Source: Myxococcota bacterium (GTDB taxonomy: Bacteria; Myxococcota_A; UBA9160; UBA6930). Taken from it: a stretch of 64,000 nt of DNA. The DNA lies in contig OZ245015.1 of assembly GCA_965223705.1 (NCBI GenBank), positions 864,001-928,000 of the forward strand. Reading direction: 5' to 3'. The notes under the pieces were generated by a model. The model was not told where the DNA came from and made no database searches. It was given only the letters and a program-made list of their open reading frames with translations. Positions 1 through 64,000 of this stretch are shown here, piece by piece (the stretch's first letter is position 1; every line of letters begins with the position of its first letter). The translations under genes were made by a program, and so were the position numbers.

Positions 1-398
1 GCGTCGAGTTCGAGAAGACGTCGTTCTGGTTGCGCGCCTTCGGGCCCTACTGGATATCGACCTGGATCATGATCATATGCAACGGAGTGATCCCACAGGT
101 CTTCTGGTGGAGACAGTGTCGAACCCACATACCGACGATTTTCGTCGTCGCGACGTTCATCAACATCGGCATGTGGTTCGAGCGCTACGTCATTATCATC
201 ACCGGTCTGTCTCGGGAATACGACCCCGCGGTCTGGGGTGTCTACACACCGAGCTTCGTCGAGCTCGGCATCCTGGCCGGAAGCTTCGGCTTCTTCTGTA
301 CCTTGTTCTTGATTTTCCTCAAGCTGTTCCCGGTGATCGCCATCGCGGAGGTGAAGGAACTCGCCATCCACGAGAAAGCACACGGGGGGGCACACTGA
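1..398 (+). CDS. actC: Alternative complex III membrane subunit ActC (NrfD/PsrC family), 5'-truncated by the window edge
   Basis: Hydrophobic C-terminus with the GMWFERYVIII motif typical of ActC/NrfD; followed by ActD/E/F-like genes. Confidence 0.85.
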   Translation, partial: VEFEKTSFWLRAFGPYWISTWIMIICNGVIPQVFWWRQCRTHIPTIFVVATFINIGMWFERYVIIITGLSREYDPAVWGVYTPSFVELGILAGSFGFFCTLFLIFLKLFPVIAIAEVKELAIHEKAHGGAH

Positions 399-910
399 TG
401 CCTTCGCTCATCGCCGTCTACGATCAACCGGACCCGCTCGTCGAAGTCGTGAAGCGCCTGAAGAATCGCGGTTACGAAGACCTCGAGGTCTATTCCCCCG
501 CGCCCTTCGCCGAGATCGACGACGCCGTCATGGAGAAGCCGAGCCGCGTGCGGATCTTCACTTTGATCGGGGGGCTGCTCGGTGCTTTCACCGGTTTCTT
601 CATCACGATCTGGATGTCGAACGATTGGCCGCTCATGATCGGCGGCAAACCGTACTCGTCGATTCCGCCCTACGTGATCATCTCTTTCGAACTGACGGTT
701 CTGTTCGGCGGCCTGGCGACCCTGATCGGTCTCCTCACCGTTGGCAAGCTGCCGTACGGAAAGTTCGGCGTTCACGACGACGCGTATAGCGAGCGCTTTT
801 CGGCCGAGGAATTCGGTCTCGTCGTCGAATGCGCCGACCGAGACGTCGCCGAGGTCGACGCGTTGATGCGCGCCCACTCCGCCAAGGAGGTGAACCTTGT
901 CGAAGCATAG
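398..910 (+). CDS. actD: Alternative complex III subunit ActD (DUF3341-like)
   Basis: ATG at 398 overlaps the upstream TGA (TGATG). Contains EVYSPAP, two TM helices, WPLMIGGKP and FELTVLFGGL. Confidence 0.85.
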   Translation: MPSLIAVYDQPDPLVEVVKRLKNRGYEDLEVYSPAPFAEIDDAVMEKPSRVRIFTLIGGLLGAFTGFFITIWMSNDWPLMIGGKPYSSIPPYVIISFELTVLFGGLATLIGLLTVGKLPYGKFGVHDDAYSERFSAEEFGLVVECADRDVAEVDALMRAHSAKEVNLVEA

Positions 911-1460
911 TCCCAAGGCGCTGGCGACCTTGGTGCTGCTGTCGCTCACCACACTGCCCGGTTGTTGGGAGCAGTGGTCGGAGACGTGGTTCCCGCAGAT
1001 GAAGTGGCAGAAAGCCGTGCAGGCATTCGAAGCGCCGATGCTCGACGGTGAGATGCGCGAGTTCTTGCCGCCCGAAGGCAGCGTTCCGATCGACGGTGGA
1101 GAAGCCCAGGTCAATCGCCTGAACCTCCCCGCGGCCGATGCGTTGGTGAACCCGCGAGACGCTTCGGACTACCGCTCGCTCGCGAACGGCGAAGAGCAGT
1201 ACCAGGTCTACTGCGCCGTTTGTCACGGCGACACCGGGATGGGCGACGGGCCCGTCAGCGCCACGGGCACGAAGACGGGTCCGTTCGCCGGCGTGTTTCC
1301 CCTGGTCGGAATCACCCGAGGCCGCAGCGATGGCTACATCTACCTGACGATTCGCAATGGCGGCATCAATATGCCGAACTATAAGCACATACCCGCGATG
1401 GACCGCTGGGACATCGTGAACTACGTGCGTTTCCTCGATAAGAAGGGAGGCCGGCCGTGA
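897..1460 (+). CDS. actE: Alternative complex III monoheme cytochrome c lipoprotein ActE
   Basis: Lipobox-like LPGC, CAVCH heme motif, MP..Y and DRWDIVNYVR C-terminus; position in the operon. Confidence 0.85.
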   Translation: MSKHSPKALATLVLLSLTTLPGCWEQWSETWFPQMKWQKAVQAFEAPMLDGEMREFLPPEGSVPIDGGEAQVNRLNLPAADALVNPRDASDYRSLANGEEQYQVYCAVCHGDTGMGDGPVSATGTKTGPFAGVFPLVGITRGRSDGYIYLTIRNGGINMPNYKHIPAMDRWDIVNYVRFLDKKGGRP

Positions 1461-2734
1461 GCGCGGGTGTCGTGCCGATCGAACGAGCGGCCCCGCGGAG
1501 TCTTCCCGGCACCGTCGCGGGCATCGCCGCAATCCTATTCGCCGGAGGCCTGATCGCGTTCTTCTACGGGCTCGCGAACGATCCGGAGACCGCGTGGCGT
1601 GCTTTCCACGTGAACTACATCTACTTCGGTGGCCTCGCCCAGGGCGCCATCGTTCTCTCCGCGGCGATGGTCATTATCGGCGCCCGTTGGGCGGGTCCGG
1701 TGCAGCGCATCGCAGAATCGCTCGGCGCGTGGGTCCCCGTCACGTTCGTGCTCGGTTGTGTCGGATACTTCGGCCGCCACCACGTCTACGACTGGATCGA
1801 GCACCCGATCGCGATCAAGGCCGCTTGGCTGAACCCGACGCGCATGTACGTGATGGACCTGGCGATCCTGGGAATCCTCGCGATCCTGACAATCGTCTGG
1901 CTCAAGACGCGCTGGCGCCCGACGCTTCACGGCGTCGAAGCGACGGGTTTCGCGAAAGGGATGATCGAGAGCTGGACGAAGGGCTGGCGCGGTGACGCCG
2001 AAGAAAACGAGGCGCGAGCCAGCCGTCTCAAGGTCCTCGCCCCGATCATCTGCCTGATGTACGGCTTCGGCTGGAGCATCATCGCGTTCGACCAGGTGAT
2101 GTCGCTCTCCCCGATGTGGTTCTCGAACTTGTTCGGAGCGTTCGTCGCGTGGGGCGGGTTCCTCTCGGCGGTTTCGGTCACCACGCTCCTAGCGGTTCTT
2201 CACCGCAATTATCCCGGCCTCGAGAACGAGATCACGCGCGCGCGGCTGCACGATCTGGGGAAGATGATCTTCGCTTTCTCCATTTTTTGGATGTACCTCT
2301 TCTTCGCCCAGTACCTGGTGATCTGGTACGGCAACTTGCCCGAAGAGACGATGTTCTTCGCGGCGCGACTCGGTACCGAGTTCCTGCAGGGCACCTGGTA
2401 CTTTGACGGTTGGTGGGAGCGAATCCAAGAGCCCTACGTGCGGCTCACTTTGTTCGCCTGGATCTGCGTCTGGGTCATCCCGTTCTGGTTCCTCCTCGGC
2501 CAACGGCCGAAGCAGACGTATTGGTTCGTCGGAAGCGTCGCGTTCATCTCGGCCTTCGGTCTGTGGATCGAGCGCAACGTGCTGATCTGGCCCTCACTGG
2601 TGCCCGACAACACGATGGCCCCGTTTGGATGGATCCAGATCGGAATCGCCCTCGGCTTCCTCGGCGCGTTCACACTTGTCTTCCTCATGTTCTCGAGGGT
2701 GTTCCCGTCGCTGGCGGTTCCGCAGGACTCCTAA
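1457..2734 (+). CDS. actF: Alternative complex III membrane subunit ActF
   Basis: About 10 TM helices; LHDLGKMIFAFSIFWMYLFFAQYLVIWYGNLPEE signature. Confidence 0.88.
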   Translation: MSAGVVPIERAAPRSLPGTVAGIAAILFAGGLIAFFYGLANDPETAWRAFHVNYIYFGGLAQGAIVLSAAMVIIGARWAGPVQRIAESLGAWVPVTFVLGCVGYFGRHHVYDWIEHPIAIKAAWLNPTRMYVMDLAILGILAILTIVWLKTRWRPTLHGVEATGFAKGMIESWTKGWRGDAEENEARASRLKVLAPIICLMYGFGWSIIAFDQVMSLSPMWFSNLFGAFVAWGGFLSAVSVTTLLAVLHRNYPGLENEITRARLHDLGKMIFAFSIFWMYLFFAQYLVIWYGNLPEETMFFAARLGTEFLQGTWYFDGWWERIQEPYVRLTLFAWICVWVIPFWFLLGQRPKQTYWFVGSVAFISAFGLWIERNVLIWPSLVPDNTMAPFGWIQIGIALGFLGAFTLVFLMFSRVFPSLAVPQDS

Positions 2735-2800
2735 ACGAACGAGTTACCGCCGACGGCCAGTGAGGTTCGCTTCCCTCTAGGCGACGGCTTCGAACCCATC

Positions 2801-4084
2801 GTGGTGGCGGGCGGTGAGCTGCATCACCCGGAAACCACCTACCTGCCGGCGCGTTTGTCGCCGCTGCGCACCACACCCGTTCGTGCGATCACCCACTTTT
2901 CCGTGAGTGGTGCGGGAATCCGCATTGGCACCGCTCGGGGCTGCCATACGTTTCTACGCAAGCGTTTCGTCGATGCCTCGGGCCCAGAAGATCTGGCTCA
3001 CGCGATCGGTGAGGCGATGGCGCGTTCGGAGGGTCGCGGGGCGGCGTTCGAACACATGCGCGAACTCGATCTGCTCGCGCAACGAGAACGCACCCCTGTG
3101 AGTCACGGTGTCGCGATCCTCTGCGTCGTGGTCTTCGCGCTTCAGTGGGTGTTTCAGCCAGAGCTTCTCTACGCGGGCGAGTTCAGTGCCTCGTTCGTTC
3201 GCGCCGGTGAGCTCTACCGACTCGTGACGGCGAACTTCCTCCACGGGTCGCTGGTCCACCTCGCGCTCAATGTTCTCGGCTTGCGCTTTCTGGGCGCCTT
3301 CGTCGAACGCCCGTTGGGATCTCACGCCACGTTTTTTGTACTCGCGCTTTCGGGAATCGGCGCGATGGTCGGCAGCTACTTCGCAGACTACGCGTCGGCG
3401 GTAGGCGCTTCGGGGATGGTCTTCGGCCTCGCTGGTGCCCTGGTGTGGCTCGAGCTCGGCCGGGCGCGAGATCTCCCGGTGTCGTTCCGATTGCCGCGCC
3501 GCCTGCTCTTGACTTTGGTAGCGGCGGAGACGGTGGTGCTTTCGCTGGTTCCCATCGTCGCAGGCGCCGCTCACGTCGGCGGCCTTGTGGCGGGCTACCT
3601 CGCGGCACGCGTTGCCGGTTCGACCACTCTCCCCGCAAGCGCCGCCTGGTTGCCGCGCGCGAATGCGCCGATCGCAGCCTTGGCGATGCTCGCTGTTGTC
3701 ACGGCGGGCGTTTTTCACTTCGCGCGCGGGGACGAATACGCCCTCCGTCAAGCGGAACGGCTTCTTCAAGCGGAAGGCGTCCACCCGATGTTTCTCAACA
3801 ATGCCGCTTGGAAGCTTGTGACGGAAAGCGAACCCGAAGAAGAGACCCTCGACCTAGCGCTGCGCCTCGCGACGCGCGCGGTTGCTCTCACCGAGAGACG
3901 AGAGCCGACGATCCTCGACACGCTCGCGGAGATTCATTTCGTGGGCGGACGCAATGCGGAGGCCCTCAGGACGATCGACGAAGCGATCTCCTTGAAGCCC
4001 GAAGAAAGCTACTACCTCGAACAGAAGAGGCGATTTCTGGGAGAGCGGGACGCGGACGATCGACCGGCCGCTCCTGACTCCTAG
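2801..4084 (+). CDS. Rhomboid intramembrane serine protease with C-terminal TPR (start uncertain)
   Basis: FLHGSLVHLALN, catalytic GASG and AHVGG; C-terminal ILDTLAEIHF...AISLKP TPR. The frame is open from 2735. Confidence 0.85.
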   Translation: MVAGGELHHPETTYLPARLSPLRTTPVRAITHFSVSGAGIRIGTARGCHTFLRKRFVDASGPEDLAHAIGEAMARSEGRGAAFEHMRELDLLAQRERTPVSHGVAILCVVVFALQWVFQPELLYAGEFSASFVRAGELYRLVTANFLHGSLVHLALNVLGLRFLGAFVERPLGSHATFFVLALSGIGAMVGSYFADYASAVGASGMVFGLAGALVWLELGRARDLPVSFRLPRRLLLTLVAAETVVLSLVPIVAGAAHVGGLVAGYLAARVAGSTTLPASAAWLPRANAPIAALAMLAVVTAGVFHFARGDEYALRQAERLLQAEGVHPMFLNNAAWKLVTESEPEEETLDLALRLATRAVALTERREPTILDTLAEIHFVGGRNAEALRTIDEAISLKPEESYYLEQKRRFLGERDADDRPAAPDS

Positions 4085-4096
4085 GGCGCGTCGCCG

Positions 4097-5062
4097 CTAG
4101 CGAGTGAAGACATCGCCGTCCGACGCGACCGATACGGCGCCCTGGAAATCTTTCCCGAGGATGCGCGTGTACTGAAAGCCGAACACCGGCGGCGGCGAAA
4201 GCTGGGTCAGTATGACGTGGGCGACATTCATTTGCTTCGCCAGCGCGCCCAGCTCCTCAACGGCGAGTGCCTTCTCCGAGACGGCGCGCAACCGCTCGGG
4301 GTCGCTCGCCCCGGCTTCGATCGCCGCCTCGACGCTGGCTCGGTAGGTCGCGGCCTGCACCCAGAAGGTGGCGTCTTCTGTAGCCCGCGCGAGCGCTTCA
4401 AGATCGAACACCCGGGAAGCGATGGCGACCGATGTCTCGCCGCGGCTGATCCGGTAGCTCATCGTCGGAAAGGGCTCTTCACCGACACGCAGCCAATCGA
4501 CTTGAAGATCCCCGACACTGGCCAAGCCATCGGTCCCCACGAGAGGTCCGGCAACCACGTCGGGGACCGCTCGAAGCCCTTCGATCTCGCGCTGGTTATC
4601 AAGACTCCGGTGATTGGATGCGGCGAGACCCAGCACGAAGTCATCGACGCCCACCGGGCCAAAGACCGATAGATCCGCCGCCCCGGGGACCCGCGCTCGT
4701 GCGGCGGTGAGGTCGTCGAGTCCTACAGTGGCTTCCGGCAGCAAGCTCGTCAAAAAGACGTGCTTGACTTGCTCGGCGGGAATTCCCGCCGAGCGCAGCG
4801 CGTCGGCAACTCCGCGGCCGGCGTCGACGAGAATGAAGTCGTGCCGAAACCCAACGCCCGTCGCAGGCCCGTAGCGGCGCTGGTTCGGGGCGCCGGTGCC
4901 GGTTCCGAGCAGGAACACGGAGAACTCGTCAAATTTCTGGGTCTCCAGGGGGCGGATCTCCGAGGCCGCCGCCTCGATGCGCTTCGAAGCCCAAGAGAGC
5001 CCGAAGACCGCGAAGAGGCCCACCACCCCCACGACCAGAAGAACCCCGCGGATCTGATTCAA
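4097..5062 (-). CDS. Membrane-anchored MBL-fold (RNase Z/AtsA-like) protein with degenerate metal ligands
   Basis: N-terminal TM, LLGTG, ILVDAGRG, FLTSLLPEA in place of THxHxDH, C-terminal VASDG. Confidence 0.7.
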   Translation of the reverse strand: MNQIRGVLLVVGVVGLFAVFGLSWASKRIEAAASEIRPLETQKFDEFSVFLLGTGTGAPNQRRYGPATGVGFRHDFILVDAGRGVADALRSAGIPAEQVKHVFLTSLLPEATVGLDDLTAARARVPGAADLSVFGPVGVDDFVLGLAASNHRSLDNQREIEGLRAVPDVVAGPLVGTDGLASVGDLQVDWLRVGEEPFPTMSYRISRGETSVAIASRVFDLEALARATEDATFWVQAATYRASVEAAIEAGASDPERLRAVSEKALAVEELGALAKQMNVAHVILTQLSPPPVFGFQYTRILGKDFQGAVSVASDGDVFTR

Positions 5063-5173
5063 GTCGGTCCCACCCCAAGCGACAAATGTGCTTTAACCGC
5101 CCGAATTCTAGCCACTTTTTCGCCGCTTGCGGGCGCTCTAGCTCGCCGCCTGTCCTTCCGATAAATTCCGGCA

Positions 5174-5543
5174 TAGGGGAATCTCACTCATTCCCCGAGT
5201 CTCTCCGGGGCACGTTGCTTTCTGAGGGGCGACCTGGGGCGGTGGGAACGGCGCTCGCCATAACCCCGGGAAGACCGCGGCGGAGCCTGGGCCTCGCTGC
5301 AAGTCCCCTACGCCGGGAAGGAGGTGAAAAATTGGACCATTATCAATCTACGGCGAGTGAGGTGGTGGCGTCCTAACGCCCACTGAGAGCCGTTTTTTTC
5401 TCACTTCTCGGTGTAGCTAGGGGCGCCAGTCCCAGAGCCACCGCCCCGGGAGCGCGGACGCCGTAGCCGCTTTAGGGCCAAGATTCGCAAAGTCGCAACA
5501 GGCGAACTTGGCGGATAACAGCCCGCTCCCGGGGATTTTTTTG
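5174..5543 (+). other. Structured intergenic region: candidate ncRNA and/or 14-aa sORF (5332-5376)
   Basis: Hairpin 5176-5196; SD AAGGAGGTG at 5318-5326 before TTG; stem ACGGC/GCCGT followed by a T-run; second long stem 5444-5534 followed by a T-run. Confidence 0.4.
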
Positions 5544-5783
5544 TCCTTCCCACGACTCCTTCGAATAGTTCGATGCGCTGTGACGTCGACCACAGTGGGT
5601 CCGCGCTGTCCGCCGTACAAAAGGGAACGAATTGATTTTGCGGTGAGAGGTTCCCGCGCGCGTCGATAGCCAGCGTCGGTGAGTCGGATGGTCCGACCGC
5701 CAATCCCGTCCGGGCGAGGTCGTCGGCGCGCGCGGTTGCTCCGCAGAGTCAGTCGTCCACGAGCTGGGGCTATACTGCCGGCC

Positions 5784-7397
5784 ATGCCGAACCCCATCCA
5801 TCTCGATCCGATGACCCCGGTGACGTTTCTCGAGCGAAGCGTCCGCGTGTTTCCCGACAAGACGGCCGTTGTGTACGGCGACATACGCTGGACGTACCGC
5901 GAGTTTGGTCAGGAAGTCGGCAGGCTCGCGGGAGCGCTTCTCCGTGCGGGCATCGGTCCCGACGACCGCGTCGCTTTCCTCGCGCCCAACGTGCCGGCCA
6001 TGCTTGTCGCACATTTCGCCGTCTTGCGAATCAAGGCGGTCTTGGTCGCGATCAACACCCGTCTGAACGCCGAAGAGGTGGCTTACATCCTCAACCACTC
6101 GGGCGCCAAGATCGTCTTCTGCGACCCTGAGCTCGCGCCCAAGGTGGCAGAAGCACCGGGCGGACTCGACGCGAATCCGCTGCTGGTCAACGTGCTCGAC
6201 GCGGCTGCGGGCTTTGGAGAGTCGGTTCTCGACGGTCCCACCTACGACGAGTTCGTCGATTCTGCGGAGATCCTCCCGATCGAGATGGAGCTCGACGACG
6301 AAGATCGGGTCACGTCGATCAACTACACCTCGGGGACGACGGGCCGGCCGAAAGGCGTGATGTACACCCACCGCGGCGCGTTCTTGAACGCGTTCGGCGA
6401 GATGTACGTGCACGAACTCGAGCGCGACAGCGTCTATCTCTGGACCCTGCCGCTCTTCCACTGCAACGGCTGGTGCTTCCCGTGGGCAGTAACGGGCGCG
6501 GCGGGAACCCACGTGATGCTGCGAGCGGTCGATCCGACGGAGATCTACCGGTTGATCGACACCGAGGGCGTCACACACTTTAACGGCGCGCCGACTGTGC
6601 TCTTGATGATGACGGAAGCGCCCGAAGCTGCGGGTCGGCATTTCGATCCGCCGCTCAAAGTCGCCACCGGCGGTGCGCCGCCTTCACCCACGTTGCTCGC
6701 TGCGCTCGACAAGCTCGGCGTGCGCGTCATCCACTTGTACGGGCTCACCGAGACCTATGGGCCGCACGTGTATTGCCAGCTGCAGCCCGAGTGGGAAGCC
6801 CTCGAGGCTGGGCCGCGCGCGAAGGTCATGTCGCGCCAGGGTGTGCCGTACCACCACGCGTTCCATCTTCGCGTCGTCGACGGTGAGATGCGCGACGTTC
6901 CGGCGGACGCCGAGACCATGGGTGAGGTCGTCATGCGGGGCAACAACTGCATGAAGGGTTACTTCAACGACGAAGAAGCGACGGCGAAGGCTTTCGAAGG
7001 CGGTTGGTTTCATTCCGGAGACATCGGGGTCGTCCATCCCGACGGTTACATCGAGCTCCGAGATCGCAAGAAAGACATCATTATCAGCGGCGGCGAGAAT
7101 ATTTCGACCATCGAAGTGGAGCACATGGTGGTGAGCCACCCCGCGGTGTCCGAGGCCGCCGTCGTGGCCGTCCCGCACGAGAAGTGGGGCGAGGTTCCCA
7201 AAGCGTTCGTGATGTTGAAAGAAGGCGAAAGCGCGACGGAGCAGGACATCATCGAGTACTGTCGCTCGAACATGGCACACTTCAAATGTCCCAAACACGT
7301 CGAGTTCGGTGAACTGCCGAAGACCGCTACTGGGAAGATCCAGAAGTTCCGTCTGCGCGAGAAAGAGTGGGCGGGCTACGAGAAGCGGATCTCCTAG
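5784..7397 (+). CDS. Acyl-CoA synthetase / AMP-binding enzyme
   Basis: YTSGTTGRPKG, YGLTE, SGD, DRKKDIIISGGENIS, PKTATGKIQK. ATG at 5784 is preceded by TATACT. Confidence 0.95.
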   Translation: MPNPIHLDPMTPVTFLERSVRVFPDKTAVVYGDIRWTYREFGQEVGRLAGALLRAGIGPDDRVAFLAPNVPAMLVAHFAVLRIKAVLVAINTRLNAEEVAYILNHSGAKIVFCDPELAPKVAEAPGGLDANPLLVNVLDAAAGFGESVLDGPTYDEFVDSAEILPIEMELDDEDRVTSINYTSGTTGRPKGVMYTHRGAFLNAFGEMYVHELERDSVYLWTLPLFHCNGWCFPWAVTGAAGTHVMLRAVDPTEIYRLIDTEGVTHFNGAPTVLLMMTEAPEAAGRHFDPPLKVATGGAPPSPTLLAALDKLGVRVIHLYGLTETYGPHVYCQLQPEWEALEAGPRAKVMSRQGVPYHHAFHLRVVDGEMRDVPADAETMGEVVMRGNNCMKGYFNDEEATAKAFEGGWFHSGDIGVVHPDGYIELRDRKKDIIISGGENISTIEVEHMVVSHPAVSEAAVVAVPHEKWGEVPKAFVMLKEGESATEQDIIEYCRSNMAHFKCPKHVEFGELPKTATGKIQKFRLREKEWAGYEKRIS

Positions 7398-8851
7398 CCG
7401 CGGCGACCTTCGAGCCGGTGGACGGCGGCTCCTTCGACGAAGTCGACCGCGCGGTCGATCCAAAGGGCGTTCCGGAACAGGACGGGGTCAACTCCAAACC
7501 GCGCCGTGTCGTCGTTCAGCGAAACGAGTTGCGGGTAGAGAATCCGCCTCGGGCCATAGCTGATCTCCGTCGGTAGCGGCTCGCGAATTCTCGCCTGGAA
7601 GCGGAAAAGCTCGCGTAGGCACACCATCGGGGCGGCTTTCGCCGCGAGCGTTCCGAGCAGTTCGACGGCCGCGGCGAGCCTCCGCGTCTCCTCGTGATGA
7701 GCGGCGATCCACGGCTCGATTTCCGAGAGGAGATCGCGATCGCGCAGCCTCGCGCGGAGTTCTTCGGCGACACCGAGTCGTGCACCGACTCCTCGCGCGA
7801 GGGCGCCGAGCGCAGCGCGCTCGCCGCTCTCATCTGCGAACGCCTGCTTCGCCGCCTCCCATAAGGCCTCGAGTTCGCCGTCGGTGTCGTCGGTGCGCGT
7901 CGGCCCAAAACGGTGCGCTCTCGCGAAGAGCGCGAACGGTTCCTCGACGCCGCTCGAGGACCGCGCCAACGCCGCTTCCCAACTCACCTCCATGTCATAC
8001 GCCGAGGGTTCGTTGAGAAAGTCGGCGGCGGTGCGCACCGCGATCGCGGACGCGCGCGCCTGCACCATGCCGTTCAACATCACGCCGCTGCAGCTTGTGG
8101 CGAGCCCCGGGTCGCGCCCGCAGTAGGGAGTCAGATGGAGCGCCGCACGCATGGGGCCGTCGGCGACGGGAACGTTGTCCCACACGAGCAGCTTTCGCCG
8201 AAGGGTGGCGCTTCGCGCTTCTGCTTCACTTCGCTTGATATCCGGCGAGAGCACCGTGCGGCCGGTCCAAGCCACGTCGATACTCCCGTCGAGTTCAGTG
8301 CCCAGCGTCTCGAGATATGGGGTCGGCTCGCTTCCGACGTAGTCTGTGGGGATCAACCATAGGAGGGCTTCGTCGCCGATCCATTGCTTCACAGCGTGAG
8401 CGACGTCGACGTGCGCCGCTGCGAGACTCGGGTACCGATGCTGATCGCGCTCGTGGAGCAGCGAAGTCGGTACGTCGTCGAGTGCTAGGCAGAAGAGTCG
8501 GGCGCCCGTTTCCCGAAATTGTTCGAGTTTCTCGCGAAGCAGTCGGCGATCGTCGTGGCCGCTGTACACCATGCTCACGCCCGGGGAGATCGCGAAGCCG
8601 ACGGTCACCCCATGACGTTCGCCGGCGTCGACGAGCTCACGAAAGCGCGTCAGCGTTTCCTCGGGGTAGGGCGTCTTCCAGTGCTCTCGGTGGAGCGGGT
8701 CTTCTTTGGGGGCGTAGAGGTATCGGTTCATACCGATGCGGCCGAGCTCTTCGATCCACCAGAGCCGGTCTTCATGCCGGTATGGGGTGCCGTAGAAGCC
8801 TTCGATCAAGCCGCGATGGACGAAGGGGGAAGTCGTTTTAGAGTTCCTCAT
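7394..8851 (-). CDS. GH84 beta-N-acetylglucosaminidase (O-GlcNAcase/hyaluronidase family)
   Basis: GLIEGFYGTP, YLYAPKEDPLHR, catalytic LDD pair, WTG, VWDN.PVAD. Confidence 0.88.
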   Translation of the reverse strand: MRNSKTTSPFVHRGLIEGFYGTPYRHEDRLWWIEELGRIGMNRYLYAPKEDPLHREHWKTPYPEETLTRFRELVDAGERHGVTVGFAISPGVSMVYSGHDDRRLLREKLEQFRETGARLFCLALDDVPTSLLHERDQHRYPSLAAAHVDVAHAVKQWIGDEALLWLIPTDYVGSEPTPYLETLGTELDGSIDVAWTGRTVLSPDIKRSEAEARSATLRRKLLVWDNVPVADGPMRAALHLTPYCGRDPGLATSCSGVMLNGMVQARASAIAVRTAADFLNEPSAYDMEVSWEAALARSSSGVEEPFALFARAHRFGPTRTDDTDGELEALWEAAKQAFADESGERAALGALARGVGARLGVAEELRARLRDRDLLSEIEPWIAAHHEETRRLAAAVELLGTLAAKAAPMVCLRELFRFQARIREPLPTEISYGPRRILYPQLVSLNDDTARFGVDPVLFRNALWIDRAVDFVEGAAVHRLEGRRG

Positions 8852-9083
8852 CCTCGTCGATCGGAACGATCGAGACGGGGTGGGGCGAGTATTCCGTTCC
8901 CTTGTCCCAACCCTCGATCCGGCTCGCTTCTGCGATCCACGACTTCGCGAGATCTTCATCGACCAGCACGCCGCTTCCGTCGAAGGCTTCGGCGATTCCG
9001 TCCCAGAGGTCCTGGCCGCCGTTGTCCCACCAATCGCGAGACGTGAATTCAAAGTCGACTTTCAAACGGACCATGGCAGACAT
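8838..9083 (-). CDS. Small acidic Trp-rich hypothetical protein
   Basis: Fills the gap between glnS and GH84 on the same strand with tight spacing; protein-like composition. Confidence 0.65.
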   Translation of the reverse strand: MSAMVRLKVDFEFTSRDWWDNGGQDLWDGIAEAFDGSGVLVDEDLAKSWIAEASRIEGWDKGTEYSPHPVSIVPIDEDEEL

Positions 9084-9088
9084 CGCCG

Positions 9089-10867
9089 CTATCTCGCTCC
9101 CGACTTCTGTTGGGCTTTGGCCCAGGTATCGCGCAACGTCACGGCGCGGTTGAACACCGGTTTTTTTTCCGTGCTTTCGAGATCGACGGAGAAGTAGCCG
9201 AGGCGCTCAAACTGAACCGAGGTTCCCGGAGCGTGCTCGATAAGGCTCGGCTCGAGCTTCGCACCGAGCACGACCTCGAGGCTCGCGGGGTTCAAGTCCG
9301 CCAGAAAGTCTCCATCGTGTTCGGCCATCGGGTCTTCCGAACGGAAGAGCACGTCGTACAGTCGAACCTCTGCGTCGATCGCCGCCGCTTCAGAAACCCA
9401 GTGCAAGGTGCCTCGGACCTTGCGTCCGTCCGGTGCATCGCCGCCCCGCGTCGCAGGGTCGTATGTACAGCGAAGTTCTTTGATCTCGCCGTCTGGATCC
9501 TTGATCACTTCACGGCACGTGATGAAGTAGGCGTAGCGCAACCGAACCTCTCGCCCCGGCGCGAGACGAAAGAACTTCTTGGGGGGGTCTTCGAGGAAAT
9601 CATCGCGCTCGATCCAAAGCGTTTTCGAAAACGGCACCGTCCGGCTGCCCTGGCTCGGGTCTTCGGGGTTGTTGATCGCCTCGAGTTCCTCGATCTGGCC
9701 ATCCGGGTAGTTCTCGATGACCACGCGAAGAGGCTTCAACACCGCCATCGCGCGCGCAGCGCGTCGGTTCAGATCCTCTCGAAGACTGAACTCCAAGCGA
9801 GCGAGCTGAATCGTATTGTCGCGTCGTGCGACGCCGACACCCTCGCAAAAACTTCGGATCGATTCGGGGGTGAACCCCCGTCGCCGCAATCCCGAGAGTG
9901 TCGGCATACGCGGGTCGTCCCAACCCGCGACGTGACCGCCTTCGACGAGCTGACGAAGTACGCGCTTGCTCATCACGGTGTGACTCAAATTGAGACGCGC
10001 GAACTCGGTCTGTTGCGGCGGCGTCGGAATCTCGAGCTGCGCGAGGATCCAGTCGTAGAGCGGCCGGTGATCGGCGAACTCGAGCGTGCAGAGCGAGTGG
10101 GTTACGCCTTCGAGAGCATCGGTCAGGCAGTGAGCAAAATCGTAGAGGGGGTAGATCGGCCAGTCGGTTCCAGTGCGGTGGTGCGGATCGCCGACGATGC
10201 GGTAGAGGATTGGATCACGCATGGGCAAGACCGACGAGCCCATGTCGATCCTGGCGCGTAGGACCCGGGTGCCGGGCTCGAACTCGCCGTCGCGCATGCG
10301 GCCGAACAAGTCGAGATTCTCCTCGATGCTCCGGGTGCGGAACGGACTCTCGGTTCCGGGTTCTGTCAGGGTTCCGCGGCGAGCAAAAATCTCGTCGGAC
10401 GAGAGGTCGCAGACGAAGGCTTTGCCGCGCTCGATCAGCTGCCGCGCGAAAGCGTAGAGCTCCTCAAAGCGATCGGACGAGAAGTAGAGGTGCTCGCCCC
10501 AATCGAAACCCAGCCAGCGGACGTCCTGCTGGATCGCCTCGACGTATTCGGTGTCTTCGGTGGAAGGGTTCGTATCATCGAATCGAAGATGGCAACGCCC
10601 GCCGAACTCCTCGGCGATTCCGAAGTTCAGACAGATCGATTTCGCGTGGCCAATATGGAGATGCCCGTTGGGCTCGGGTGGAAAGCGCGTGATGACAGGC
10701 GGCTCGCGCTTTCCCGACCGGAGGTCCTCCTCGACGAGTTTGCGGATGAAGTGGGCGCCGCCCGACGCTTCCTCACCCTCGGCTCGCGATCGCTCGTTCA
10801 ACGGTGCTCCTTCTCGCCGGGTTGCGGCGCGGCGCGAAAGTGTAGGGATCCTTGCGGGTTCGGCCAC
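9089..10867 (-). CDS. glnS: Glutamine--tRNA ligase
   Basis: [47 protein letters not shown] upstream of GTG. Confidence 0.97.
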
Positions 10868-10943
10868 TTTGGCCTCACCTCCTGCAGCTTCGCGCGAGGT
10901 CTTCTAGCATCCCGGTTCACTTCTTTTCGGTCCGGGGGACGCC

Positions 10944-12710
10944 TTGCTGAACAAGCTCTTCATCGGGTTCGTCTTAACGATTGCCTGGTTCGCGGCGAGC
11001 GGAATGCACGCCGCGACGACCGGCGAGGGCGGCGAACTCTCCGCCGAAGTATTGAACCCCGAGCTGCCGTCGTTGTGGCCCGCCGAGAAGCCCGTCGGGG
11101 GTGCGCAGGGGGTGACGGGGGCGATGCTTTCAGCACCGTTCGAGGAGCTCTCGCGCTGGCTCCACTACGGAGGGGACTACCGCAACCACCGCCACAGCCC
11201 CTCGAAGCTCGCGCCCGTGGACGCGAAGGCGCTAGGCGTCGCCTGGGCTTTCGGGACGGGCACGCGGGGGCAGTTCGAAGCATCGCCCATCGTCTACGGC
11301 GGCGTGATGTATGTAACCTCGTCCTACAACCGGGTTTTCGCGCTCGACGCCGAGACGGGCGAGATGCTCTGGCGCTACGACCACACGCTCCCCGACGATC
11401 TTCGGCTGTGTTGCGGCCCGCCCAATCGGGGCCCGGCGATTCACGGCGATACGCTTCTCATGTCGACACTCGACGCGAAGCTCGTCGCCCTGAACCGCCG
11501 CACCGGCGAGCGCTTGTGGGAGGTGACACTCGCGAATTATCAAGACGGAATGAGCCTGACAGCGGCTCCGCTGGTCGTCGGGGAGCTCGCCGTGATCGGA
11601 ATCGCCGGCGGTGAATTCGGCGCTCGAGGTTTTTTCGACGCGTATCGGATCTCCGACGGCGAGCGCGTGTGGAGGCACTACACGGTTCCGGGGAAGCCCG
11701 ATGACCCCGGTGCATCGACGTGGGCCGGCAATTCGTACGAAACCGGCGGAGCACCGGCGTGGACCACCGGCGCCTACGATGCGGAAGCGGACGTCCTCTA
11801 CTGGACCACGGGGAATCCGTCCCCGGATTGGAATGGCGATCTTCGGGCGGGTGACAATCTCTACTCGAACTCGGTCCTCGCGGTCGAGCCAGCCACCGGC
11901 GAACTCAAGTGGCATTTCCAGTTCACACCACACGACGTGTGGGACTACGACGGAAACACGCAGATTTTTCTGGTGGACACGGAATGGGAGGGCGCGCCGA
12001 GAAAGCTACTCGTGCAGGCCAACCGCAACGGTTTCTTCTACGTACTCGATCGGGAGAACGGCGCGTTTCTTCGTGCCACGCAGTACGTCGAGCAGCTGAA
12101 CTGGGCGACCATCGGTCCCGACGGTAGACCGGTCGTAAACCCGAAAGCGCTACCCGTTGAGAAGCCCACGGAACGCGTCTGCCCGAGCAACCTGGGCGGT
12201 ATGAACGGAGCCTGGACGGGAGCCTTCAACCCGGCGCTGGGGCTCGCCTATATCCCGTCGATCGAGGCCTGCCAGCGCTACTCCAAGGGCATCATCACGT
12301 TTATCAAAGGCGCGCCTTTCATGGCGGGGTTGCCCGAGACGCTCGACGCGAACGAGGGCAAAGCGTACGGACACTTGTCTGCCGTCGATGTCGCGACCGG
12401 GGAGATCCGCTGGCGCTACCGAGACCCGCTGCCCATGATGGGCGGCGTGGTCAGCACGGCCGGAGGGGTCATCTTCACCGGGACGCTCGACGGACAAGCT
12501 CTGGCGCTCGACGCTGCGAGCGGCGAGGAGCTGTGGCGCTTCCGGATGGGCGGGGGCATGCGCAGCCAGCCCATCGTCTACGAGCTGGGTGGCCGAACTT
12601 TCGTCGCCGTGGCATCCGGGAGCTTCACGGCGCTCGACGTCTTCGGCGCGGGACTCGATCGCGTTCCCGAAGGCGGACACCTCTTCGTGTTCGCGACGCC
12701 CGAGCGCTAG
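10944..12710 (+). CDS. PQQ-dependent alcohol dehydrogenase (methanol/ethanol family), possibly lanthanide-type
   Basis: Signal peptide, vicinal CC (LCCGPPNRG), GGEFG, GNPSP, HDVWDYDG, QANRNGFFYVLDR, Trp-docking repeats. Confidence 0.92.
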   Translation: MLNKLFIGFVLTIAWFAASGMHAATTGEGGELSAEVLNPELPSLWPAEKPVGGAQGVTGAMLSAPFEELSRWLHYGGDYRNHRHSPSKLAPVDAKALGVAWAFGTGTRGQFEASPIVYGGVMYVTSSYNRVFALDAETGEMLWRYDHTLPDDLRLCCGPPNRGPAIHGDTLLMSTLDAKLVALNRRTGERLWEVTLANYQDGMSLTAAPLVVGELAVIGIAGGEFGARGFFDAYRISDGERVWRHYTVPGKPDDPGASTWAGNSYETGGAPAWTTGAYDAEADVLYWTTGNPSPDWNGDLRAGDNLYSNSVLAVEPATGELKWHFQFTPHDVWDYDGNTQIFLVDTEWEGAPRKLLVQANRNGFFYVLDRENGAFLRATQYVEQLNWATIGPDGRPVVNPKALPVEKPTERVCPSNLGGMNGAWTGAFNPALGLAYIPSIEACQRYSKGIITFIKGAPFMAGLPETLDANEGKAYGHLSAVDVATGEIRWRYRDPLPMMGGVVSTAGGVIFTGTLDGQALALDAASGEELWRFRMGGGMRSQPIVYELGGRTFVAVASGSFTALDVFGAGLDRVPEGGHLFVFATPER

Positions 12711-12711
12711 C

Positions 12712-13092
12712 GTGCTGATTCGTTTCGCGACACTTGCCGCTCTTGCGGCGCTGCTCGGTTGCGCTTCGGACGGAGGCGGCACCACGCCGGAAGAAGCCGC
12801 CCCGAAAGAGCTCTGGCAGACCTACGACGCGGCTCGGGGAGAGATCCTCTTCCGGAGCATTTGCGGGGGCTACTGTCACGGCATCGCCGAGGGAAAGCGC
12901 GACGCTCCGTTTCTTTTCGATTGCCCGTGGCAGCACGGCGGATCAGACCAGGAGATCTTTGCGGTCATCTCGAATGGCGTGCCTGGCACCCGCATGGTCG
13001 CTTTCGGAGGCAAGCTCCCGGAGGGCGACACCGACATCTGGAACATCGTCGCTTATCTGCGGAAAGCATCGCAGTGCAAGGCCGCGCCGTGA
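12712..13092 (+). CDS. Small c-type cytochrome lipoprotein, likely electron acceptor of the PQQ dehydrogenase
   Basis: GTG at 12712, lipobox LLGC, CGGYCH motif, W.HGGSD..IF..I.NGVPGT.M (axial Met). Confidence 0.8.
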   Translation: MLIRFATLAALAALLGCASDGGGTTPEEAAPKELWQTYDAARGEILFRSICGGYCHGIAEGKRDAPFLFDCPWQHGGSDQEIFAVISNGVPGTRMVAFGGKLPEGDTDIWNIVAYLRKASQCKAAP

Positions 13093-13892
13093 GCCCCCGA
13101 GGACGTTTCGACGGCCGCGTCGCCGTCATCACCGCGGCCGGCGCGGGCATCGGCGCGGCGACGGCGCAGCTCCTCGCGAACGAAGGCGCCCGGGTCGTCG
13201 TTTCCGATCTCTCGAACACGCGGGCCGAAGAAGTTGCCGGTCGGCTCAGCGAAGCCGGTTGTGAGGCGCGGGTCGCGAAAGTCGATGTGAGTGCACCCGA
13301 TCAGGTGAAGGACTTGCTCGAGGATACGCTCCGAGCGTGGGATCGACTCGACGTCCTGATCAACAACGCCGGCTTGGGAATTCCGAAAGCCCTGCACGAG
13401 CAAAGCCTCGAAGAATGGCAGCGAACACTCGATGTGACGCTCGGCGGAACCTTCTACGGGCTCAAATGGGGCATCCCGATCATGCGGGCCCAAGGAGGCG
13501 GCGCGATCGTCAATACCGCGTCCATTTGTGGGCTTGTCGGCGACTACAACATGGGCCCGTACAACGCCGCGAAAGCCGGCGTCGTCAACCTGACGCGAGC
13601 TGCGGCGCTCGAAAACGCGAGTCACGGCATCCGTGTCAACTGCGTCTGCCCGGGAGTGGTGCAGACCCGTGTCGCGACACTCATGGCTCCGGGCCGAGAA
13701 GACGAATTCCTCCGCGCCCAGGGACCGCTGCATCCGCTACAGCGCGTCGCGCAGCCCGAAGAAGTCGCTCGGGTGATTCTGTTCCTCGCGAGTGACGAAG
13801 CGTCGTTCGTGACGGGTGCCGCCTACACCGTCGACGGTGGGATCACCGCTCACACCGGCTTGTCCGATCTCGCCTTGGCGGGCACAACCTGA
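13089..13892 (+). CDS. Short-chain dehydrogenase/reductase
   Basis: TAAGAGIG, NNAG, YNAAK, IRVNCVCPG; GTG overlaps the upstream stop. Confidence 0.93.
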   Translation: MSPRGRFDGRVAVITAAGAGIGAATAQLLANEGARVVVSDLSNTRAEEVAGRLSEAGCEARVAKVDVSAPDQVKDLLEDTLRAWDRLDVLINNAGLGIPKALHEQSLEEWQRTLDVTLGGTFYGLKWGIPIMRAQGGGAIVNTASICGLVGDYNMGPYNAAKAGVVNLTRAAALENASHGIRVNCVCPGVVQTRVATLMAPGREDEFLRAQGPLHPLQRVAQPEEVARVILFLASDEASFVTGAAYTVDGGITAHTGLSDLALAGTT

Positions 13893-13894
13893 GC

Positions 13895-14713
13895 CTAGTC
13901 GGTGAGCTGTGCGCGCAGCGCATCATCGACGTCCGTGAGCTCGAGCCGGTAGTGGCGCCGAAGGCTCCGCGGAACCTGTCGGCTCCGGAGACAATCCGCG
14001 AGAAACGCGGCGAAGCGACGTTCTCCGAACCGGCGCATCAAGTGGTCCACCGCCGCGTAGGACGTCAAGTAAGCGGCTCCGGCACCACCTGCACCCAGGC
14101 TGGAGAAGGACTGCGCGCCGAGCTGGTGGAGACTCGGGAGCCGCCCCGCTCTTGCGACTCGGGCGAGATAGCTCCACTCGGCGCCCGACAAACCGCGCTT
14201 GCCGAGGGACCGATGAGCGAACCATTCGGCCAGACCCTCGTTCAACCAGCCTGGGACCGAGAAGGAAGCAGGCGCGGCTTGGTCCAATGCAGCGTGGACG
14301 AACTCATGATGGAGCACGTGGAGCAGGGCAGCGTCGATGCGCGTACCGCCCCGGACGCAAATCACCCCCCGAAAAAAACCAGCCGCCTGAAAGCGGAAGA
14401 GGCTCGAGAACTCGGCGTCGAAACGTTGTGGATCGTATACGTACACCGAGATCGGGCGTTGGGGTCGGACGCCAAACCGTGCGCCGAAGGCATCGTAGGC
14501 CGACTCCAGACCGTCGAGCACGCCGAGCTCGAATCGTCGGGTGCCGCGGTGGCCGGAATAGTTGTCGATCGCGACGTCTTGACGCAAGACGAAGTGACGC
14601 GATCTCCGCTCGGAAAACTCCCCGTCGGCGCCTCGGTTGCGAGCTTCCGCGGGGAGCGCCAGAGTGAGAAGCGCGAGCAGGACGGCTAGTCGGGTAGGCG
14701 CACCCCGTCTGAT
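13895..14713 (-). CDS. Secreted zinc metallopeptidase (peptidase MA-like); start probably non-canonical ATC
   Basis: HHEFVH and WLNEGLAE motifs; signal peptide ending PAEA; GGAGGAGG 6 nt upstream of ATC. Confidence 0.75.
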   Translation of the reverse strand: MRRGAPTRLAVLLALLTLALPAEARNRGADGEFSERRSRHFVLRQDVAIDNYSGHRGTRRFELGVLDGLESAYDAFGARFGVRPQRPISVYVYDPQRFDAEFSSLFRFQAAGFFRGVICVRGGTRIDAALLHVLHHEFVHAALDQAAPASFSVPGWLNEGLAEWFAHRSLGKRGLSGAEWSYLARVARAGRLPSLHQLGAQSFSSLGAGGAGAAYLTSYAAVDHLMRRFGERRFAAFLADCLRSRQVPRSLRRHYRLELTDVDDALRAQLTD

Positions 14714-17379
14714 GGGTCGCCTCCTCCGGCTCCCGGGGTCGCGGCCGAGGAGACGCCGGACAGGGCTCCTGTCACGAAGTTCAGCCCGCTGATGTCGCTG
14801 CTCCCGACGACGATGTCGGAAGCGAGTCCCTGAGTCGGATAAGCGCCACACGCTTCGCCAGGGTCGCAAATGAAACTGTCGTTGTCCGCATCGGTTCCGG
14901 CCACGATCTGGTAGGAGCCTGGAGCGACACCCGTGAACGTAAAGGGGTAGGCGCCCGCGTTCGCCGACATGGACTGGACCGCCACGACTCGACGGGTCGC
15001 GACTTCGATCAGGAGGACGTAGTGGAAGCCGGCATCTCCCGCGGAGGAGAGCGTACTCCCAACCTGCATGATGACGGGGATCTCGACCGTGTTTGCGGCG
15101 ACGCTTGCAATCGTGATGGTACCGGTGTAGATGCCGTCGCCAGCAGCGAGGTTCCGGTCGACGGTCACGGTGTAGGTCCCCAGTCCAGTGGCGTCGACGC
15201 TTTGTGGGGTCACGGCCAGCCAGTTGCCGCCGTCGTCGGTCATCGTTGCCGTTGAAGCGATCTGGAGACTGCCGCCGCCACCGTTGCTCACGGCGAGGTT
15301 CGTGGTGGTCGTGGCCACGCCGAAGTTGAGGGCCCCGGGACTTGCGACCAAGCTCGGTTGGGCCACCGGAGGCGGCGCGCCCGGATCGAGGTTGGCCGCC
15401 GCTACGACCGCTTGGTAGGCGTCGATCACACCGTGGCCGAAGAAGTCGTCGCGTCCGGGGACACCGAAGTCGCGCGTGATGCCTCCCGACGTCAACAAGG
15501 TGTCGAAGTCATCCGGAGAGACCATTGGATTGACGGAGCGCATCAGCGCAGCGACGCCCGCGACGTGAGGTGCCGCCATCGAGGTGCCCTGAAGAAACCC
15601 ATACCCCGCGACGATCGGCCCCCCGGCGTCGCTCGCCAGGGACGACAGCACGCCGTCCGGTGCGCCGTCCCCATTCAGGTCCGTAGCGAAGTCGCCGCCG
15701 GGGGCCGAAACGTCGATGGTCCCACCGTAGTTCGAGTAGGGCGCCACGGAGTTCGCCAAGGTCACGGCGCTGACGCTCACGACGCCCGCCATCGCGGCGG
15801 GGTAGAAGGGAGTGTTCGTCGAAGAGTTCCCGGCTGCAGCGATGACAATCACGCCCGCGGCACGCGCCGCCGTGACGGCGTCTTGCAGGCCTTGGGAGAA
15901 GCCCGGCCCGCCGAGACTCATGTTGATGACGTCCGCGGGCGTCGGCGGGACCGTCCCCGAATCGTTCGGGAGGCCGGCTGCGTACCGGATCCCTTGGATC
16001 AAGTCGTAGTCGGTCCCGCCACCGAAGCCCAGAACCCGGATCGGCATCACGGAAGCGTTCCAAGCGACACCCGCTACACCTTCGTTGTTGCCGGTCTGCG
16101 CGGCGATGGTTCCGGCGACGTGTGTGCCGTGGAAGGAGCTGCCGCCGGGCCCGAGGTCACCGGGATCTTCGGGGTCGGGGTCGATACCGTTTCCGTCGAG
16201 GGCGGTGGCCGCGCTCGAGATGAAGTCATAACCCGGAGCGATCATGTTCATGAGGTCCGGATGGTTCGACACGATTCCCGTGTCGAGGACCGCGACGATG
16301 ACGCCGCTCGCGGGCGGAATCTCGTCCCAGGCCTGGGGGACCGCGATTTGCGGGTAGTGCCACTGGCGATCGAAGAGGGGATCGTTCGGGGTGAGACTCG
16401 GTGCTCGGATGTAGTTCAAGTCCGTTGCCATCACGTCGGGCCGCCGGGCGAGAATCTTCGCCAACCGCTCCGTATCCCAAGCGGCCTGTACCTCGGTCTC
16501 CACTTCGCGGGAATCGAGGTCACAGGGAATGAGGTGGCCCATTCCGAGCGCTCTGAAGCTCTGGGTGCGCGCACGCACGTCGCCGGCTCGCACCAACATC
16601 TCGCGTCGCGGTTCGCCCGCGGCGACATCGAGGGACGCCGCCTGCATATCGTCCTGGACGTCGTCACTGCGGAGCGCGATGCCGGGTTCACGGCGCATCC
16701 GTACGATGACTTCGCCCGGTACGTAGAGGGGCGAAGGAGCGGCCACGCTGCTCGAAGTTGCTTGCGACAACACCAGGGTGTAGTTCGAAGCGCCGGCGAG
16801 CGCGGTAACGGCGATCAGATATTCGTCGGCGGCGGGGACGACCAAGGATTCGAACGGCGTCGCCGACGCCGAAAACGCGACGATCGTCGTTCCCGTCGCG
16901 TCGTAAAGAGCGAGATCGAGATCGTCCGTCACGCCGTCCCCGGCGATGAACAACGACACCATCTGATTCGCACCGAGCGAAACCCGGTAGAGATCCTGTG
17001 GATCTCCCGCACCGAAGGAACGGCCCGGAGGCCCCATATTGGGCAAGTTCACGTAACCCGTGAGAGAAGCCGGGTTCGTGATCTCTTGCGCTGTCGCCGC
17101 CGTGTTGTTGTCGTCCGAGGGCGCCGTGAAGTTATTCGTATCGCGGTCGGCAGCCGAACTCTGAGAAGCGACGACCGTCCCGGAAACCGAGAAGGACGCT
17201 GAGGCGGAGGTGGCGCTCGCCGCTTCGCCACCTCCGCCCGAGCCTCCTCCGCCACCGCCCCCACAGGCGACTAGGAGGAGAACCGCAAGCAAGCATCCGA
17301 GGATCCGGGTGCCGGCCGCCACGCGAGCCGGAGAAGTCCGGTTCGTACCGACCGCACCCTTCGAAATCACCACGCGCAC
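14686..17379 (-). CDS. Subtilisin-like S8 serine protease lipoprotein with PPC-like and beta-rich accessory domains
   Basis: Lipobox LVAC plus Gly linker; catalytic VLDTG, HGTHVAG, AAAGN, GTSMAAPHV. Confidence 0.93.
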   Translation of the reverse strand: MRVVISKGAVGTNRTSPARVAAGTRILGCLLAVLLLVACGGGGGGGSGGGGEAASATSASASFSVSGTVVASQSSAADRDTNNFTAPSDDNNTAATAQEITNPASLTGYVNLPNMGPPGRSFGAGDPQDLYRVSLGANQMVSLFIAGDGVTDDLDLALYDATGTTIVAFSASATPFESLVVPAADEYLIAVTALAGASNYTLVLSQATSSSVAAPSPLYVPGEVIVRMRREPGIALRSDDVQDDMQAASLDVAAGEPRREMLVRAGDVRARTQSFRALGMGHLIPCDLDSREVETEVQAAWDTERLAKILARRPDVMATDLNYIRAPSLTPNDPLFDRQWHYPQIAVPQAWDEIPPASGVIVAVLDTGIVSNHPDLMNMIAPGYDFISSAATALDGNGIDPDPEDPGDLGPGGSSFHGTHVAGTIAAQTGNNEGVAGVAWNASVMPIRVLGFGGGTDYDLIQGIRYAAGLPNDSGTVPPTPADVINMSLGGPGFSQGLQDAVTAARAAGVIVIAAAGNSSTNTPFYPAAMAGVVSVSAVTLANSVAPYSNYGGTIDVSAPGGDFATDLNGDGAPDGVLSSLASDAGGPIVAGYGFLQGTSMAAPHVAGVAALMRSVNPMVSPDDFDTLLTSGGITRDFGVPGRDDFFGHGVIDAYQAVVAAANLDPGAPPPVAQPSLVASPGALNFGVATTTTNLAVSNGGGGSLQIASTATMTDDGGNWLAVTPQSVDATGLGTYTVTVDRNLAAGDGIYTGTITIASVAANTVEIPVIMQVGSTLSSAGDAGFHYVLLIEVATRRVVAVQSMSANAGAYPFTFTGVAPGSYQIVAGTDADNDSFICDPGEACGAYPTQGLASDIVVGSSDISGLNFVTGALSGVSSAATPGAGGGDPSDGVRLPD

Positions 17380-17385
17380 GGGTTC

Positions 17386-18891
17386 CTAGACGGTGTTCCG
17401 AATCGGGGCGAACGAGATCAGACTGTCCAAATTCGCGCCGAGTCCGTGGGTGGGAAACAGCGTCGCGAACTCGCCCGTCCGATTCTGAAGCGCCAAGTAG
17501 TTCAGAACAATCGTCTCAGCCAAAAGGTCGACGTTGTTGGACGCCGGGGTTGCGCCGGTTTCGACGGACCCGTTCATTCGGTAGTGGCCAATCTGCTGCT
17601 GACCGGGAGCCGTTAGCTGCGGCCGACCCGCCGGGTCGTGAACGAAGAAGAACACGCCCGACGTTCCGGCGTTGTCGCCGCGCCAGGTGAACTTGCCTCG
17701 ACCCGCCTGACTGTTGTCGACCTCACCGTCTGAGAACACGGAACCGTCGGTGAAGACGTAGAGCATCAACTGCTGATTCAGGCGCGCCGCGTACTCGAGC
17801 ACGGCGCCCATCGCTTGACCGGCCTCGAAGTCGCGGATTTCGCCGGTCGCCCGGGTTCCGTTGTGGTAGTCGTAACCGCCGAATTGAATTGTACCCGCGC
17901 CAGCAAAGTCGCCGACCACGAGCTTCATCACCGAGGCTGTGCTCTCGAACTTGTTGTTATTGAGCTCAGCAGCAGTGAAGATGCTGTTGGCATCCCCGAC
18001 GATATTGAGATCCGCTAGCGGGTCGAGCAACGTCGGATTGCCGAAATTCGCGACCACGTCGGTCGTCTCGGTGTAGTTGCAGCCGATCAGATCGAGCAAC
18101 ATCTGCTCTTCCGTCATTTTCGACGTCTTCAGCGCCGAGATGGCTTCCGCCGCGCCCATCACGGCAGCCGCGTCGGCTTGGTCGAGCAGCTCGATCAGCT
18201 TCCCGGTGTCGACCAGCGCCGTCGCGTCGCTCGGACGATCGACTTTCGTCGGCCGCACCGCAGGATCGATCATCGACATCGGCGCACGGGAGCGCCCGCC
18301 GGATTCGCTGTTTTCCGTTCCGATCAAGGGAACGAGGCTGCCTCCCGCGCCGGCTCGATTGATGCCGTACATCGGGTTGTGCGGGTTGTTTCCCGTGTCG
18401 TTGTCCGATCTCGCGGCGATCAACGCGCCGTTCGTGTTGGCCAGCGTCGCCGGACTCGCCTTGTCCATGATGCCCAACAAGAACGGGCTATCGATGTGGA
18501 ACGGTAGTCCCAACGTTGTGCTGTCGATCTGGCCCGCGAGGTTCGGAGTTTGATCCGGTGGGAGACCCTGCAGCTGGTAACCGTCGACGCTCAGGAAATC
18601 CGTGGCACCTCCCATGCCGCCGCCGATGACGTTGGAGCCGACCATGTTGGCCCCACCACCGAGGTCGAAGCAGATGAACGGGATGTTGCCGTTGCCCACG
18701 CCGGACACGTTGCACTGAGCCGCCTGCGCCCGCGCCGCACGACCCTTGAAAAGGCCCAACAGGGAAGGCGAGGCGATCATGGCGGCACCCGACAGGAAGC
18801 CTTGCCCGAGAAATTCCCGGCGCGTTCGGGGCTTCGGATGATTTTCCAGCCGCAGGGGCGCGTTCGAATCGAGAAGCGGTTTTTTCGTCAT
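17386..18891 (-). CDS. Tat-exported protein, DUF1501-like
   Basis: Twin-arginine signal TRREFL...ARA; CFDLGGGAN, GGYDYH, VFTDG motifs recall DUF1501/DUF1552 proteins. Confidence 0.7.
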   Translation of the reverse strand: MTKKPLLDSNAPLRLENHPKPRTRREFLGQGFLSGAAMIASPSLLGLFKGRAARAQAAQCNVSGVGNGNIPFICFDLGGGANMVGSNVIGGGMGGATDFLSVDGYQLQGLPPDQTPNLAGQIDSTTLGLPFHIDSPFLLGIMDKASPATLANTNGALIAARSDNDTGNNPHNPMYGINRAGAGGSLVPLIGTENSESGGRSRAPMSMIDPAVRPTKVDRPSDATALVDTGKLIELLDQADAAAVMGAAEAISALKTSKMTEEQMLLDLIGCNYTETTDVVANFGNPTLLDPLADLNIVGDANSIFTAAELNNNKFESTASVMKLVVGDFAGAGTIQFGGYDYHNGTRATGEIRDFEAGQAMGAVLEYAARLNQQLMLYVFTDGSVFSDGEVDNSQAGRGKFTWRGDNAGTSGVFFFVHDPAGRPQLTAPGQQQIGHYRMNGSVETGATPASNNVDLLAETIVLNYLALQNRTGEFATLFPTHGLGANLDSLISFAPIRNTV

Positions 18892-18911
18892 GTTGAGTCC
18901 CCTTACTCCAG

Positions 18912-21098
18912 CTAGTGGACGCTCACAGCAGCGCTCGAGAGCACGGCTGAGCAGGCGGCCTTGACCACGGTTTCGGTACGTTCGGCGTCACACACTTCGG
19001 TCTGGCAGATGGCTGTGAGATCATCGATCAACGTGTTGATGATCGGTGAGACCTCGGCCATCGTCGGCTGGTTCGCGACGTTCGTCCCGATCATTCCATT
19101 TACCAGGGACGTCACGATGATGTTCCGCCCGTTGGCGTCAAACGCCGTCGCCGGAGCTTGATCGAACTGGAAGTTCGGAAAGAGAGCGTCCCGAATCGCT
19201 GGGGTTTCCACAGCGAGCTCGCAGTATTCGAGCGAGAGTTTCGCAATGGACACCTGGTGCGCCGCCGCGAATGATCGCAGATCAAACGAGACCGGTAGCG
19301 CCTGAGTCAGTTCCTCGAACGTGTTCGCGATGGCGGGGGTTGTCGCGTCGACACCGGTGAGTGCCGACATCGTGTCGTTGACGCGAGCGAAGTCGCGCAC
19401 ACCTTCGTTCGGGAAGACCTGGATCTCACCGACGAGCACCGGGGTCGGTCCGGTCGGGCTGTTGTCCGGATCGGGATCGGTGTAGTCGCCCAACGTCTCG
19501 AAATCGAGAGTAAAGACGTCCGTATCCAGGTCGACCATCTGGATGATCGAGCAAGTCGATGAAATCGTCTGACCTGACGACGTCACGGTGGCGTCGAGCG
19601 TTTGGAATGCCTGTCCGGAGACCGGGATAGTCCCATTGACGGCAATTTGCAGGTTCTGCACGCGGAGCCCCGGCGTGCTGGTCACGACCTTCGGGTCACA
19701 GAACAAATAACTGAACTCATCCAGCTGCTCGACGCGGAACTCGAGGTAGCTTCCCGCGCTGGCGTAGGAGCTGATGTCAAACCGCAAGACGAGCTTCTTG
19801 CCGACCCCTGCTGTGTAGTTCTGCGCAATCTGCGCGTCGGTCAGCGCGTATTTGTATACCGCGAGAAGTTGAATGCGCCCCATCCACTGGCGGTCGACAT
19901 TCGTCTCATCTCCGATGACAAACTGATAGTTCGGGTCCCAATTCCAAAGACGTCCGACTTCCTCGGCGAGGTCCGAGTCACCGGTGAATACGCCGTCGAC
20001 GTAGATTCGTCGCCCACGGTATTGGTCGTAAGTGAGAACGATGTGCTGAAGCGTCGCTTGGAGGTCTTCTTCAGCATCGGGCGTCTCGAGCGCGGGGCTC
20101 CCGTTGTCGTCGATCGCATTCGACAGGTTTCGGTTCCGATACACGATGTTGTAGTTGTTTTGGCCGAGCATGAAGTTTCGCAGCTGCGGCCCGTTCGAAT
20201 ACGTCACGATACGCGCGGGTCCCGTCTGATCCACATTGTCGGGGATTACCCAAGCTTCAACGGTGAACTGCTGGGTGCCGTTGGTCGGATCCGCGATGTG
20301 GTCGTAGAGTTTGCGGCTCGTGGTAGGCGTCGCCGCGGCCCGTCCGTCCATGATGTTGAGGCCCCAGTTGGTCATCCACGTCACGCCGTCGACGGGAGCG
20401 TCAATCATCAGATCCATCGCCGGGGCGACGTTCGAGACGTCTCGAACGACGGTCGACCCCTCGCCTTCCTTGAACGTGTAGTAGGCGATGGCGTTCTCCA
20501 TATAACGGAGGTTTCCCGAATCCTCGGTTCCGTCGTCGAGCGTCAGAGAGTTGCTCGTAATGCCATTGACTTGCGTTCCACCGGAGCCGAACTGGATCAG
20601 ACTCGCCCAGGCCTCGATCGCGGCCTGCATCGTGGCGCCGTCAGTGATGCAGTCGCTCCAGCAGTAGTGGAGATCCGCAACCAGACGCCGTACGAGGCGC
20701 GACGCTCCGGGGTCCGAAAAGTTGACTTTCTGATTGTCGACGACCGCGTTGAAGCCCGTCGTCATGTCGGGGTGCGCGATGTGCGGCGTGCCGGGTCCCG
20801 CGCCCGCGTGACAGGTCGTGCAGTTGGTCGTGAGAAGCGGCTGAACCGTCGAGCCGAACGCTTGGATCTGCTCGGCGAGGGAGACGCCGGCGCTTCCAGA
20901 CCCCGGCGTCGAGTTCAACGAACCCGACACAGAGGAACCCGCGACGCCTCCGTCGCCACCGCCGCCCGAGCTACCGCAGGCGGCGGCCAGCCCACCGACG
21001 GCGGCTAGGCCAACGAGTAGCGGGATACGAGAAGCGAGTCTACGCAATCGATCTGCGAGAGAAATGGTCATGGTTCTTCTCCGAGCGGGGGGACGCAT
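18912..21098 (-). CDS. Lipoprotein with monoheme cytochrome c domain, LamG/ConA-like domain and Cys-containing C-terminal domain
   Basis: LAAAC lipobox, CTTCH, FTVEAWV...HIVLTYD...IYVDG...WMGRI..LAVYKYALT LamG pattern. Confidence 0.82.
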   Translation of the reverse strand: MRPPARRRTMTISLADRLRRLASRIPLLVGLAAVGGLAAACGSSGGGGDGGVAGSSVSGSLNSTPGSGSAGVSLAEQIQAFGSTVQPLLTTNCTTCHAGAGPGTPHIAHPDMTTGFNAVVDNQKVNFSDPGASRLVRRLVADLHYCWSDCITDGATMQAAIEAWASLIQFGSGGTQVNGITSNSLTLDDGTEDSGNLRYMENAIAYYTFKEGEGSTVVRDVSNVAPAMDLMIDAPVDGVTWMTNWGLNIMDGRAAATPTTSRKLYDHIADPTNGTQQFTVEAWVIPDNVDQTGPARIVTYSNGPQLRNFMLGQNNYNIVYRNRNLSNAIDDNGSPALETPDAEEDLQATLQHIVLTYDQYRGRRIYVDGVFTGDSDLAEEVGRLWNWDPNYQFVIGDETNVDRQWMGRIQLLAVYKYALTDAQIAQNYTAGVGKKLVLRFDISSYASAGSYLEFRVEQLDEFSYLFCDPKVVTSTPGLRVQNLQIAVNGTIPVSGQAFQTLDATVTSSGQTISSTCSIIQMVDLDTDVFTLDFETLGDYTDPDPDNSPTGPTPVLVGEIQVFPNEGVRDFARVNDTMSALTGVDATTPAIANTFEELTQALPVSFDLRSFAAAHQVSIAKLSLEYCELAVETPAIRDALFPNFQFDQAPATAFDANGRNIIVTSLVNGMIGTNVANQPTMAEVSPIINTLIDDLTAICQTEVCDAERTETVVKAACSAVLSSAAVSVH

Positions 21099-21123
21099 GA
21101 ACGAAGTGGCGAGTGGAGCCTGA

Positions 21124-22287
21124 CTAGTTGCCCATGCAGTAGGTTGCGGTCTCGGCGAAGACCCGTTTCATGCTGTAGGCGTTCTGTTCGAACACGTCCG
21201 CGATTCGGTTGACCTCAGTGATCTCGTCGGAGGTCTGAGGCTCCCGGAAGCACACCTGCTCGAACACCTTCTGAACCTGACACAGGGAAAATGCGCGACT
21301 CGAAGCGATCTCCACGCCCAGGCTCTTTGCGCCGAAGCCCGAAGGCTCGGGCCCACGCCAACCGAGGATCGCGTTGGGTCCCTCACGCCAGCGGTTTTCC
21401 CATCGGTTGTCCTGCGTCACGTAACCCGGAGGGAACGCGTTCGCGTTGATGAGGTGCTTCGGTTGAACCATGCCGCGCGTGTGGATGACGCGTTGCAGAT
21501 CCGCGTCCCACTCAAAATACGCGAAGGCGCCCGCCAAGGGGTCCATCCCGCTGTGGCAACCGCTGCACTGGTTGTGAAACAGCTGGCTGTCCCCGCCGGG
21601 GCTCCGACTGACGTCTTGGCGGATCCAATCCACGGATCGCGTGATGTCCTTGAGCTCTTCGAGGTCGCGGCACAAGTAATTGACTGCAATGAAGCGCAAC
21701 ATGCGCCGGTTCGTGCCGGCACTGAAGAACGCTTCCCCCGCGCCGCGCGTCGTGATGACACCGGCCGTCTCCGAACTCATCAGCTGGCTTCCGGGAAGAC
21801 TCGATTGCGCCACCGGGACGAGCATCGCCGGGTCGCCGAGGTCGACGCGCTGATCCTCGAGCTGTCGGTAGTGCAGGTTGTCCGTATGGGAGTAGGGCGC
21901 GTTGACGACACCGGGTGCTCCGACGTAGACGACGTCTGCCGACAGCACGTCCGTGAAAGGCACATCGTCACGGATGAGGCCGATCACTGTCGCCGTGTAG
22001 TCCGTGAGCTCGCCGAAGACCGAGCGCTCTTCGTTTGTCCAAGGCGTCACAAAATTCTTCAGTGCGCCGCGGTAGAAGTCCGGGTCGCTCATCGCGATAT
22101 CCGCGGCTTGGAGAGGCTGGTTCGTGATAAGGCCTGCCATCGCCGTGAGCGTCGCCTCGCTCGGCGGAGTTCCCACCAAACGGTCGTGCATTTTCTTCGC
22201 TTGCTCGCGCGGCCCGGCGAACGAAGCTGTCGCGAGGCCAGCGAACGCCACCATCGCCACAATCCAAGGTTTGGATCGATGGATCAT
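21124..22287 (-). CDS. Secreted heme c protein (CSGCH..MDP, planctomycete-cytochrome-like)
   Basis: Signal peptide ending ASFA; QCSGCHSGMDPL; C-terminal YSMKRVF. Confidence 0.78.
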   Translation of the reverse strand: MIHRSKPWIVAMVAFAGLATASFAGPREQAKKMHDRLVGTPPSEATLTAMAGLITNQPLQAADIAMSDPDFYRGALKNFVTPWTNEERSVFGELTDYTATVIGLIRDDVPFTDVLSADVVYVGAPGVVNAPYSHTDNLHYRQLEDQRVDLGDPAMLVPVAQSSLPGSQLMSSETAGVITTRGAGEAFFSAGTNRRMLRFIAVNYLCRDLEELKDITRSVDWIRQDVSRSPGGDSQLFHNQCSGCHSGMDPLAGAFAYFEWDADLQRVIHTRGMVQPKHLINANAFPPGYVTQDNRWENRWREGPNAILGWRGPEPSGFGAKSLGVEIASSRAFSLCQVQKVFEQVCFREPQTSDEITEVNRIADVFEQNAYSMKRVFAETATYCMGN

Positions 22288-22680
22288 CTTGAAGTTACCC
22301 ACGCCTAGGCCTCCCATGATCTGACCTCTTGTCAGAGGAGTCGCTTTCCCAACGCGGCGGACACAGGAGACAACATCGGACGCGCTGTTTTCGCCGCGCG
22401 TGGCAGCGCTCACCGCAGTTCCACAGCAAACGACCGCAGTTCGTAGGACGGGCGCACCGCAAGGAACGGCAATCCGTAGGACGGTGTTCCGCATGCGTCG
22501 ACACCACGTGCGGAGTTGACTCGAGAAATCCCGCATTGCGTCCGGGGCAAACCTTGTCGCAGGCACATATCCCACGGGGTCGAAGACGGAGAACTTCTTC
22601 CGAACAGCTAGGGAAGCCGGAACCGCCCCTCTTCGCATACGCGTGTGCGGAGCGGTGTTCCTATATAGGGAAGGCTTCTC

Positions 22681-24909
22681 ATGCCGAAGCGATGGTTGGC
22701 ATTCTTCCTTCTGATAGGCGCTTTCAGCGTATTGCTAGCGAGCCCCTCACAGAGTGGTGAAACCGCGAGCCTCCACGAGGGAGCGGTTCACGAAGGACAG
22801 CCGACCGTCCGCGCGCAGCTCGTTGTGCATCCCGACGACGATTCCGGCCATCGGATCGGTGTCCTGTTCGACATCGCTCCGGGCTGGCACATTTACTGGA
22901 AGAATCCAGGTGAGTCGGGCCTCGCAACCGAAGTGGATTTCACCGTCGCAGGGGCGACGGTCGCGCCGCTCCTCTGGCCGACCCCGGAGCGGTTCGCAGA
23001 CGCCGGCACGAACTTCGATACGTATGGCTACACGGGGAGCGTGCTGCTCCACAGCGTGGCACTTCCCGAAGATGCGGGCTTCGTCCCGACGACCGTGGCG
23101 GCGGAAGTCGCTCTCGTTTCGTGTAAGGACGCCTGTATTCCCGATCAGTTCACCTTGAGTGGTGACGTCACGACTCTACGGGCAGCGGACCCGGACGCCG
23201 TTCGCGGCGTCTTTGCACGCGCGAGCTCTTCGCTGCCTCTCGCCCCGAAAGTCGCCGGCGTGCGCGTCGAGCCTTGGATGTCCCGCGACGGGGTTCGCCC
23301 GAGCGAACGCGTCGATCTCGGTTGGGCGATCTATCCGATGGACCCGTCGGAGGCTCTCGACGCCCAACTCGACGCGGTCGGATTCTTTCCGGAGAAAGTG
23401 TCGGGGCTAAAGCTCGAAGAGATCCGAGTCGCGCCTCATCCGGCCTCGTCGGGAGCCCTGTGGGTTTCGGCGAAGATGCTGGCCTCCACGAAGCCGCTCA
23501 CCGAGATGCAGCTCCTTCGCGGCGTTCTAAAGCTCGATGAGAAACGCTCTATCGCGGTCGAGTTGCCCGTCTCACGAGTCGGCCCGGAGGTCGCGACGAG
23601 CGCATTGGCGTCGCCCTGGACGACGAGCGCGAATCCCGAAAGCGGCGGTGCGTCGTGGGTGTGGATGCTGCTTTTCGCTTTCGTCGGTGGATTGGTCTTG
23701 AACCTCATGCCCTGCGTCTTGCCCATCCTCGCGCTGAAATCGTTCGCGGTCATGGAGATCGCCCAGGCGCGCCGCGGCGAAGCGTTGCGCCAGGGAGCCG
23801 CCTACACCGCGGGGATCCTCGGCTCCATGTTGCTACTCGCGTTCGCCGTCGTCGCGCTGCGACAAGCGGGGACCGCCGTCGGCTGGGGCTTCCAACTGCA
23901 GGAACCCGTGTTTCTCCTCACCGTGAGCGCGTTGTTGTTGCTCTTCGCCTTGAATCTCTTCGGCGTGTTCGAAGTCGGTTCCCCTTCGGCGCTGGCGAGT
24001 GTCGGTGCCGAAAAGAGCGGGGCGACACGGAGCTTTTTCGAGGGGTTCCTGGCCGTCGCTCTCGCGACGCCCTGTTCGGCCCCGTTCCTCGGGACCGCCG
24101 TCGGCTTCGCGTTCACCACCGGAAACGCGGCGACGATATCTGTGTTCCTGTGCGTCGGTTTGGGACTGGCCGCGCCGTTCATGGCGATTTCCGCGCTGCC
24201 GAACCTGTCCCGCCTGCTCCCGAAGCCCGGCCCATGGATGGTCCACCTTCGGACGTTCCTCGGATTCTGCCTGCTCGGTTCGGTGGTGTGGTTGTTGTGG
24301 GTTCTCGGCCAGGTGACAGCGGTCGATGCAGCACCGCAAGCGCTCGTCTGGTTGCTGCTGTTGTCCGTCTGCGCCTGGTTCTACGGACTCGGTCAAAAGG
24401 CCGATACCGGTCGGATGCGACCCGCCTTGATTGCGTTGGCGATCGGAGCCTTTGTCGCCGGCCCCGGCTTGATTCGCGCAGAACGGAGTGATCCCAGCGA
24501 GGCCAGGGTGCACGCATCCTCCGACGAAGCGCGCGATGTCGCCTACACACCCGAACGGCTAGCGGAGGGGCTCGCATCGGGTCGTCCGGTGTTCGTCTAC
24601 TTTACGGCGGACTGGTGCGTGACGTGCAAGGTGAACGAGCGGCGCGTTCTTTCGACAGATCGGGTGCGCGCCGCCTTCGCAGAAGGTGACTACCGCGTTC
24701 TGCGGGCCGACATGACGCGGCGTGATCCCGAACTGGTCGCGACGCTCGCTCGCTACGGTCGGGCTGGCGTGCCGCTCTATCTCCTGTTCCGGCCCGAAAG
24801 CCGCGATGAGCCGACGATTCTTCCCGAGCTCCTCCGCCAAGACGATGTCTTGGCGGAGTTGCGCGCAACTCGCGTCACAACTGCTTCCGACGTGCCGACC
24901 CGACTCTAG
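22681..24909 (+). CDS. dsbD: DsbD-family thiol:disulfide interchange protein (N-domain, TM domain, thioredoxin)
   Basis: GWHIYWKNPGESG, SCKDAC, LNLMPCVLP, ATPCSAPF, PKPGPWM, FTADWCVTC. Confidence 0.9.
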   Translation: MPKRWLAFFLLIGAFSVLLASPSQSGETASLHEGAVHEGQPTVRAQLVVHPDDDSGHRIGVLFDIAPGWHIYWKNPGESGLATEVDFTVAGATVAPLLWPTPERFADAGTNFDTYGYTGSVLLHSVALPEDAGFVPTTVAAEVALVSCKDACIPDQFTLSGDVTTLRAADPDAVRGVFARASSSLPLAPKVAGVRVEPWMSRDGVRPSERVDLGWAIYPMDPSEALDAQLDAVGFFPEKVSGLKLEEIRVAPHPASSGALWVSAKMLASTKPLTEMQLLRGVLKLDEKRSIAVELPVSRVGPEVATSALASPWTTSANPESGGASWVWMLLFAFVGGLVLNLMPCVLPILALKSFAVMEIAQARRGEALRQGAAYTAGILGSMLLLAFAVVALRQAGTAVGWGFQLQEPVFLLTVSALLLLFALNLFGVFEVGSPSALASVGAEKSGATRSFFEGFLAVALATPCSAPFLGTAVGFAFTTGNAATISVFLCVGLGLAAPFMAISALPNLSRLLPKPGPWMVHLRTFLGFCLLGSVVWLLWVLGQVTAVDAAPQALVWLLLLSVCAWFYGLGQKADTGRMRPALIALAIGAFVAGPGLIRAERSDPSEARVHASSDEARDVAYTPERLAEGLASGRPVFVYFTADWCVTCKVNERRVLSTDRVRAAFAEGDYRVLRADMTRRDPELVATLARYGRAGVPLYLLFRPESRDEPTILPELLRQDDVLAELRATRVTTASDVPTRL

Positions 24910-25013
24910 TTCGGGGGGATTGGCCCGCAACGAGTCGTCGATCCGTGAGCGCGATCACGCGCTCTCCGCGCGCCCGATCGATACATCAAACACCCTGTAG
25001 TTCGGAGCGTTTC

Positions 25014-25616
25014 ATGACACCCGGATCCCGCCGCGCCCTCGTGCGCTCGTTCGTGTTCTGTTCGACGATGGCTTTCTTCCTCTCCGTGAGTGGCGGTTCA
25101 TTCGCCATAGATCGAGGTCGGCCGGCGCCGAAGTTCACCGGCCCGTCACTCGACGGGAGCGGAAAGCTCTCGCTCAAGCAATATCAAGGACGGGTCGTCT
25201 ACGTCGATTTCTGGGCGTCCTGGTGTCCTCCCTGCTTGAAGTCCCTGCCCGTGCTCGATGAATTCCAGAAGGAGTTCGAGGATCAGGGTTTCCAGGTTCT
25301 CGCGATCAACGTCGACAAAGACGTCGAGGCGGCACGCGAGTTCTTCGCGGAACGCGGCGCGAGCTACCCGAGCTTGTCCGACCCCAAAGGTCGGCTGCCG
25401 CGACAGTTCGGCCTCGAGACCATGCCGACGTCGTATCTCATCGATCGAGAAGGACGCGTGCACTGGATTCACGAGGGCTTCAAGAAGAAAGACGTCGAGA
25501 CGATCCGCACCGAGATCAAGGCGCTTCTCAAGAGCTCGGCTCCGCCCGAGACGTCGACCTATCCCGCCAAGCGGTCGCCGAAATCGGCGCGTCAGTTGAA
25601 GCGGGAGCAGCACTAA
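25014..25616 (+). CDS. TlpA/ResA-family periplasmic thioredoxin
   Basis: VDFWASWCPPC, MPTSYLIDREG. Confidence 0.92.
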   Translation: MTPGSRRALVRSFVFCSTMAFFLSVSGGSFAIDRGRPAPKFTGPSLDGSGKLSLKQYQGRVVYVDFWASWCPPCLKSLPVLDEFQKEFEDQGFQVLAINVDKDVEAAREFFAERGASYPSLSDPKGRLPRQFGLETMPTSYLIDREGRVHWIHEGFKKKDVETIRTEIKALLKSSAPPETSTYPAKRSPKSARQLKREQH

Positions 25617-25849
25617 TGAAGCGCTTCGCCGTCATGTCTCTTCTCGCGTGTACGACGTTTGCGCTCGCCGCCTGTCAGGCTCCGAAAATCGGAGGCGTCA
25701 AACCCTGGGAGCGCGACATCCTCGCGAAACCCGATATGGCGTGGGATCCCGATCCCCAAGAAGCCGCTCTCCGGTCCCACATCTTCTTCAGCAAAGAGGC
25801 CGCGACCGGCGGCAGCGGTGCGGGTGGGGGCGGATGCGGCTGTAACTAG
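25616..25849 (+). CDS. Small lipoprotein, DUF4266-like
   Basis: Lipobox LAAC, VKPWER..LA, SKEA, C-terminal GGGCGCN; translationally coupled (TAATG). Confidence 0.85.
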   Translation: MKRFAVMSLLACTTFALAACQAPKIGGVKPWERDILAKPDMAWDPDPQEAALRSHIFFSKEAATGGSGAGGGGCGCN

Positions 25850-25900
25850 TCCGCCGGAAAGCGTCTCGACCCCAAAGCCCTCGCAAGACGGAGCCCCCTC

Positions 25901-27205
25901 ATGAGCCAGGCACGCAGCCTACGTCGATTGGCACTGCGCCGCGATAAGAAACGAAACCGCAAGGGACACTCAGTCCCCAAGCCTCGGAGTTCGGCGCCCG
26001 AAAAGCATCGCCGTTCGTTGGCCGCGCTCACCGCTGGCGCACTCGCACTGCCGGGCCTCGCGGGACCGGCGGGCGCCGACGCACCGTCCGAACGGCCCAG
26101 CGCGAGCTACCGCTTCTCGACGTACCAGGAGGACAAGATCGATTCTTCGAACTTGGCCCCGGGAAGCGAGGACGAGCGCTACGAAATCGATACGCACCAA
26201 TTGCGGTTTTCTTCTCCGCTGAGTTCCAAGATCGATTTCTCACTCGATGTCGTGCACGAAACCATGAGCGGCGCTTCGCCGTGGTTCGTCCAGGAGGGGC
26301 CGAACGGTGAAGCCCTCCAGGTCATGAGCGGTGCGACGATCGACGAAGAGCGAACGGATTTCCTCGGAAAGCTGAACTACTTCCTCGACAACGGTCGCGT
26401 CTCGTTTCTCGGGGGTGTATCCGATGAAAAGGACTACCAATCGCTGAACGGCGGGCTCGAATGGGAACGTCATTTCAACGAAAAGAATACGACGCTGACC
26501 ACCGGTGTCGGTCTTTCGTTCGACGAGATCGAGCCCACGGATGCCGACCTCTTTGCGACGCGCGTTTCCAGCGAGGACAAAGAGAGCTACTCGGCGTTTA
26601 TCACGTTGTCGCAGATCTTGAACCGCCACTCCGCGATTCAGTCGACCCTGTCCTACCAGAACAGCAATGGCTTCTTATCCGACCCGTACAAGCTGATCTC
26701 TGTAGGCGGCGTGAACCTCGCGGATTCGAGGCCCGACGATCGCAACATGCTGGCGTGGTTGACACGCTATCGGCGCCACTTCGAGAAACTCGACGGTTCG
26801 TTCCACGCCGACTATCGGTTCTACATCGACGATTGGGATATCAATTCGCACACCGTCGAGTTGGCCTGGTACCAGAACCTATTTCGAACGATCAAACTCG
26901 TCCCGAACGCGCGCTACTACAGCCAGAGTGAAGCCGACTTCTACGCGCCATTCCTCTCGGTCTTGCCGAGTGACGGCTACGCTTCGAGCGATTATCGGTT
27001 GTCGCCGTACGGCGCGATTTCGTACGGAATCCGCGCCGAAACGACCTTCCGCGGGTTGTTCGGCGGTCGGCAGGATTGGACGGCCATCCTGTCGTTCGAT
27101 CGATACGACGCCGACGCCGACTACTCGATCCAGAGCGTTGGCACGGAAGCGCCGGGACTGGTGCAGTTCAACGTTCTCTCCTTCCGGATCAAGGCCGACT
27201 TCTAG
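25901..27205 (+). CDS. DUF3570-like outer-membrane beta-barrel with two candidate flavinylation motifs
   Basis: MSGAS and MSGAT, GFLSDPY, YRFYIDDW.I.SHT, RYYSQSEADFY, SSDYRLS, C-terminal Phe. Confidence 0.8.
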   Translation: MSQARSLRRLALRRDKKRNRKGHSVPKPRSSAPEKHRRSLAALTAGALALPGLAGPAGADAPSERPSASYRFSTYQEDKIDSSNLAPGSEDERYEIDTHQLRFSSPLSSKIDFSLDVVHETMSGASPWFVQEGPNGEALQVMSGATIDEERTDFLGKLNYFLDNGRVSFLGGVSDEKDYQSLNGGLEWERHFNEKNTTLTTGVGLSFDEIEPTDADLFATRVSSEDKESYSAFITLSQILNRHSAIQSTLSYQNSNGFLSDPYKLISVGGVNLADSRPDDRNMLAWLTRYRRHFEKLDGSFHADYRFYIDDWDINSHTVELAWYQNLFRTIKLVPNARYYSQSEADFYAPFLSVLPSDGYASSDYRLSPYGAISYGIRAETTFRGLFGGRQDWTAILSFDRYDADADYSIQSVGTEAPGLVQFNVLSFRIKADF

Positions 27206-27206
27206 G

Positions 27207-28157
27207 ATGGAGCCGAGGCGGTATCCCTTTAAGGCGATGGGGAGCCCCTGCGAGCTTCACCTCTACGGGAAGACGGCCGCCGATTGCGATGCCGCAGAAG
27301 CGCTCGCCCGGACCGAAATCGATCGGCTCGAGGCGAAATTCTCCCGGTACCGGGGCGACAGTTTGACGGCGAAGATCAACGCGAGTGCCGGCGATCCCTC
27401 GGGAGTCGAAGTCGACGAAGAAACCGCAACGCTCCTCGACTACGCCGACACGGCTTTTCGCGAGAGCGATGGCGCGTTTGATGTCACCTCGGGAATCCTC
27501 CGCCGGGTATGGGACTTCAAGTCCGGCCGCGTACCCAGTCGCCGAGACGTGAAGGCGCTCCTACCCATGGTCGGCTGGCAGCGCGTTCGCTGGGAACGCC
27601 CCAGACTCGTACTCCCGAAGTCCGGCATGCAGGTCGATTTCGGCGGATACGTCAAGGAATACACGGCGGACCGCGTCGCTGCACTGCTGCGAGAGGCCGG
27701 TGTGGAAAGCGGCCTCGTGGACCTGGGCGGCGATCTGGCCGTCGTCGGACCGCACCCGGACGGGTCGGCTTGGCGTGTAGGCATTCGGGATCCGCGTGCG
27801 AGAGGTCGCGCCATCGCACAAGTCGCACTCGCCGGAGGCGGGTTGGCGAGCAGCGGCGACTACGAGCGCTTCATCGAAATCGACGGAACGCGATACGCCC
27901 ACATACTGGATCCGCGGACCGGCTGGCCGGTGACTTCGCTTGCTGCGGTGTCGGTGGTCGCAGATCATTGCCTCGTCGCAGGCACCGCGAGCACGGTGGC
28001 GATGCTGCTGGGAGAGCGGGGCGGATCGCAGTGGCTTGAGGAGCTCGGTCTCCCTCATGTCCGTGTCGATCAACACGGCGAAGTGCGGGGCTCTCTGGCT
28101 CCATCGGCGCGAGCTCTTACGGCGCTGCGTTCGCCGGCACTTCCGGTTTGGCGATAA
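27207..28157 (+). CDS. apbE: FAD:protein FMN transferase ApbE
   Basis: FKAMG, AFDVT, DFGGYVKEY, DLGGD, ASSGDYER, HILDPRTG. Confidence 0.93.
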   Translation: MEPRRYPFKAMGSPCELHLYGKTAADCDAAEALARTEIDRLEAKFSRYRGDSLTAKINASAGDPSGVEVDEETATLLDYADTAFRESDGAFDVTSGILRRVWDFKSGRVPSRRDVKALLPMVGWQRVRWERPRLVLPKSGMQVDFGGYVKEYTADRVAALLREAGVESGLVDLGGDLAVVGPHPDGSAWRVGIRDPRARGRAIAQVALAGGGLASSGDYERFIEIDGTRYAHILDPRTGWPVTSLAAVSVVADHCLVAGTASTVAMLLGERGGSQWLEELGLPHVRVDQHGEVRGSLAPSARALTALRSPALPVWR

Positions 28158-31026
28158 TCCTCGCGACGTAGCCTCCCGAGGACAGCGCGTTCACCGCGCC
28201 CGCCGCGTCGCTGAGAGTCTCGTACGGCGACAAAACCACATCGAAGCGCTTCTCACCTTGCCATTCCCACGGGACGACGACACCGCTTCCGTCGGGGCCG
28301 GATACGGCTTCGGCGACATCGGACGCCTCGTCGCGATCGGTGTAGGTGCCGACCAACACCGCGAAAGGCCGCTCTCGATCGAGGGACAACCCTTCGAGCC
28401 GCGCGAGGTTCCGCTCGAAGCCCGCGCGCTGGCGTGCGGAATCGGCCAGTTGTTCGATATCCCCGCGGAGCGCCCGCGCCCGGACGGCTACGACGAACTG
28501 ATCGTCGACCTCCGTCGAAGTGGTCGAGCGGAACAAGAACCCGAGCAAGGGAATGTTCATCAGGAACGGAACGCCCGAAGCGGTCTCGATTTGTCGTTGG
28601 TCTTTCGCCAGCGCGACGATCGCGTACTCATCGCCGAACAATCGGATCGAGGTCTCGACGGCGCGCTGTGCGAGCGACGGACCGAGGTCTTGGTTGCCAC
28701 CCACGAGGGAGTTGATCACGGACGTCTGCTCGATCAGAAGATCGAGTCGCACCGAACCTTCTTCTCCGGTGTAGGGGGTGACCCGCAAGCGCAGGCCGAC
28801 GTCCTGCCGCTCGATGTCCTGGGTGGTTTGGAGTTGTGCGAGGTTTGCGCTCGCCTCGCTGCGCTCGACGGGTATGGGAACGTTTGCTCCGGCGAACAAC
28901 TCGTGCTCTTCACCCGCGACCATCAGCAGGTTCGGGCGCATGAGGACGCGTCCCCGAAGCTCTTGTTCATCCGCCGTGACGACGAACGATTCCCGCGGAA
29001 CCTGAACCGAAATCGGGACGCCCCCCGCCGTGACGATGGGAACCACTAGAGGTGCGCGCGTGAAGCGCACCGCACCGCGGGGCCCTCCGGGCGTACCGGG
29101 CCGGATGAGGCCGCCTCCAGACGGGTTGAGCAGCAGCGTTCCGAGAACGTCTTGCGCATCGGTCGGCCGCGAGATCGGAGTGAACGCGTCGAATCCGAGG
29201 GAGAGCTCTCCGGAGCTCGTGAGTTCGAACACCAAGACTTCGAGGCGAATGCGCGCCGGCGTGCGATCGAGCTCGGCGACGAGATCCGAGAGAGCGCGGA
29301 ACGTTTCGTCGTCGCTGCGGATGACCAGCGAGCGCGTCGGCGCATCCACCGTGACCTGAAAGTCTTCCCCTCGCAGGGCCGGACCGGCGTTCGCGAGAGC
29401 GCCGTCGCTCCCGCTTCCCGCGGCGATCGCCTCGAGCTCTTTCGCGATCTGTTCCGGATCTGCGGCGCGGAGCCGAAGCACGTGGAGGCTCCCCCCGCCG
29501 CGAACCGGTTGATCCAACCTCCGCAGGAAGTCGCGAACTTCAACGAGGCGCGTCGGGGTGGCGCGGACCAGCAAGGCGTTCGTTCGTTCGTCCGGGAAAA
29601 GTTCGGGCACATCGCGCGTTTCGTCGCGAAAACTTTCGTCGATCAGGTTCGCCGCGTCTGTCGCGTCCCGATGTCGCAGCCGAACGACGGCGAACTCGGT
29701 GCCCGATGACTCGTCGAGCGCCCGAATGATGGTGAGGATGCGGCGGAGCTGCCCCGCGCTCCCCGACAGGATCACGCTGTTGGTCGGGGGATAGGGCAGC
29801 ACGATCAACTGCGCGCCGAGCCAACCGCGAAGGGCGTCGACGACGTGCCTCGGAGAAACCGACCTCAGTTGAACGAGCGTCGTCACCGGCGCATAGCCCG
29901 AAAGGGAGTCCGCTTCTTCCCACGGGCCCGATGTCGTGCCGGCCTGGATCGGCAAGATCTTGTAAGCGCCGCCGGGTGTCAGGAGAGCGGCGTAACCGCG
30001 CATGAGGAGCGCCGCATGGAGCAACTCGAGGGCCTCGGCCCGTGTGATTCGCCCGCCGGCGGATACCGTGACCGCGCCTTGAAGGGAGTCGTAGATGAAG
30101 CGTTCGCCCGTGATCTCGGCGATCGCTTCTACGACCTCGACGAGCTCGGCATCTCGGAATTCGAGGGTGACGCCGGTTTCCGCGAGTCGCTCGCGTGCGA
30201 ACGCAACCGCCAGGATGGCCCCGCGCCGGGTGATCTCGGGCGGTTCCCGACCGGCGCGTTCGATGATGATCCGAACGGTCGGTTCCTCGATGTCGGCGCG
30301 TTCAAATACGCTTATCGAGGCGATTCCGCGCCCGATTTCGGGGGCGATGCGACCGGGGGCGCTCGGGTCGAGCGTCGTCCCCGGGAAATCGATGACGACG
30401 CTCGAAGCGGTTCCATCCTCGACTTCTGCAGTGACGCCGCGCTCAGCGAAGACGAGGATCCGCTCGAGCTCGTCTCCCGTTTCCAACTCGATCCCGTAGA
30501 TGCGTGTCGGTTTCGAGCTCGCGGAGACCGCGGGAAGCGCCGGCCTCGCTGTCTCGGGCGGACCGGCCGAAACCTGGGGAAGGGCGGACGTGGTCTCGAT
30601 TTCCCCCAGCACCACCACCCACCCCTCACCCGTGGGTTCGAGTCGCCAGCGACGAAACGGATCACGGGCGCTGCCCCCATCGACAACCACACGCGTGAAC
30701 TGGGCGTGTCGCCCGACGCGTACCCTTCGGGCCACGCTTCCGTCTCCCGAGACGCGCGTTCGTGTGACGCGGGTCTCGAGCTCGGGGAGATCGATGACGA
30801 GGCGCGTCGGATTCTTCAGCGCGAAGACGCGGGGTCGAGGGGGGAGGCCGTCGGTCTTGAGAATGATCCGCGGCTTGTCCGGAACGGCTCCGTCGATCGC
30901 AACGTCGACGAGCGCCGTGGCCTCGGTCATCACTTGCGCCTCGGCGACCCAAGGAGCCGCGAAGCAAAGCGCACAGGCGATGATCGCCGTCCGGATCAAA
31001 AAAACCCCCGAATGGGTGCATCCCAT
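28117..31026 (-). CDS. GspD-like secretin with N-terminal AMIN domain(s) and C-terminal SPOR-like domain
   Basis: NPTRLVIDLP..VRVG (AMIN); LEFRDAEL (N0); PTNSVIL, DERTNALLV, DAPTRSLVI (N1-N3); ERQDVGLRLRVTP and VPFLMNIPLLGFLFRS (secretin). Confidence 0.85.
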   Translation of the reverse strand: MGCTHSGVFLIRTAIIACALCFAAPWVAEAQVMTEATALVDVAIDGAVPDKPRIILKTDGLPPRPRVFALKNPTRLVIDLPELETRVTRTRVSGDGSVARRVRVGRHAQFTRVVVDGGSARDPFRRWRLEPTGEGWVVVLGEIETTSALPQVSAGPPETARPALPAVSASSKPTRIYGIELETGDELERILVFAERGVTAEVEDGTASSVVIDFPGTTLDPSAPGRIAPEIGRGIASISVFERADIEEPTVRIIIERAGREPPEITRRGAILAVAFARERLAETGVTLEFRDAELVEVVEAIAEITGERFIYDSLQGAVTVSAGGRITRAEALELLHAALLMRGYAALLTPGGAYKILPIQAGTTSGPWEEADSLSGYAPVTTLVQLRSVSPRHVVDALRGWLGAQLIVLPYPPTNSVILSGSAGQLRRILTIIRALDESSGTEFAVVRLRHRDATDAANLIDESFRDETRDVPELFPDERTNALLVRATPTRLVEVRDFLRRLDQPVRGGGSLHVLRLRAADPEQIAKELEAIAAGSGSDGALANAGPALRGEDFQVTVDAPTRSLVIRSDDETFRALSDLVAELDRTPARIRLEVLVFELTSSGELSLGFDAFTPISRPTDAQDVLGTLLLNPSGGGLIRPGTPGGPRGAVRFTRAPLVVPIVTAGGVPISVQVPRESFVVTADEQELRGRVLMRPNLLMVAGEEHELFAGANVPIPVERSEASANLAQLQTTQDIERQDVGLRLRVTPYTGEEGSVRLDLLIEQTSVINSLVGGNQDLGPSLAQRAVETSIRLFGDEYAIVALAKDQRQIETASGVPFLMNIPLLGFLFRSTTSTEVDDQFVVAVRARALRGDIEQLADSARQRAGFERNLARLEGLSLDRERPFAVLVGTYTDRDEASDVAEAVSGPDGSGVVVPWEWQGEKRFDVVLSPYETLSDAAGAVNALSSGGYVARIIAKPEVPANAAP

Positions 31027-31092
31027 TCGGGGGCGAGGTTACCGGGCTCGACTACGAGGGCCCAGTCTCATCCGTCACAAACGCTCGAGCTT

Positions 31093-31860
31093 TCAGTCCT
31101 TGCCGAAACCGGGAAGCGAAAAGGAGAAGAAACGCACTTCCATGCCGGTCGTGATCTCGCTCGAATCGAGCTCGAGCTCATAGGTGCCAAATGAGGTCGG
31201 CCCGTTCAGCAAGTCGACTTCGAGATCGCCGAGATCGACCTTCCGGTAGCCCAGGGACCAAGTGACGTTGCGCGTCAGGTCGTAGCTCAGACCGACGCCC
31301 CAGTGAGTTGCAGATTCCGAGGTGCTGTCGCTTCCGGACGAGATGTTGTCCGTCGTCTGGATGTCGATGTCCGCCCAGCCGATGCCCCCACCACCGTAGA
31401 GACGCAACGGCTCGAGCACCGGGACGCGGCCGAAAATCCACGACACGGGTTCGTGTACGGGCACCTCGAGCCAGACACTCGGCATGATCGTGTCCGCTTC
31501 CACTTCGGTAAAGAAGCCGTCGCCGCCAGCGGTCCGGAACTCGTAGTCGCGGCCCCACGTGCCTTCGAGCTCGAGCCGCACGCGCCAGCTCGGGACCGGG
31601 ACGCGATCGATCTTGGTCAGCGCCTCTTCAAGCGTGAACGCGAGGCCGACCGCGCCGCCGTACGCGGGAGATTGGTCGTCGTCATCTCCGGTGAGCGGGA
31701 AAAACGTGGTCTGCCCCGAGGACGAGCCTTCGCCGTCCGAGACAAAGACGTTGCCTTTGCCGTACAGGTCCACCGAATAGGTCGGGCTCGATGCGAAGAC
31801 CAGCAGGCCGAACATCAAGACGACGGGAACAAGCGGCAAGTTCAAATGGGGGCGCGCCAT
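31093..31860 (-). CDS. Small outer-membrane beta-barrel protein (OmpA-TM/opacity-like)
   Basis: Signal peptide; RLELEG, LYGGGGIG, WGVGLSYD...LGYR..DLG amphipathic strands. Confidence 0.75.
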   Translation of the reverse strand: MARPHLNLPLVPVVLMFGLLVFASSPTYSVDLYGKGNVFVSDGEGSSSGQTTFFPLTGDDDDQSPAYGGAVGLAFTLEEALTKIDRVPVPSWRVRLELEGTWGRDYEFRTAGGDGFFTEVEADTIMPSVWLEVPVHEPVSWIFGRVPVLEPLRLYGGGGIGWADIDIQTTDNISSGSDSTSESATHWGVGLSYDLTRNVTWSLGYRKVDLGDLEVDLLNGPTSFGTYELELDSSEITTGMEVRFFSFSLPGFGKD

Positions 31861-32002
31861 GGCTTCTCCTCAAACGGCCGATCGGGACCGGCAACGGTTC
31901 GGCAGCTCGGGACTCCCGACAGGAGGTCGCGCGCTGCATAGAGCACATCGTTCTGTGACTTCGAACCCCGTGTGACGAAACTCACGCGCCGAATCGTGAC
32001 CG

Positions 32003-32491
32003 ATGCCGCTCCAACGCTGGATGTCGGATCACAACCATGCCCCCGCCTGGCTGTTCGCGTTTGTCGACCTGGCCTTTCTGCTCATCATCGCCATGACGCA
32101 AGTCGGTGTGGACGACGCGGCTCCGGACTTCGGCGAGATCTCCGTGCCGAAGATTCGGACGGATTCTGCCGATGCGTTGCCGGCCCGTTTTCACAACCGC
32201 TGGCAATTGCGCGTGCACCCGCCCGCTGCCTTCCGCTCGAAACCGTTCGAACTTTCGCGCAACGACGACGCAAGCGTCGGCCCCAAACCATCGGATCGGC
32301 TGGAGCTCGGCGAGCTCGAACGTCGCCTGACAGCGATGAAAGCGTCCGGTGAGGGGCGCCCCCTCCTGGCGCCGCACGAGGATTCGCTCAGCCAAGACCT
32401 ACTCGCTGCCGCTAACGCCATCGAGAGCACGTGGCCGCGTCGGCGGCGAGTCGCCGTCATTCCTCTGGCGGCCGAGGTGGCGAAGCGATGA
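32003..32491 (+). CDS. ExbD/TolR (MotB-like TM) single-pass membrane protein
   Basis: N-terminal WLFAFVDLAFLLII with the conserved Asp, then a small periplasmic domain (LLAPHEDSLSQDL). Confidence 0.65.
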   Translation: MPLQRWMSDHNHAPAWLFAFVDLAFLLIIAMTQVGVDDAAPDFGEISVPKIRTDSADALPARFHNRWQLRVHPPAAFRSKPFELSRNDDASVGPKPSDRLELGELERRLTAMKASGEGRPLLAPHEDSLSQDLLAAANAIESTWPRRRRVAVIPLAAEVAKR

Positions 32492-32528
32492 ACGAATCCC
32501 ATCCCGTGGGCGTTTCGGGCGACTCGCA

Positions 32529-33917
32529 ATGAGCCGACCTCACTGGCTCGTATCCCGCCGCTACGGTTACGGGTCCTACGAAGTTCGGGTCGCACCGCGA
32601 CTCGCGCGACGTGCGCCGAAACTTCCGCATCTCGGCCCCGGGGCCCCGATCGGAGCTCTGACGAGCCTCGCTCTTTTTGCCGCCGGGCTGTTCTCGATCG
32701 TGCCCCGGGACACGGACGAGAGCGATGTCGAGATCGTGTGGTTGTCCGAGGATCCGCAACTCGAGCTTCCGCCGGTTCCGGAACCGGTTTTCGAGGCCGA
32801 CCCCCCCGAAGAAATCGCGGAGGAGGCGCCTTCGCCGGAAGAGGTGCCGGTCGAAGTTGCCGCCGTTGTGCCGCCGCCCGAAGAGAAACTGCCGGAGCCT
32901 CCGGTGGTTGCGGAAGTGGCGCAGAAGCCAACGTCCCAACCGAAACCGAAACCCGTGACGAAGCCGCAACCGACGCGACGCGTGAGCCCGCCGCCGAAGC
33001 GAACCCACATCGCCGCAAAGCCCAAACCCGCCGTACGTCCGAAGGTTCGGCGCGCCGCGCCGAAGCCCCCCGTGCGGATCGCGAAGAAAGCGCCGACCCG
33101 ACCGCCCGGTGATCTCGGCGCGATTCCGACGCCTCTGGTGGATGAACGCCTAGCGACGGAAACCGTAGGCACCGCCCGAGCCGGTCGGTCGACCCGCCCG
33201 CCGGCGAAAGAGAACCCCTTTGCCGGTCCGGCGACCCCGATGCCGGACCTGTCGGCGCCGACCTTCGATGCCCCCGACGCGGGTAACGCCTCGACGAAAC
33301 TGGCGAGCACACGCCAAGCGCGTGCGTCGGCGAAGAAGGCGCGCCGGCCGAGTGCACGCGAGCGAAGTGCGGCCCAAGCCGCGCTTGCGGTTCCGGCGGC
33401 ACCCCTTCGCGAGGAATCCGCGGCGCCCGAGGAACCCGTCCGCGTGGCGAGATCGAATCGCGCGAGCGCGCCGCGTGCAGAAAACCCTTCCCGCGCACGC
33501 AGCGCGAATCCGATTGAGCTCGAGGTCCCCGAGGCTCGCGAACCCGTACTCCGCGAAACTGCCGCCGCAGCGGCTCCGACGAAGTCGGTGCGCACGAAGG
33601 CGCCGCGGCCGTCGGCTCGAAGTTCTCGGACAACGCGTCCTGTGGCGCGCCGCACGCGTAGCGACCTCGTCGGCGTACCCCTCGCTTCGCTCGCCACGTG
33701 CCACTCGGATCGGGAAGAAGATCGCCTGAAGCTTGCCGTCATCGCCGCGAGCGCGGGTCGCACGTCCTGTGAAAACGACGCGGGCGTCTTTCATCTGGTC
33801 GAAGCCAAAAACCTGAACGCGTTCTTGCTCTCGATTGAGGGCGCGCGCGACCGAAAGCTCGACGATCGCTGCACGGAGCTCGTGAACGTGATCCAGTGCC
33901 TTCAGGAAGACCGCTAA
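32529..33917 (+). CDS. TonB/TolA-like protein: TM anchor, long Pro/Glu/Lys/Ala-rich linker, small Cys-containing C-terminal domain
   Basis: TM LTSLALFAAGLFSIV; PEP/PKP-rich linker; C-terminal ~90 aa with four Cys. Confidence 0.65.
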   Translation: MSRPHWLVSRRYGYGSYEVRVAPRLARRAPKLPHLGPGAPIGALTSLALFAAGLFSIVPRDTDESDVEIVWLSEDPQLELPPVPEPVFEADPPEEIAEEAPSPEEVPVEVAAVVPPPEEKLPEPPVVAEVAQKPTSQPKPKPVTKPQPTRRVSPPPKRTHIAAKPKPAVRPKVRRAAPKPPVRIAKKAPTRPPGDLGAIPTPLVDERLATETVGTARAGRSTRPPAKENPFAGPATPMPDLSAPTFDAPDAGNASTKLASTRQARASAKKARRPSARERSAAQAALAVPAAPLREESAAPEEPVRVARSNRASAPRAENPSRARSANPIELEVPEAREPVLRETAAAAAPTKSVRTKAPRPSARSSRTTRPVARRTRSDLVGVPLASLATCHSDREEDRLKLAVIAASAGRTSCENDAGVFHLVEAKNLNAFLLSIEGARDRKLDDRCTELVNVIQCLQEDR

Positions 33918-33926
33918 GGAGAGTCT

Positions 33927-35960
33927 ATGTCTACGAGAATCGCCGCTCTCGTCGCCATGATGACCGTCGCCCTCGTCGGAACGGAAGCGTTCGCGAAGAG
34001 TCAGAAAGACTGGCGAGGTTACCTCGACTACGCCTACGTCTACTCATCGGCGGACGCCGCAGGGCTCGCAAAGCGAATCGAGACGTACGGCACCACGACG
34101 GGGCAGGATCTCGAGAGCTATGTCAGCCGGAAATGGAAGCCCAAGAAAGAGAGCGACGTCCAGGCGATTGAAGCCACGTATCGTCGGAAGGCGATCGGAC
34201 ATCTGCTCCTCTATCTGGCTTACGACGACGGAAGGCACCTGGGACTCGCCGTCGATACGATCCAGAAGCTGCGCAACCGACTCGGCCGCTACGAAAATCG
34301 CTACTGGTTTCACTACATCCGAGCGCATCAGCATCTCGAGCGTCGCCATCACCACGATTTTACCGGTGAGGTGCTCGATCTCTGGTTCAACGTGATCGTG
34401 CCCCTGGAGACTCCGTACGAGACGCTCCAAACGCTCTCGCTCGACGATTCGCCGAACTCCGGTTTCGCCGCGGCCCTGCCCTATCTCTATGAGAACGTGT
34501 CGCGGATGGTTCTCCTTCGAGCTCGTGAGAAGGGGATCGACGACGGACTCGATCCGCTGGGCGCGATCCTGCGCTTGCTCGGCGACGGTCGGATTGGCGC
34601 TTACCCCGAAGTCATTCCCATCAAAGCTTCCTCGCGGGCGTACCTCGATCGCATTCTCACCCGTCTGGAAGGACCCGAGTCGGACGCCGGAAGCTTGACG
34701 TTCACGTACGCCTTGATGAAAGCGGGCCGCATTCACGAACGCGCGCGCCGCAACATCGCTGAACGCGGACTCAGCGAAGAGACCATCGCGTCGATCGCGG
34801 AAGCGAGTCGCGCCTACCAACTGACGTACGAGCGCGCCGATACCGAGCAGGGCCGTTGCGCGGTCTACACCCGCGCACTCCGCCAGATCGGCGAGGTCTA
34901 CGCCGCCAAGCAACGACTCGGTGTCGATCCGCAGATCGATATTCCATTCGATCTCGACGGCGCGATTGAAACCTACGAGAACTTGCACAACACCAAGGCC
35001 AAGCGTTGGGCCGTTCTCGGCTATGCGCGAAACGGACGCGAAGCCTACTACAACGCGATGCGCGGCCTGTGGGAAGAGATCCAGGAAGCGACGCTCAACG
35101 TCGCCGATTACCACCTGACCCAGGCGGAAGCCGATGACTACTACGCCGAGGATCACGCGCGCGACGCTTTAGCGCTCTACAACCGCTATCTCGGATTCTT
35201 CAACGCCTACGCCGACGGGACAGACGGCAAAGGTGTTCCCGACTCGGCGTACTTCGCGGCGCACGAGGCGGCGAAGGGTATAGGCGACGGTTTCCTCGTC
35301 TACGCCCCGTACCCGACCACCGAAGAAATCGACCTCGCGATCCGCCGCTACCAGAGCGCACTACGCATTTTTCCGTTCGATCGGAACGTATGGTCAGCTC
35401 TCGCGACCGCATTGGAGCGACAGGGGCGAGAAGGGGAGTTCGCCGACCTGGCCCGGCCGGCGGCGGACGCGGTGATTCGCTCATCCGTCGTCGAAACCTG
35501 GGTTTCGCAGCGGCGCCCTGAAGCGGCGCGCATCGAAAAACTGCGGCGCTCCTTGGGCGATAGCCAAGCGCTGATGTATCTGGGATTTGCCGAGGCCGAC
35601 GACGTCGGCAATCTCGAAGGTCGGCTCGAAGAGCTGAAACGGCAGCACAAGGAAGTGACCACCTCGCTGCGACGTCTCAAAGCGCAGAAGAAGCGCAGCG
35701 CTTCCGTGCCGGCGTCCCAGGGCGCCGACGTGGATTCGCTCCTGTCGTCTCTCGAGAACGACGCTATCGATCGCGAGATCGCCGGGCTTGAAGCTGCGGC
35801 CGAGCGGCTTTCCAAGCGGATCAACGCGCGTTCTCGCACCTTGCCGAAGTATCGCGCTGCACTGGACAGTGACGGGATGTCCAACGATCTCCGTTCAAGG
35901 CGAGATCACCCCGTGCATTCGCTACTCCGTCACATGTATCACGAACACGACGGTGAGTAG
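33927..35960 (+). CDS. Large secreted alpha-helical (TPR-like) protein with C-terminal coiled coil
   Basis: AAGGAG SD, signal peptide ending AFA, Tyr-rich helices (AIRRYQSALRIFPFDRNVWSALA), heptad-rich C-terminus. Confidence 0.8.
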   Translation: MSTRIAALVAMMTVALVGTEAFAKSQKDWRGYLDYAYVYSSADAAGLAKRIETYGTTTGQDLESYVSRKWKPKKESDVQAIEATYRRKAIGHLLLYLAYDDGRHLGLAVDTIQKLRNRLGRYENRYWFHYIRAHQHLERRHHHDFTGEVLDLWFNVIVPLETPYETLQTLSLDDSPNSGFAAALPYLYENVSRMVLLRAREKGIDDGLDPLGAILRLLGDGRIGAYPEVIPIKASSRAYLDRILTRLEGPESDAGSLTFTYALMKAGRIHERARRNIAERGLSEETIASIAEASRAYQLTYERADTEQGRCAVYTRALRQIGEVYAAKQRLGVDPQIDIPFDLDGAIETYENLHNTKAKRWAVLGYARNGREAYYNAMRGLWEEIQEATLNVADYHLTQAEADDYYAEDHARDALALYNRYLGFFNAYADGTDGKGVPDSAYFAAHEAAKGIGDGFLVYAPYPTTEEIDLAIRRYQSALRIFPFDRNVWSALATALERQGREGEFADLARPAADAVIRSSVVETWVSQRRPEAARIEKLRRSLGDSQALMYLGFAEADDVGNLEGRLEELKRQHKEVTTSLRRLKAQKKRSASVPASQGADVDSLLSSLENDAIDREIAGLEAAAERLSKRINARSRTLPKYRAALDSDGMSNDLRSRRDHPVHSLLRHMYHEHDGE

Positions 35961-35970
35961 GAGTCGCCCG

Positions 35971-36516
35971 ATGTTTGCAAGAGGCCAGAAGATCGTGATG
36001 AGCGGGGTGCTCGCCGTCGCGTTGTCCGCGTGCGGCGGTCCGAACTACCGCGTGCCCGAAGATTTCGCCGCTGCTCCCGAAGCTGCCGAAGAAGAAGAGC
36101 TGCCGCTTCGGGGAGACGAACTCGCCCAGCGAAAACTCTCGCTCGCGCGGGCCTACAGCGACATGGAGCACTTCCACGACACGCTGGTGAGCCTTCGCTA
36201 TCGAAAGAACCGGAACGGCACGATCCTGTTCGTGAGCTTCCTCGAATCGTACATGGCGACGTTCCTGGATCCGCTCCTCGCGAATCGGTGGCAGGCGAGC
36301 CACCCGGATATGCAGCGCCTCGATGCGAACGTGCGCTTTGCACAGACCGAACTCCTGCGTCAGATGCGCGACGGTCGTCGCGTGCGCCGCAACATCAAAG
36401 ACATCAAGCGACTGTACAAAGACAGCGACGGGTTAGTGATCGACTACCCCTACGGAGAAAAAACACCCCTGGGCGAGAGCCTCGTCATTTTGCGCAAGGG
36501 CAAGGCCCGTAGCTAA
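35971..36516 (+). CDS. Hypothetical lipoprotein
   Basis: AGGAG SD, lipobox LSAC, in operon. Confidence 0.75.
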   Translation: MFARGQKIVMSGVLAVALSACGGPNYRVPEDFAAAPEAAEEEELPLRGDELAQRKLSLARAYSDMEHFHDTLVSLRYRKNRNGTILFVSFLESYMATFLDPLLANRWQASHPDMQRLDANVRFAQTELLRQMRDGRRVRRNIKDIKRLYKDSDGLVIDYPYGEKTPLGESLVILRKGKARS

Positions 36517-36525
36517 GGAGCCATC

Positions 36526-37092
36526 ATGTTCGGAGAAACCTCGGTTACGTTGACAGTCACGGTGATCGCGCTCGCTGCGGTCTGGATTCCCTTCTATCGC
36601 GGTCTCAAGCTCTGCCGTGCCGCGAGCGTCGCAACGCGAAAGCTGCGGCGCGAGGAAATCGACGCCCATCTGCGTCAGGGTGGCGGAACGTCGGAACCGA
36701 TCTCCGTCCAGCTTCTTCAGCTGATCCGCAAAGCCTTGCACGAAAACCGAGAAGGTCAGCCGGCGGATTTCATCGTCGACGCGAGCCGTCAATACGTGAC
36801 GAGTGAGTGGGACGCCCTCTATGCGAAGCCGATCTCGATGTACGCGAACGTGCTTCCGCCGATTGGCTTCATCGGAACCACAGGCGGCTTGCTCGTGCTG
36901 TTTCTCTCGATGCGCGTCGCGAACGACACGCTGGAGCTCGGCGCTTTGGCCGTCGCGTTGATGTCGAGCCTATTCGCGTTGGTCGGCTTTACGGTTCTCG
37001 AAGGCCTCAAGATCCGGCTGTACGGCCGGATGGTCTCGGGAATCGACGAAGCGATCGCCTACTATCGGGTGCGCACGGCGGGCCGTTCCTAG
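36526..37092 (+). CDS. MotA/TolQ/ExbB proton-channel family protein
   Basis: Three TM segments; ANVLPPIGFIGTTGGL and ALAVALMSSLFAL match the family TM2/TM3 pattern. Confidence 0.85.
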   Translation: MFGETSVTLTVTVIALAAVWIPFYRGLKLCRAASVATRKLRREEIDAHLRQGGGTSEPISVQLLQLIRKALHENREGQPADFIVDASRQYVTSEWDALYAKPISMYANVLPPIGFIGTTGGLLVLFLSMRVANDTLELGALAVALMSSLFALVGFTVLEGLKIRLYGRMVSGIDEAIAYYRVRTAGRS

Positions 37093-37318
37093 ATCGGGGC
37101 TCGACCCAGAGTTTCGCGGGCGCGCCCATGCGAGGCGCCCCCGTGCGAGGAGATGGGCGGAGCCAGGGTTGCCCCCAATGTGCGTGCCTTACGCGTTTAT
37201 CATCAACCCCGACTCCGCCCAAAATTGACGAGCGAAGCCCAAGCCAGATTCGATACCTGAAGCGGCTCGCCGGGCAGAACCCGGCGAGCGCCGCAGAACG
37301 AAAACCGTCTGTACGGGG

Positions 37319-38050
37319 TTAGACGTCGAGGCCGCGAAGTCGTTCCATCGCGTAGATCAAGAGTTCGGCCTCGATCTCCGCGGAGGTTCCTTCGAAGACC
37401 ACGCCCATTCCCACGGGAAGATTCCGGCGTAGGAAGGTGCCCGGCACATTGGTCATCGTGACCCGGGCTTTGAGCTTGATTTCTCGGCTGCCCACACGCA
37501 CCGGCACGACGACCTGAGCGTTGCGCGGTGAGGGGTTCGGAAGCTGCAAGAACGCGCCTCCCGGAGAGATCGTGTAGATCTGCGCCTTCTTCTTGCGGCG
37601 CCCTTGCGCCACTTCGCCGCGCCAATTGGCCGGAGCGCGGAGCGCGCCCCGGGTGCGTCGGGGGGGCTCGCCCTGCGCCAACGCGCGATTGATCTGGAAG
37701 CGCAGCGTCGATTCGTCGAGAGGCGTCCAGAGCGCGAGCTCTACGCCAGACGTGCGCAGGCGGGTGTTTTCCTCCGCGATGTCGACTTCCGGACGCCGGC
37801 CGGTCACGAGGACCGGAACCGGATGCTCGCCTTTGATCGAGAGGACCGCATTGCGCAGGTTCAACGTGGGTAGGTCCGGGGGGATAATGAGTGCGCCCAC
37901 TTTCGGGCCGGCCATCATCATGATGCGGCGGGCCTCGTCAGGCGTTTTCGCGCCGAGGACCCGGTATCCCAGTCGCCGAAGCCAGGCGACGATCTCGCGC
38001 ATCGGGCTGCCGTTGACTCCTACGGCGACAATGTCTCTGTTTGCACTCAT
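37319..38050 (-). CDS. Degenerate receiver domain + PilZ domain protein
   Basis: REC-like N-terminus; RGALR...TISPGGAFL...GMGVVF PilZ pattern. Confidence 0.7.
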   Translation of the reverse strand: MSANRDIVAVGVNGSPMREIVAWLRRLGYRVLGAKTPDEARRIMMMAGPKVGALIIPPDLPTLNLRNAVLSIKGEHPVPVLVTGRRPEVDIAEENTRLRTSGVELALWTPLDESTLRFQINRALAQGEPPRRTRGALRAPANWRGEVAQGRRKKKAQIYTISPGGAFLQLPNPSPRNAQVVVPVRVGSREIKLKARVTMTNVPGTFLRRNLPVGMGVVFEGTSAEIEAELLIYAMERLRGLDV

Positions 38051-38309
38051 GCTGCCCTCCACTCCTCACTCGGTTGTGTGGGGCTTATCGTGCGGGTCTT
38101 TTGGGGGATGCGTGATCGACGTCACGCCAGCGACGGGGCCACGATACGCAACGATCTCCTCCAAGGGGCCGATCTTTCTCGAGATTTCGATTCGCGACCG
38201 CGATCACCAAAATTTTGTGACGAGTTCGTTCATACGACCCGAGCCCCTTCGGGACGCGTCCGTGAAACGCGACGTTCAGTCGGCGGTATGATGCGCGCGG
38301 AGGCCTTGC

Positions 38310-39116
38310 GTGGCGGCATTACGAGAACACGAGGATCGCGTCGGGGACGCGGGGCTGCGGCAGCTTCGCGGCGGTCGAGGTCGCCCGCTGGTGCTCCTGC
38401 ACGATGAACTCGGCTTCCCGGGATGGATGCGTTGGAACGAAGCGCTCGCCGACCGCTTCGAGCAGTTCGTTCCGTTGCAGCCGGGATTCGGCGATACGCC
38501 GCGGGTCGACTGGGTGCGGAGCTATCGCGACCTCGCTGCACTCTACGCGCGGTGGGTCCGGTCACGGTTCTCTGGGCCCGTCGATGTGATCGGATTTTCC
38601 GCCGGCGGCTACATCGCCGCGGAAATGATCGCGGCGGATCCCGATCTTTTTGCGCGCGTGATGCTCGTCGCGCCCTTGGGCATCAAACCCGAAAAGGGAT
38701 TCATCTTCGATTTTCTCGCCGTGACGATCCGCGATCACCTTCGAGCAACGGTGGCACGAGAAGAGGCGCCCGAGTTCGCGAAAATCTACGGTGGTGAGAT
38801 GACACCGGAGCAGTTCGAACGTTTTGAAGACGCTCGAGCGGAGACCGCGCGGTTGGGTTGGGAGCCCTTTATGGTCGATCCGAGCCTCCCGTACCGACTG
38901 GGCGCGGTGACCGGGGTGCCGACCCTGGTCGTACGCGGGACCGCAGACGAGTTTCTGCCGCGAGACGCCGTCCTACAGTATCGCGACGCGATCGAGGGGG
39001 CGTCGTTGGTCGAGATCGAATCCGTGGGCCACCGCCCTGAGATCGAAGACCCGGAAGCATTTATCGCGGCCGTGGGCTCCTTCCTCGAAGAACAGGAGGC
39101 AACGAATCATGGGTGA
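38310..39116 (+). CDS. Alpha/beta hydrolase
   Basis: LVLLHD, PGFG, GFSAGG nucleophile elbow, GH.PEIE.P. Confidence 0.85.
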   Translation: MAALREHEDRVGDAGLRQLRGGRGRPLVLLHDELGFPGWMRWNEALADRFEQFVPLQPGFGDTPRVDWVRSYRDLAALYARWVRSRFSGPVDVIGFSAGGYIAAEMIAADPDLFARVMLVAPLGIKPEKGFIFDFLAVTIRDHLRATVAREEAPEFAKIYGGEMTPEQFERFEDARAETARLGWEPFMVDPSLPYRLGAVTGVPTLVVRGTADEFLPRDAVLQYRDAIEGASLVEIESVGHRPEIEDPEAFIAAVGSFLEEQEATNHG

Positions 39117-39990
39117 TCGTCTTCGCGACAAGGTGATTTACGTAACCGGCGGTGCCAGCGGGATGGGGCGTGCCGGCGTGCTGCGATTCATCGACGAGGG
39201 CGCGCGCGTCGTCGTGGCGGATTTAAACGAAGAAAACGGAAAACAGTTGGTGGCCGAGCTCGAGGGGAAGGGCCGCGGCTCCGCGGTTTGTTTCGTTCGG
39301 ACCGACGTATCCCGGGAAGAAGACGTCGCAGCGAGTATCGCTGCCGCGACGGAGAACTTCGGGCGACTCGACGTCGTGTGGAACAACGCCGGTCTCGGCG
39401 GCGCATTCGGCCCTATCACCGAAGTCTCTGTCGAAGACTGGGACTTCACGTTCGCCGTGTTGGTGCGAGGCGTGTTCCTCGGCACGAAGTACGGCGCACG
39501 CGCGCTCCTCGACCAGGGCCGAGGCGGATCGATCATCAACACCGCCTCGGTGGCCGGTCTCGCCGGCGGGCTGGGGCCCCACGCTTACTCCGCGGCGAAG
39601 GCCGCGGTCGTCAACCTGACGATGACCACCGCCGTCGAGCTTGGGCCGCATCACATTCGGGCGAACGCGATTCTGCCCGGCGGCATCCTCACCCCGCTGA
39701 TGCACGGTGGCAAGCCCGACGAGGCCGGGGCTCTCTTCGCCGAACTCCAACCGATCCCCGAGGTTGGACAGGTCGATGACATCGCGAATGCGGCGCTGTT
39801 TCTCGCGAGCGACGAGTCCGCGTTCATCACCGGGGAGGCGCTCAAGGTCGACGGGGGTCTGATGGCCGTTGGCGCCAAGACTTGGGGGCGCCTCGCGGGC
39901 AGCGAGCGCATCGGTGAGATCGCGGGCGTCAACCGAGGAACCACGGGGGAGCGTTCGGAGTTCCGCCGTCTCAACAAGGAGTCGTCGTGA
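39109..39990 (+). CDS. Short-chain dehydrogenase/reductase
   Basis: TGGASGMG, NNAG, YSAAK. Confidence 0.95.
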   Translation: MGDRLRDKVIYVTGGASGMGRAGVLRFIDEGARVVVADLNEENGKQLVAELEGKGRGSAVCFVRTDVSREEDVAASIAAATENFGRLDVVWNNAGLGGAFGPITEVSVEDWDFTFAVLVRGVFLGTKYGARALLDQGRGGSIINTASVAGLAGGLGPHAYSAAKAAVVNLTMTTAVELGPHHIRANAILPGGILTPLMHGGKPDEAGALFAELQPIPEVGQVDDIANAALFLASDESAFITGEALKVDGGLMAVGAKTWGRLAGSERIGEIAGVNRGTTGERSEFRRLNKESS

Positions 39991-40859
39991 AGACCGGCAT
40001 CTTCTGCATCCAGCCCGACAAAAAGAGCGACCCCGCCATCGTGGCGCGGCGCGCCGAAGAGCTTGGGTTCGGCTCGTACTTCGTGCCCGACCACACGATC
40101 TTTCCCGTGAACTACGAGACGAAATACCCGGGAAATCTCGGTAGTGGTCCCGACCCGGACTACCTGTGGAAGATGCCCGACCCTTTGGTCGCGCTGTCGC
40201 GAGCCGCAGCGGTGACGGAACGGCTCGAGCTCGGGACGGGCGTCTTGCTCGTCCCGGAACGCAACCCGCTGCACTTGGCGAAGGAGGTCGCGTCACTCGA
40301 CCATTTCAGCGACGGCCGTTTCCTGTTCGGGATCGGCGCCGGGTGGTGCAAGGAGGAGGCTGAGATCCTGGGTTGCGACTTCCCCCACCGCTGGAGCCAG
40401 GTGCGTGAGTGCATCGAAGTCATGAAGGCGTGCTGGACGGAAGATGAATCCGAGCACCACGGAAAGTACTACGACGTCCCGCCAGTGCGCTGTTACCCGA
40501 AGCCCGGACGTAAGCCGCACCCGCCCATCTTGCTGCCGAGCATCATGCTGGGCGGCCAGTGGGCCGAGCGCGTGTTTCGGCGCATGGCACGCTGGGCCGA
40601 TGGTTGGCTCCCGGTCGTCGAGAACATCGATCAACTCATCGACGGCAAGAATCAAATCGAGACCGTGGCCCGAGAGGAAGGTCGCGATCCCGACACGCTG
40701 CAGATTGTTCTGCTGGGTGCGCCCGGACAATGGAGGACGCGCGCAGAGCACAGACAGCTCGAGAAGGCGGGTATTTCCCACGTGGTCCTATGGCTGACCG
40801 GCGACGACGTGCACGCGATCGACCGGGAGCTGGTGGGACTCGCCGAAGAGCTCTTCTAG
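39987..40859 (+). CDS. LLM-class oxidoreductase, probably F420-dependent subfamily
   Basis: AEELGF, PDH, PDPLVAL, LGTGV..VPERNP..LAKEVASLD, GIGAGW. Confidence 0.85.
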   Translation: MKTGIFCIQPDKKSDPAIVARRAEELGFGSYFVPDHTIFPVNYETKYPGNLGSGPDPDYLWKMPDPLVALSRAAAVTERLELGTGVLLVPERNPLHLAKEVASLDHFSDGRFLFGIGAGWCKEEAEILGCDFPHRWSQVRECIEVMKACWTEDESEHHGKYYDVPPVRCYPKPGRKPHPPILLPSIMLGGQWAERVFRRMARWADGWLPVVENIDQLIDGKNQIETVAREEGRDPDTLQIVLLGAPGQWRTRAEHRQLEKAGISHVVLWLTGDDVHAIDRELVGLAEELF

Positions 40860-41872
40860 CCGCGCCGACGCATCCAAAAGCTCGCGCCGCCGGGCCAGCG
40901 GCCTGTCGCGAACGCAGGGAACGCTTCTCGCAGACGGTCCGGATAACGGCGGGCCATATACGAGCTGGTCCACACAATCTCGTAGCGGTCGTTGTGGCAG
41001 AGGAACGCCTGCAGCAAATACTGCTCATTGAAAAACGTCGCGTTCTCTTTGAGCCAAGCCCGGGGATATTCGTCGGGAAGGAAGATGTCGTGGACGTGCA
41101 CCACGACGCCGGGCGCGAGGCGGGGAAGGACTTCGAGGAACTCGAACACGACGTCGCCGCCGGTCCGAACGATATGTGTCGAGTCGATGAAGAGGACGTC
41201 GCCCGCCGCGAGTTGGGTGAAGGTCGACATCGGAACCGCTTCGACCCGTTCTCCGACGACTTTCGAAAGCCCGCCAAGCCCCGCATCGAGCGCACGGCGC
41301 AGCTTCGCGTCGGGGTACGGCTCGATCGCCATGAACTCGCACGGCGCGCCTTCTACGGCATTGGCGCGCAGCGCTTGGGCGGACAGGCGCGTCGAGTGGC
41401 CCGAGCCGATCTCGATCATCCGCCGCGGTTTGAGTTCGCGAAGGATCCCGTAGAGCATTTCGGCGTCCACCGCGCGGAAGCTCGAGTTGTCGAAGTAGAA
41501 CTGGCAGGGATCGTCGACGCGATCGAGAGGAAGCTGGCTCCACTCGCTCCCGTAGGCCTTCTCGAGGCGTTCGAGGAGCGCCAGTTGCTCTTCCAGGCGG
41601 AAATCGATTCCCGGCGGCGGATCGCGGGGCTCGAACAGCCCTTCAGAGAGAGTGCGCGTGTCCGGGTAGGGCGCGTAGTAGTGGACGCGAGAAATCTGGA
41701 GCCCGTTCCGTTCCCAGATATAGAAGAGCCGTCCGCGAGTCCACGAACCCGGGATCAGGCGACTGGCGAGCCAGACGAGCGGGCGACGCACCGCGCCGCC
41801 GACCCGCTTGCGGGCGCGCTTGAACCGACGTAGGACGCCGCGCAGGCCGCGCTCTCGATCGCTCACGGGCAC
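40856..41872 (-). CDS. Class I SAM-dependent methyltransferase (Methyltransf_24-like); start uncertain
   Basis: IEIGSGHST, IEPYP, LFIDSTH, HVHDIFLP.EYP, NEQYLL. Confidence 0.85.
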   Translation of the reverse strand: MPVSDRERGLRGVLRRFKRARKRVGGAVRRPLVWLASRLIPGSWTRGRLFYIWERNGLQISRVHYYAPYPDTRTLSEGLFEPRDPPPGIDFRLEEQLALLERLEKAYGSEWSQLPLDRVDDPCQFYFDNSSFRAVDAEMLYGILRELKPRRMIEIGSGHSTRLSAQALRANAVEGAPCEFMAIEPYPDAKLRRALDAGLGGLSKVVGERVEAVPMSTFTQLAAGDVLFIDSTHIVRTGGDVVFEFLEVLPRLAPGVVVHVHDIFLPDEYPRAWLKENATFFNEQYLLQAFLCHNDRYEIVWTSSYMARRYPDRLREAFPAFATGRWPGGASFWMRRRG

Positions 41873-42080
41873 ACCATACCGCGCGTGTTGACGCACCGCG
41901 TTGACGCGCCGCGTCTCGATAGGAACTTCCCCCCACGGGAATGTCGAAAAAAAGCTCCCCAAAGCAACTGCGGCGTTGTAAACAACGTAGACCCAAACAA
42001 GTAAGGCGTTCGCGCAGGTATCCGTGGAGTCACGCGCGCTCGCTCGCAGGGGAACCACTCCACACCTTTGAGGAACCTAC

Positions 42081-43454
42081 ATGGCCATTCGTAAGACCCT
42101 TCTGGGATTCGTCGTCGCGGCGTTCGCGATTGCGGGTCCGGCGCAGGCGGTCGGCCCGGACGTCACACTGAACTGGTTGAAAGAAAACCAGAACGCGACG
42201 CCTGCCTTCAAGCCTGGCGATGTGATCACGTTTGACAACGCCGATGTGCTCCGGCCCTTCGTGCCGCCTTCCTACCAAGGCATCATGATCCATCCGGACA
42301 TGAACATTGAGATTACTGAAACGTCAGACTTGTCTCCCGCGGACGTCTACAAGCAGGCGACGCTCCAGCACCAGGGTCAAGTGAAGCTGGCAGACGACGG
42401 TGCCATCGAGAACTACGTGGCTGGTCTTCCCTTCGATCCGGCGAAGTTCAAGCCCGAATCGAAGCCGCTCGAAAACGGCGACGGGTTCCGCGCGATCTGG
42501 AACTTCAACTTCCGCTGGCAGTCCCAGGGTCTGACCCTCCAGCGCTTCTACGGTACCTGGATCCGCGAAGGCGGTGAGCACGACGTAACGGGCCAGATCG
42601 AAAGTGGCTACGACGACATGCTCATGGGTGGCGGCGAGGTTCCGCGCATTCTGTGGGGCAACTACACCCGCGCGTACTTCAACTTCCGCTCCGACCTGCC
42701 GGACCAGGGTTACCGCATGAAGGGTGGCTGGGCCGACGGCACCGAGTTCCGCGAGCTCACGGCGTTTGACGAGCCCTTCGACATTCGGGGCACGGCGTTC
42801 CTGATCCTTCGCTACACGGACCCGCGCCGCGCCGACGACTCCTGGGCGTACATCCCGAACCTGCGCCGCGTGCGCCGTATTTCGGTCGAGGTGAAGTCGG
42901 ACTCGCTGCTCGGTACGGACCACACGATCGAGGACTTCTACGGCTTTGCCGGTCGCGTCCTCGAGCACGAGTGGCGCTACGTCGGCCGCGCGAAGATCCT
43001 CTGGATCCCGCGTTCGAAGTACCCCTACGCGAAGTTCCACGGTCCCAACGGTTGGGCGCAGCACGACCGCTGGGAGCTCCGCGACACCTACATCATCGAG
43101 CAGCTCCCGACCTTCCAGCCCGAGCACCCCTACATCCGCAAGTACATCTTCGTGGATGAGAACATGGGTGACTGCGCGTTCGCCGAGTCCTACGACCGCG
43201 GTGACGAGCTCTGGAAGGTGTGGCAGCTCTCGAAGATCTGGAGTGAGGACGACAACTTCTACCAGCAGCACCTGGGCACTCCCTCGGACGCTCACCGAGG
43301 CCTCCGGGTGGCGGCGTTCCAGTCGATCAACGTGATCGATCTGCAGAACGGCCGCGGTACGTTGTTCCCCTGCCAGGGCCACAACTACGTGCCGTACTCG
43401 CTGTCGAAGCTGAAGAAGGTCCTCGACGTGAACTACCTGTCTGAGGGTCGCTAG
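42081..43454 (+). CDS. DUF1329-like secreted protein (LolA-like fold)
   Basis: GAGG SD, signal peptide, YVAGLPF, DDSWAYIPNLRRVRR, YDRGDELWK; strongly C/G-ending codon usage. Confidence 0.85.
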   Translation: MAIRKTLLGFVVAAFAIAGPAQAVGPDVTLNWLKENQNATPAFKPGDVITFDNADVLRPFVPPSYQGIMIHPDMNIEITETSDLSPADVYKQATLQHQGQVKLADDGAIENYVAGLPFDPAKFKPESKPLENGDGFRAIWNFNFRWQSQGLTLQRFYGTWIREGGEHDVTGQIESGYDDMLMGGGEVPRILWGNYTRAYFNFRSDLPDQGYRMKGGWADGTEFRELTAFDEPFDIRGTAFLILRYTDPRRADDSWAYIPNLRRVRRISVEVKSDSLLGTDHTIEDFYGFAGRVLEHEWRYVGRAKILWIPRSKYPYAKFHGPNGWAQHDRWELRDTYIIEQLPTFQPEHPYIRKYIFVDENMGDCAFAESYDRGDELWKVWQLSKIWSEDDNFYQQHLGTPSDAHRGLRVAAFQSINVIDLQNGRGTLFPCQGHNYVPYSLSKLKKVLDVNYLSEGR

Positions 43455-43479
43455 ACCGAACCGGCCTAGCTCGGAATCT

Positions 43480-43516
43480 GGGGCGCCCGACTTCGGTCGG
43501 GCGCCCCTTTTCTTTT
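43480..43516 (+). terminator. Rho-independent terminator
   Basis: GGGGCGCCCGAC-TTCG-GTCGGGCGCCCC followed by TTTTCTTTT, just downstream of the 43454 stop. Confidence 0.92.
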
Positions 43517-43534
43517 GCTGCCCCCTCTTCAGTA

Positions 43535-43899
43535 CGGACGGGTCTCTGGCGAATCCCGCCGCTCCATGGTGGAGGCGTCAGGCCGCGGTTCCACCGGCGG
43601 GGATTCCTCCGCTCCATGGCTCGGCCGCAAAGGTACGCCTCGATCCGCGAGTGGCACCGAGAAGTGCCGGGATGGGTGCGGCCTGCGCTTTACTTCCGCT
43701 GCGGAATCCCCGCCGGCGAAACCGCGGACTCACACGAGAAGCTCGCGCCTACGCATACAGCGAATGACATCTCGCGCACATCCTCAATGCGAGGGTCTCC
43801 GGCGAATCCCGGAGCGGAAGTAAAGCGCAGCCGCACAACCCCACGCAGGCCCCGAACTCACAGGCGAGCCATGGAGCGCAGGGATTCGCCGGAGACCCG
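43535..43899. repeat. ~365-bp palindromic MITE/REP-composite element, copy A
   Basis: Terminal IRs GGGTCTCTGGCGAATCCC..GCTCCATGG / CCATGGAGC..GGGATTCGCCGGAGACCC; internal IR TGCGCTTTACTTCCGCT / AGCGGAAGTAAAGCGCA. Confidence 0.8.
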
Positions 43900-43902
43900 G
43901 CT

Positions 43903-44874
43903 TTAAGCGGCGCCCCTTCGGTGGGGCTCGTCGAAGTCGACGTCCGGACCGAGTGGAACGATTCCGTGCGGGTTTCGCTCGCGACTCGGGCTGTAGTAGC
44001 CGCGCTTGAAGGTTTCGAAATCGACGGTCTCCGCGACTCCCGGTACTTGGTAGAGCTCGCGCGCGTAGGGCCAGAGATACGTGTAGTCCGACAGACGCTG
44101 CAGATTGCAACGGAACGCTCCCACGTAGGCGACGTCGAAGCGCGCCAGCGTCGGGAAGAGGCGCCAATCGGCTTCGGTCATGGTGTCGCCGACGAGATAG
44201 CGGGAACTGACGAGGTGTTGATCGAGTCGGTCGAGGCATGCGAATAGGCCCTCGACCGCTTCTTCATACGCACTCTGGCTCGAGGCAAAGCCGGACCGGT
44301 AGACGCCGTTGTTGACTTCGCGATAGATCTCTTCGTTCCATTGATCGATCCGGGCGCGCAAAGGCTCGGGGTAGAAGTCGGGCGCAGCTGGAGCGAGATC
44401 GCAGAACGCGTCGTTCAGCATCCGAACGATGTCGGCCGATTCGTTGTTCACGATGCGCGAGGTCTCGCGATCCCAAAGCACGGGGACCGTCACCCGCCCG
44501 CTAAACGTCGGCTCGCTTCGCGTGTAGACCTCGTGAAGCGCTTCGCAACCGTGCAGCGGGTCATCGTGGCCGCCCGAGGGATCGAAGATCCAGCCGTCGG
44601 CGCTGCGCCGGGGCGCGACGTACGAGATGCTGATCAGGTCTTCGAGCCCCTTCAGTTTGCGAAAGATGGCCGTGCGATGAGCCCACGGGCACGTCATGGC
44701 GACGTAGAGGTGGTAGCGACCCGCTTCCGCGCGGAAGCCGCCGCGACCTGTGGCGCCAGCCGCACCGTCGCGCGTGATCCAGTTGCGCAGCGTGCTGTCC
44801 GGTCGTCGGAACCGACCGTCACTTGCTTGCGGTGGATCGTTTTCATGCCAGATGCCGTCGACGAGTCGTCCCAT
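43903..44874 (-). CDS. Glutathionyl-hydroquinone reductase (omega/xi-like GST, YqjG family)
   Basis: MGRLVDG.W, CPWAHR, GRVTVPVLWD, NNESADI, NNGVYRSGFA. Confidence 0.93.
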   Translation of the reverse strand: MGRLVDGIWHENDPPQASDGRFRRPDSTLRNWITRDGAAGATGRGGFRAEAGRYHLYVAMTCPWAHRTAIFRKLKGLEDLISISYVAPRRSADGWIFDPSGGHDDPLHGCEALHEVYTRSEPTFSGRVTVPVLWDRETSRIVNNESADIVRMLNDAFCDLAPAAPDFYPEPLRARIDQWNEEIYREVNNGVYRSGFASSQSAYEEAVEGLFACLDRLDQHLVSSRYLVGDTMTEADWRLFPTLARFDVAYVGAFRCNLQRLSDYTYLWPYARELYQVPGVAETVDFETFKRGYYSPSRERNPHGIVPLGPDVDFDEPHRRGAA

Positions 44875-44910
44875 GCACGGAACGCTAGCGCGTTCGTATC
44901 CTCGCCTCGT

Positions 44911-45281
44911 CGGACGGGCCTCCGCCGAATCCCTCCGCTCCATGGCTCGCCTGCGAGTTTTCGGAGCATGCAAGGATTGAGCACGGCTGCGCTTTACTTC
45001 CGCTCCGGGATCCGCCGGAGCCCCTCGACCGAGGAAGCGCGCAGAACGATCGACGCCTCGCGGTAGGTCGCAGCTTTTCGCATCATTCCGCGGTTCCGCC
45101 GGCGGGGATTCCGCAGCGGAAGTAAAGCGCAGGCCGCACCCATCGCGGCACGCCCGGGTGTTACTCGCGGACCGGGACGTACCTTTTGCGGCCGAGCCAT
45201 GGAGCGGAGGAATCCCCGCCGGCGGAACCGCGGCCTGTAGCCCCATCCTTGGAGCGGAGGGATTCGCCGGGGCCCCGTCCG
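44911..45281. repeat. ~370-bp palindromic element, copy B (reverse complement of copy A)
   Basis: Its reverse complement aligns end to end with 43535-43899, e.g. GATGGGTGCGGCCTGCGCTTTACTTCCGCTGCGGAATCCCCGCCGGCG is identical. Confidence 0.8.
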
Positions 45282-45287
45282 CGCCGG

Positions 45288-45773
45288 CTAGCGAACGAGC
45301 CCGAGCCGCTCGTGCCACTCCGCGATCGATTCCTCCGGGTACTCATCGAAGCGGCGATCGCCGCGGGCGAAGCGAGGCTCTACCCACGATGCTTTCGAGC
45401 CCAGCATCAAGTGCGTTCGTTCCGGTGGGACGGGTAGGGGCGTGTCGATTGCCGACGCGATCGGGTGAATCAACTCAGGCCAGCGTGGGTCGAAGAGCCA
45501 CAAAGGGCTTCCGCACTGGCCGCAGAAGCGACGGCCCGCTGGGCTCTCGACGATTTCGCCAGAGGCGTTCGTCATCTTCGCGTGGTAGACGCGAATCGCT
45601 TCTTCACCCGAAACGCGGAGGCTCTCGGCGCGAGCGCCGAGGTTGATCGCAAACCCGCCGCCCCCCGATGTCTTCCGGCAAATTCCACAGTAACAGACGT
45701 TGAATGGGTAGGGATGCGGCGAGTCGACGCTGAATTGAACCGCACCGCAGTGACACGACCCGTCGAGTTGCAC
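45288..45773 (-). CDS. GFA/CENP-V family zinc protein
   Basis: GSCHCGAV, CYCGICRK, RFCGQCGSPL. Confidence 0.92.
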   Translation of the reverse strand: MQLDGSCHCGAVQFSVDSPHPYPFNVCYCGICRKTSGGGGFAINLGARAESLRVSGEEAIRVYHAKMTNASGEIVESPAGRRFCGQCGSPLWLFDPRWPELIHPIASAIDTPLPVPPERTHLMLGSKASWVEPRFARGDRRFDEYPEESIAEWHERLGLVR

Positions 45774-45776
45774 GCC

Positions 45777-46874
45777 CTAGTTTTCCTTCGCGGTTTCCAT
45801 CTCCGCGAGCTTGGCCCATTTGACGGCCGGAGGCTCGTCTCCCGCGTCGAATGCGATCGCGACTTGCTCGTCGTTCTCCGACAACTCCGCCGCGTCGACG
45901 TCGGCGAAGCCCATGATGCCCATTTCTTCGTAAGCCTTTCGGATTCGCGGGCCCCACAGACCGATGTCTTTGATCGTCGGAACGATGCGGCTGAAGAGCG
46001 CACTGCGGAAGACTTTCATCGATTCCGAGTGCTCTACCCATTCCGAACATTCTTCTACCGGGAGACCCAACACCTCCCACACTTCGCGTGCCTGGAATCG
46101 GTCGCGCATGTGGTAACACGCCTCGACGGCGAACTCTTCGCGTTCGTCGCGTTCCTTGTCGGAGAGCTCGGGGTAGTAGTCGCGTAGCGCCAGTCGTCCG
46201 AACGCGACGTGGCGCGCTTCGTCCTGCATGACGTACGCGTTGACCTGCGAAGACAGGCTGTTCTTCGCCATGTCGCGAATTCCTTGGAACGCGGCGAGGG
46301 CGAGCCCTTCGATTAAGATCTGCATTCCCAGGTAGGTCATGTCCCAGCGCGAGTCCTCGATGACGTTCTCGAGCAACGAAAGTAGAGGAGGCGTGATGGG
46401 ATAGGCGAGTTCGAATTTTTCGTGGAGAAGACGCGAATACGTTTCGACGTGACGCGCTTCGTCGACAACCTGAGTTGCCGCGTAGTACTTCGCGTCCATG
46501 TGAGGCACTTGCTGCACAATCTTGGCCGTGCAGATCAAGGCGCCTTGTTCACCGTGGAGAAACTGGGAGTTCTGCCACGCTTGTTGATGGTGCCGGAGAC
46601 GCTGCGTCTCCTTTTTCGTCATCTTCTCCCAGATGGGCGAGCCGAACAGCGGCAACAACTCGTCGGGCATCTCCATGGGGTTTTCCGGGTCGAGGTCTTG
46701 TTTCCAGTCGATCCGGTCGTCCGCGTTCCACTGGAGCTTCTTCGCTTTCGTGTAGAGGTTCTCGAGACTCTCGCGACCGTCTTCGTATTCCCAGCGGAAG
46801 GTGGAGCGCAACGCGCAGTCGACGTCCCATCCTTCGCCGTCGGAGGGGATCGGATATCGCTCTCGGGTGCTCAT
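45777..46874 (-). CDS. Ferritin-like di-iron protein (AurF/N-oxygenase-like)
   Basis: SQFLHGEQGAL, two DEARH (EXXH) motifs, IEGLALAAF. Confidence 0.85.
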   Translation of the reverse strand: MSTRERYPIPSDGEGWDVDCALRSTFRWEYEDGRESLENLYTKAKKLQWNADDRIDWKQDLDPENPMEMPDELLPLFGSPIWEKMTKKETQRLRHHQQAWQNSQFLHGEQGALICTAKIVQQVPHMDAKYYAATQVVDEARHVETYSRLLHEKFELAYPITPPLLSLLENVIEDSRWDMTYLGMQILIEGLALAAFQGIRDMAKNSLSSQVNAYVMQDEARHVAFGRLALRDYYPELSDKERDEREEFAVEACYHMRDRFQAREVWEVLGLPVEECSEWVEHSESMKVFRSALFSRIVPTIKDIGLWGPRIRKAYEEMGIMGFADVDAAELSENDEQVAIAFDAGDEPPAVKWAKLAEMETAKEN

Positions 46875-47467
46875 TCGGGACTACCTCGCAGGTCGGGTGC
46901 TCGCAGGAGATCCCAGACCGCTTGTTCGGAACATTCATAGGTCGCTTCGTCGAGGGCGATACGGCCCTCGGCACGCGCTTTGTGAAGGCCGACGAACGCG
47001 CCGTAGGCCATCGAAATCAGAAGGACGGGCGGGTGGTCGCGGACGATCCCCGCCTTTTGGGCCCGCACGAGAAATTCGGCGACCCAGGCCAACAGCTCGT
47101 CGGCCAGCGCCCGGCTTTCGGGGTCGAGATAACTCTCGTGGTGGTGCGTCTCGATAAAGCAAAACGCCTGCGGATTCTTCTCCGCGAACTCCCACAGCCC
47201 GCGCCACAGGCCCTGGAATTCGTCGCGTAGAGATCCGCCGGTTGTCGCGCTACCGCGCAAATGGTGAAGGAGCTCGCGTTCGCATACGCGGAACACTTCG
47301 TTGCCGAGCGCTTCCTTGCTCTCGAAGTAGCGGTAGATCGTTCCTGCCCCGACCCCAGCGCGTTCGGCGATGAGGGGCATCGGTGTTCCCGCGAACGTGC
47401 GTTCGCTCATGAGGGCGAGTGCGGCATCGAGGATTGCGCTTCGCTTGTCCAGGACGGCAGCGGCCAT
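46871..47467 (-). CDS. TetR-family transcriptional regulator
   Basis: ILDAAL...IAERAGVGAGTIYRYFESKEAL. Confidence 0.93.
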   Translation of the reverse strand: MAAAVLDKRSAILDAALALMSERTFAGTPMPLIAERAGVGAGTIYRYFESKEALGNEVFRVCERELLHHLRGSATTGGSLRDEFQGLWRGLWEFAEKNPQAFCFIETHHHESYLDPESRALADELLAWVAEFLVRAQKAGIVRDHPPVLLISMAYGAFVGLHKARAEGRIALDEATYECSEQAVWDLLRAPDLRGSPE

Positions 47468-47539
47468 TTCGGGGAATTTAGCGGAATGAATGATCATTCC
47501 GCAACAAACTCTAGAATCCCCATCCGAAGGGGGTCGCCC

Positions 47540-48445
47540 ATTCCCAACACCTTGGTGCACCTGGCGATTCAGGGGCTCAGCGGAAAGCCGTGGCTCGCGA
47601 GCGGAGATCTGCGCTGGCTCGCCCTCGGGACGATCGTCCCGGATCTGCCCTGGATCCTCCAGAGAGCCCTCCGGACCCTCGCAGAGCCGGATCTCATCGC
47701 TTTGCGCGCCTATTGCGTCGGTCAGTCCTCCCTGCTCCTGAGTTGGGTGCTGTGCGCGGCCCTGGCGTTGTTGGCGCCCCGCCCAGGGCGGGCCTTCGGC
47801 TGGCTTGCGAGTGCTACAGCCGTCCACCTCGTCCTCGACGCGGTCCAGCACAAATGGGGGAACGCCGTCTTGTTCCTGGCACCGTTTTCGTGGGCGAGCC
47901 CGCAGTTCGGATGGTTTTGGCCCGAGAACCCGGTCGTCGCGTTGCTGTCGATTGCGGGGGTCGGGACGGCGATCCTGCTGCGGAGGGGAGATCCCCCGGG
48001 GCCACTGCGGCCTGCCGTACCGCGGCTTGCAGGAGCGTTGTTGTTGTTCGCCCTGTACGCGGTTCTGCCCTTTTCCATGATCTCGTCTGCGATCAGCTCG
48101 AACGTGCACTACCTCGACGTGTTACGCGAGCCTGGGACACGTCCCGGGCATCCCATCGCCTTCGATCGCGTCGACTACCGCGCGACACCGGGCCGCGGCG
48201 CGGAGATCCGCGCCTGGAATGGCGAGATATTTCGGGTCTCCGAGGGAGGACCGCCGAGCAGCGCCATGCTCTCCCTGAAGGGGCGCTTCGAAGCGCCGGA
48301 CGTCATCGAGATCGAGGCCTACCACCGCCACCACCCGTACGCCCGGCAAGTCGCCTCCCTCATTGGCCTGGCGCTCGTCGCGTGGATCGCGATTCCGTTT
48401 CCAGGCCGAAGCCGGCCGCGAGAAGCCCTACACTCCGCGCCATGA
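47540..48445 (+). CDS. Membrane protein, metal-dependent hydrolase-like; start probably ATT
   Basis: PNTLVH, PDLPW, HLVLDA motifs, several TM helices; ends overlapping the next ATG (ATGA). Confidence 0.6.
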   Translation: MPNTLVHLAIQGLSGKPWLASGDLRWLALGTIVPDLPWILQRALRTLAEPDLIALRAYCVGQSSLLLSWVLCAALALLAPRPGRAFGWLASATAVHLVLDAVQHKWGNAVLFLAPFSWASPQFGWFWPENPVVALLSIAGVGTAILLRRGDPPGPLRPAVPRLAGALLLFALYAVLPFSMISSAISSNVHYLDVLREPGTRPGHPIAFDRVDYRATPGRGAEIRAWNGEIFRVSEGGPPSSAMLSLKGRFEAPDVIEIEAYHRHHPYARQVASLIGLALVAWIAIPFPGRSRPREALHSAP

Positions 48446-48660
48446 AGATCTCGATCACTTACTGCGTTCGGTGAAACTACCTGCCCGAGGCGACCCGTGT
48501 GGCCGCCGAGATTGAGTCCGTCACCGGGACGGCGCCGGAACTGATTCCCGGCGGGAGCGGTGTGTTCGACGTCGTTCGAGACGGTGAGCGTCTGTATGCC
48601 AAGTCCGAGACCGGGCGCTTCCCGAAGCCCGGAGAGCTCGCGGAGATCATCGAAGGCTAG
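48442..48660 (+). CDS. SelW/SelT/SelH (Rdx) family selenoprotein with CxxU
   Basis: MKISITYCVR-U(TGA 48472-48474)-NYLPEA...GGSGVFDV..DG..LYAKSETGRFP; the frame ends at TAG 48660, directly before the next ATG. Confidence 0.9.
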
Positions 48661-49695
48661 ATGAAGTTCGGGCTGCTGCTGCTCCTGCAAGATCCTCCCA
48701 ACGGAGAACGGATCGCTGCGCTCTACGACGAGGTATTCGAGGCCGCCGAGGCCGCGGAGCGCGTCGGGTTCGACGGCCTCTTCGTCCCCGAACACCATCA
48801 GATGCCCGACGGCTACATGCCTCAACCGCTCACGTTCGCGGCGGCGCTGGCGGCGCGTACGACGCGCATGGAAATCGGAACGGCCATTCTCCAGCTCCCG
48901 CTCTTCCACCCGCTCCACGTCGCGGAACAAGGCGCGGTGATCGACAACGTGTGCAAGGGAAGGTTCATCCTCGGCGCGGGCCTCGGCCTGGTCGAGCAAG
49001 AGTTTGACGCTTTTGGCCTGCGGGTTTCGGACGCGGTTTCGCGTTTTGAGGAATCGGTAGCGATCCTGCGCGAGGCGTGGTCTGGAGCTTCGTTTTCCCA
49101 CGACGGCAAACACTTCGCGTTCCGCGACGTGACCGTGACGCCGCGTCCGATGCGCCCGCCGCCGGTTTGGGTCGGCGCGATGTCCGAGCCCAGCCTGGCG
49201 CGCGCGGGACGCATCGCCGACGGATGGCTTTCCGATCCCCTCCACAACTTCGAAGTCATGAAGGCGTGGGCGGATCTTTACCGCTCCGGGGCCTCTGCCG
49301 CCGGCAACCGGCGCACCGAAGTCGCAATCGTGCGCGATGCCTGGGTCGGGGAAAGCGAAGCGGAAGTCGAACGGGTCTGGTGGCCCCACGTTCGCGAGTT
49401 CCACTTGTTTTACTTGAACCTCGGCTTCTTCTCGTCGGGCCGTTTCAATTCGAAGTGGGAGCCGTGGGTCACCGAGGTGCAAGACGACGACGATTGGACC
49501 TACGAACGAGTCGCACCCGGCCGCCTGCTCGCGGGGTCGGCCTTTCAGGTGATCGAACACCTCAAACGCTACGAACGCGAAGTCGACCCCCAGTATATGA
49601 TCATGATCTTGCGGCACCCCGGCGGTCCGAGCCACGAAGAGACGCTGCGCTGCATCGACCGTTTTGGCCGCGAGGTCTTGCCGCATTTCCGGTAG
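48661..49695 (+). CDS. LLM-class flavin-dependent oxidoreductase
   Basis: AERVGFD..FVPEHH, IGTAILQLPL.HPL..AE, PPVWVG. Confidence 0.9.
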   Translation: MKFGLLLLLQDPPNGERIAALYDEVFEAAEAAERVGFDGLFVPEHHQMPDGYMPQPLTFAAALAARTTRMEIGTAILQLPLFHPLHVAEQGAVIDNVCKGRFILGAGLGLVEQEFDAFGLRVSDAVSRFEESVAILREAWSGASFSHDGKHFAFRDVTVTPRPMRPPPVWVGAMSEPSLARAGRIADGWLSDPLHNFEVMKAWADLYRSGASAAGNRRTEVAIVRDAWVGESEAEVERVWWPHVREFHLFYLNLGFFSSGRFNSKWEPWVTEVQDDDDWTYERVAPGRLLAGSAFQVIEHLKRYEREVDPQYMIMILRHPGGPSHEETLRCIDRFGREVLPHFR

Positions 49696-49720
49696 AACCG
49701 AAGGCACTAAAGGAGAATCC

Positions 49721-50536
49721 ATGAAACCCTCGACACATCGAGCGAGTCGCCTTTCCCGCCTGCGCGCATGGGTTGCGCTGGTGAGCGTGTCGTTGCTGGC
49801 GAGCGCTTGCGTCGTTATCGAAGACGGGGAAGTCGGCGTTTCGAAAAGCTTCGGCTCGATCAACGACACGCCTGTTTCCGAAGGCGTCACGTACGTCTTG
49901 CCCATCGCCCGCCAGATCGAGCGTTGGAACGTCAAGCTGCAGGAGCTGAAAGAGACGGCGACAGTCCCCTCCTCAGAGGGCTTGATCGTCGGCCTCGACA
50001 CGTCGTTGCTGTTTCAGGTTCAACCCGACTCCGCGCCGATTATCCGGAAAACCGTCGGACGAGCCTACGTCGAGCGACTGGTGGTGCCTTACTTCCGCAA
50101 CGCTTTGCGAGACGTCGTCGCCGGCTATCCCGTTCGAAACATCTACTCGGAGACGGGCCGTAAGGAGATCGCCTCGCGTATCCGCGGCTTTCTCGAAGAG
50201 AACCTCGGATCGCGCGGCATCCAGGTGGTCGACGTTCTCTTGCGCGACGTCAAACTACCGGAACGTTTCCGCGAGAGTATCGAAGCGAAGCTCACCGCCG
50301 AGCAGCGTGTTCAGCAAAAGCAGTTCGAGCTCGAGCAAGCGAAGAAAGAGGCCGAGATCGAAGTCGCCCGCGCGGAAGGTGCCGCGAAAGCACAGGCGAT
50401 CATTCGAGAAACGCTCTCGGACTCCTACCTGCAATACCTGTGGATTCAGACGCTGAACGAGAATCCGAACGTCATTTACGTGGCGACCGAGGCGAACCTT
50501 CCGATCTTCAAGGGGGTCGGCGGCGGGCCGAAGTAG
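49721..50536 (+). CDS. SPFH/prohibitin (band 7) family protein
   Basis: AAGGAG SD, N-terminal anchor, VLLRDVKLP, IEAKL.AEQ, AE..VARAEG.AKAQ. Confidence 0.9.
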   Translation: MKPSTHRASRLSRLRAWVALVSVSLLASACVVIEDGEVGVSKSFGSINDTPVSEGVTYVLPIARQIERWNVKLQELKETATVPSSEGLIVGLDTSLLFQVQPDSAPIIRKTVGRAYVERLVVPYFRNALRDVVAGYPVRNIYSETGRKEIASRIRGFLEENLGSRGIQVVDVLLRDVKLPERFRESIEAKLTAEQRVQQKQFELEQAKKEAEIEVARAEGAAKAQAIIRETLSDSYLQYLWIQTLNENPNVIYVATEANLPIFKGVGGGPK

Positions 50537-50542
50537 CGGCGT

Positions 50543-50905
50543 CTACTCCTGGTCCATGGCGGTCCAGACTTCGTCGAGGATCCGCAAGCCGCTCACAGCA
50601 GCGGGCCAGCCCGCATAGTGTGCGATGTGAGTCAGCACCTCCTCGAGCTTTTCACGGGGAATGCCCAAGTTGCGCGCGCCGCGGAAGTGGATGCGCTGTT
50701 CCGCTTCGCGCCCGAGCGCAACGAGGACCGTGCATGTGATGAGCGAACGCTCTTCGATCGCGAGCGCGTCGCCCTGCCACACATCGCCGAACAAATGCTC
50801 GAGCGTCATCTTGCCAAACCGGTCGGGCAGCTTGCCGCCGGTCTTGTGCCCCGCGAGTAGCCTGCCGAGTGTCTTTTTGCCGAGGTCGAGTTTGCTGTCT
50901 GCCAT
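50543..50905 (-). CDS. Carboxymuconolactone decarboxylase family protein
   Basis: LFGDVW, ERSLIT..L.ALG, H.RGA.N.G, HYAGWP. Confidence 0.9.
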   Translation of the reverse strand: MADSKLDLGKKTLGRLLAGHKTGGKLPDRFGKMTLEHLFGDVWQGDALAIEERSLITCTVLVALGREAEQRIHFRGARNLGIPREKLEEVLTHIAHYAGWPAAVSGLRILDEVWTAMDQE

Positions 50906-50916
50906 AGCGCTCGACC

Positions 50917-51699
50917 CTACCACGTGACTCGGGTGCGGGTGAAGTAATCGATCATGTCGTTGACCTGGTTCGGGACGATGAGTTGATTGAAGTGGCCCGC
51001 TCCTGCAGTCTGCGCGTTGACGACGCCCGGAAGCGCCGCGGCCATGTCCGCTTGGCGATTGAGTGGCGGATCGCCAGCGATGTGAAGGGCAGGTACGTTG
51101 CACTTCGCGGCCGCCGCATTTCCGTCGAAGGCGAGAATTCCCCGCCCGCAACCGATCGTCACGTGCGTCGGAGCCGACGTCATCTCCTCGGTCACCCGAT
51201 CGCGCAGGGCGGCGTCGTCTTCCGGGCGAAAGAGCACACCGGAAACGAAATCCCGGTGGGGCTTCGGGTCGCCCGCCTCGAGCGCCTGAAGGACCGCGTC
51301 CATTCCCTGACGCATGGCTTCGGGGAATTTGAGTGGCGCCGGGTCGACCATCACGATGCCGCGCACCGCATCGGGATGTGCGGCCGCGAGGGCGAGGACG
51401 GTCAGTCCTCCCATCGAATGGCCCACGGCCACCGGGCGATCCAGGCCGAGTTCGCGGATGACGAACGCCACATCGTCGGCGAATCCTTCGATCGGGTAGG
51501 CGCCTTCGGGCTTGTCGCTGTCGCCGTGGCCGCGAAGATCGACGGAGACCGCGCGGTATCCCGCCTTGACGACGTACTCCGCTTGGGGCGCGAAGTAGCG
51601 GTGATTGCAAGTCCAGCCGTGGACAAAGACGAAGCAGCGCTCGCCTTCTCCGATGTCTTGGTACGCGAGCCGGACGCCGTCGCGAACTACGTGAGCCAT
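50917..51699 (-). CDS. Alpha/beta hydrolase
   Basis: VFVHGW, DLRGHGDS, GHSMGG, GHF. Confidence 0.93.
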   Translation of the reverse strand: MAHVVRDGVRLAYQDIGEGERCFVFVHGWTCNHRYFAPQAEYVVKAGYRAVSVDLRGHGDSDKPEGAYPIEGFADDVAFVIRELGLDRPVAVGHSMGGLTVLALAAAHPDAVRGIVMVDPAPLKFPEAMRQGMDAVLQALEAGDPKPHRDFVSGVLFRPEDDAALRDRVTEEMTSAPTHVTIGCGRGILAFDGNAAAAKCNVPALHIAGDPPLNRQADMAAALPGVVNAQTAGAGHFNQLIVPNQVNDMIDYFTRTRVTW

Positions 51700-51731
51700 G
51701 GGAAACCTCCGTCGTCGATAGGGGAGCTAGC

Positions 51732-52538
51732 TTACCCGGAGCGCTCCGGGCTGGCTTCGAGAAACGCCGCAACCTCGCGGTTCCACGCTCCCGGATCCTC
51801 GAAGTACGGCGAGTGGCCCGAACCGGCGATGACGACGACGCGCGAGTCCCTGAAGGTCGCCGCGACTTCTCGGATGGCATCAGGGGGAAACAGGCGATCT
51901 CGGTCGCCGACGACAAGCAGCACCGGCATGTCGAGGGCGCGGACCGCTTCGACGTCGACCTCGGTGCGGAGCAGGGCGGGCACAATGCGTGGCGTGTCGG
52001 GCTCCCCGAACTGACCCAGGGCTTGGTACAAGTACGCGCGCGCGAGGTCGTTCTCGGCAAGTGCCGGGTCGATCGCGGGATGTTGTCCGAGCACTTCCGA
52101 AGGTGCCAAGCTCGGGCCGTTCGCAGCGGCGAGAAGCTCGTGGCTCGCTTCGCACGGAATGCCGCCGGGCGTGTCGGCGAGCACCAACCGGCGCACGCGC
52201 TTCGGCGACCGGAGGGCCAGCCCGAGCGCCGTCCAGCCCCCCATCGATTGACCGACAATGTCGGTTTGCTCGATGTCCAAATGATCGAGGACAGCCGTTA
52301 CGTCGCGAACCGCGAGCTCGGGTGTCGTGTGCGTGCGTGTCGCGGTGGATCGTCCGTAGCCGCGATGATCCCAGACGATGACGCGTCGCTGTTTCGCGAA
52401 GTGCGCGACTTGCTGGTACCAGACGGCGTGGTTGCCACCCGCACCGTGGCAAAGGACGAGCGGAGGCCCTTCGCCGAGCGCTTCCCAGTAAATGCGCTCC
52501 CCGTCGTGATCGAGAAATCCCGCAGCCCGGTGTGTCAT
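51732..52538 (-). CDS. Alpha/beta hydrolase
   Basis: CHGAGG, DHRGYGRS, GQSMGG, GHSPYFE. Confidence 0.93.
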   Translation of the reverse strand: MTHRAAGFLDHDGERIYWEALGEGPPLVLCHGAGGNHAVWYQQVAHFAKQRRVIVWDHRGYGRSTATRTHTTPELAVRDVTAVLDHLDIEQTDIVGQSMGGWTALGLALRSPKRVRRLVLADTPGGIPCEASHELLAAANGPSLAPSEVLGQHPAIDPALAENDLARAYLYQALGQFGEPDTPRIVPALLRTEVDVEAVRALDMPVLLVVGDRDRLFPPDAIREVAATFRDSRVVVIAGSGHSPYFEDPGAWNREVAAFLEASPERSG

Positions 52539-52600
52539 GAGACTGTGACCGAGCATACAGCTTCGCTCCGTCGGCGGGCGCGAGAATATTCGAGAGAGAA

Positions 52601-52879
52601 ATGGGCCGACGACCGACCGAGCAAGCGGATTCCGACTCGAGGCGCGCCCTCGAGGAGCGCTTCTTGCGCTGGGTGGCGCGCAACGGCCGCGGGTCGAAAC
52701 CGGGTGCCCCAGCGCTCGATCAGCTCACGGAGACCTTTGCCGCTATTGCCCGCTCTGGGGGCTTGTGCGGCGAGCTCGAGCCTCTCTCCGACGACGAGTT
52801 CGCGCGGGAGCTTCTCGCGCTCCACGCACTACGGGAATCGGGAGAGCCGTTGCGTCTTTCGGGAAGCGAAGGGGACTAG
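52601..52879 (+). CDS. Small hypothetical protein
   Basis: ATG after a purine-rich stretch; helical-looking 92-aa ORF filling the intergenic gap. Confidence 0.4.
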   Translation: MGRRPTEQADSDSRRALEERFLRWVARNGRGSKPGAPALDQLTETFAAIARSGGLCGELEPLSDDEFARELLALHALRESGEPLRLSGSEGD

Positions 52880-53562
52880 CGGCGGCGGCGAGCGGCCGCG
52901 CCGCAACCGACTAGACCGAGACCGATCATCAACGCAGTGCCCGGCTCAGGGGTCGGCACCGTCGCCATTCCCGGAGAGGCCGCCGCTAGCGACAGATCGG
53001 TGTGTCGGACGATATCGCCGTTCATGTTGCGAACGAACGACTCGCCGGGGAATGCGAGAGGAGTCTCGAAAGAATCGACGACCGTCATGCCGTCGCGGAG
53101 TTGGAACACGTCTCCGGTGTTCGTCGCGCAAAGTTCGCAACCGGAAGTGTCGCCGTTCACGATGGCTGCGGCGCTCGCCGTGAAGGCGCCCAGGTTCGCG
53201 CTGTTGCCGAAGATGACGAAGTAATCCCCCGCCCCGAGCACGAACGAGCTATCGAACCGATATCGGAAGGTGGGATTCGAGGCGTCCCAGAGTTCGAGAC
53301 CCTGAAGGTCGACCGCGGAGCCGCTGCTGTTCCAGATCTCGACGAACTCGTCGCCGGAGAGGTGGAGGAAGCTGTTGTCGTTGACGCCGTCGTTGTTCGA
53401 ATCGAAGGGGGTATCTCCGATGTCGGGATCGCCTGGGTTCGCAAGCACTTCGTTGATTACGATGCCGGCGAAGCTCATCGCAGAACTCGGGAGGGTCGAC
53501 ACGCTCAGGGTGAGAGCGGCGCCCGCGGCGAGCATCAGCAGTGTCCGAAAGCGAGGCTTCAT
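52876..53562 (-). CDS. Lamin-tail-domain protein with PEP-CTERM sorting signal
   Basis: IVINEVLANP, DEFVEIWN..S.VDL.G, C-terminal TPEPGTALMIGLGLVG..ARRRR. Confidence 0.88.
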   Translation of the reverse strand: MKPRFRTLLMLAAGAALTLSVSTLPSSAMSFAGIVINEVLANPGDPDIGDTPFDSNNDGVNDNSFLHLSGDEFVEIWNSSGSAVDLQGLELWDASNPTFRYRFDSSFVLGAGDYFVIFGNSANLGAFTASAAAIVNGDTSGCELCATNTGDVFQLRDGMTVVDSFETPLAFPGESFVRNMNGDIVRHTDLSLAAASPGMATVPTPEPGTALMIGLGLVGCGAAARRRR

Positions 53563-53757
53563 CGATCAAATCTCCACAGCGGCGCAGTCCGCCCAAGACG
53601 TACGTCCGCGACGGGTCTATTTTGACGCATCGCAGAGGTTCTTGGAAGGTTGTTGCCACAGAGGGCGAAAGGTGGCACAAAAAGGCGCCGCACCTCCGAC
53701 GGGCCGATCACCAGCCGGCAACTTGTCCAACAATCCATCGATAGCAAAGGGGAAACG

Positions 53758-54798
53758 GTGACTCCTGTCCGACTGAGCGTGCTCGACCAGTCGCCTGTCC
53801 GCCGGGGCTCGAACGCAGCGACCGCCTTGCGAGAGACGGTGGCTCTCGCCGAACACTGCGACGCGCTGGGCTACGAGCGGTTTTGGGTCGCGGAGCACCA
53901 CAATCTGCCCGGGTTCGCCGGGACGAGCCCCGAGGTCCTCATCGGGGAGATCGCGTCGCGGACCCGGGGCATTCGAGTCGGGAGCGGCGGCGTGATGTTG
54001 CCCCACTACAGTGCGCTTCACGTCGCCGAGGGATTTCGCGTGCTGGAAGCGCTGCATCCGGGTCGAATCGATCTGGGCCTCGGCCGCGCGCCGGGAAGTG
54101 ACCCGCTGACGGCGGCCGCGCTCGCTCACCCCGGCGGGCAACGCGACGTCGCAACGTATCCCGAGCAGGTCGACACCCTCCTGGCCTATTTGGGTGCCGG
54201 GTTGCCCGCTTCTCATCCCTTCGCCCGAGTGAAAGCCGCTCCCACGGACGGGAGTGCCCCGCAGGTATGGCTCCTGGGCTCCGGGATCGATTCGGCCCTG
54301 TTGGCCGCCGAGCGCGGGTTGCCCTTCGCGTTCGCGCATTTCTTCGCGTCGTCGCTCGAATACGCCCCCGCCATCGTCGACGCGTACCGGAAACACTATC
54401 GCCCCTCGGACCACTGGCCGGCCCCCCGACTCTTGCTCGCCGTAAGCGTGATTTGCGCGCCCACGGAGGAGGAGGCGGTCGATCTGTCGGGTAGCCTGGG
54501 GCTCGCGCGGCTGCTCCTCGCTCGGGGTCGCCCCGAGGCGATCGCGTCGGTGGACGAGGCGCGTTCCTACCCGTACACGCCGGAAGAACGGGCCTTTGTC
54601 GACTCCTTTCGATCTGCCTGTGTCCTCACGACGCCCGATGCCGTCGCCGCGGCACTGGGTCGCATGGTCGACGAATTCGGCGCGGATGAGATCGCCGCGG
54701 TGACGGTCTGCCACGATTTCGACGCCCGAAAACGCTCCTACAGCTACCTCGCCGAAGCTTGCGGCCTCTCGCGACGGAGGAATCCCACCGAAACGTGA
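53758..54798 (+). CDS. LLM-class oxidoreductase (luciferase-like)
   Basis: LSVLDQSP, FWVAEHH, IRVGSGGVMLPHYS, GRIDLGLGRAPG. Confidence 0.93.
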   Translation: MTPVRLSVLDQSPVRRGSNAATALRETVALAEHCDALGYERFWVAEHHNLPGFAGTSPEVLIGEIASRTRGIRVGSGGVMLPHYSALHVAEGFRVLEALHPGRIDLGLGRAPGSDPLTAAALAHPGGQRDVATYPEQVDTLLAYLGAGLPASHPFARVKAAPTDGSAPQVWLLGSGIDSALLAAERGLPFAFAHFFASSLEYAPAIVDAYRKHYRPSDHWPAPRLLLAVSVICAPTEEEAVDLSGSLGLARLLLARGRPEAIASVDEARSYPYTPEERAFVDSFRSACVLTTPDAVAAALGRMVDEFGADEIAAVTVCHDFDARKRSYSYLAEACGLSRRRNPTET

Positions 54799-54861
54799 CC
54801 TCCGTAACAGTTTCACCCCACCGCAACGTCTAGTCTGTCCCTGGTTGGCGGACACGAGTGG

Positions 54862-55128
54862 TTGGGGGGATCGCCTGTGGAAACGCAACAGCAAACCCGT
54901 GAGCGACCGTTTCAGTCGTTGACCGGTCATCGACCGAGGCGTGGGAAGCTCGGTCTGTGGACACGGCGGCTCGAGGAACTCCGCGCGACTCACCCGAGTC
55001 CGCCTCAATTTCTCGAGTCCGCCCATCGTCTCCTGCGCTGGAGCGCCATCGAAGACGACGTCGACTTGTACGTCGCGGTCCGCTGCATGATTCACGAACT
55101 CGCCGAGGAGCCCGCCCCGGGAGCGTGA
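54862..55128 (+). CDS. Small hypothetical protein
   Basis: Plausible 88-aa helical ORF; no recognised motif. Confidence 0.35.
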   Translation: MGGSPVETQQQTRERPFQSLTGHRPRRGKLGLWTRRLEELRATHPSPPQFLESAHRLLRWSAIEDDVDLYVAVRCMIHELAEEPAPGA

Positions 55129-55808
55129 GCGACCGCGGGGCCTCTCCGTTGACGTCCCGCGGCGGCGAGTCCGGCCAATCCAATCGCGAGAAGCGCAGCC
55201 GTGTCCGCCTCCGGGGTCAGCACATACTGCTGTTCGATCGCCGAGATCCGCGCACTCCCGCCGAGGTCGGGACCCACGAGAGAGCTGTCGATCAACACGG
55301 TGGTCGTTGCGCGGAAGCCCATCGACGGCCCGAAGGTCTCGGCCGCGAGAACGACGGCGTCGCCGGGAAGACCTCCCGTATCAAAGGTCGAAAGCACAGC
55401 CAGACTGCTGCCCGCTTCGGTGAGAACGACATCCACAGATGCCTGGGCACCCGCGCCGCTCGCGACGTTGTTCGCGAGTAGCGTCGCTCCAACCACGTTT
55501 TCGCTACCCGCCGCAGTCACGTTGTAGGCGAGGAACAGGTCGCCCACTTCTCCATCCGCGCCGGACAGCGGGCCGGTCAGGCGAAAGCCGTCGCCGTCAA
55601 ACGCGACGTCGTAATTCGCGAGGTTCGTACTCAAATCCCCGTTGATCTGAACTTCGAAATCACTGAAGAGCAAACCGCCGGAAGCCACGGCACCGCCGGC
55701 GATCAGTGTGGCGAGGCTGACGGCAGAAGCAGCGGTTGCGAAGGCCAAACCGATGGGGATGGCTAGAAAGAGCGAAAAGAATCTGACGAAGCGAAAGCCG
55801 GCCGTCAT
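55092..55808 (-). CDS. Secreted protein with PEP-CTERM-like sorting signal
   Basis: GAGGAG SD, signal peptide, beta-rich body, TPEADTAALLAIGLAGLAAAGRQRR. Confidence 0.78.
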   Translation of the reverse strand: MTAGFRFVRFFSLFLAIPIGLAFATAASAVSLATLIAGGAVASGGLLFSDFEVQINGDLSTNLANYDVAFDGDGFRLTGPLSGADGEVGDLFLAYNVTAAGSENVVGATLLANNVASGAGAQASVDVVLTEAGSSLAVLSTFDTGGLPGDAVVLAAETFGPSMGFRATTTVLIDSSLVGPDLGGSARISAIEQQYVLTPEADTAALLAIGLAGLAAAGRQRRGPAVAHAPGAGSSASS

Positions 55809-55912
55809 TTCGGGTCTCCTCTTGGCACCGCGTTCGGGGTGCGCTTAGGAGACTGTTTCGGTGTCTCGCGGGCTCGACCGTGTGATCTGGGTCTATCTCT
55901 TCCAGTGACTGT

Positions 55913-57814
55913 TTACACAGACCCTTGCGAAGGCTTGCCGTCGAGTGGCGGCGACCAAGCTTCGGGGCGCTCGATCGCGAGACGCCAGAGTGCATCCGGT
56001 CGCGTGACCTCGCGCACGAAGGATTCGCTCGGGAAGGGCTTCCCGAGCAGGTAGCCCTGGAGCCGCGTGCACCCGAGCGACAGCAGGGTGTCCATCTGTT
56101 CCAGAGTTTCGACGCCCTCGGCGATGACTTGGAAGCCCAGGCCTTGCGCGATGCGCACGAGGCTCTCGAAGATGACGACATCGCGCGGATCTTCGGTGAT
56201 GCCTTGCACAAAGGACTGGTCGATCTTCAGCGTGTCCGCCGGTAGTCGTTTGATCAGCGCGAGCGAGGAGTAACCGCACCCGAAGTCGTCGATGGCCGTT
56301 CGAACGCCGAGCCTTCGCAGCCGCGTAAGGGCCTCGATCATCGATTCGTTGGCCGCAAAGGACTCGGTCAACTCGAGCTCGAGTCGCCCGGCGGACAGGC
56401 CCGTTTCGCGAAGAATCGCTTTGACACTGTCGAGGAAGCTCTCGTGCTCGAGCTGTCGGGCCGAGATATTGACGGCGACGGCGACGTCGCCGAGCTCCGT
56501 CCAGGAGGCCGCCGCTTCACAGGCGGTTCGCAGTACCCATTCCCCCAGGTCGACAATCATCCCGGTGTCTTCCGCCAGCGTGATGAACTCGCCCGGCGAG
56601 ACGATGCCGCGAGACGGATGGCGCCAGCGCACGAGTGTCTCGGCGGCGATGAGGCGCTCTGTCGCGACGTCCACTTGCGGCTGGAAATCGAGAATCAATT
56701 CGCCCGAGCGGATCGCTTCGCGCAAACCGTTCACCATCTCGAAGCGCTCCACCGCCGAATCGTTCATCGCCCGTTGGAAGAAACAGACGTGGTTTCGCCC
56801 GGCCGCTTTCGCGTGGTACATCGCGGAATCCGCGCGGCGCAGGAGCAGATCACCGTCTTCTCCGTCCTGCGGGTAGAACGCGATACCGATACTCGCGCTC
56901 ACCCAGCACTCGATGCCTCCGATCTGGTACGCCTTGCCGATTTCTTCGCGAATTCGTTCCGCAAGCGCTTTCACCTGGGCGGGGTCGCGGATGCTGCGGA
57001 TCGCCGCGACGAACTCGTCGCCTCCGAGACGCGCGACCAGATCGCCGCGCGGAACGAGCTCGCGCATCCGACGCGCCACGTCGATCAGGAGATCGTCGCC
57101 GACGGAGTGCCCGAGGTTGTCGTTGATGGATTTGAACCCGTCGAGATCGAAGAACATGACGGCCAAGGGGTGGCCGGTCCGCGAGCTCTCTTCGAGGACG
57201 CCGCGGAGTTCCCGGTTGAAGCAGTACCGATTCGGAAGACCGGTCAGCATGTCGTGGGTCGCCATGTGTTGCTGACGCCGCTGCGCGTGCCGCAACTCAT
57301 TCATCATGCGATGCCGCTCGACGGCGTGTAGCAGCGTCCGTGAGATCAGCTGAGGCGTGACTTCGCCCTTGATGAGATAGTCCTGCGCGCCGGCGCGGAC
57401 GGCTTTCAGCGCCAGGCCTTCGTCCTTCTGGTACGTCAGAACCACGATCGGGACGCTGCGCGCCGCGACCTTCGCACGATAGAGGGAATCGAGCCCGTAC
57501 CCTTCGTGGATCGCCAGATCGAGGAGCACGACGTCGTAGCTGCCACTCTGCAGATTCTGGAGCGCTTGATCGACGCTGCGCACGTGCGTGATTTCGAAGC
57601 GGCGCTCGGGGCCGCCCAGCACGGTAAACAGGCGCTCCGCTGAAAGCATGTCCTCCTCGACGAGGAGGAGATTCACAGACCCGCCACCCTCGGTCGCGAC
57701 CCCGAGTTCCACGTCGTCCGGCTTTGTCGGGGCCTCTTGTTCCTTAGAGGGGTGTGACACCGAGGACATCCCAACCCGCGCCGACCTCGGAGAGCGCGAG
57801 TTCCTTCGCTTCAT
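55913..57814 (-). CDS. REC-GGDEF-EAL diguanylate cyclase/phosphodiesterase (start uncertain)
   Basis: VLLDL receiver, HDMLTGLPNR, RLGGDEF, AETLVRW, ELELTE, IDDFGCGYSS, AEGVET. Confidence 0.95.
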   Translation of the reverse strand: MKRRNSRSPRSARVGMSSVSHPSKEQEAPTKPDDVELGVATEGGGSVNLLLVEEDMLSAERLFTVLGGPERRFEITHVRSVDQALQNLQSGSYDVVLLDLAIHEGYGLDSLYRAKVAARSVPIVVLTYQKDEGLALKAVRAGAQDYLIKGEVTPQLISRTLLHAVERHRMMNELRHAQRRQQHMATHDMLTGLPNRYCFNRELRGVLEESSRTGHPLAVMFFDLDGFKSINDNLGHSVGDDLLIDVARRMRELVPRGDLVARLGGDEFVAAIRSIRDPAQVKALAERIREEIGKAYQIGGIECWVSASIGIAFYPQDGEDGDLLLRRADSAMYHAKAAGRNHVCFFQRAMNDSAVERFEMVNGLREAIRSGELILDFQPQVDVATERLIAAETLVRWRHPSRGIVSPGEFITLAEDTGMIVDLGEWVLRTACEAAASWTELGDVAVAVNISARQLEHESFLDSVKAILRETGLSAGRLELELTESFAANESMIEALTRLRRLGVRTAIDDFGCGYSSLALIKRLPADTLKIDQSFVQGITEDPRDVVIFESLVRIAQGLGFQVIAEGVETLEQMDTLLSLGCTRLQGYLLGKPFPSESFVREVTRPDALWRLAIERPEAWSPPLDGKPSQGSV

Positions 57815-58376
57815 CGGGGTTCGAAGCGGCTACGACCAGGCGACACGTACGCGGACCGCCGGATTGCTTGACGCGAATCGCGTGCCGTTTGAGACCCGGG
57901 AGGCGCCGCTCCGGCTTGGGCAGGCCTACGCGGGGAACCGTCGCTTCCTCCTTCTCCTTGCCGGAATCGGCGCTCTTGGGTTCCTCCGGCAAGGGGTTCG
58001 TTTCCGCGGGTCGTTTCTGTGGAGGTCGGACCAAGCGCCGACCGGCCTTTGTCTCGCTGCTCTCGCGAAGCGACGCGACCATGGAGAAGTACTCATCCGG
58101 CGCATTCGACAGCACGAGACCGATCGATTTCTGGCCGCGTTTCCGACTCTCCTTGACGTGCCAGACCAACCCCTCGATCCGGATGGTCTTGCCCTTGGGC
58201 GGTCGCAGCGTCAAAAGAAGCGGGAAGCCTTGTTCCGGCGGCGTCACGTCGGTTTCGATCTGCAGGCCGCCGTCGGACACGTCGAGCACCAGGGCGCGCA
58301 CCGGCTCCTTCTTCGTCTCGATGAAACACGCGAAGTTGCACCGAACCCGCTCGTGTTTTCTGCGCTCCGCGCCCAT
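57744..58376 (-). CDS. PilZ domain protein
   Basis: ERRKHER (RxxxR) and DVSDGG (DxSxxG). Confidence 0.8.
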   Translation of the reverse strand: MGAERRKHERVRCNFACFIETKKEPVRALVLDVSDGGLQIETDVTPPEQGFPLLLTLRPPKGKTIRIEGLVWHVKESRKRGQKSIGLVLSNAPDEYFSMVASLRESSETKAGRRLVRPPQKRPAETNPLPEEPKSADSGKEKEEATVPRVGLPKPERRLPGLKRHAIRVKQSGGPRTCRLVVAASNPDEAKELALSEVGAGWDVLGVTPL

Positions 58377-58512
58377 ATCGCCCATATCGGCGTGAAGGGA
58401 GTGCGCCATTACCCGAGCGCGGTGCCGATCGGCAACACCGGCGTAGCTCCCGATCTGACGGCAAAAGGACCCGCTTTCGCGTCGTCTGGGAAATTCTTGA
58501 TATAACGTCGAC

Positions 58513-59808
58513 ATGCGCCCAGCCGACCCCGGAGCTTCCGACCGACGCGCCCGCTCGGCGCTCACTGCGGCCCTGCTACTGATCGCTTCGATGTCCGTCG
58601 CCGCCGACGATCCGACGGGTCGGGCTCGGGACGTCTTCGAGGCGGCCTCTCCGATGGTCGTCCAAGTGCAAGTCCTCGAGGAAGAGACCGGCTCCAAAGC
58701 GAGTATCGGCTCGGGCTTCGCCTTCGGGCGGCCGGGACACCTGGTCACGAACTTCCACGTGATTTCAGAAGTGCTCCACCATCCCGAGCGGTACCGCGCC
58801 ATCGCGCTCGACGCCGCAGGCGGGCAGCGGCCCCTCCGAGTCCTCGCCATCGACGTGATCCACGATCTGGCGATCGTCGAGACGGACCCGCCCTTCGAGG
58901 GGGTGCTCGAGGCGCGGTCCGCGCGACCGGCCAAAGGCGAGGACATCTTCGCTTTGGGAAATCCCTATGACCTCGGGTTGAGCGTCGTCGAAGGTACGTA
59001 CAACGGGCTTTCGGAGTATGCCCTGGAAGAGAAGATTCATTTCTCGGGGTCACTCAATCCGGGTATGAGCGGCGGCCCGGCACTCGACGGGCGCGGTCGC
59101 GTCGTCGGCGTGAACGTCGCGACGGCAGGCAACCAGGTGAGCTTTCTCGTACCGGTGGCCGCCGCCGTCCGCCTCGTCAAAGACGCCGGGACCGGGGATG
59201 GTTCCACCGATTGGCACGCCGCTATCGGAGCACAGCTTCACGCGTATCAAGAGCGACATGTCGCCGCGATTCTCGAAACCGCGGCGCCCCGGGTTCCACT
59301 CGGCGCTTTCTCCGTGGGGGGGAAGCCGGCTCCGTCGTTCAGTTGTTGGGGCAATCGGCAGGAAGACGAGAGTTCGCTCTACGAGGCGGTCTTTCACCAG
59401 TGCACGACGGAGGATACCGTCTTCATCTCTGGGAGATTGGTGCTGTCGCTCCTGGCGCAGCGCCACCGGCTGGTGCGCAGCGAGGGTTTGGGCGAGCCCG
59501 CGTTCTACGCGTTGTACTCGGAGTTCTTCGAAGATAGCTACAGCCAACTCGACGGGAGCGAAGACGACTACACGCCGTTCCGCTGCCATACGGATTTCCT
59601 GACTCACCGGGGGATGACGTCGAAAGCCACGTTCTGCGCCCGTCGATACCTCCGCTACGAAGGCCTCTACGACGCCGTTTTCAAGATCGCGACGCTCGGC
59701 CAACCGGACACCGGGCTCGAAACGGCATTGGTCCTTCGGGGAATCAGCATCGGCAACGCGCGAAAACTCGCTGAGCGGCACCTCGAGGCGATCGCATGGA
59801 ATCCCTAG
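58513..59808 (+). CDS. Trypsin-like (S1C) serine protease with Cys-rich C-terminal domain
   Basis: GSGF, TNFHV, HDLAI, NPGMSGGP; no PDZ domain. Confidence 0.88.
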   Translation: MRPADPGASDRRARSALTAALLLIASMSVAADDPTGRARDVFEAASPMVVQVQVLEEETGSKASIGSGFAFGRPGHLVTNFHVISEVLHHPERYRAIALDAAGGQRPLRVLAIDVIHDLAIVETDPPFEGVLEARSARPAKGEDIFALGNPYDLGLSVVEGTYNGLSEYALEEKIHFSGSLNPGMSGGPALDGRGRVVGVNVATAGNQVSFLVPVAAAVRLVKDAGTGDGSTDWHAAIGAQLHAYQERHVAAILETAAPRVPLGAFSVGGKPAPSFSCWGNRQEDESSLYEAVFHQCTTEDTVFISGRLVLSLLAQRHRLVRSEGLGEPAFYALYSEFFEDSYSQLDGSEDDYTPFRCHTDFLTHRGMTSKATFCARRYLRYEGLYDAVFKIATLGQPDTGLETALVLRGISIGNARKLAERHLEAIAWNP

Positions 59809-60776
59809 TTGTCGTCGAAGTTCTCGACCGACGCGGCCGGGTGCGCGAGCGACAGCGCGTTACCGAGCTGCCGTTTCGGATCGGTCGAGCGTACGACAAC
59901 GACCTCATCCTCGACGATCCGACCGTATGCCCACATCACGCCGTGATCGACGAACGCGATGGCGAGATCGGCATCGCGGATTGCGGCTCGGTCAACGGGC
60001 TGACCAGCGCGCGGGAACCGCACACGCGGCTCGCCATCGAAACCGATACGCAAGTGCGTCTCGGGCGGTCGACACTGCGCTTGCGAACGCCCGGGTTCGT
60101 CCCGCCGCCCGCGATCGCGGTCGCGGGCAAGCCCGGTCCGCTACTTCGGGTCCTCAATCATGGGTCGATGCTCCCCGGCGCACTTCTCGCGGCCCTTTTC
60201 ACGACGTATCTCGGGTCCGTTCGGGAGAGCTACGCGCGCTTTACTTGGACCCCGTTCTTGACCGACCTCATCACGGCGCTGTTGGTGCTGCTGGTCTGGG
60301 CGGGACTCTGGGCCTTGCTCACTCGGGTGCTCACGCCACGCGGGCGGTTCTTCGCACACTTGGGCATCACCTCGATTTGGCTGGTCGGCGACACCGTGAT
60401 CGATTTGCTGAGCGAATACGCGCGCTTCTTCTTTGCTTCGATCGACGGAGTCAGCGCCGGTGTCGCCATCGCCGCCTGGGTCTTGGCGGCGATCCTCTTT
60501 TTCGGTCACCTGTCCCTGACGGGCGCGTTGTCGCGTTGGGCTCGGCGGGGGCTCGCGGCAGGCTTGGCGTTGGTCCTCGTGGCTGTGACGCAGCTCGAGT
60601 CCGCGCTCGTCAATGTCGACTGGACGTACACGCTCCCTTATTGGAGTCGCCTCCAACCGGTTTCGCCCGCGTGGCTACCCGCCGAAGACAGCGCCACTTT
60701 CTTCGACGAAGCCTTTGGGTTGGCCGACGCACTGGATGAGCTCGCCGAAGAACGCCTCGCCGAAATCGCTCAGTAG
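59796..60776 (+). CDS. FHA-domain membrane protein
   Basis: IGRAYDNDLILDD..V..HHA, D.GS.NG, then about five TM helices. Confidence 0.85.
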   Translation: MESLVVVEVLDRRGRVRERQRVTELPFRIGRAYDNDLILDDPTVCPHHAVIDERDGEIGIADCGSVNGLTSAREPHTRLAIETDTQVRLGRSTLRLRTPGFVPPPAIAVAGKPGPLLRVLNHGSMLPGALLAALFTTYLGSVRESYARFTWTPFLTDLITALLVLLVWAGLWALLTRVLTPRGRFFAHLGITSIWLVGDTVIDLLSEYARFFFASIDGVSAGVAIAAWVLAAILFFGHLSLTGALSRWARRGLAAGLALVLVAVTQLESALVNVDWTYTLPYWSRLQPVSPAWLPAEDSATFFDEAFGLADALDELAEERLAEIAQ

Positions 60777-60781
60777 GGGCT

Positions 60782-61981
60782 TTAGTATGAGCGGGGCATC
60801 CCCAGGACGTGCTCGCCGAGAAAGCTGAGCACCAGGTTGTTCGAGATCGGGGCGACTTGATAGAGACGCGTTTCGCGCCACTTCCGCTCGACATCGTATT
60901 CGGCCGCAAACCCGAAACCGCCCAGGGTTTGGATCGCCGCTTCACCGGCATGCCAAGACGCCTCCGAAGCGAGGAGTTTGGCCATGTTCGCCTGGGCGCC
61001 ACAGGGCAGGCCGGCTTCGAAGAGTGCGATTCCACTGCGCACCATGAGGTCGGCCGCTTCGGTTTCGGCGTAAGCGCGCGCGAGGGGAAACTGAACCCCC
61101 TGGTTCTTGCCGATCGGTCGATTGAAAACCACGCGCTCGTTCGCGTAGTCCGTTGCCGTCTTGATGAACCAGCGCGCGTCACCCACGCATTCTGCGCCGA
61201 TCAAGAGCCGCTCGGCGTTCATGCCGTCGAGGATGTACCGAAAGCCCTTGTCCTCTTCACCGATCAAGTTTTCGGCGGGCACGGGAACTTCGTTGAAGTA
61301 GATCTCGCAGCTGTGGTGGTTCATCAGCGTTCGGATTGGCTTGATTTCGAGGCCGTTCTTTTTCGCTTCCTCGAGTTCGAGGATGAACACCGACAATCCT
61401 TCCGACCGCTTCTTGACCTTGTCGGCATCGGTCGTTCGGGCGAGGACGAGCATGAGATCGGAATGCTCGGTGCGCGAGATGAATACCTTCTGCCCGGAAA
61501 TCAGATAGCGATCGCCGTCGCGGACGGCTTTCGTACGAAGCTGCGTCGTGTCGGAGCCGGTCGTCGGCTCGGTCACGCCGAACGCTTGCAGCCGCAACTC
61601 TCCCGACGCGATTCGAGGCAGATAACGTCGCTTTTGTTCCTCACTTCCGTGACGCAACAGCGTGCCCATGATGTACATCTGTGCGTGGCAGGTTCCGCCG
61701 TAGCCGCCGGTCGCTTGGATCTCTTCGAGAATCACCGAGGCCGCCCGCAAAGGAAGGCTCGAGCCGCCGTACTCTTCCGGGATGAGCGCTGAGAGGTAGC
61801 CCGCCTCCGTGAGTTCGCGAATGAACTCCGTCGGATAGCCGCGCGTCTCGTCGAGCTCTCGCCAGTACGCACCGGTGTACTGCTGACAGATCGCGCGGAC
61901 GCCCTCGCGAATTTCGGGATAGTCCTCGCCGAGCTCGAGCGAGGGGGGAGTGTCTACGTGGGGAAGGGTCTGTGTCGCCAT
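60782..61981 (-). CDS. Acyl-CoA dehydrogenase
   Basis: IPEEYGG, VTEPTTGSD, GQKVFIS, R..F.RPIG.NQGVQF, TLGGFGF..EY.VER. Confidence 0.95.
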   Translation of the reverse strand: MATQTLPHVDTPPSLELGEDYPEIREGVRAICQQYTGAYWRELDETRGYPTEFIRELTEAGYLSALIPEEYGGSSLPLRAASVILEEIQATGGYGGTCHAQMYIMGTLLRHGSEEQKRRYLPRIASGELRLQAFGVTEPTTGSDTTQLRTKAVRDGDRYLISGQKVFISRTEHSDLMLVLARTTDADKVKKRSEGLSVFILELEEAKKNGLEIKPIRTLMNHHSCEIYFNEVPVPAENLIGEEDKGFRYILDGMNAERLLIGAECVGDARWFIKTATDYANERVVFNRPIGKNQGVQFPLARAYAETEAADLMVRSGIALFEAGLPCGAQANMAKLLASEASWHAGEAAIQTLGGFGFAAEYDVERKWRETRLYQVAPISNNLVLSFLGEHVLGMPRSY

Positions 61982-62000
61982 GGGTTCTCCCGCGGCGCGG

Positions 62001-62930
62001 CTACGCGCTCGTACTCGTGAAGTTTTTCGGAAGGCCGGCCACCGGGATCGCTCCGTGGAAGCGAACTTCCGGGAGCGACGAGACCAACCATTCGCGCACG
62101 GACAATAGCGCCTCGATGTCGACGCCGGTGCGCAAGCCCATCGACTCGAGCATGAAGACGAGATCTTCCATGTCGACGTTCCCGGTCGCACCCGGTGCGA
62201 ACGGACAACCCCCGAACCCGCCGAGGGACGCGTCGAACGCCCTCACACCGGCTTCGAGCGCCGCGACGACGTTCGCGAGGCCAAGGCCTCGCGTATCGTG
62301 GAAGTGGCCGGCGAGGGGGACGTCGCCGACGGCGCTCCGGACAGCCCGAAAGACACGGCCGATGGCTGCGGGATTCCCGTAGCCGACACTGTCCGCGATG
62401 CCGATCTCATCGACGCCGAGCTCGGCGTACCGTTCGGCGAGTTCGACGACACGGGCTTCCGAGATCGCGCCTTCAATGGTGCAGCCGAAAGCTGTCGACA
62501 AATAGCCGTTGAGAATCGGCCTCCGATCTTCCGGCAACTCACTGCGCCGGGCCGCGATCCTTGCGAAGTCGGCAAAGGATTCATCCACGGATCGGTTGAC
62601 GTTGCGCCGGTTGTGCGACTCGCTCACCGACAGGACGTAGTTGACTTTGTGCGCACCGATTTCGAAGGCGCGCTCGGCCCCCCGCAGATTCGGGACGAGG
62701 ACCGCGACGCGCAGGCCGCTGATCCCCAACGCGCCACCGACCACCTCGGAAGCGTCGGCCAGCTGCGGTATCGCGCGCGGCGAGACGAACGAGCTCACCT
62801 CGATCTCGGGAACGCCCGCCTTCGCTTCCGCTTCGCACCAGCGGATCTTGTCGGCGGTGGAAAGCTCCTGTTCGATGCTCTGCAAACCGTCCCGCGTGCC
62901 GACCTCGCGCACGGAAACGTCGGTCGTCAT
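62001..62930 (-). CDS. Hydroxymethylglutaryl-CoA lyase family protein
   Basis: EVGTRDGLQ, HFHDTRG.GLAN, GGCPFAPGATGN. Confidence 0.93.
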   Translation of the reverse strand: MTTDVSVREVGTRDGLQSIEQELSTADKIRWCEAEAKAGVPEIEVSSFVSPRAIPQLADASEVVGGALGISGLRVAVLVPNLRGAERAFEIGAHKVNYVLSVSESHNRRNVNRSVDESFADFARIAARRSELPEDRRPILNGYLSTAFGCTIEGAISEARVVELAERYAELGVDEIGIADSVGYGNPAAIGRVFRAVRSAVGDVPLAGHFHDTRGLGLANVVAALEAGVRAFDASLGGFGGCPFAPGATGNVDMEDLVFMLESMGLRTGVDIEALLSVREWLVSSLPEVRFHGAIPVAGLPKNFTSTSA

Positions 62931-62994
62931 AGATCCTCCTTCGACTCACAATAGTTTACGCCCCCGCTGTAGAATACGCCTCGGAGGATTTCCG

Positions 62995-64000
62995 ATGATC
63001 ACGCGCGGCTCCTGGCTCCTCGCTGGGCTCCTACTCTTCGCAGGGGCGGCCAACGCCCAGACCACCGTTGACGACGCGTCCCTCAGCGACGAAACCGACG
63101 GGACGAACTGGCTTTCCTACGGCCGTACTTACAGCGAGCAGCGCTACAGCCCGCTCGATCAGGTGAACCGCGAAACCGTCGGTCGCTTGGGGCTTTCTTG
63201 GTACCTCGAATTGCCCGAGGACCGAAGCCTGATCGGGACTCCGTTGGTCGTAGACGGAGTCCTCTACTTCACCGGGAGCTACAGCCGGACCCGCGCGGTG
63301 GACGCGCGAACCGGGAAGCTCCTCTGGGAATACGACCCGAAATCCATCGAGCATGCCGGCGATCGCCTCAAAGTCATGTGGGATTCGAGTCGCGGTCTCG
63401 CGTTCTGGAACGGCAAGGTCATTATTGCGACCATCGACGGCCGCCTCGTCGGGCTCGACGCGAAAACCGGCGAACGCATCTGGGAAACCAACACCGTCGA
63501 TCCGAGCAAGGCGTACTACATCACCGGTACGCCCAAGGTCTTCCGCGGCAAGGTCATCGTCGGCAACGGCGGCACGGAGCACACGTCGGCCCGCGGCTAC
63601 GTGACAGCGTACGACGCGGATACGGGAGAGTTCGCCTGGCGCTTTTTCATTGTCCCCGGGAATCCCGCAGACGGCTTCGAAAACAAAGCGATGGAAATGG
63701 CCGCGGAGACCTGGACCGGAGAGTGGTGGAAGTTCGGCGGCGGCGGAAACACCTGGAACGGGATGACCTACGACCCCGAGTTCGATCAGATGATCATCGG
63801 AACGGGAAACGGTTCGCCGTGGAACCGAAAGATTCGAAGCCCCGGCGGCGGAGACAACCTGTTCCTGTGTTCCCTCGTGGCACTCGACGCCCAGACCGGC
63901 GAATACAAGTGGCATTACCAGACCGTGCCCGGCGAAACCTGGGACTACAACTCGAACATGGACATCGTGTTGGCCGACCTCGAGATCGAGGGCGAGAAGA
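62995..64000 (+). CDS. PQQ-dependent (quinohemoprotein-type) dehydrogenase, 3'-truncated by the window edge
   Basis: Absent from the ORF track. GGAGG SD then ATG 62995; NWLSYGRTYSEQRYSPL, GNGGTE, GTGNGSPW, GDNLFLCS, WDYN. Confidence 0.92.
   Translation, partial: MITRGSWLLAGLLLFAGAANAQTTVDDASLSDETDGTNWLSYGRTYSEQRYSPLDQVNRETVGRLGLSWYLELPEDRSLIGTPLVVDGVLYFTGSYSRTRAVDARTGKLLWEYDPKSIEHAGDRLKVMWDSSRGLAFWNGKVIIATIDGRLVGLDAKTGERIWETNTVDPSKAYYITGTPKVFRGKVIVGNGGTEHTSARGYVTAYDADTGEFAWRFFIVPGNPADGFENKAMEMAAETWTGEWWKFGGGGNTWNGMTYDPEFDQMIIGTGNGSPWNRKIRSPGGGDNLFLCSLVALDAQTGEYKWHYQTVPGETWDYNSNMDIVLADLEIEGEK

Follow-up and report, generated by a model that had tools for sequence, protein, structure and literature searches.

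A conserved gene trio encoding a CxxCH protein, a LamG lipoprotein, and a predicted phosphatase-fold protein lies opposite a DUF3570 flavinylation arm or, in one branch, a PCC3 cluster

Electrons from the cytoplasm are carried outward by DsbD, and 285 flavinylation clusters with DsbD, typically accompanied by ApbE, DUF3570, DUF4266, and thioredoxin, have been described, besides 316 more such clusters without DsbD (Meheust 2021, PMC8238504). FMN is attached at both motifs of a Chlorobium DUF3570 protein by its ApbE, the function of which was left open, and substitution between flavin and cytochrome is a described pattern (PMC8238504). The terminal partner of these DsbD systems is named only as VIT1, in 25 clusters, and the main text of that paper, the supplementary tables of which may list neighbours resembling those described below, holds no mention of a barrel, LamG, DUF1501, or DUF1585. 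DUF3570 does not occur in the available text of Huang 2024 (10.1101/2024.03.13.584918), and three of the genes concerned are named in passing as neighbours in Haft 2023 (10.1101/2023.06.07.544157). PCC3 is defined by a membrane protein of about 300 aa with two WX3HX13H motifs and one SGXXG motif, and has been modelled as an inward electron carrier, opposite to DsbD (He 2017, PMC5566968). PSCyt/PSD proteins are found in modules with DUF1501/DUF1552 (PMC5615132). The acceptor of DUF3570/DUF4266, the role of PCC3, and the role of the PSCyt/DUF1501 modules are each called unknown in the available text of this literature (PMC8238504, PMC5566968, PMC5615132).

This paper describes a locus in a 64-kb window, i.e., the whole stretch of DNA that was analysed, in which three genes designated A, B, and C (the trio) are divergently oriented from a right arm encoding DsbD, TlpA, DUF4266, DUF3570, and ApbE (Table 1). 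All ten genes and the divergent spacer were confirmed as real, in agreement with the gene calls, the motifs, and the spacer of approximately 390 bp in an initial annotation of this DNA. Alternative starts are available for gene A, including an in-frame ATG at 22317 that leaves a spacer of 363 bp, and its longest open reading frame begins at 22638. No sigma-70-like site and no Rfam match were found in the spacer.

Table 1. Features of the divergent locus and their positions in the window.
Feature	Position	Strand	Remarks
HExxH (MA-clan-like) peptidase	13895-14869	-	Peptidase_MA_2, E 3e-7, 30.9 bits, under the cut-off of 32.4
S8 protease	14686-17379	-	E 1e-56; lipobox
Gene C	17386-18891	-	Tat signal, twin-arginine RRxFL; predicted alkaline-phosphatase/sulfatase fold
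Gene B	18912-21071	-	CxxCH-LamG lipoprotein; lipobox LAAAC, one CxxCH
Gene A	21124-22287	-	Secreted, one CxxCH, Sec-type signal; first gene of the trio
Divergent spacer, presumed shared promoter region	22288-22680		393 bp, from the likely ATG of A (22287) to the ATG of DsbD
DsbD-family transmembrane thiol reductase	22681-24909	+	DsbD_N, DsbD_TM, and thioredoxin domains
TlpA/ResA-like thioredoxin	24945-25616	+	WCPPC; likely start 25014
DUF4266 lipoprotein	25616-25849	+	PF14086, E 3e-24; C-terminal CGC (GCGCN)
DUF3570, probable outer-membrane beta-barrel	25901-27205	+	PF12094, E 4e-72; SGAS and SGAT
ApbE flavin transferase	27207-28157	+	PF02424, E 9e-78

The right arm is already published as the DsbD system of Meheust 2021 (PMC8238504), with which it shares the same five genes in one cluster, the two [S/T]GA[S/T] motifs of DUF3570, and the CxC of DUF4266. 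Matches to DsbD_N, DsbD_TM, thioredoxin, Redoxin, DUF4266, DUF3570, and ApbE were all above the Pfam cut-off, which confirmed the families that had initially been assigned to this arm. The DsbD protein retains three cysteine pairs (148/152, 345/465, and 646/649), and the best-scoring models for TlpA were ResA and DsbE. Because two more DsbD_TM genes, a second apbE, and ccmF are present elsewhere in the genome of the window, the DsbD and ApbE copies of the locus look dedicated. The DUF3570 protein is probably an outer-membrane beta-barrel, as judged from its alternating hydrophobic strands, its C-terminal Phe, and weak matches of family members to OMP_b-brl (2 of 25) and Porin_4 (1 of 25). Barrel look-alikes were found in the ESM Atlas at 0.91, including one cluster with SlipAM in 19% of its members, and comparison of the DUF3570 profile with PDB sequences gave chance-level matches only.

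Several neighbouring or related clusters were observed. A GspD secretin gene (AMIN, N0, SPOR) and a small beta-barrel gene at 28117-31860 (minus strand) converge on apbE, and this arrangement, which may reflect no more than synteny or may serve to export the trio, was seen again in some twelve related loci. The segment at 32003-37092 (plus strand) carries genes similar to an ExbD/TonB/ExbB set, the last of which has a weak MotA_ExbB match (E 0.001) and the others no Pfam match. Two extra DUF3570 clusters are present in the related genome G020 (loci L088 and L089), one DUF3570 being part of a 1003-codon frame with the motifs SGAT and SGAS, beside a DUF11/TSP3 protein.

Of 8,000 candidates scored, at least 7,971 proved homologous to gene A, the CxxCH motif of which was kept in 100 of 100 aligned relatives, with Met as the next residue in 99. 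Weak matches to PSD2 and PSCyt3 were obtained for 84 and 65 of 100 relatives, respectively (best E 3e-6), the gene A of the window stayed below the Pfam cut-off for PSCyt3 (13.5 bits vs 27), and 5 of 120 homologs had a precomputed PF07624 match. Gene A is probably a remote relative of PSCyt3 (DUF1588) and PSD2 (DUF1585), no scored member. Its predicted model (pLDDT 92) yielded no Foldseek match at E<=0.001 and a best Z of 5.0 over 48,161 chains, and its profile gave chance matches only against PDB sequences; the model is confident and lacks a clear solved-fold counterpart, which is no demonstration of a new fold. Gene B combines a cytochrome-c-like N-terminal domain (CxxCH and HxCxxxC), a LamG domain (Laminin_G_3, E 9e-19), and a helical C-terminal domain that may be PSD3/PSD5-like, and its residues C54, C57, H58, H105, C107, and C111 were invariant in 71 of 71 sequences. 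Invariant non-heme cysteines are carried by all three members of the trio.

A twin-arginine signal and a position by a PSCyt-type gene are features of DUF1501/DUF1552 proteins. Gene C shares this type of feature, since its RR was invariant in 70 of 70 homologs and gene order puts it by a PSCyt-type gene. At the sequence level, gene C matched neither Pfam nor NCBIfam, DUF1501/DUF1552 was hit at E<=1 by 0 of its 70 diverse members, and its profile gave chance matches only against PDB sequences; DUF1501 was present in 45% of the members of look-alike clusters in the ESM Atlas at 0.92, which is weak evidence. On the basis of its model (pLDDT 88), gene C is predicted to encode an alkaline-phosphatase/sulfatase-fold metalloenzyme. 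Comparison with solved structures gave a best Z of 11.3 (rmsd 3.9, 217 aligned), all 50 of the 50 matches listed belonged to the AlkP superfamily, and the best Foldseek E was 3e-4. The core fold is like that of ENPP7 (5udy), choline sulfatase (7pth), and EptA (5fgn), with Z about 11 and 217-242 aligned, and the invariant Asp and His residues occur in the order expected for the AlkP superfamily, at an identity of 5-12% and with no subfamily standing out. Residues D165, D341, H343, D382, and D406 were invariant in 70 of 70 homologs with a mean column identity of 26%, D/E76 was found in 69 and T/S166 in 62 of the 70, and candidate metal and nucleophile positions were mapped by motif order alone. 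To our knowledge, no member of the alkaline-phosphatase fold needs electrons. The name 'general secretion pathway protein GspF', automatically given to the family in the ESM Atlas, was rejected as its function since the predicted fold does not fit. The fold of gene C and the PSCyt3/PSD2 likeness of gene A are both absent from the initial annotation. A locus scan for a distant gene C homolog returned one 1.7-kb contig. A predicted complex of A, the C-terminal domain of B, and C scored 0.83 and one control 0.65, a result neither for nor against such a complex.

The trio resembles the PSCyt/PSD modules with DUF1501/DUF1552, as presented in the available text of PMC5615132, in that it has CxxCH in a PSCyt3/PSD2-like protein, LamG, and an adjoining partner gene, and it may work like these modules without scoring as a member. 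Unlike those modules (PMC5615132), the trio splits these features over A and B, with matches mostly far below the Pfam cut-offs, it is tied to an electron-transfer arm, and its gene C falls outside DUF1501/DUF1552 in 70 of 70 members.

Linkage of the trio to the right arm was analysed in a neighbourhood survey, in which 560 stretches encoding relatives of gene C were found and the best 80 were kept. Among these best 80 of 560, the order of the trio was fixed: wherever the DNA extended far enough, C was preceded by B (73 of 73 loci) and by A (68 of 68). In the same set, at least one arm gene was present upstream on the opposite strand in 60 of the 62 loci with about 10 kb upstream read (TlpA in 59 and DUF3570 in 57). 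Co-occurrence of the arms is far above chance, and the proposal of the initial annotation that they belong together is supported by the 60 linked loci, which go against the refuting case named there, a lack of any co-occurrence in other genomes. Within the same 62 loci from the best 80 of 560, DsbD was upstream in just 6, and it was therefore rejected as a fixed part of the unit; 52 loci had an HZS-alpha-like diheme lipoprotein and two small barrels instead, and DsbD and this HZS-alpha-like set were found together in 0 of 62.

Of the trio loci (again from the best 80 of 560 stretches), 65 were read for at least 4 kb past C, and 0 of these 65 encode the S8 or the Zn protease. A search of 40 related genomes for close relatives of the S8 protease (E<=1e-60) likewise came up empty, and both proteases were rejected as conserved parts. 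The S8 and HExxH proteases, the former starting 6 bp past the stop of gene C, are local neighbours outside the conserved unit, and their initial assignment as partners of the redox proteins does not hold. A PQQ-type alcohol dehydrogenase-family gene and an adjoining monoheme cytochrome c gene are located at 10944-13092 (plus strand), and this pair was not found beside the trio in the other loci surveyed.

The trio is also carried by cultured marine Marinobacter, Alteromonas, and Microbulbifer. Gene C was present in 41 of 300 scored gammaproteobacterial genomes, in two of these as a contig-end fragment. DUF3570 was encoded in 39 of these 41 C-positive genomes as compared with 34 of 259 C-negative genomes, although the genomes are kin and Fisher values overstate the co-occurrence; the 34 include the unpublished genome G082, and G262 was not scored for C. 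In 25 of the 41, DUF3570 was on the contig of C within about 12 kb. The gammaproteobacterial arm is without DsbD, and its DUF3570 partners mostly have degenerate motifs (S[SAG]AS and T[TS]AS) in which the last Ser is kept. TPR, MotA/ExbB, and ExbD genes flank several of these trio loci, and no close match to the motor-set TPR genes was found in the genome of the window. Trios without an adjoining arm were encountered at loci L006, L106-L110, and L114. At L109 (G159:C82), a divergent thioredoxin-like gene is located at 4049-4579, about 1.8 kb upstream of A, with no adjoining DUF3570. At L130 (G013:C27, 2407-5676), gene C is reduced to its last ~75 codons, abutting tlpA; genes A, B, and dsbD are absent at the locus, and DUF4266-DUF3570-apbE is still there.

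The genome of the window and 40 relatives (41 genomes) were surveyed for what replaces the right arm. Gene C was found in 17 of the 41 and DUF3570 in 10, in each case on the contig of C and at most about 9 kb away; in one of these ten, G013, only a remnant of C is left; none of the 24 genomes without C encoded DUF3570. The 7 C-positive genomes without DUF3570 were exactly those that encode a 9-11-heme cytochrome and a SPOR/TPR/porin protein, neither of which was found in the other 34 of the 41 genomes, that of the window included. These seven genomes have a completeness of 85-97%, and one is a single contig. The cytochrome gene directly precedes A on the same strand in 6 of the 7, the seventh (G026) consisting of contigs of <3 kb. 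The divergent side, read far enough in four genomes (G005, G006, G008, and G014), encodes a porin, a 4Fe-4S/pyridine-nucleotide oxidoreductase, a 21-heme cytochrome, and a membrane protein; 21 CxxCH were counted in the cytochrome of G005, G006, and G008, and an ankyrin/Sel1 gene was also identified in the G005 cluster. Because the membrane protein has the PCC3 motifs (both WX3HX13H and SGXXG in G014, G005, and G006, and one of the two in the stretch read of G008), the slot that is occupied by DsbD-TlpA-DUF4266-DUF3570-ApbE in the window holds PCC3 in this branch.

In comparison with PCC3 as presented in the available text of He 2017 (PMC5566968), the cluster has the motif-bearing membrane protein, the 21-heme cytochrome, the porin, and a repeat-type multiheme cytochrome, whereas this second cytochrome has 9-11 hemes, as compared with a median of 34, and heads the trio genes. 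Its cytochrome and porin were 43-44% and 29-33% identical, respectively, to those of the cluster at L099, which was called PCC3 by features given in the available text of PMC5566968, not by the sequences of that paper, and the 9-11-heme cytochrome was 40-44% identical to the 68-heme L099 protein. No homology between DUF3570 and the PCC3 porin was detectable (probability 1.6%). Gene B of the PCC3 branch (L082 7821-13004; L083 8268-13718) codes for a protein of 1,700-1,800 aa or more that has gained a second CxxCH in its N-terminal part together with 6-7 Ig/cadherin repeats; this enlargement fits, and is no proof of, a surface-displayed complex.

The PCC3-linked C proteins formed one clade among the DUF3570-type ones (SH-aLRT 95) in a quick, midpoint-rooted tree from which 45 of 59 HZS-type rows were dropped and in which four PCC3 labels were set by hand from genome-level evidence, and the pattern therefore points to one swap event, not seven. 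The nesting of the PCC3 type within the DUF3570 type suggests the direction of the swap. Five further DUF3570-type relatives all encoded DUF3570 (four beside the trio), and 2 of the 5 also had an unlinked PCC3 porin. Among the Gammaproteobacteria, a PCC3-type porin was present in 18 of 41 C-positive vs 19 of 259 C-negative genomes, and none of the coordinates listed places it next to C. All three gammaproteobacterial C-positive genomes without DUF3570 (G047, G086, and G042) have a PCC3-type porin elsewhere, which could be chance because a PCC3 porin also occurs in 16 of the 39 genomes with both C and DUF3570. Exclusion between DUF3570 and PCC3 is not strict genome-wide. At L113 (G086:C1, 10435-17800), the trio is intact and the HZS-alpha-like gene is split in two; DUF3570 was not detected anywhere in G086, the PCC3-type porin of this genome is located 200 kb from L113, and an independent loss of the flavin arm is possible. 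A PCC3-like cluster at L098 (G042:C7, 6655-12859) has its cytochrome and porin genes each split across frames, which may be an assembly error, and the trio of G042 (L006) has no adjoining arm and no DUF3570 in its genome.

Both arms comprise a pyridine-nucleotide source in the cytoplasm, an inner-membrane crossing, and an outer-membrane barrel with redox cofactors, and both adjoin a trio with two heme motifs. The simplest shared function is electron delivery to those hemes; the odds that electrons of cytoplasmic NAD(P)H reach the trio hemes through each arm are about even. In the window, electrons would pass from NADPH and thioredoxin via DsbD, TlpA, and the CxC of DUF4266 to the two FMN on DUF3570 and on to the hemes of B and A, the flavins turning two-electron thiol chemistry into one-electron heme chemistry. 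In the swap branch, they would pass from a membrane-anchored FeS/NAD(P)H flavoprotein via the PCC3 b-heme membrane protein, the 21-heme wire, and the porin with its 9-11-heme cytochrome to the trio hemes. In both cases, the endpoint at the outer membrane would be an enzyme formed by the trio, in which LamG binds a polymer or surface and gene C contributes a metal site. This site may act on phosphate or sulfate esters, with redox state assisting or gating the reaction, the substrate being a guess. The exchange of the arm for a porin-multiheme cluster lends indirect support to the relay to heme proteins that had initially been drawn for this locus, although the DsbD step of that relay proved not to be fixed (6 of 62 loci). 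As a tentative extension, DUF3570 might be a heme-free, doubly flavinylated outer-membrane conduit that is interchangeable with a porin-multiheme wire, both feeding a surface heme/phosphatase-fold complex. Several findings go against electron supply: several trios lack an adjoining arm, DUF3570 and PCC3 both occur without the trio (in 34 and 19 of 259 genomes, respectively), G013 keeps the arm beside a mere C remnant, and most gammaproteobacterial DUF3570 proteins have degenerate motifs and no DsbD. The same holds for the derivation of the seven PCC3 genomes from one event, the lack of strict exclusion between DUF3570 and PCC3, the modelling of PCC3 as an inward carrier (PMC5566968), and the alkaline-phosphatase fold of gene C, no member of which is known to us to need electrons.

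It is unlikely, at some weight, that the right arm instead builds the trio. In this scheme, DsbD, TlpA, and DUF4266 would reduce and reshuffle the many cysteines of the trio proteins so that these can fold and receive heme, and the barrel would export the trio or anchor it at the surface, in the way Slam proteins act on lipoproteins. Such maturation is consistent with the invariant non-heme cysteines of the three proteins, with the best scores of TlpA against ResA and DsbE, with SlipAM in 19% of the members of one DUF3570 look-alike cluster, and with the TPR repeats of the swap-branch barrel, a TPR-repeat barrel being a Slam-like design. However, what arrives with the swap is a complete wire (b-heme membrane protein, 21- and 11-heme cytochromes, and FeS flavoprotein) without any thioredoxin. 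The genome of the window also encodes ccmF and further DsbD_TM genes, and two covalent FMN would be left unexplained. That the arms share a promoter only, respond to one condition (e.g., limiting metals or attachment to particles), and act side by side with no electrons passing between them is quite improbable, since linkage persists across two phyla through rearrangements (L115) and the multiheme gene of the swap branch is now in the trio's direction of transcription, directly before A; in favour of it, each arm occurs alone in some genomes, and the main text of PMC8238504 describes DUF3570 clusters with 0 mentions of LamG, DUF1501, or DUF1585.

The flanking TPR, MotA/ExbB, and ExbD genes of several gammaproteobacterial loci and the lack of DsbD in the arm of that group, as well as the modelling of PCC3 for electron uptake (PMC5566968), would also suit a unit that senses or takes electrons inward, or couples envelope redox to a TonB/Glt-like motor, without feeding a surface enzyme. 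This is very doubtful, as the motor-set TPR genes have no close match in the genome of the window and DsbD works outward (PMC8238504). Finally, the initial annotation had the relay reduce disulfides of extracellular proteins that are then cut by the S8 and Zn proteases; the S8 lipoprotein gene, immediately behind gene C, may be co-transcribed in this genome, but with either protease in 0 of 65 loci and no close S8 relative in 40 related genomes the scheme is refuted as a conserved function and hardly tenable for the locus itself.

A search of the literature, with subscription papers largely outside its scope, returned no description of the trio or of its link to either arm and no paper on the PCC3 swap, and the new content here consists of the DsbD-bearing form of the trio locus, the exclusion of the proteases, and the PCC3 swap. 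Gene A, with its confident model and no clear match among solved folds, is a target for structural work. Adjoining PCC3 in one branch and the flavin arm in others, the trio is a candidate acceptor for either arm, and the exchange also suggests a direction of electron flow; PCC3 by itself is no marker of iron oxidation. If DUF3570 is indeed a flavinylated conduit interchangeable with the porin-multiheme wire, and both feed a surface enzyme complex, DUF3570 clusters and PCC3 would share one job, which by extension would also be that of the planctomycete cytochrome/DUF1501 modules.

Follow-up and report, generated by a model that had tools for sequence, protein, structure and literature searches.

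A five-gene ExbB/ExbD-like module, a candidate proton-driven envelope motor, beside a haem, flavin and thiol gene block in a Myxococcota bacterium

Genes of the locus

The window, a 64,000-nucleotide stretch of contig OZ245015.1 from a Myxococcota bacterium, had been described in the first-pass annotation as carrying a five-gene operon and, divergent from it, a barrel and a secretin gene. All seven genes were real, with open reading frames at the coordinates claimed for them. The operon proved to be one part of a larger block, missed by that annotation, which begins at 17386 and contains, besides the operon, genes for three exported haem/Tat proteins and a DsbD-TlpA-DUF4266-DUF3570-ApbE series. 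The features are as follows.

17386..18891, minus strand: twin-arginine exported protein ("c6"); Tat motif in 19/23
18912..21098, minus strand: lipoprotein-like protein with CxxCH and LamG ("c7"); PF13385; CxxCH in 20/23
21124..22317, minus strand: exported protein with one CxxCH ("c8"); inferred start; CxxCH in 20/21 homologues
22681..24909, plus strand: DsbD; PF02683, PF11412
24945..25616, plus strand: TlpA-like thioredoxin; PF08534/PF00578
25616..25849, plus strand: DUF4266 small CxC protein; read from the DNA, a homologue matching PF14086
25901..27205, plus strand: DUF3570 flavinylation substrate; PF12094
27207..28157, plus strand: ApbE flavin transferase; PF02424
28117-31026, minus strand: secretin
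31093-31860, minus strand: barrel; PF13505
32003-32491, plus strand: ExbD-like protein; likely start at the ATG at 32021
32529-33917, plus strand: Pro-rich anchored protein
33927-35960, plus strand: 677-aa helical-repeat protein
35971-36516, plus strand: lipoprotein
36526-37092, plus strand: ExbB-like protein

The gaps between the five operon genes are 37, 9, 10 and 9 bp, and GGAG ribosome-binding sites precede the last three genes. Clusters of ApbE, DUF3570, DUF4266 and thioredoxin genes are termed "DsbD systems" by Meheust et al. (2021, PMC8238504), and genes 22681-28157 form such a system, with DsbD, the thioredoxin-like protein, DUF4266, a DUF3570 protein with the [ST]GA[ST] motif (found in 12 of 13 homologues) and ApbE all present. 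The main text of that study makes no mention of a MotA/ExbB-type motor with DsbD systems, and its neighbour table may list some. NCBI names one homologue of c6 "general secretion pathway protein GspF". A gammaproteobacterial context for the redox block was sought in plasmids and viral contigs, and nothing useful was found there. As the first-pass annotation had stated, the window holds no tolB, pal, flagellar or other T2SS or T4P genes; a complete Tol-Pal system (TolQRAB-Pal), canonical ExbBD sets, flagellar genes including true MotAB, a T2SS, type IV pilus genes with PilQ, and Tad are all encoded elsewhere in the genome.

Predicted roles of the module proteins

Hydropathy analysis detected three transmembrane (TM) segments in the 36526 protein. 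By itself this protein matched Pfam MotA_ExbB at an E value of 1e-3, which is under the cut-off; PF01618 was matched by 40 of 40 members of its family, and the family profile matched TolQ at E 0.005. Among the pore residues, equivalents of ExbB P141, G144 and T148 were retained in 28/28 family members and the T181 equivalent was T in 15 and S in 13 (n = 28), while the TM3 proline (P190) was not conserved. A tree built on 96 columns and 63 rows, in which AglR-like labels were assigned from gene neighbours, placed the family in a long-branch clade of its own (support, 100/96), apart from TolQ, ExbB, AglR-like proteins and MotA. These results indicated that 36526 is predicted to be an A subunit of the ExbB/TolQ/MotA stator superfamily belonging to a separate clade, and the position of the family outside canonical ExbB and TolQ supported the original proposal of an undescribed stator-driven system.

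The 32003 protein is predicted to be an ExbD/TolR/MotB-like B subunit, of 160 aa with a single TM by hydropathy. Its membrane aspartate (D22) was invariant within the motif W-L-F-x-F-x-D-L-x-x-L in 54/54 homologues, and in distant loci the exbD-like gene directly follows the exbB-like gene. Profile methods gave a weak assignment: neither 32003 nor 32529 had a Pfam match, PF02472 was matched weakly by 6 of 31 ExbD-like members (best E, 1.4e-3), the hhalign probability for ExbD was 6%, comparison with MotB gave no match beyond a probability of 2%, and a PDB search with the ExbD-like protein gave no match. The pair resembles MotAB in the W-x-x-x-F-x-D-L motif of the B-subunit TM and in the TM3 motif of distant members, but differs in having three rather than four TMs in the A subunit and a 160-aa B subunit without an OmpA-like domain.

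By its architecture, the 32529 protein is predicted to be a TonB/TolA-like force transducer. It has one TM at residues 40-58, a proline content of 14%, a Pro-rich disordered linker and a C-domain of ∼80 aa with four conserved cysteines, for which the predicted structure had a pLDDT of >90. Fold searches with the C-domain gave no clear match. When the whole 462-aa model was the query, the best VIA match was to an unrelated chain (Z 4.1; rmsd, 3.0 over 60 residues), and TonB and TolA chains were not among the best 50 matches listed, although they may be present further down. In a profile comparison the C-domain aligned neither with TonB and TolA of E. coli nor with the genome's own paralogues, and an NCBIfam search with 32529 and one distant member, in which GltG with TonB-C was sought, gave no match. 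The SHLS histidine was not kept, with SxxxH present in 1 of 53 TMs.

The module therefore has both likenesses to and differences from the Ton (ExbB5-ExbD2-TonB) and Tol (TolQ5-TolR2-TolA) systems. Shared features are the three-TM A subunit with Pro/Gly/Thr in TM2 and Thr/Ser in TM3, the single-TM B subunit with an aspartate, and the single-TM Pro-rich transducer with a globular C-domain. Unlike Ton and Tol, the module has its A subunit in a separate long-branch clade lacking the TM3 proline, a transducer without SHLS, a four-Cys C-domain with no detected likeness to TonB-C or TolA-III, no receptor, TolB or Pal alongside, and a dedicated helical protein and lipoprotein. Transducers combining a TM, a Pro-rich linker and a non-TonB C-domain are described for vWA proteins beside tolQR-like genes, also with TPR and motor genes nearby (PMC12204202); as outlined there, these have a vWA fold and the SHLS histidine, whereas 32529 has an 80-aa four-Cys domain, no histidine and a partner from another stator clade.

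The secreted 33927 protein was modelled as an all-helical TPR-like solenoid with a C-terminal coiled-coil hairpin (AF2 pLDDT, 92) and is predicted to act as a periplasmic scaffold. It has 527 homologues; fold searches matched generic TPR and coiled-coil proteins only, and the ESM Atlas returned generic TPR clusters. Two distant helical proteins bear C-terminal extensions, one of which (P0189) has a precomputed AMIN domain. The 35971 lipoprotein is likely an outer-membrane anchor, judging by its nearly invariant Cys21 and a +2 residue that was Ala in 31 of 60 family members and never Asp. No known family was found for it, and the ESM Atlas gave nothing at ≥0.9.

Distribution and neighbours of the module

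The module was present in 62 of 141 genomes of the class and missing from 79. The order ExbD-like, Pro-rich, helical, lipoprotein, ExbB-like was held in Myxococcota MAG loci, and the operon is thus more than a chance association and not unique to this genome. The first-pass annotation had remarked on the odd placement of exbD first and exbB last. This order was confirmed, but 22 of 35 distant loci were circularly permuted with exbB and exbD adjacent, and the arrangement in the window is therefore a permutation of that order. In two phyla the five genes stay linked in such permuted orders, and these genes alone make up the unit common to both; sulfate- and metal-reducing bacteria also carry the module, and the helical protein is found in cultured Geomonas species. 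Each module locus has one B-subunit gene only. A Prc-like protease lies directly upstream in 8/35 distant loci. Neither tolB, pal nor an adhesin was among the recurrent neighbours. The 48 neighbour proteins of >560 aa outside known clusters were represented by 40 of their number, one for each cluster, and none of these 40 was a TonB-dependent receptor.

ExbB-like genes were detected in 59/62 module genomes and ExbD-like genes in 58/62, versus 1/79 each in module-negative genomes, where the two exceptions were one remnant and one contig end. The ExbB-like family was detected in 0/163 genomes outside the class. Both stator genes were lost jointly from G264, G266 and G291 and were also absent from four of five genomes tested behind stator-less loci; in at least seven genomes the stator pair was not found though the block remains.

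Redox genes followed the module closely within the class. DUF3570 was present in 58/62 module genomes versus 2/79 without the module, lay within 20 kb of it in 35 of 36 pairs found on one contig and had no match in G151, G206, G247 and G257, though the module is present. The c6 gene was found in 58/62 versus 9/79 genomes, and the haem/Tat genes were directly upstream of and co-directional with the module in 22/67 loci; 9/79 module-negative genomes also have the haem/Tat trio. The barrel, probably a small outer-membrane β-barrel and an accessory part of the block, was present in 44/62 module-positive and, weakly, 2/79 module-negative genomes, so that its linkage is not peculiar to this genome; it was co-directional just upstream of the module in 4/67 loci. 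The block, barrel included, was deleted as one unit in G301 and G275. Stand-alone second operon copies in one genus (g36) and a copy in G257 had no block nearby, and DUF3570, ApbE, DsbD and haem/Tat genes were absent from the DNA fetched for all 35 distant loci; a redox load is therefore not universal. The genomes that show this co-occurrence are related to one another, and it could stem from the descent of a single chromosomal block.

The secretin has AMIN, GspD-N0, Secretin_N, Secretin and SPOR domains by Pfam and scored 260 against TIGR02517 (GspD), below the cut-off of 351. A quick tree separated it from the genome's own GspD and intermingled stand-alone with linked copies; a canonical GspD was present elsewhere in 5/5 genomes tested. 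It was found in 47/62 module genomes, often within ∼15 kb, versus 21/79 of those lacking the module. Deletion of the block from G301 and G275 left it in place, and no copy of it was found in the 35 distant loci. Directly upstream of exbD, G237 has a second GspD copy of canonical type, and this slot has therefore been refilled by a secretin. The secretin is probably a divergent second GspD-like protein, a neighbour of the block that does not depend on the motor.

Candidate functions of the module

Proton-driven 5:2 motors power nutrient import, outer-membrane tethering, flagella, gliding and phage defence. The module is likely an undescribed motor of the Ton/Tol/Agl type, standing in this class in place of the Agl-Glt core, which presumably adjoins the same redox genes in other phyla. 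A GltC model gave matches in 99/99 genomes from outside the class; within it, 1/22 genomes gave a match, and a marginal one (E 6e-4). No Agl-Glt core was found within ∼20 kb of the haem/Tat trio in the module-negative genomes G014, G006 and G036, and DUF3570-like matches in other Myxococcota had no evident link to GltC.

The Agl-Glt core consists of AglRQS with GltC, D, E and G; its function outside gliders is unknown (Luciano et al. 2011, PMC3169522). Like this system (PMC3169522), the module has a stator, a transducer, a secreted TPR protein, a lipoprotein and a small barrel, with protein sizes resembling those of GltC (673 aa), GltK (170) and GltA (256). Unlike it, the module has a single B subunit rather than two, a single TPR protein and an A subunit that falls outside the AglR-like clade, and it belongs to a class in which the GltC model gave no convincing match. 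Homology to GltC, suggested by size (the size pairs were tested for GltC only), was rejected: the GltC model matched 0/23 of the module's helical proteins, and hhalign against 12 GltC-like proteins gave a probability of 0.2%, comparable to that of a reversed control. The earlier description "Agl/Glt-like" thus held for the architecture, by analogy, and not for descent, as homology to GltC, TonB-C or TolA-C was not detected.

Our preferred reading, held tentatively at a little under an even chance, is that the five genes encode a proton-driven envelope motor of separate lineage that supplies force to the adjacent outer-membrane haem/flavin/thiol block. By analogy with Ton, Tol and Mot, five copies of 36526 would ring two 32003 helices, with protons passing at the invariant aspartate. 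Force would be relayed across the periplasm by 32529, membrane-anchored and Pro-rich, whose four-Cys head would tug at the 677-aa helical protein. That scaffold would be kept at the outer membrane by the lipoprotein and, in genomes that have one, by the small barrel. In this class the load would probably consist of the DUF3570 protein together with its haem partners; the motor might, for instance, open that protein or install those partners for reductive uptake. The module would thus occupy the position that the Agl-Glt core presumably takes next to these redox genes in other phyla. The secretin would most simply be a second T2SS-type gate, not driven by the motor, that could export the surface proteins of the block. 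It seems rather unlikely that a separate 5:2 lineage, equipped with a scaffold, a lipoprotein and a non-TonB transducer of its own, independently came to do the work of the Agl-Glt core next to the DUF3570/haem block.

Alternatively, the module could be a device for remodelling the envelope in general, in the manner of Tol-Pal or Nfs. By pulling on its own lipoprotein and scaffold it would tether the outer membrane or the wall or change its shape, and the redox genes would be no more than long-standing neighbours. The unit common to both phyla, the Prc-like protease, the C-terminal extensions including AMIN and the stand-alone operon copies all fit such a device; we nevertheless regard it as unlikely, if a serious contender, given the complete Tol-Pal system already in the genome, the 79 class genomes that do without the module and the coincidence of module loss with DUF3570 loss. 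A motor for surface motility or surface transport replacing Agl-Glt would account for the shared kinds of parts (Luciano 2011, PMC3169522) and for the mutual exclusion of module and GltC at the class level. It is improbable in view of the missing GltC homology, the single B subunit, the lack of an adhesin among recurrent neighbours, the flagellar and type IV pilus genes in the genome and the judgment that the Agl-Glt core alone is unlikely to drive motility (Luciano 2011, PMC3169522).

Gating or powering of the orphan secretin by the motor, as first proposed, would fit the frequent proximity of the two and the G237 arrangement. Its persistence after whole-block deletion in two genomes makes this unlikely, and with the secretin also in 21/79 module-negative genomes, its mixed linked and stand-alone copies, its absence from the distant loci and its retained N0 domain, the usual T2SS docking domain of GspD, we give the proposal little credence. 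A divergent Ton system energising TonB-dependent receptors encoded elsewhere is very improbable: it has the TonB-like three-part architecture in its favour, and cross-talk between Ton and Tol motors, as outlined in a preprint (bioRxiv 2024.10.08.617233), could explain stator loss, but the C-domain did not align with TonB or TolA, neither was among the best 50 fold matches listed, large neighbours included 0/40 receptors and the genome has canonical ExbBD sets. A Zorya-like phage-defence sensor has a patchy distribution to recommend it, together with a match of one distant ExbB-like protein to ZorA2 (E 5e-5); the match covers the shared MotA/ExbB TM core only, the ZorA tail is absent, PADLOC gave no match for the other module genes and the module has a fixed position in a chromosomal block, leaving this the faintest of prospects.

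With the module, the 5:2 motors gain a deep branch that standard annotation overlooks. Three partner proteins belong to no known family, and the transducer does without the canonical motor-binding motif. The branch extends over two phyla, and the occurrence of the helical protein in cultured Geomonas species makes it testable. Were the takeover of the Agl-Glt core's job true, an outer-membrane redox system would need mechanical force, two unrelated transducer sets would have converged on it, and what the Glt core powers in non-gliders would be a redox-coupled transporter or assembler of the outer membrane. Should the link to the redox genes hold, the module would offer a handle on the role of DUF3570 flavoproteins and on that of the Agl-Glt core in non-gliding bacteria.

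Organization and conservation of the five-gene module

The seven open reading frames proposed in the first-pass annotation were all confirmed at their coordinates. Clustering of module neighbours detected two further gene sets that recur beside it and are also present in the window. The five plus-strand genes are listed by start position.

17386-22317, haem/Tat trio of exported proteins, two carrying CxxCH and the third a Tat signal (recurrent in neighbour clustering)
22681-28157, DsbD-TlpA-DUF4266-DUF3570-ApbE set (recurrent in neighbour clustering)
28117-31026 (-), secretin
31093-31860 (-), barrel
32003 (+), ExbD-like protein
32529 (+), Pro-rich transducer
33927 (+), 677-aa helical protein
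35971 (+), lipoprotein
36526 (+), ExbB-like protein

Gaps of 37, 9, 10 and 9 bp separate the plus-strand genes, and the operon was single-copy in the window genome, which is 95% complete. Translated neighbours identified a full tol-pal locus, several ExbBD sets, MotAB with flagellar genes, a T2SS with its own GspD, PilQ and Tad elsewhere in this genome. Domain-family searches detected a weak MotA_ExbB match in 36526 (E 1e-3) and none in 32003 or 32529. A receiver-like protein with a PilZ domain (TIGR02266; 37319-38062) is convergent on the operon and was found beside it in none of 67 other loci.

The 677-aa protein had 527 homologues, and 67 genome loci were fetched, with titles mostly of Myxococcota or Deltaproteobacteria MAGs. 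With the window counted, the order ExbD-like, helical protein, lipoprotein, ExbB-like was kept in 39 of 68 loci; 17 lacked the 5' part only, mostly at contig edges, in seven the helical protein and lipoprotein had no stator gene next to them, and five showed other partial patterns. The Pro-rich gene was placed between the ExbD-like and helical genes by tblastn. A profile search reached distant members of the helical-protein family (16-25% identity), in clusters bearing NCBI names in Thermodesulfobacteriota/Desulfobacterales, and a further branch took in Geobacteraceae and cultured Geomonas species (for example WP_162604616.1). In 35 distant metagenome loci, clear homologues of the other four genes were detected by profile (best E 1e-27, 2e-32, 2e-18 and 1e-13). 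The order lipoprotein, ExbB-like, ExbD-like, transducer, helical protein was present in 22 of these (in one, with the helical gene split), the remaining 13 being partial. Relative to the window, this order is circularly permuted and has the stator pair adjacent with the A subunit first. The synteny search suggested earlier with the 33927 protein as bait recovered the five-gene set in MAG loci and, permuted, in the distant branch.

In the transducer, a TM at residues 40-58 is followed by a Pro-rich linker, predicted to be disordered, and an 80-aa head (381-461) with four conserved Cys (pLDDT >90). The head could not be aligned with the C-domains of TonB or TolA, a fold search gave no clear match, and the Ser-x3-His of the SHLS motif was present in only 1 of 53 transducer TMs. 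The 677-aa protein was confidently predicted to fold as an entirely helical solenoid bearing a coiled-coil hairpin, and its fold matches were generic repeats only; no family was found for the lipoprotein. We infer that the module partners contact one another.

The stator pair

PF01618 was matched by all 40 aligned ExbB-like proteins, and their profile found TolQ in PDB (E 0.005). The phylogeny of 36526 proposed in the first-pass annotation was built on TM cores (63 rows, 96 columns) from 16 of the 40 close members, 12 distant members and 35 references, with AglR-like labels assigned from neighbouring genes. The 28 new proteins grouped together (100/96) on a long branch and fell outside the TolQ, ExbB, AglR-like and MotA groups; this tree did not resolve their sister group. 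Positions matching E. coli ExbB P141, G144 and T148 were conserved in 28/28 of these proteins and that of T181 was Thr in 15 and Ser in 13, while P190 was not conserved. In the Ton/Tol structures, as described in the available text of bioRxiv 10.1101/2024.10.08.617233, these threonines ring the pore beside the essential Asp.

The TM of the ExbD-like protein had invariant W, F, F, D, L and L residues in 54/54 sequences, the D being Asp22 in the window protein. Its likeness to the ExbD profile was weak (6 of 31 members; hhalign probability 6%) and its own profile had no match in PDB, the assignment being made because of the Asp-bearing single TM, the adjacency in distant loci and the joint loss of the pair. 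Among 141 genomes of the class, which we take to be GTDB UBA9160, the helical protein was present in 62, with the ExbB-like protein in 59 and the ExbD-like protein in 58 of these; the same three genomes lacked both. The 79 module-less genomes yielded one match to each stator protein, a truncated ExbB-like remnant (G275) and an ExbD-like match at a contig end (G042). Of five further genomes with stator-less loci, four had neither stator gene in their assemblies, which are of unstated completeness. Overall, the module is very probably a working stator with its transducer.

Four stator-less loci (L058, L063, L066 and L070) kept the transducer, helical protein and lipoprotein, with the barrel directly upstream and co-directional in three. 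The transducer in such loci may borrow another motor. About 1-3 kb beyond the window end (C1:929067-930929), a further divergent MotA/ExbB-like gene (229 aa; a long branch in the TM-core tree) precedes genes for a single-TM partner that bears the Asp (205 aa) and a membrane protein of 189 aa.

The redox block, barrel and secretin

The 22681-28157 set corresponds to the 'DsbD system' of Meheust 2021, whose function is given as uncertain in the available text (PMC8238504). The haem/Tat trio lay directly upstream of the module and co-directional with it in 22 of 67 loci. DUF3570 was detected in 58/62 module genomes versus 2/79 without the module and the Tat protein in 58/62 versus 9/79, counts that, like those for the barrel and secretin below, overstate independence since the 141 genomes are kin. 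Where DUF3570 and the helical gene were on one contig, 35 of 36 pairs were within 20 kb. This block could plausibly be the load of the module in this class, an assignment that we regard as tentative. No redox, trio or secretin genes were present within the fetched DNA of the 35 distant loci. In four of these the helical gene is immediately followed by one for a small barrel (E 5e-6 to 1e-4, barrel profile), and in eight a Prc-like protease is encoded upstream. Many members of genus g36 have a second, diverged operon copy (L149:8266-13356, L150:3-4978), and the two examined had no redox block beside them. In the module-less genomes G014 and G006, the trio adjoins multihaem-type genes in place of the motor (L159:821-5935, L163:268-5718). 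The distant loci, stand-alone copies and module-less trio count against a universal redox role.

In G014 and G006 the CxxCH/LamG protein is lengthened to 1700-1800 aa, with repeat domains seen in G014. The Tat-signal protein at 17386-18891 (7784 homologues) has a homologue named 'general secretion pathway protein GspF' by NCBI, a name rejected here as no GspF domain is present. Directly downstream of the trio, 14686-17379 encodes an S8 peptidase that has PPC and BACON domains and did not recur as a neighbour across the examined loci.

The barrel (PF13505) was not linked to the module in the window genome alone, being detected in 44/62 module genomes versus two weak matches in 79 without. AMIN, GspD-N0, Secretin_N, Secretin and SPOR domains were detected in the secretin, which falls short of the GspD model cut-off (260 against 351); the canonical GspD of this genome (C1:2721660-2724200) also ends in a SPOR-like tail. 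The earlier proposal that the motor gates or powers this secretin was not upheld. At E below 1e-60, the secretin was present in 47/62 module genomes versus 21/79 without the module, and a quick tree intermixed stand-alone secretins with linked ones. In G146 (g36), a CDP-alcohol transferase-like gene and lysS flank the barrel, secretin, redox genes, trio and module; the same site holds the secretin alone in G301 and G275, plus an exbB remnant in G275. The barrel therefore travels with the block, on which the secretin does not depend. In G237, a second, canonical-type GspD directly upstream of exbD replaces the divergent secretin (L151:11696-14140), which favours some tie between the module and a secretin and would agree with a second T2SS gate for the exported proteins of the block. 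Surface cytochromes of Shewanella are exported by a T2SS. With the secretin kept in module-less genomes and at the block-less site and not found in the fetched DNA of the distant loci, its gating by the motor is highly improbable.

Novelty and relation to Agl-Glt

A literature search listed no description of the module family, only a single paper covering DUF3570 with ApbE. Two surveys (PMC12204202 and PMC12505986) treat vWA transducers and a varied clade labelled 'generic ion transporter', and their available text has no mention of 'Desulfo' and nothing like the four-Cys transducer. In line with the undescribed stator-driven system suggested by the first-pass annotation, and with the ExbB-like proteins forming their own clade, the module is real and conserved and represents a previously undescribed variant among systems of the Ton/Tol/Agl kind.

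The available text of Luciano 2011 (PMC3169522) describes a core of AglRQS with GltC, D, E and G, of unknown function in non-gliders. The module differs from Agl-Glt in that its 677-aa protein has no detectable kinship to GltC and its ExbB-like clade is apart from AglR-like proteins. The GltC model matched 99/99 genomes sampled outside the class versus 1/22 inside (E 6e-4), and the ExbB-like family was present in 14/38 genomes inside versus 0/163 outside. DUF3570-like matches in other Myxococcota had no evident link to GltC. In Gammaproteobacteria and other groups, the Glt core may have DUF3570/haem genes as neighbours. If the Glt core does adjoin redox genes elsewhere, the module would be a non-homologous stand-in for it.
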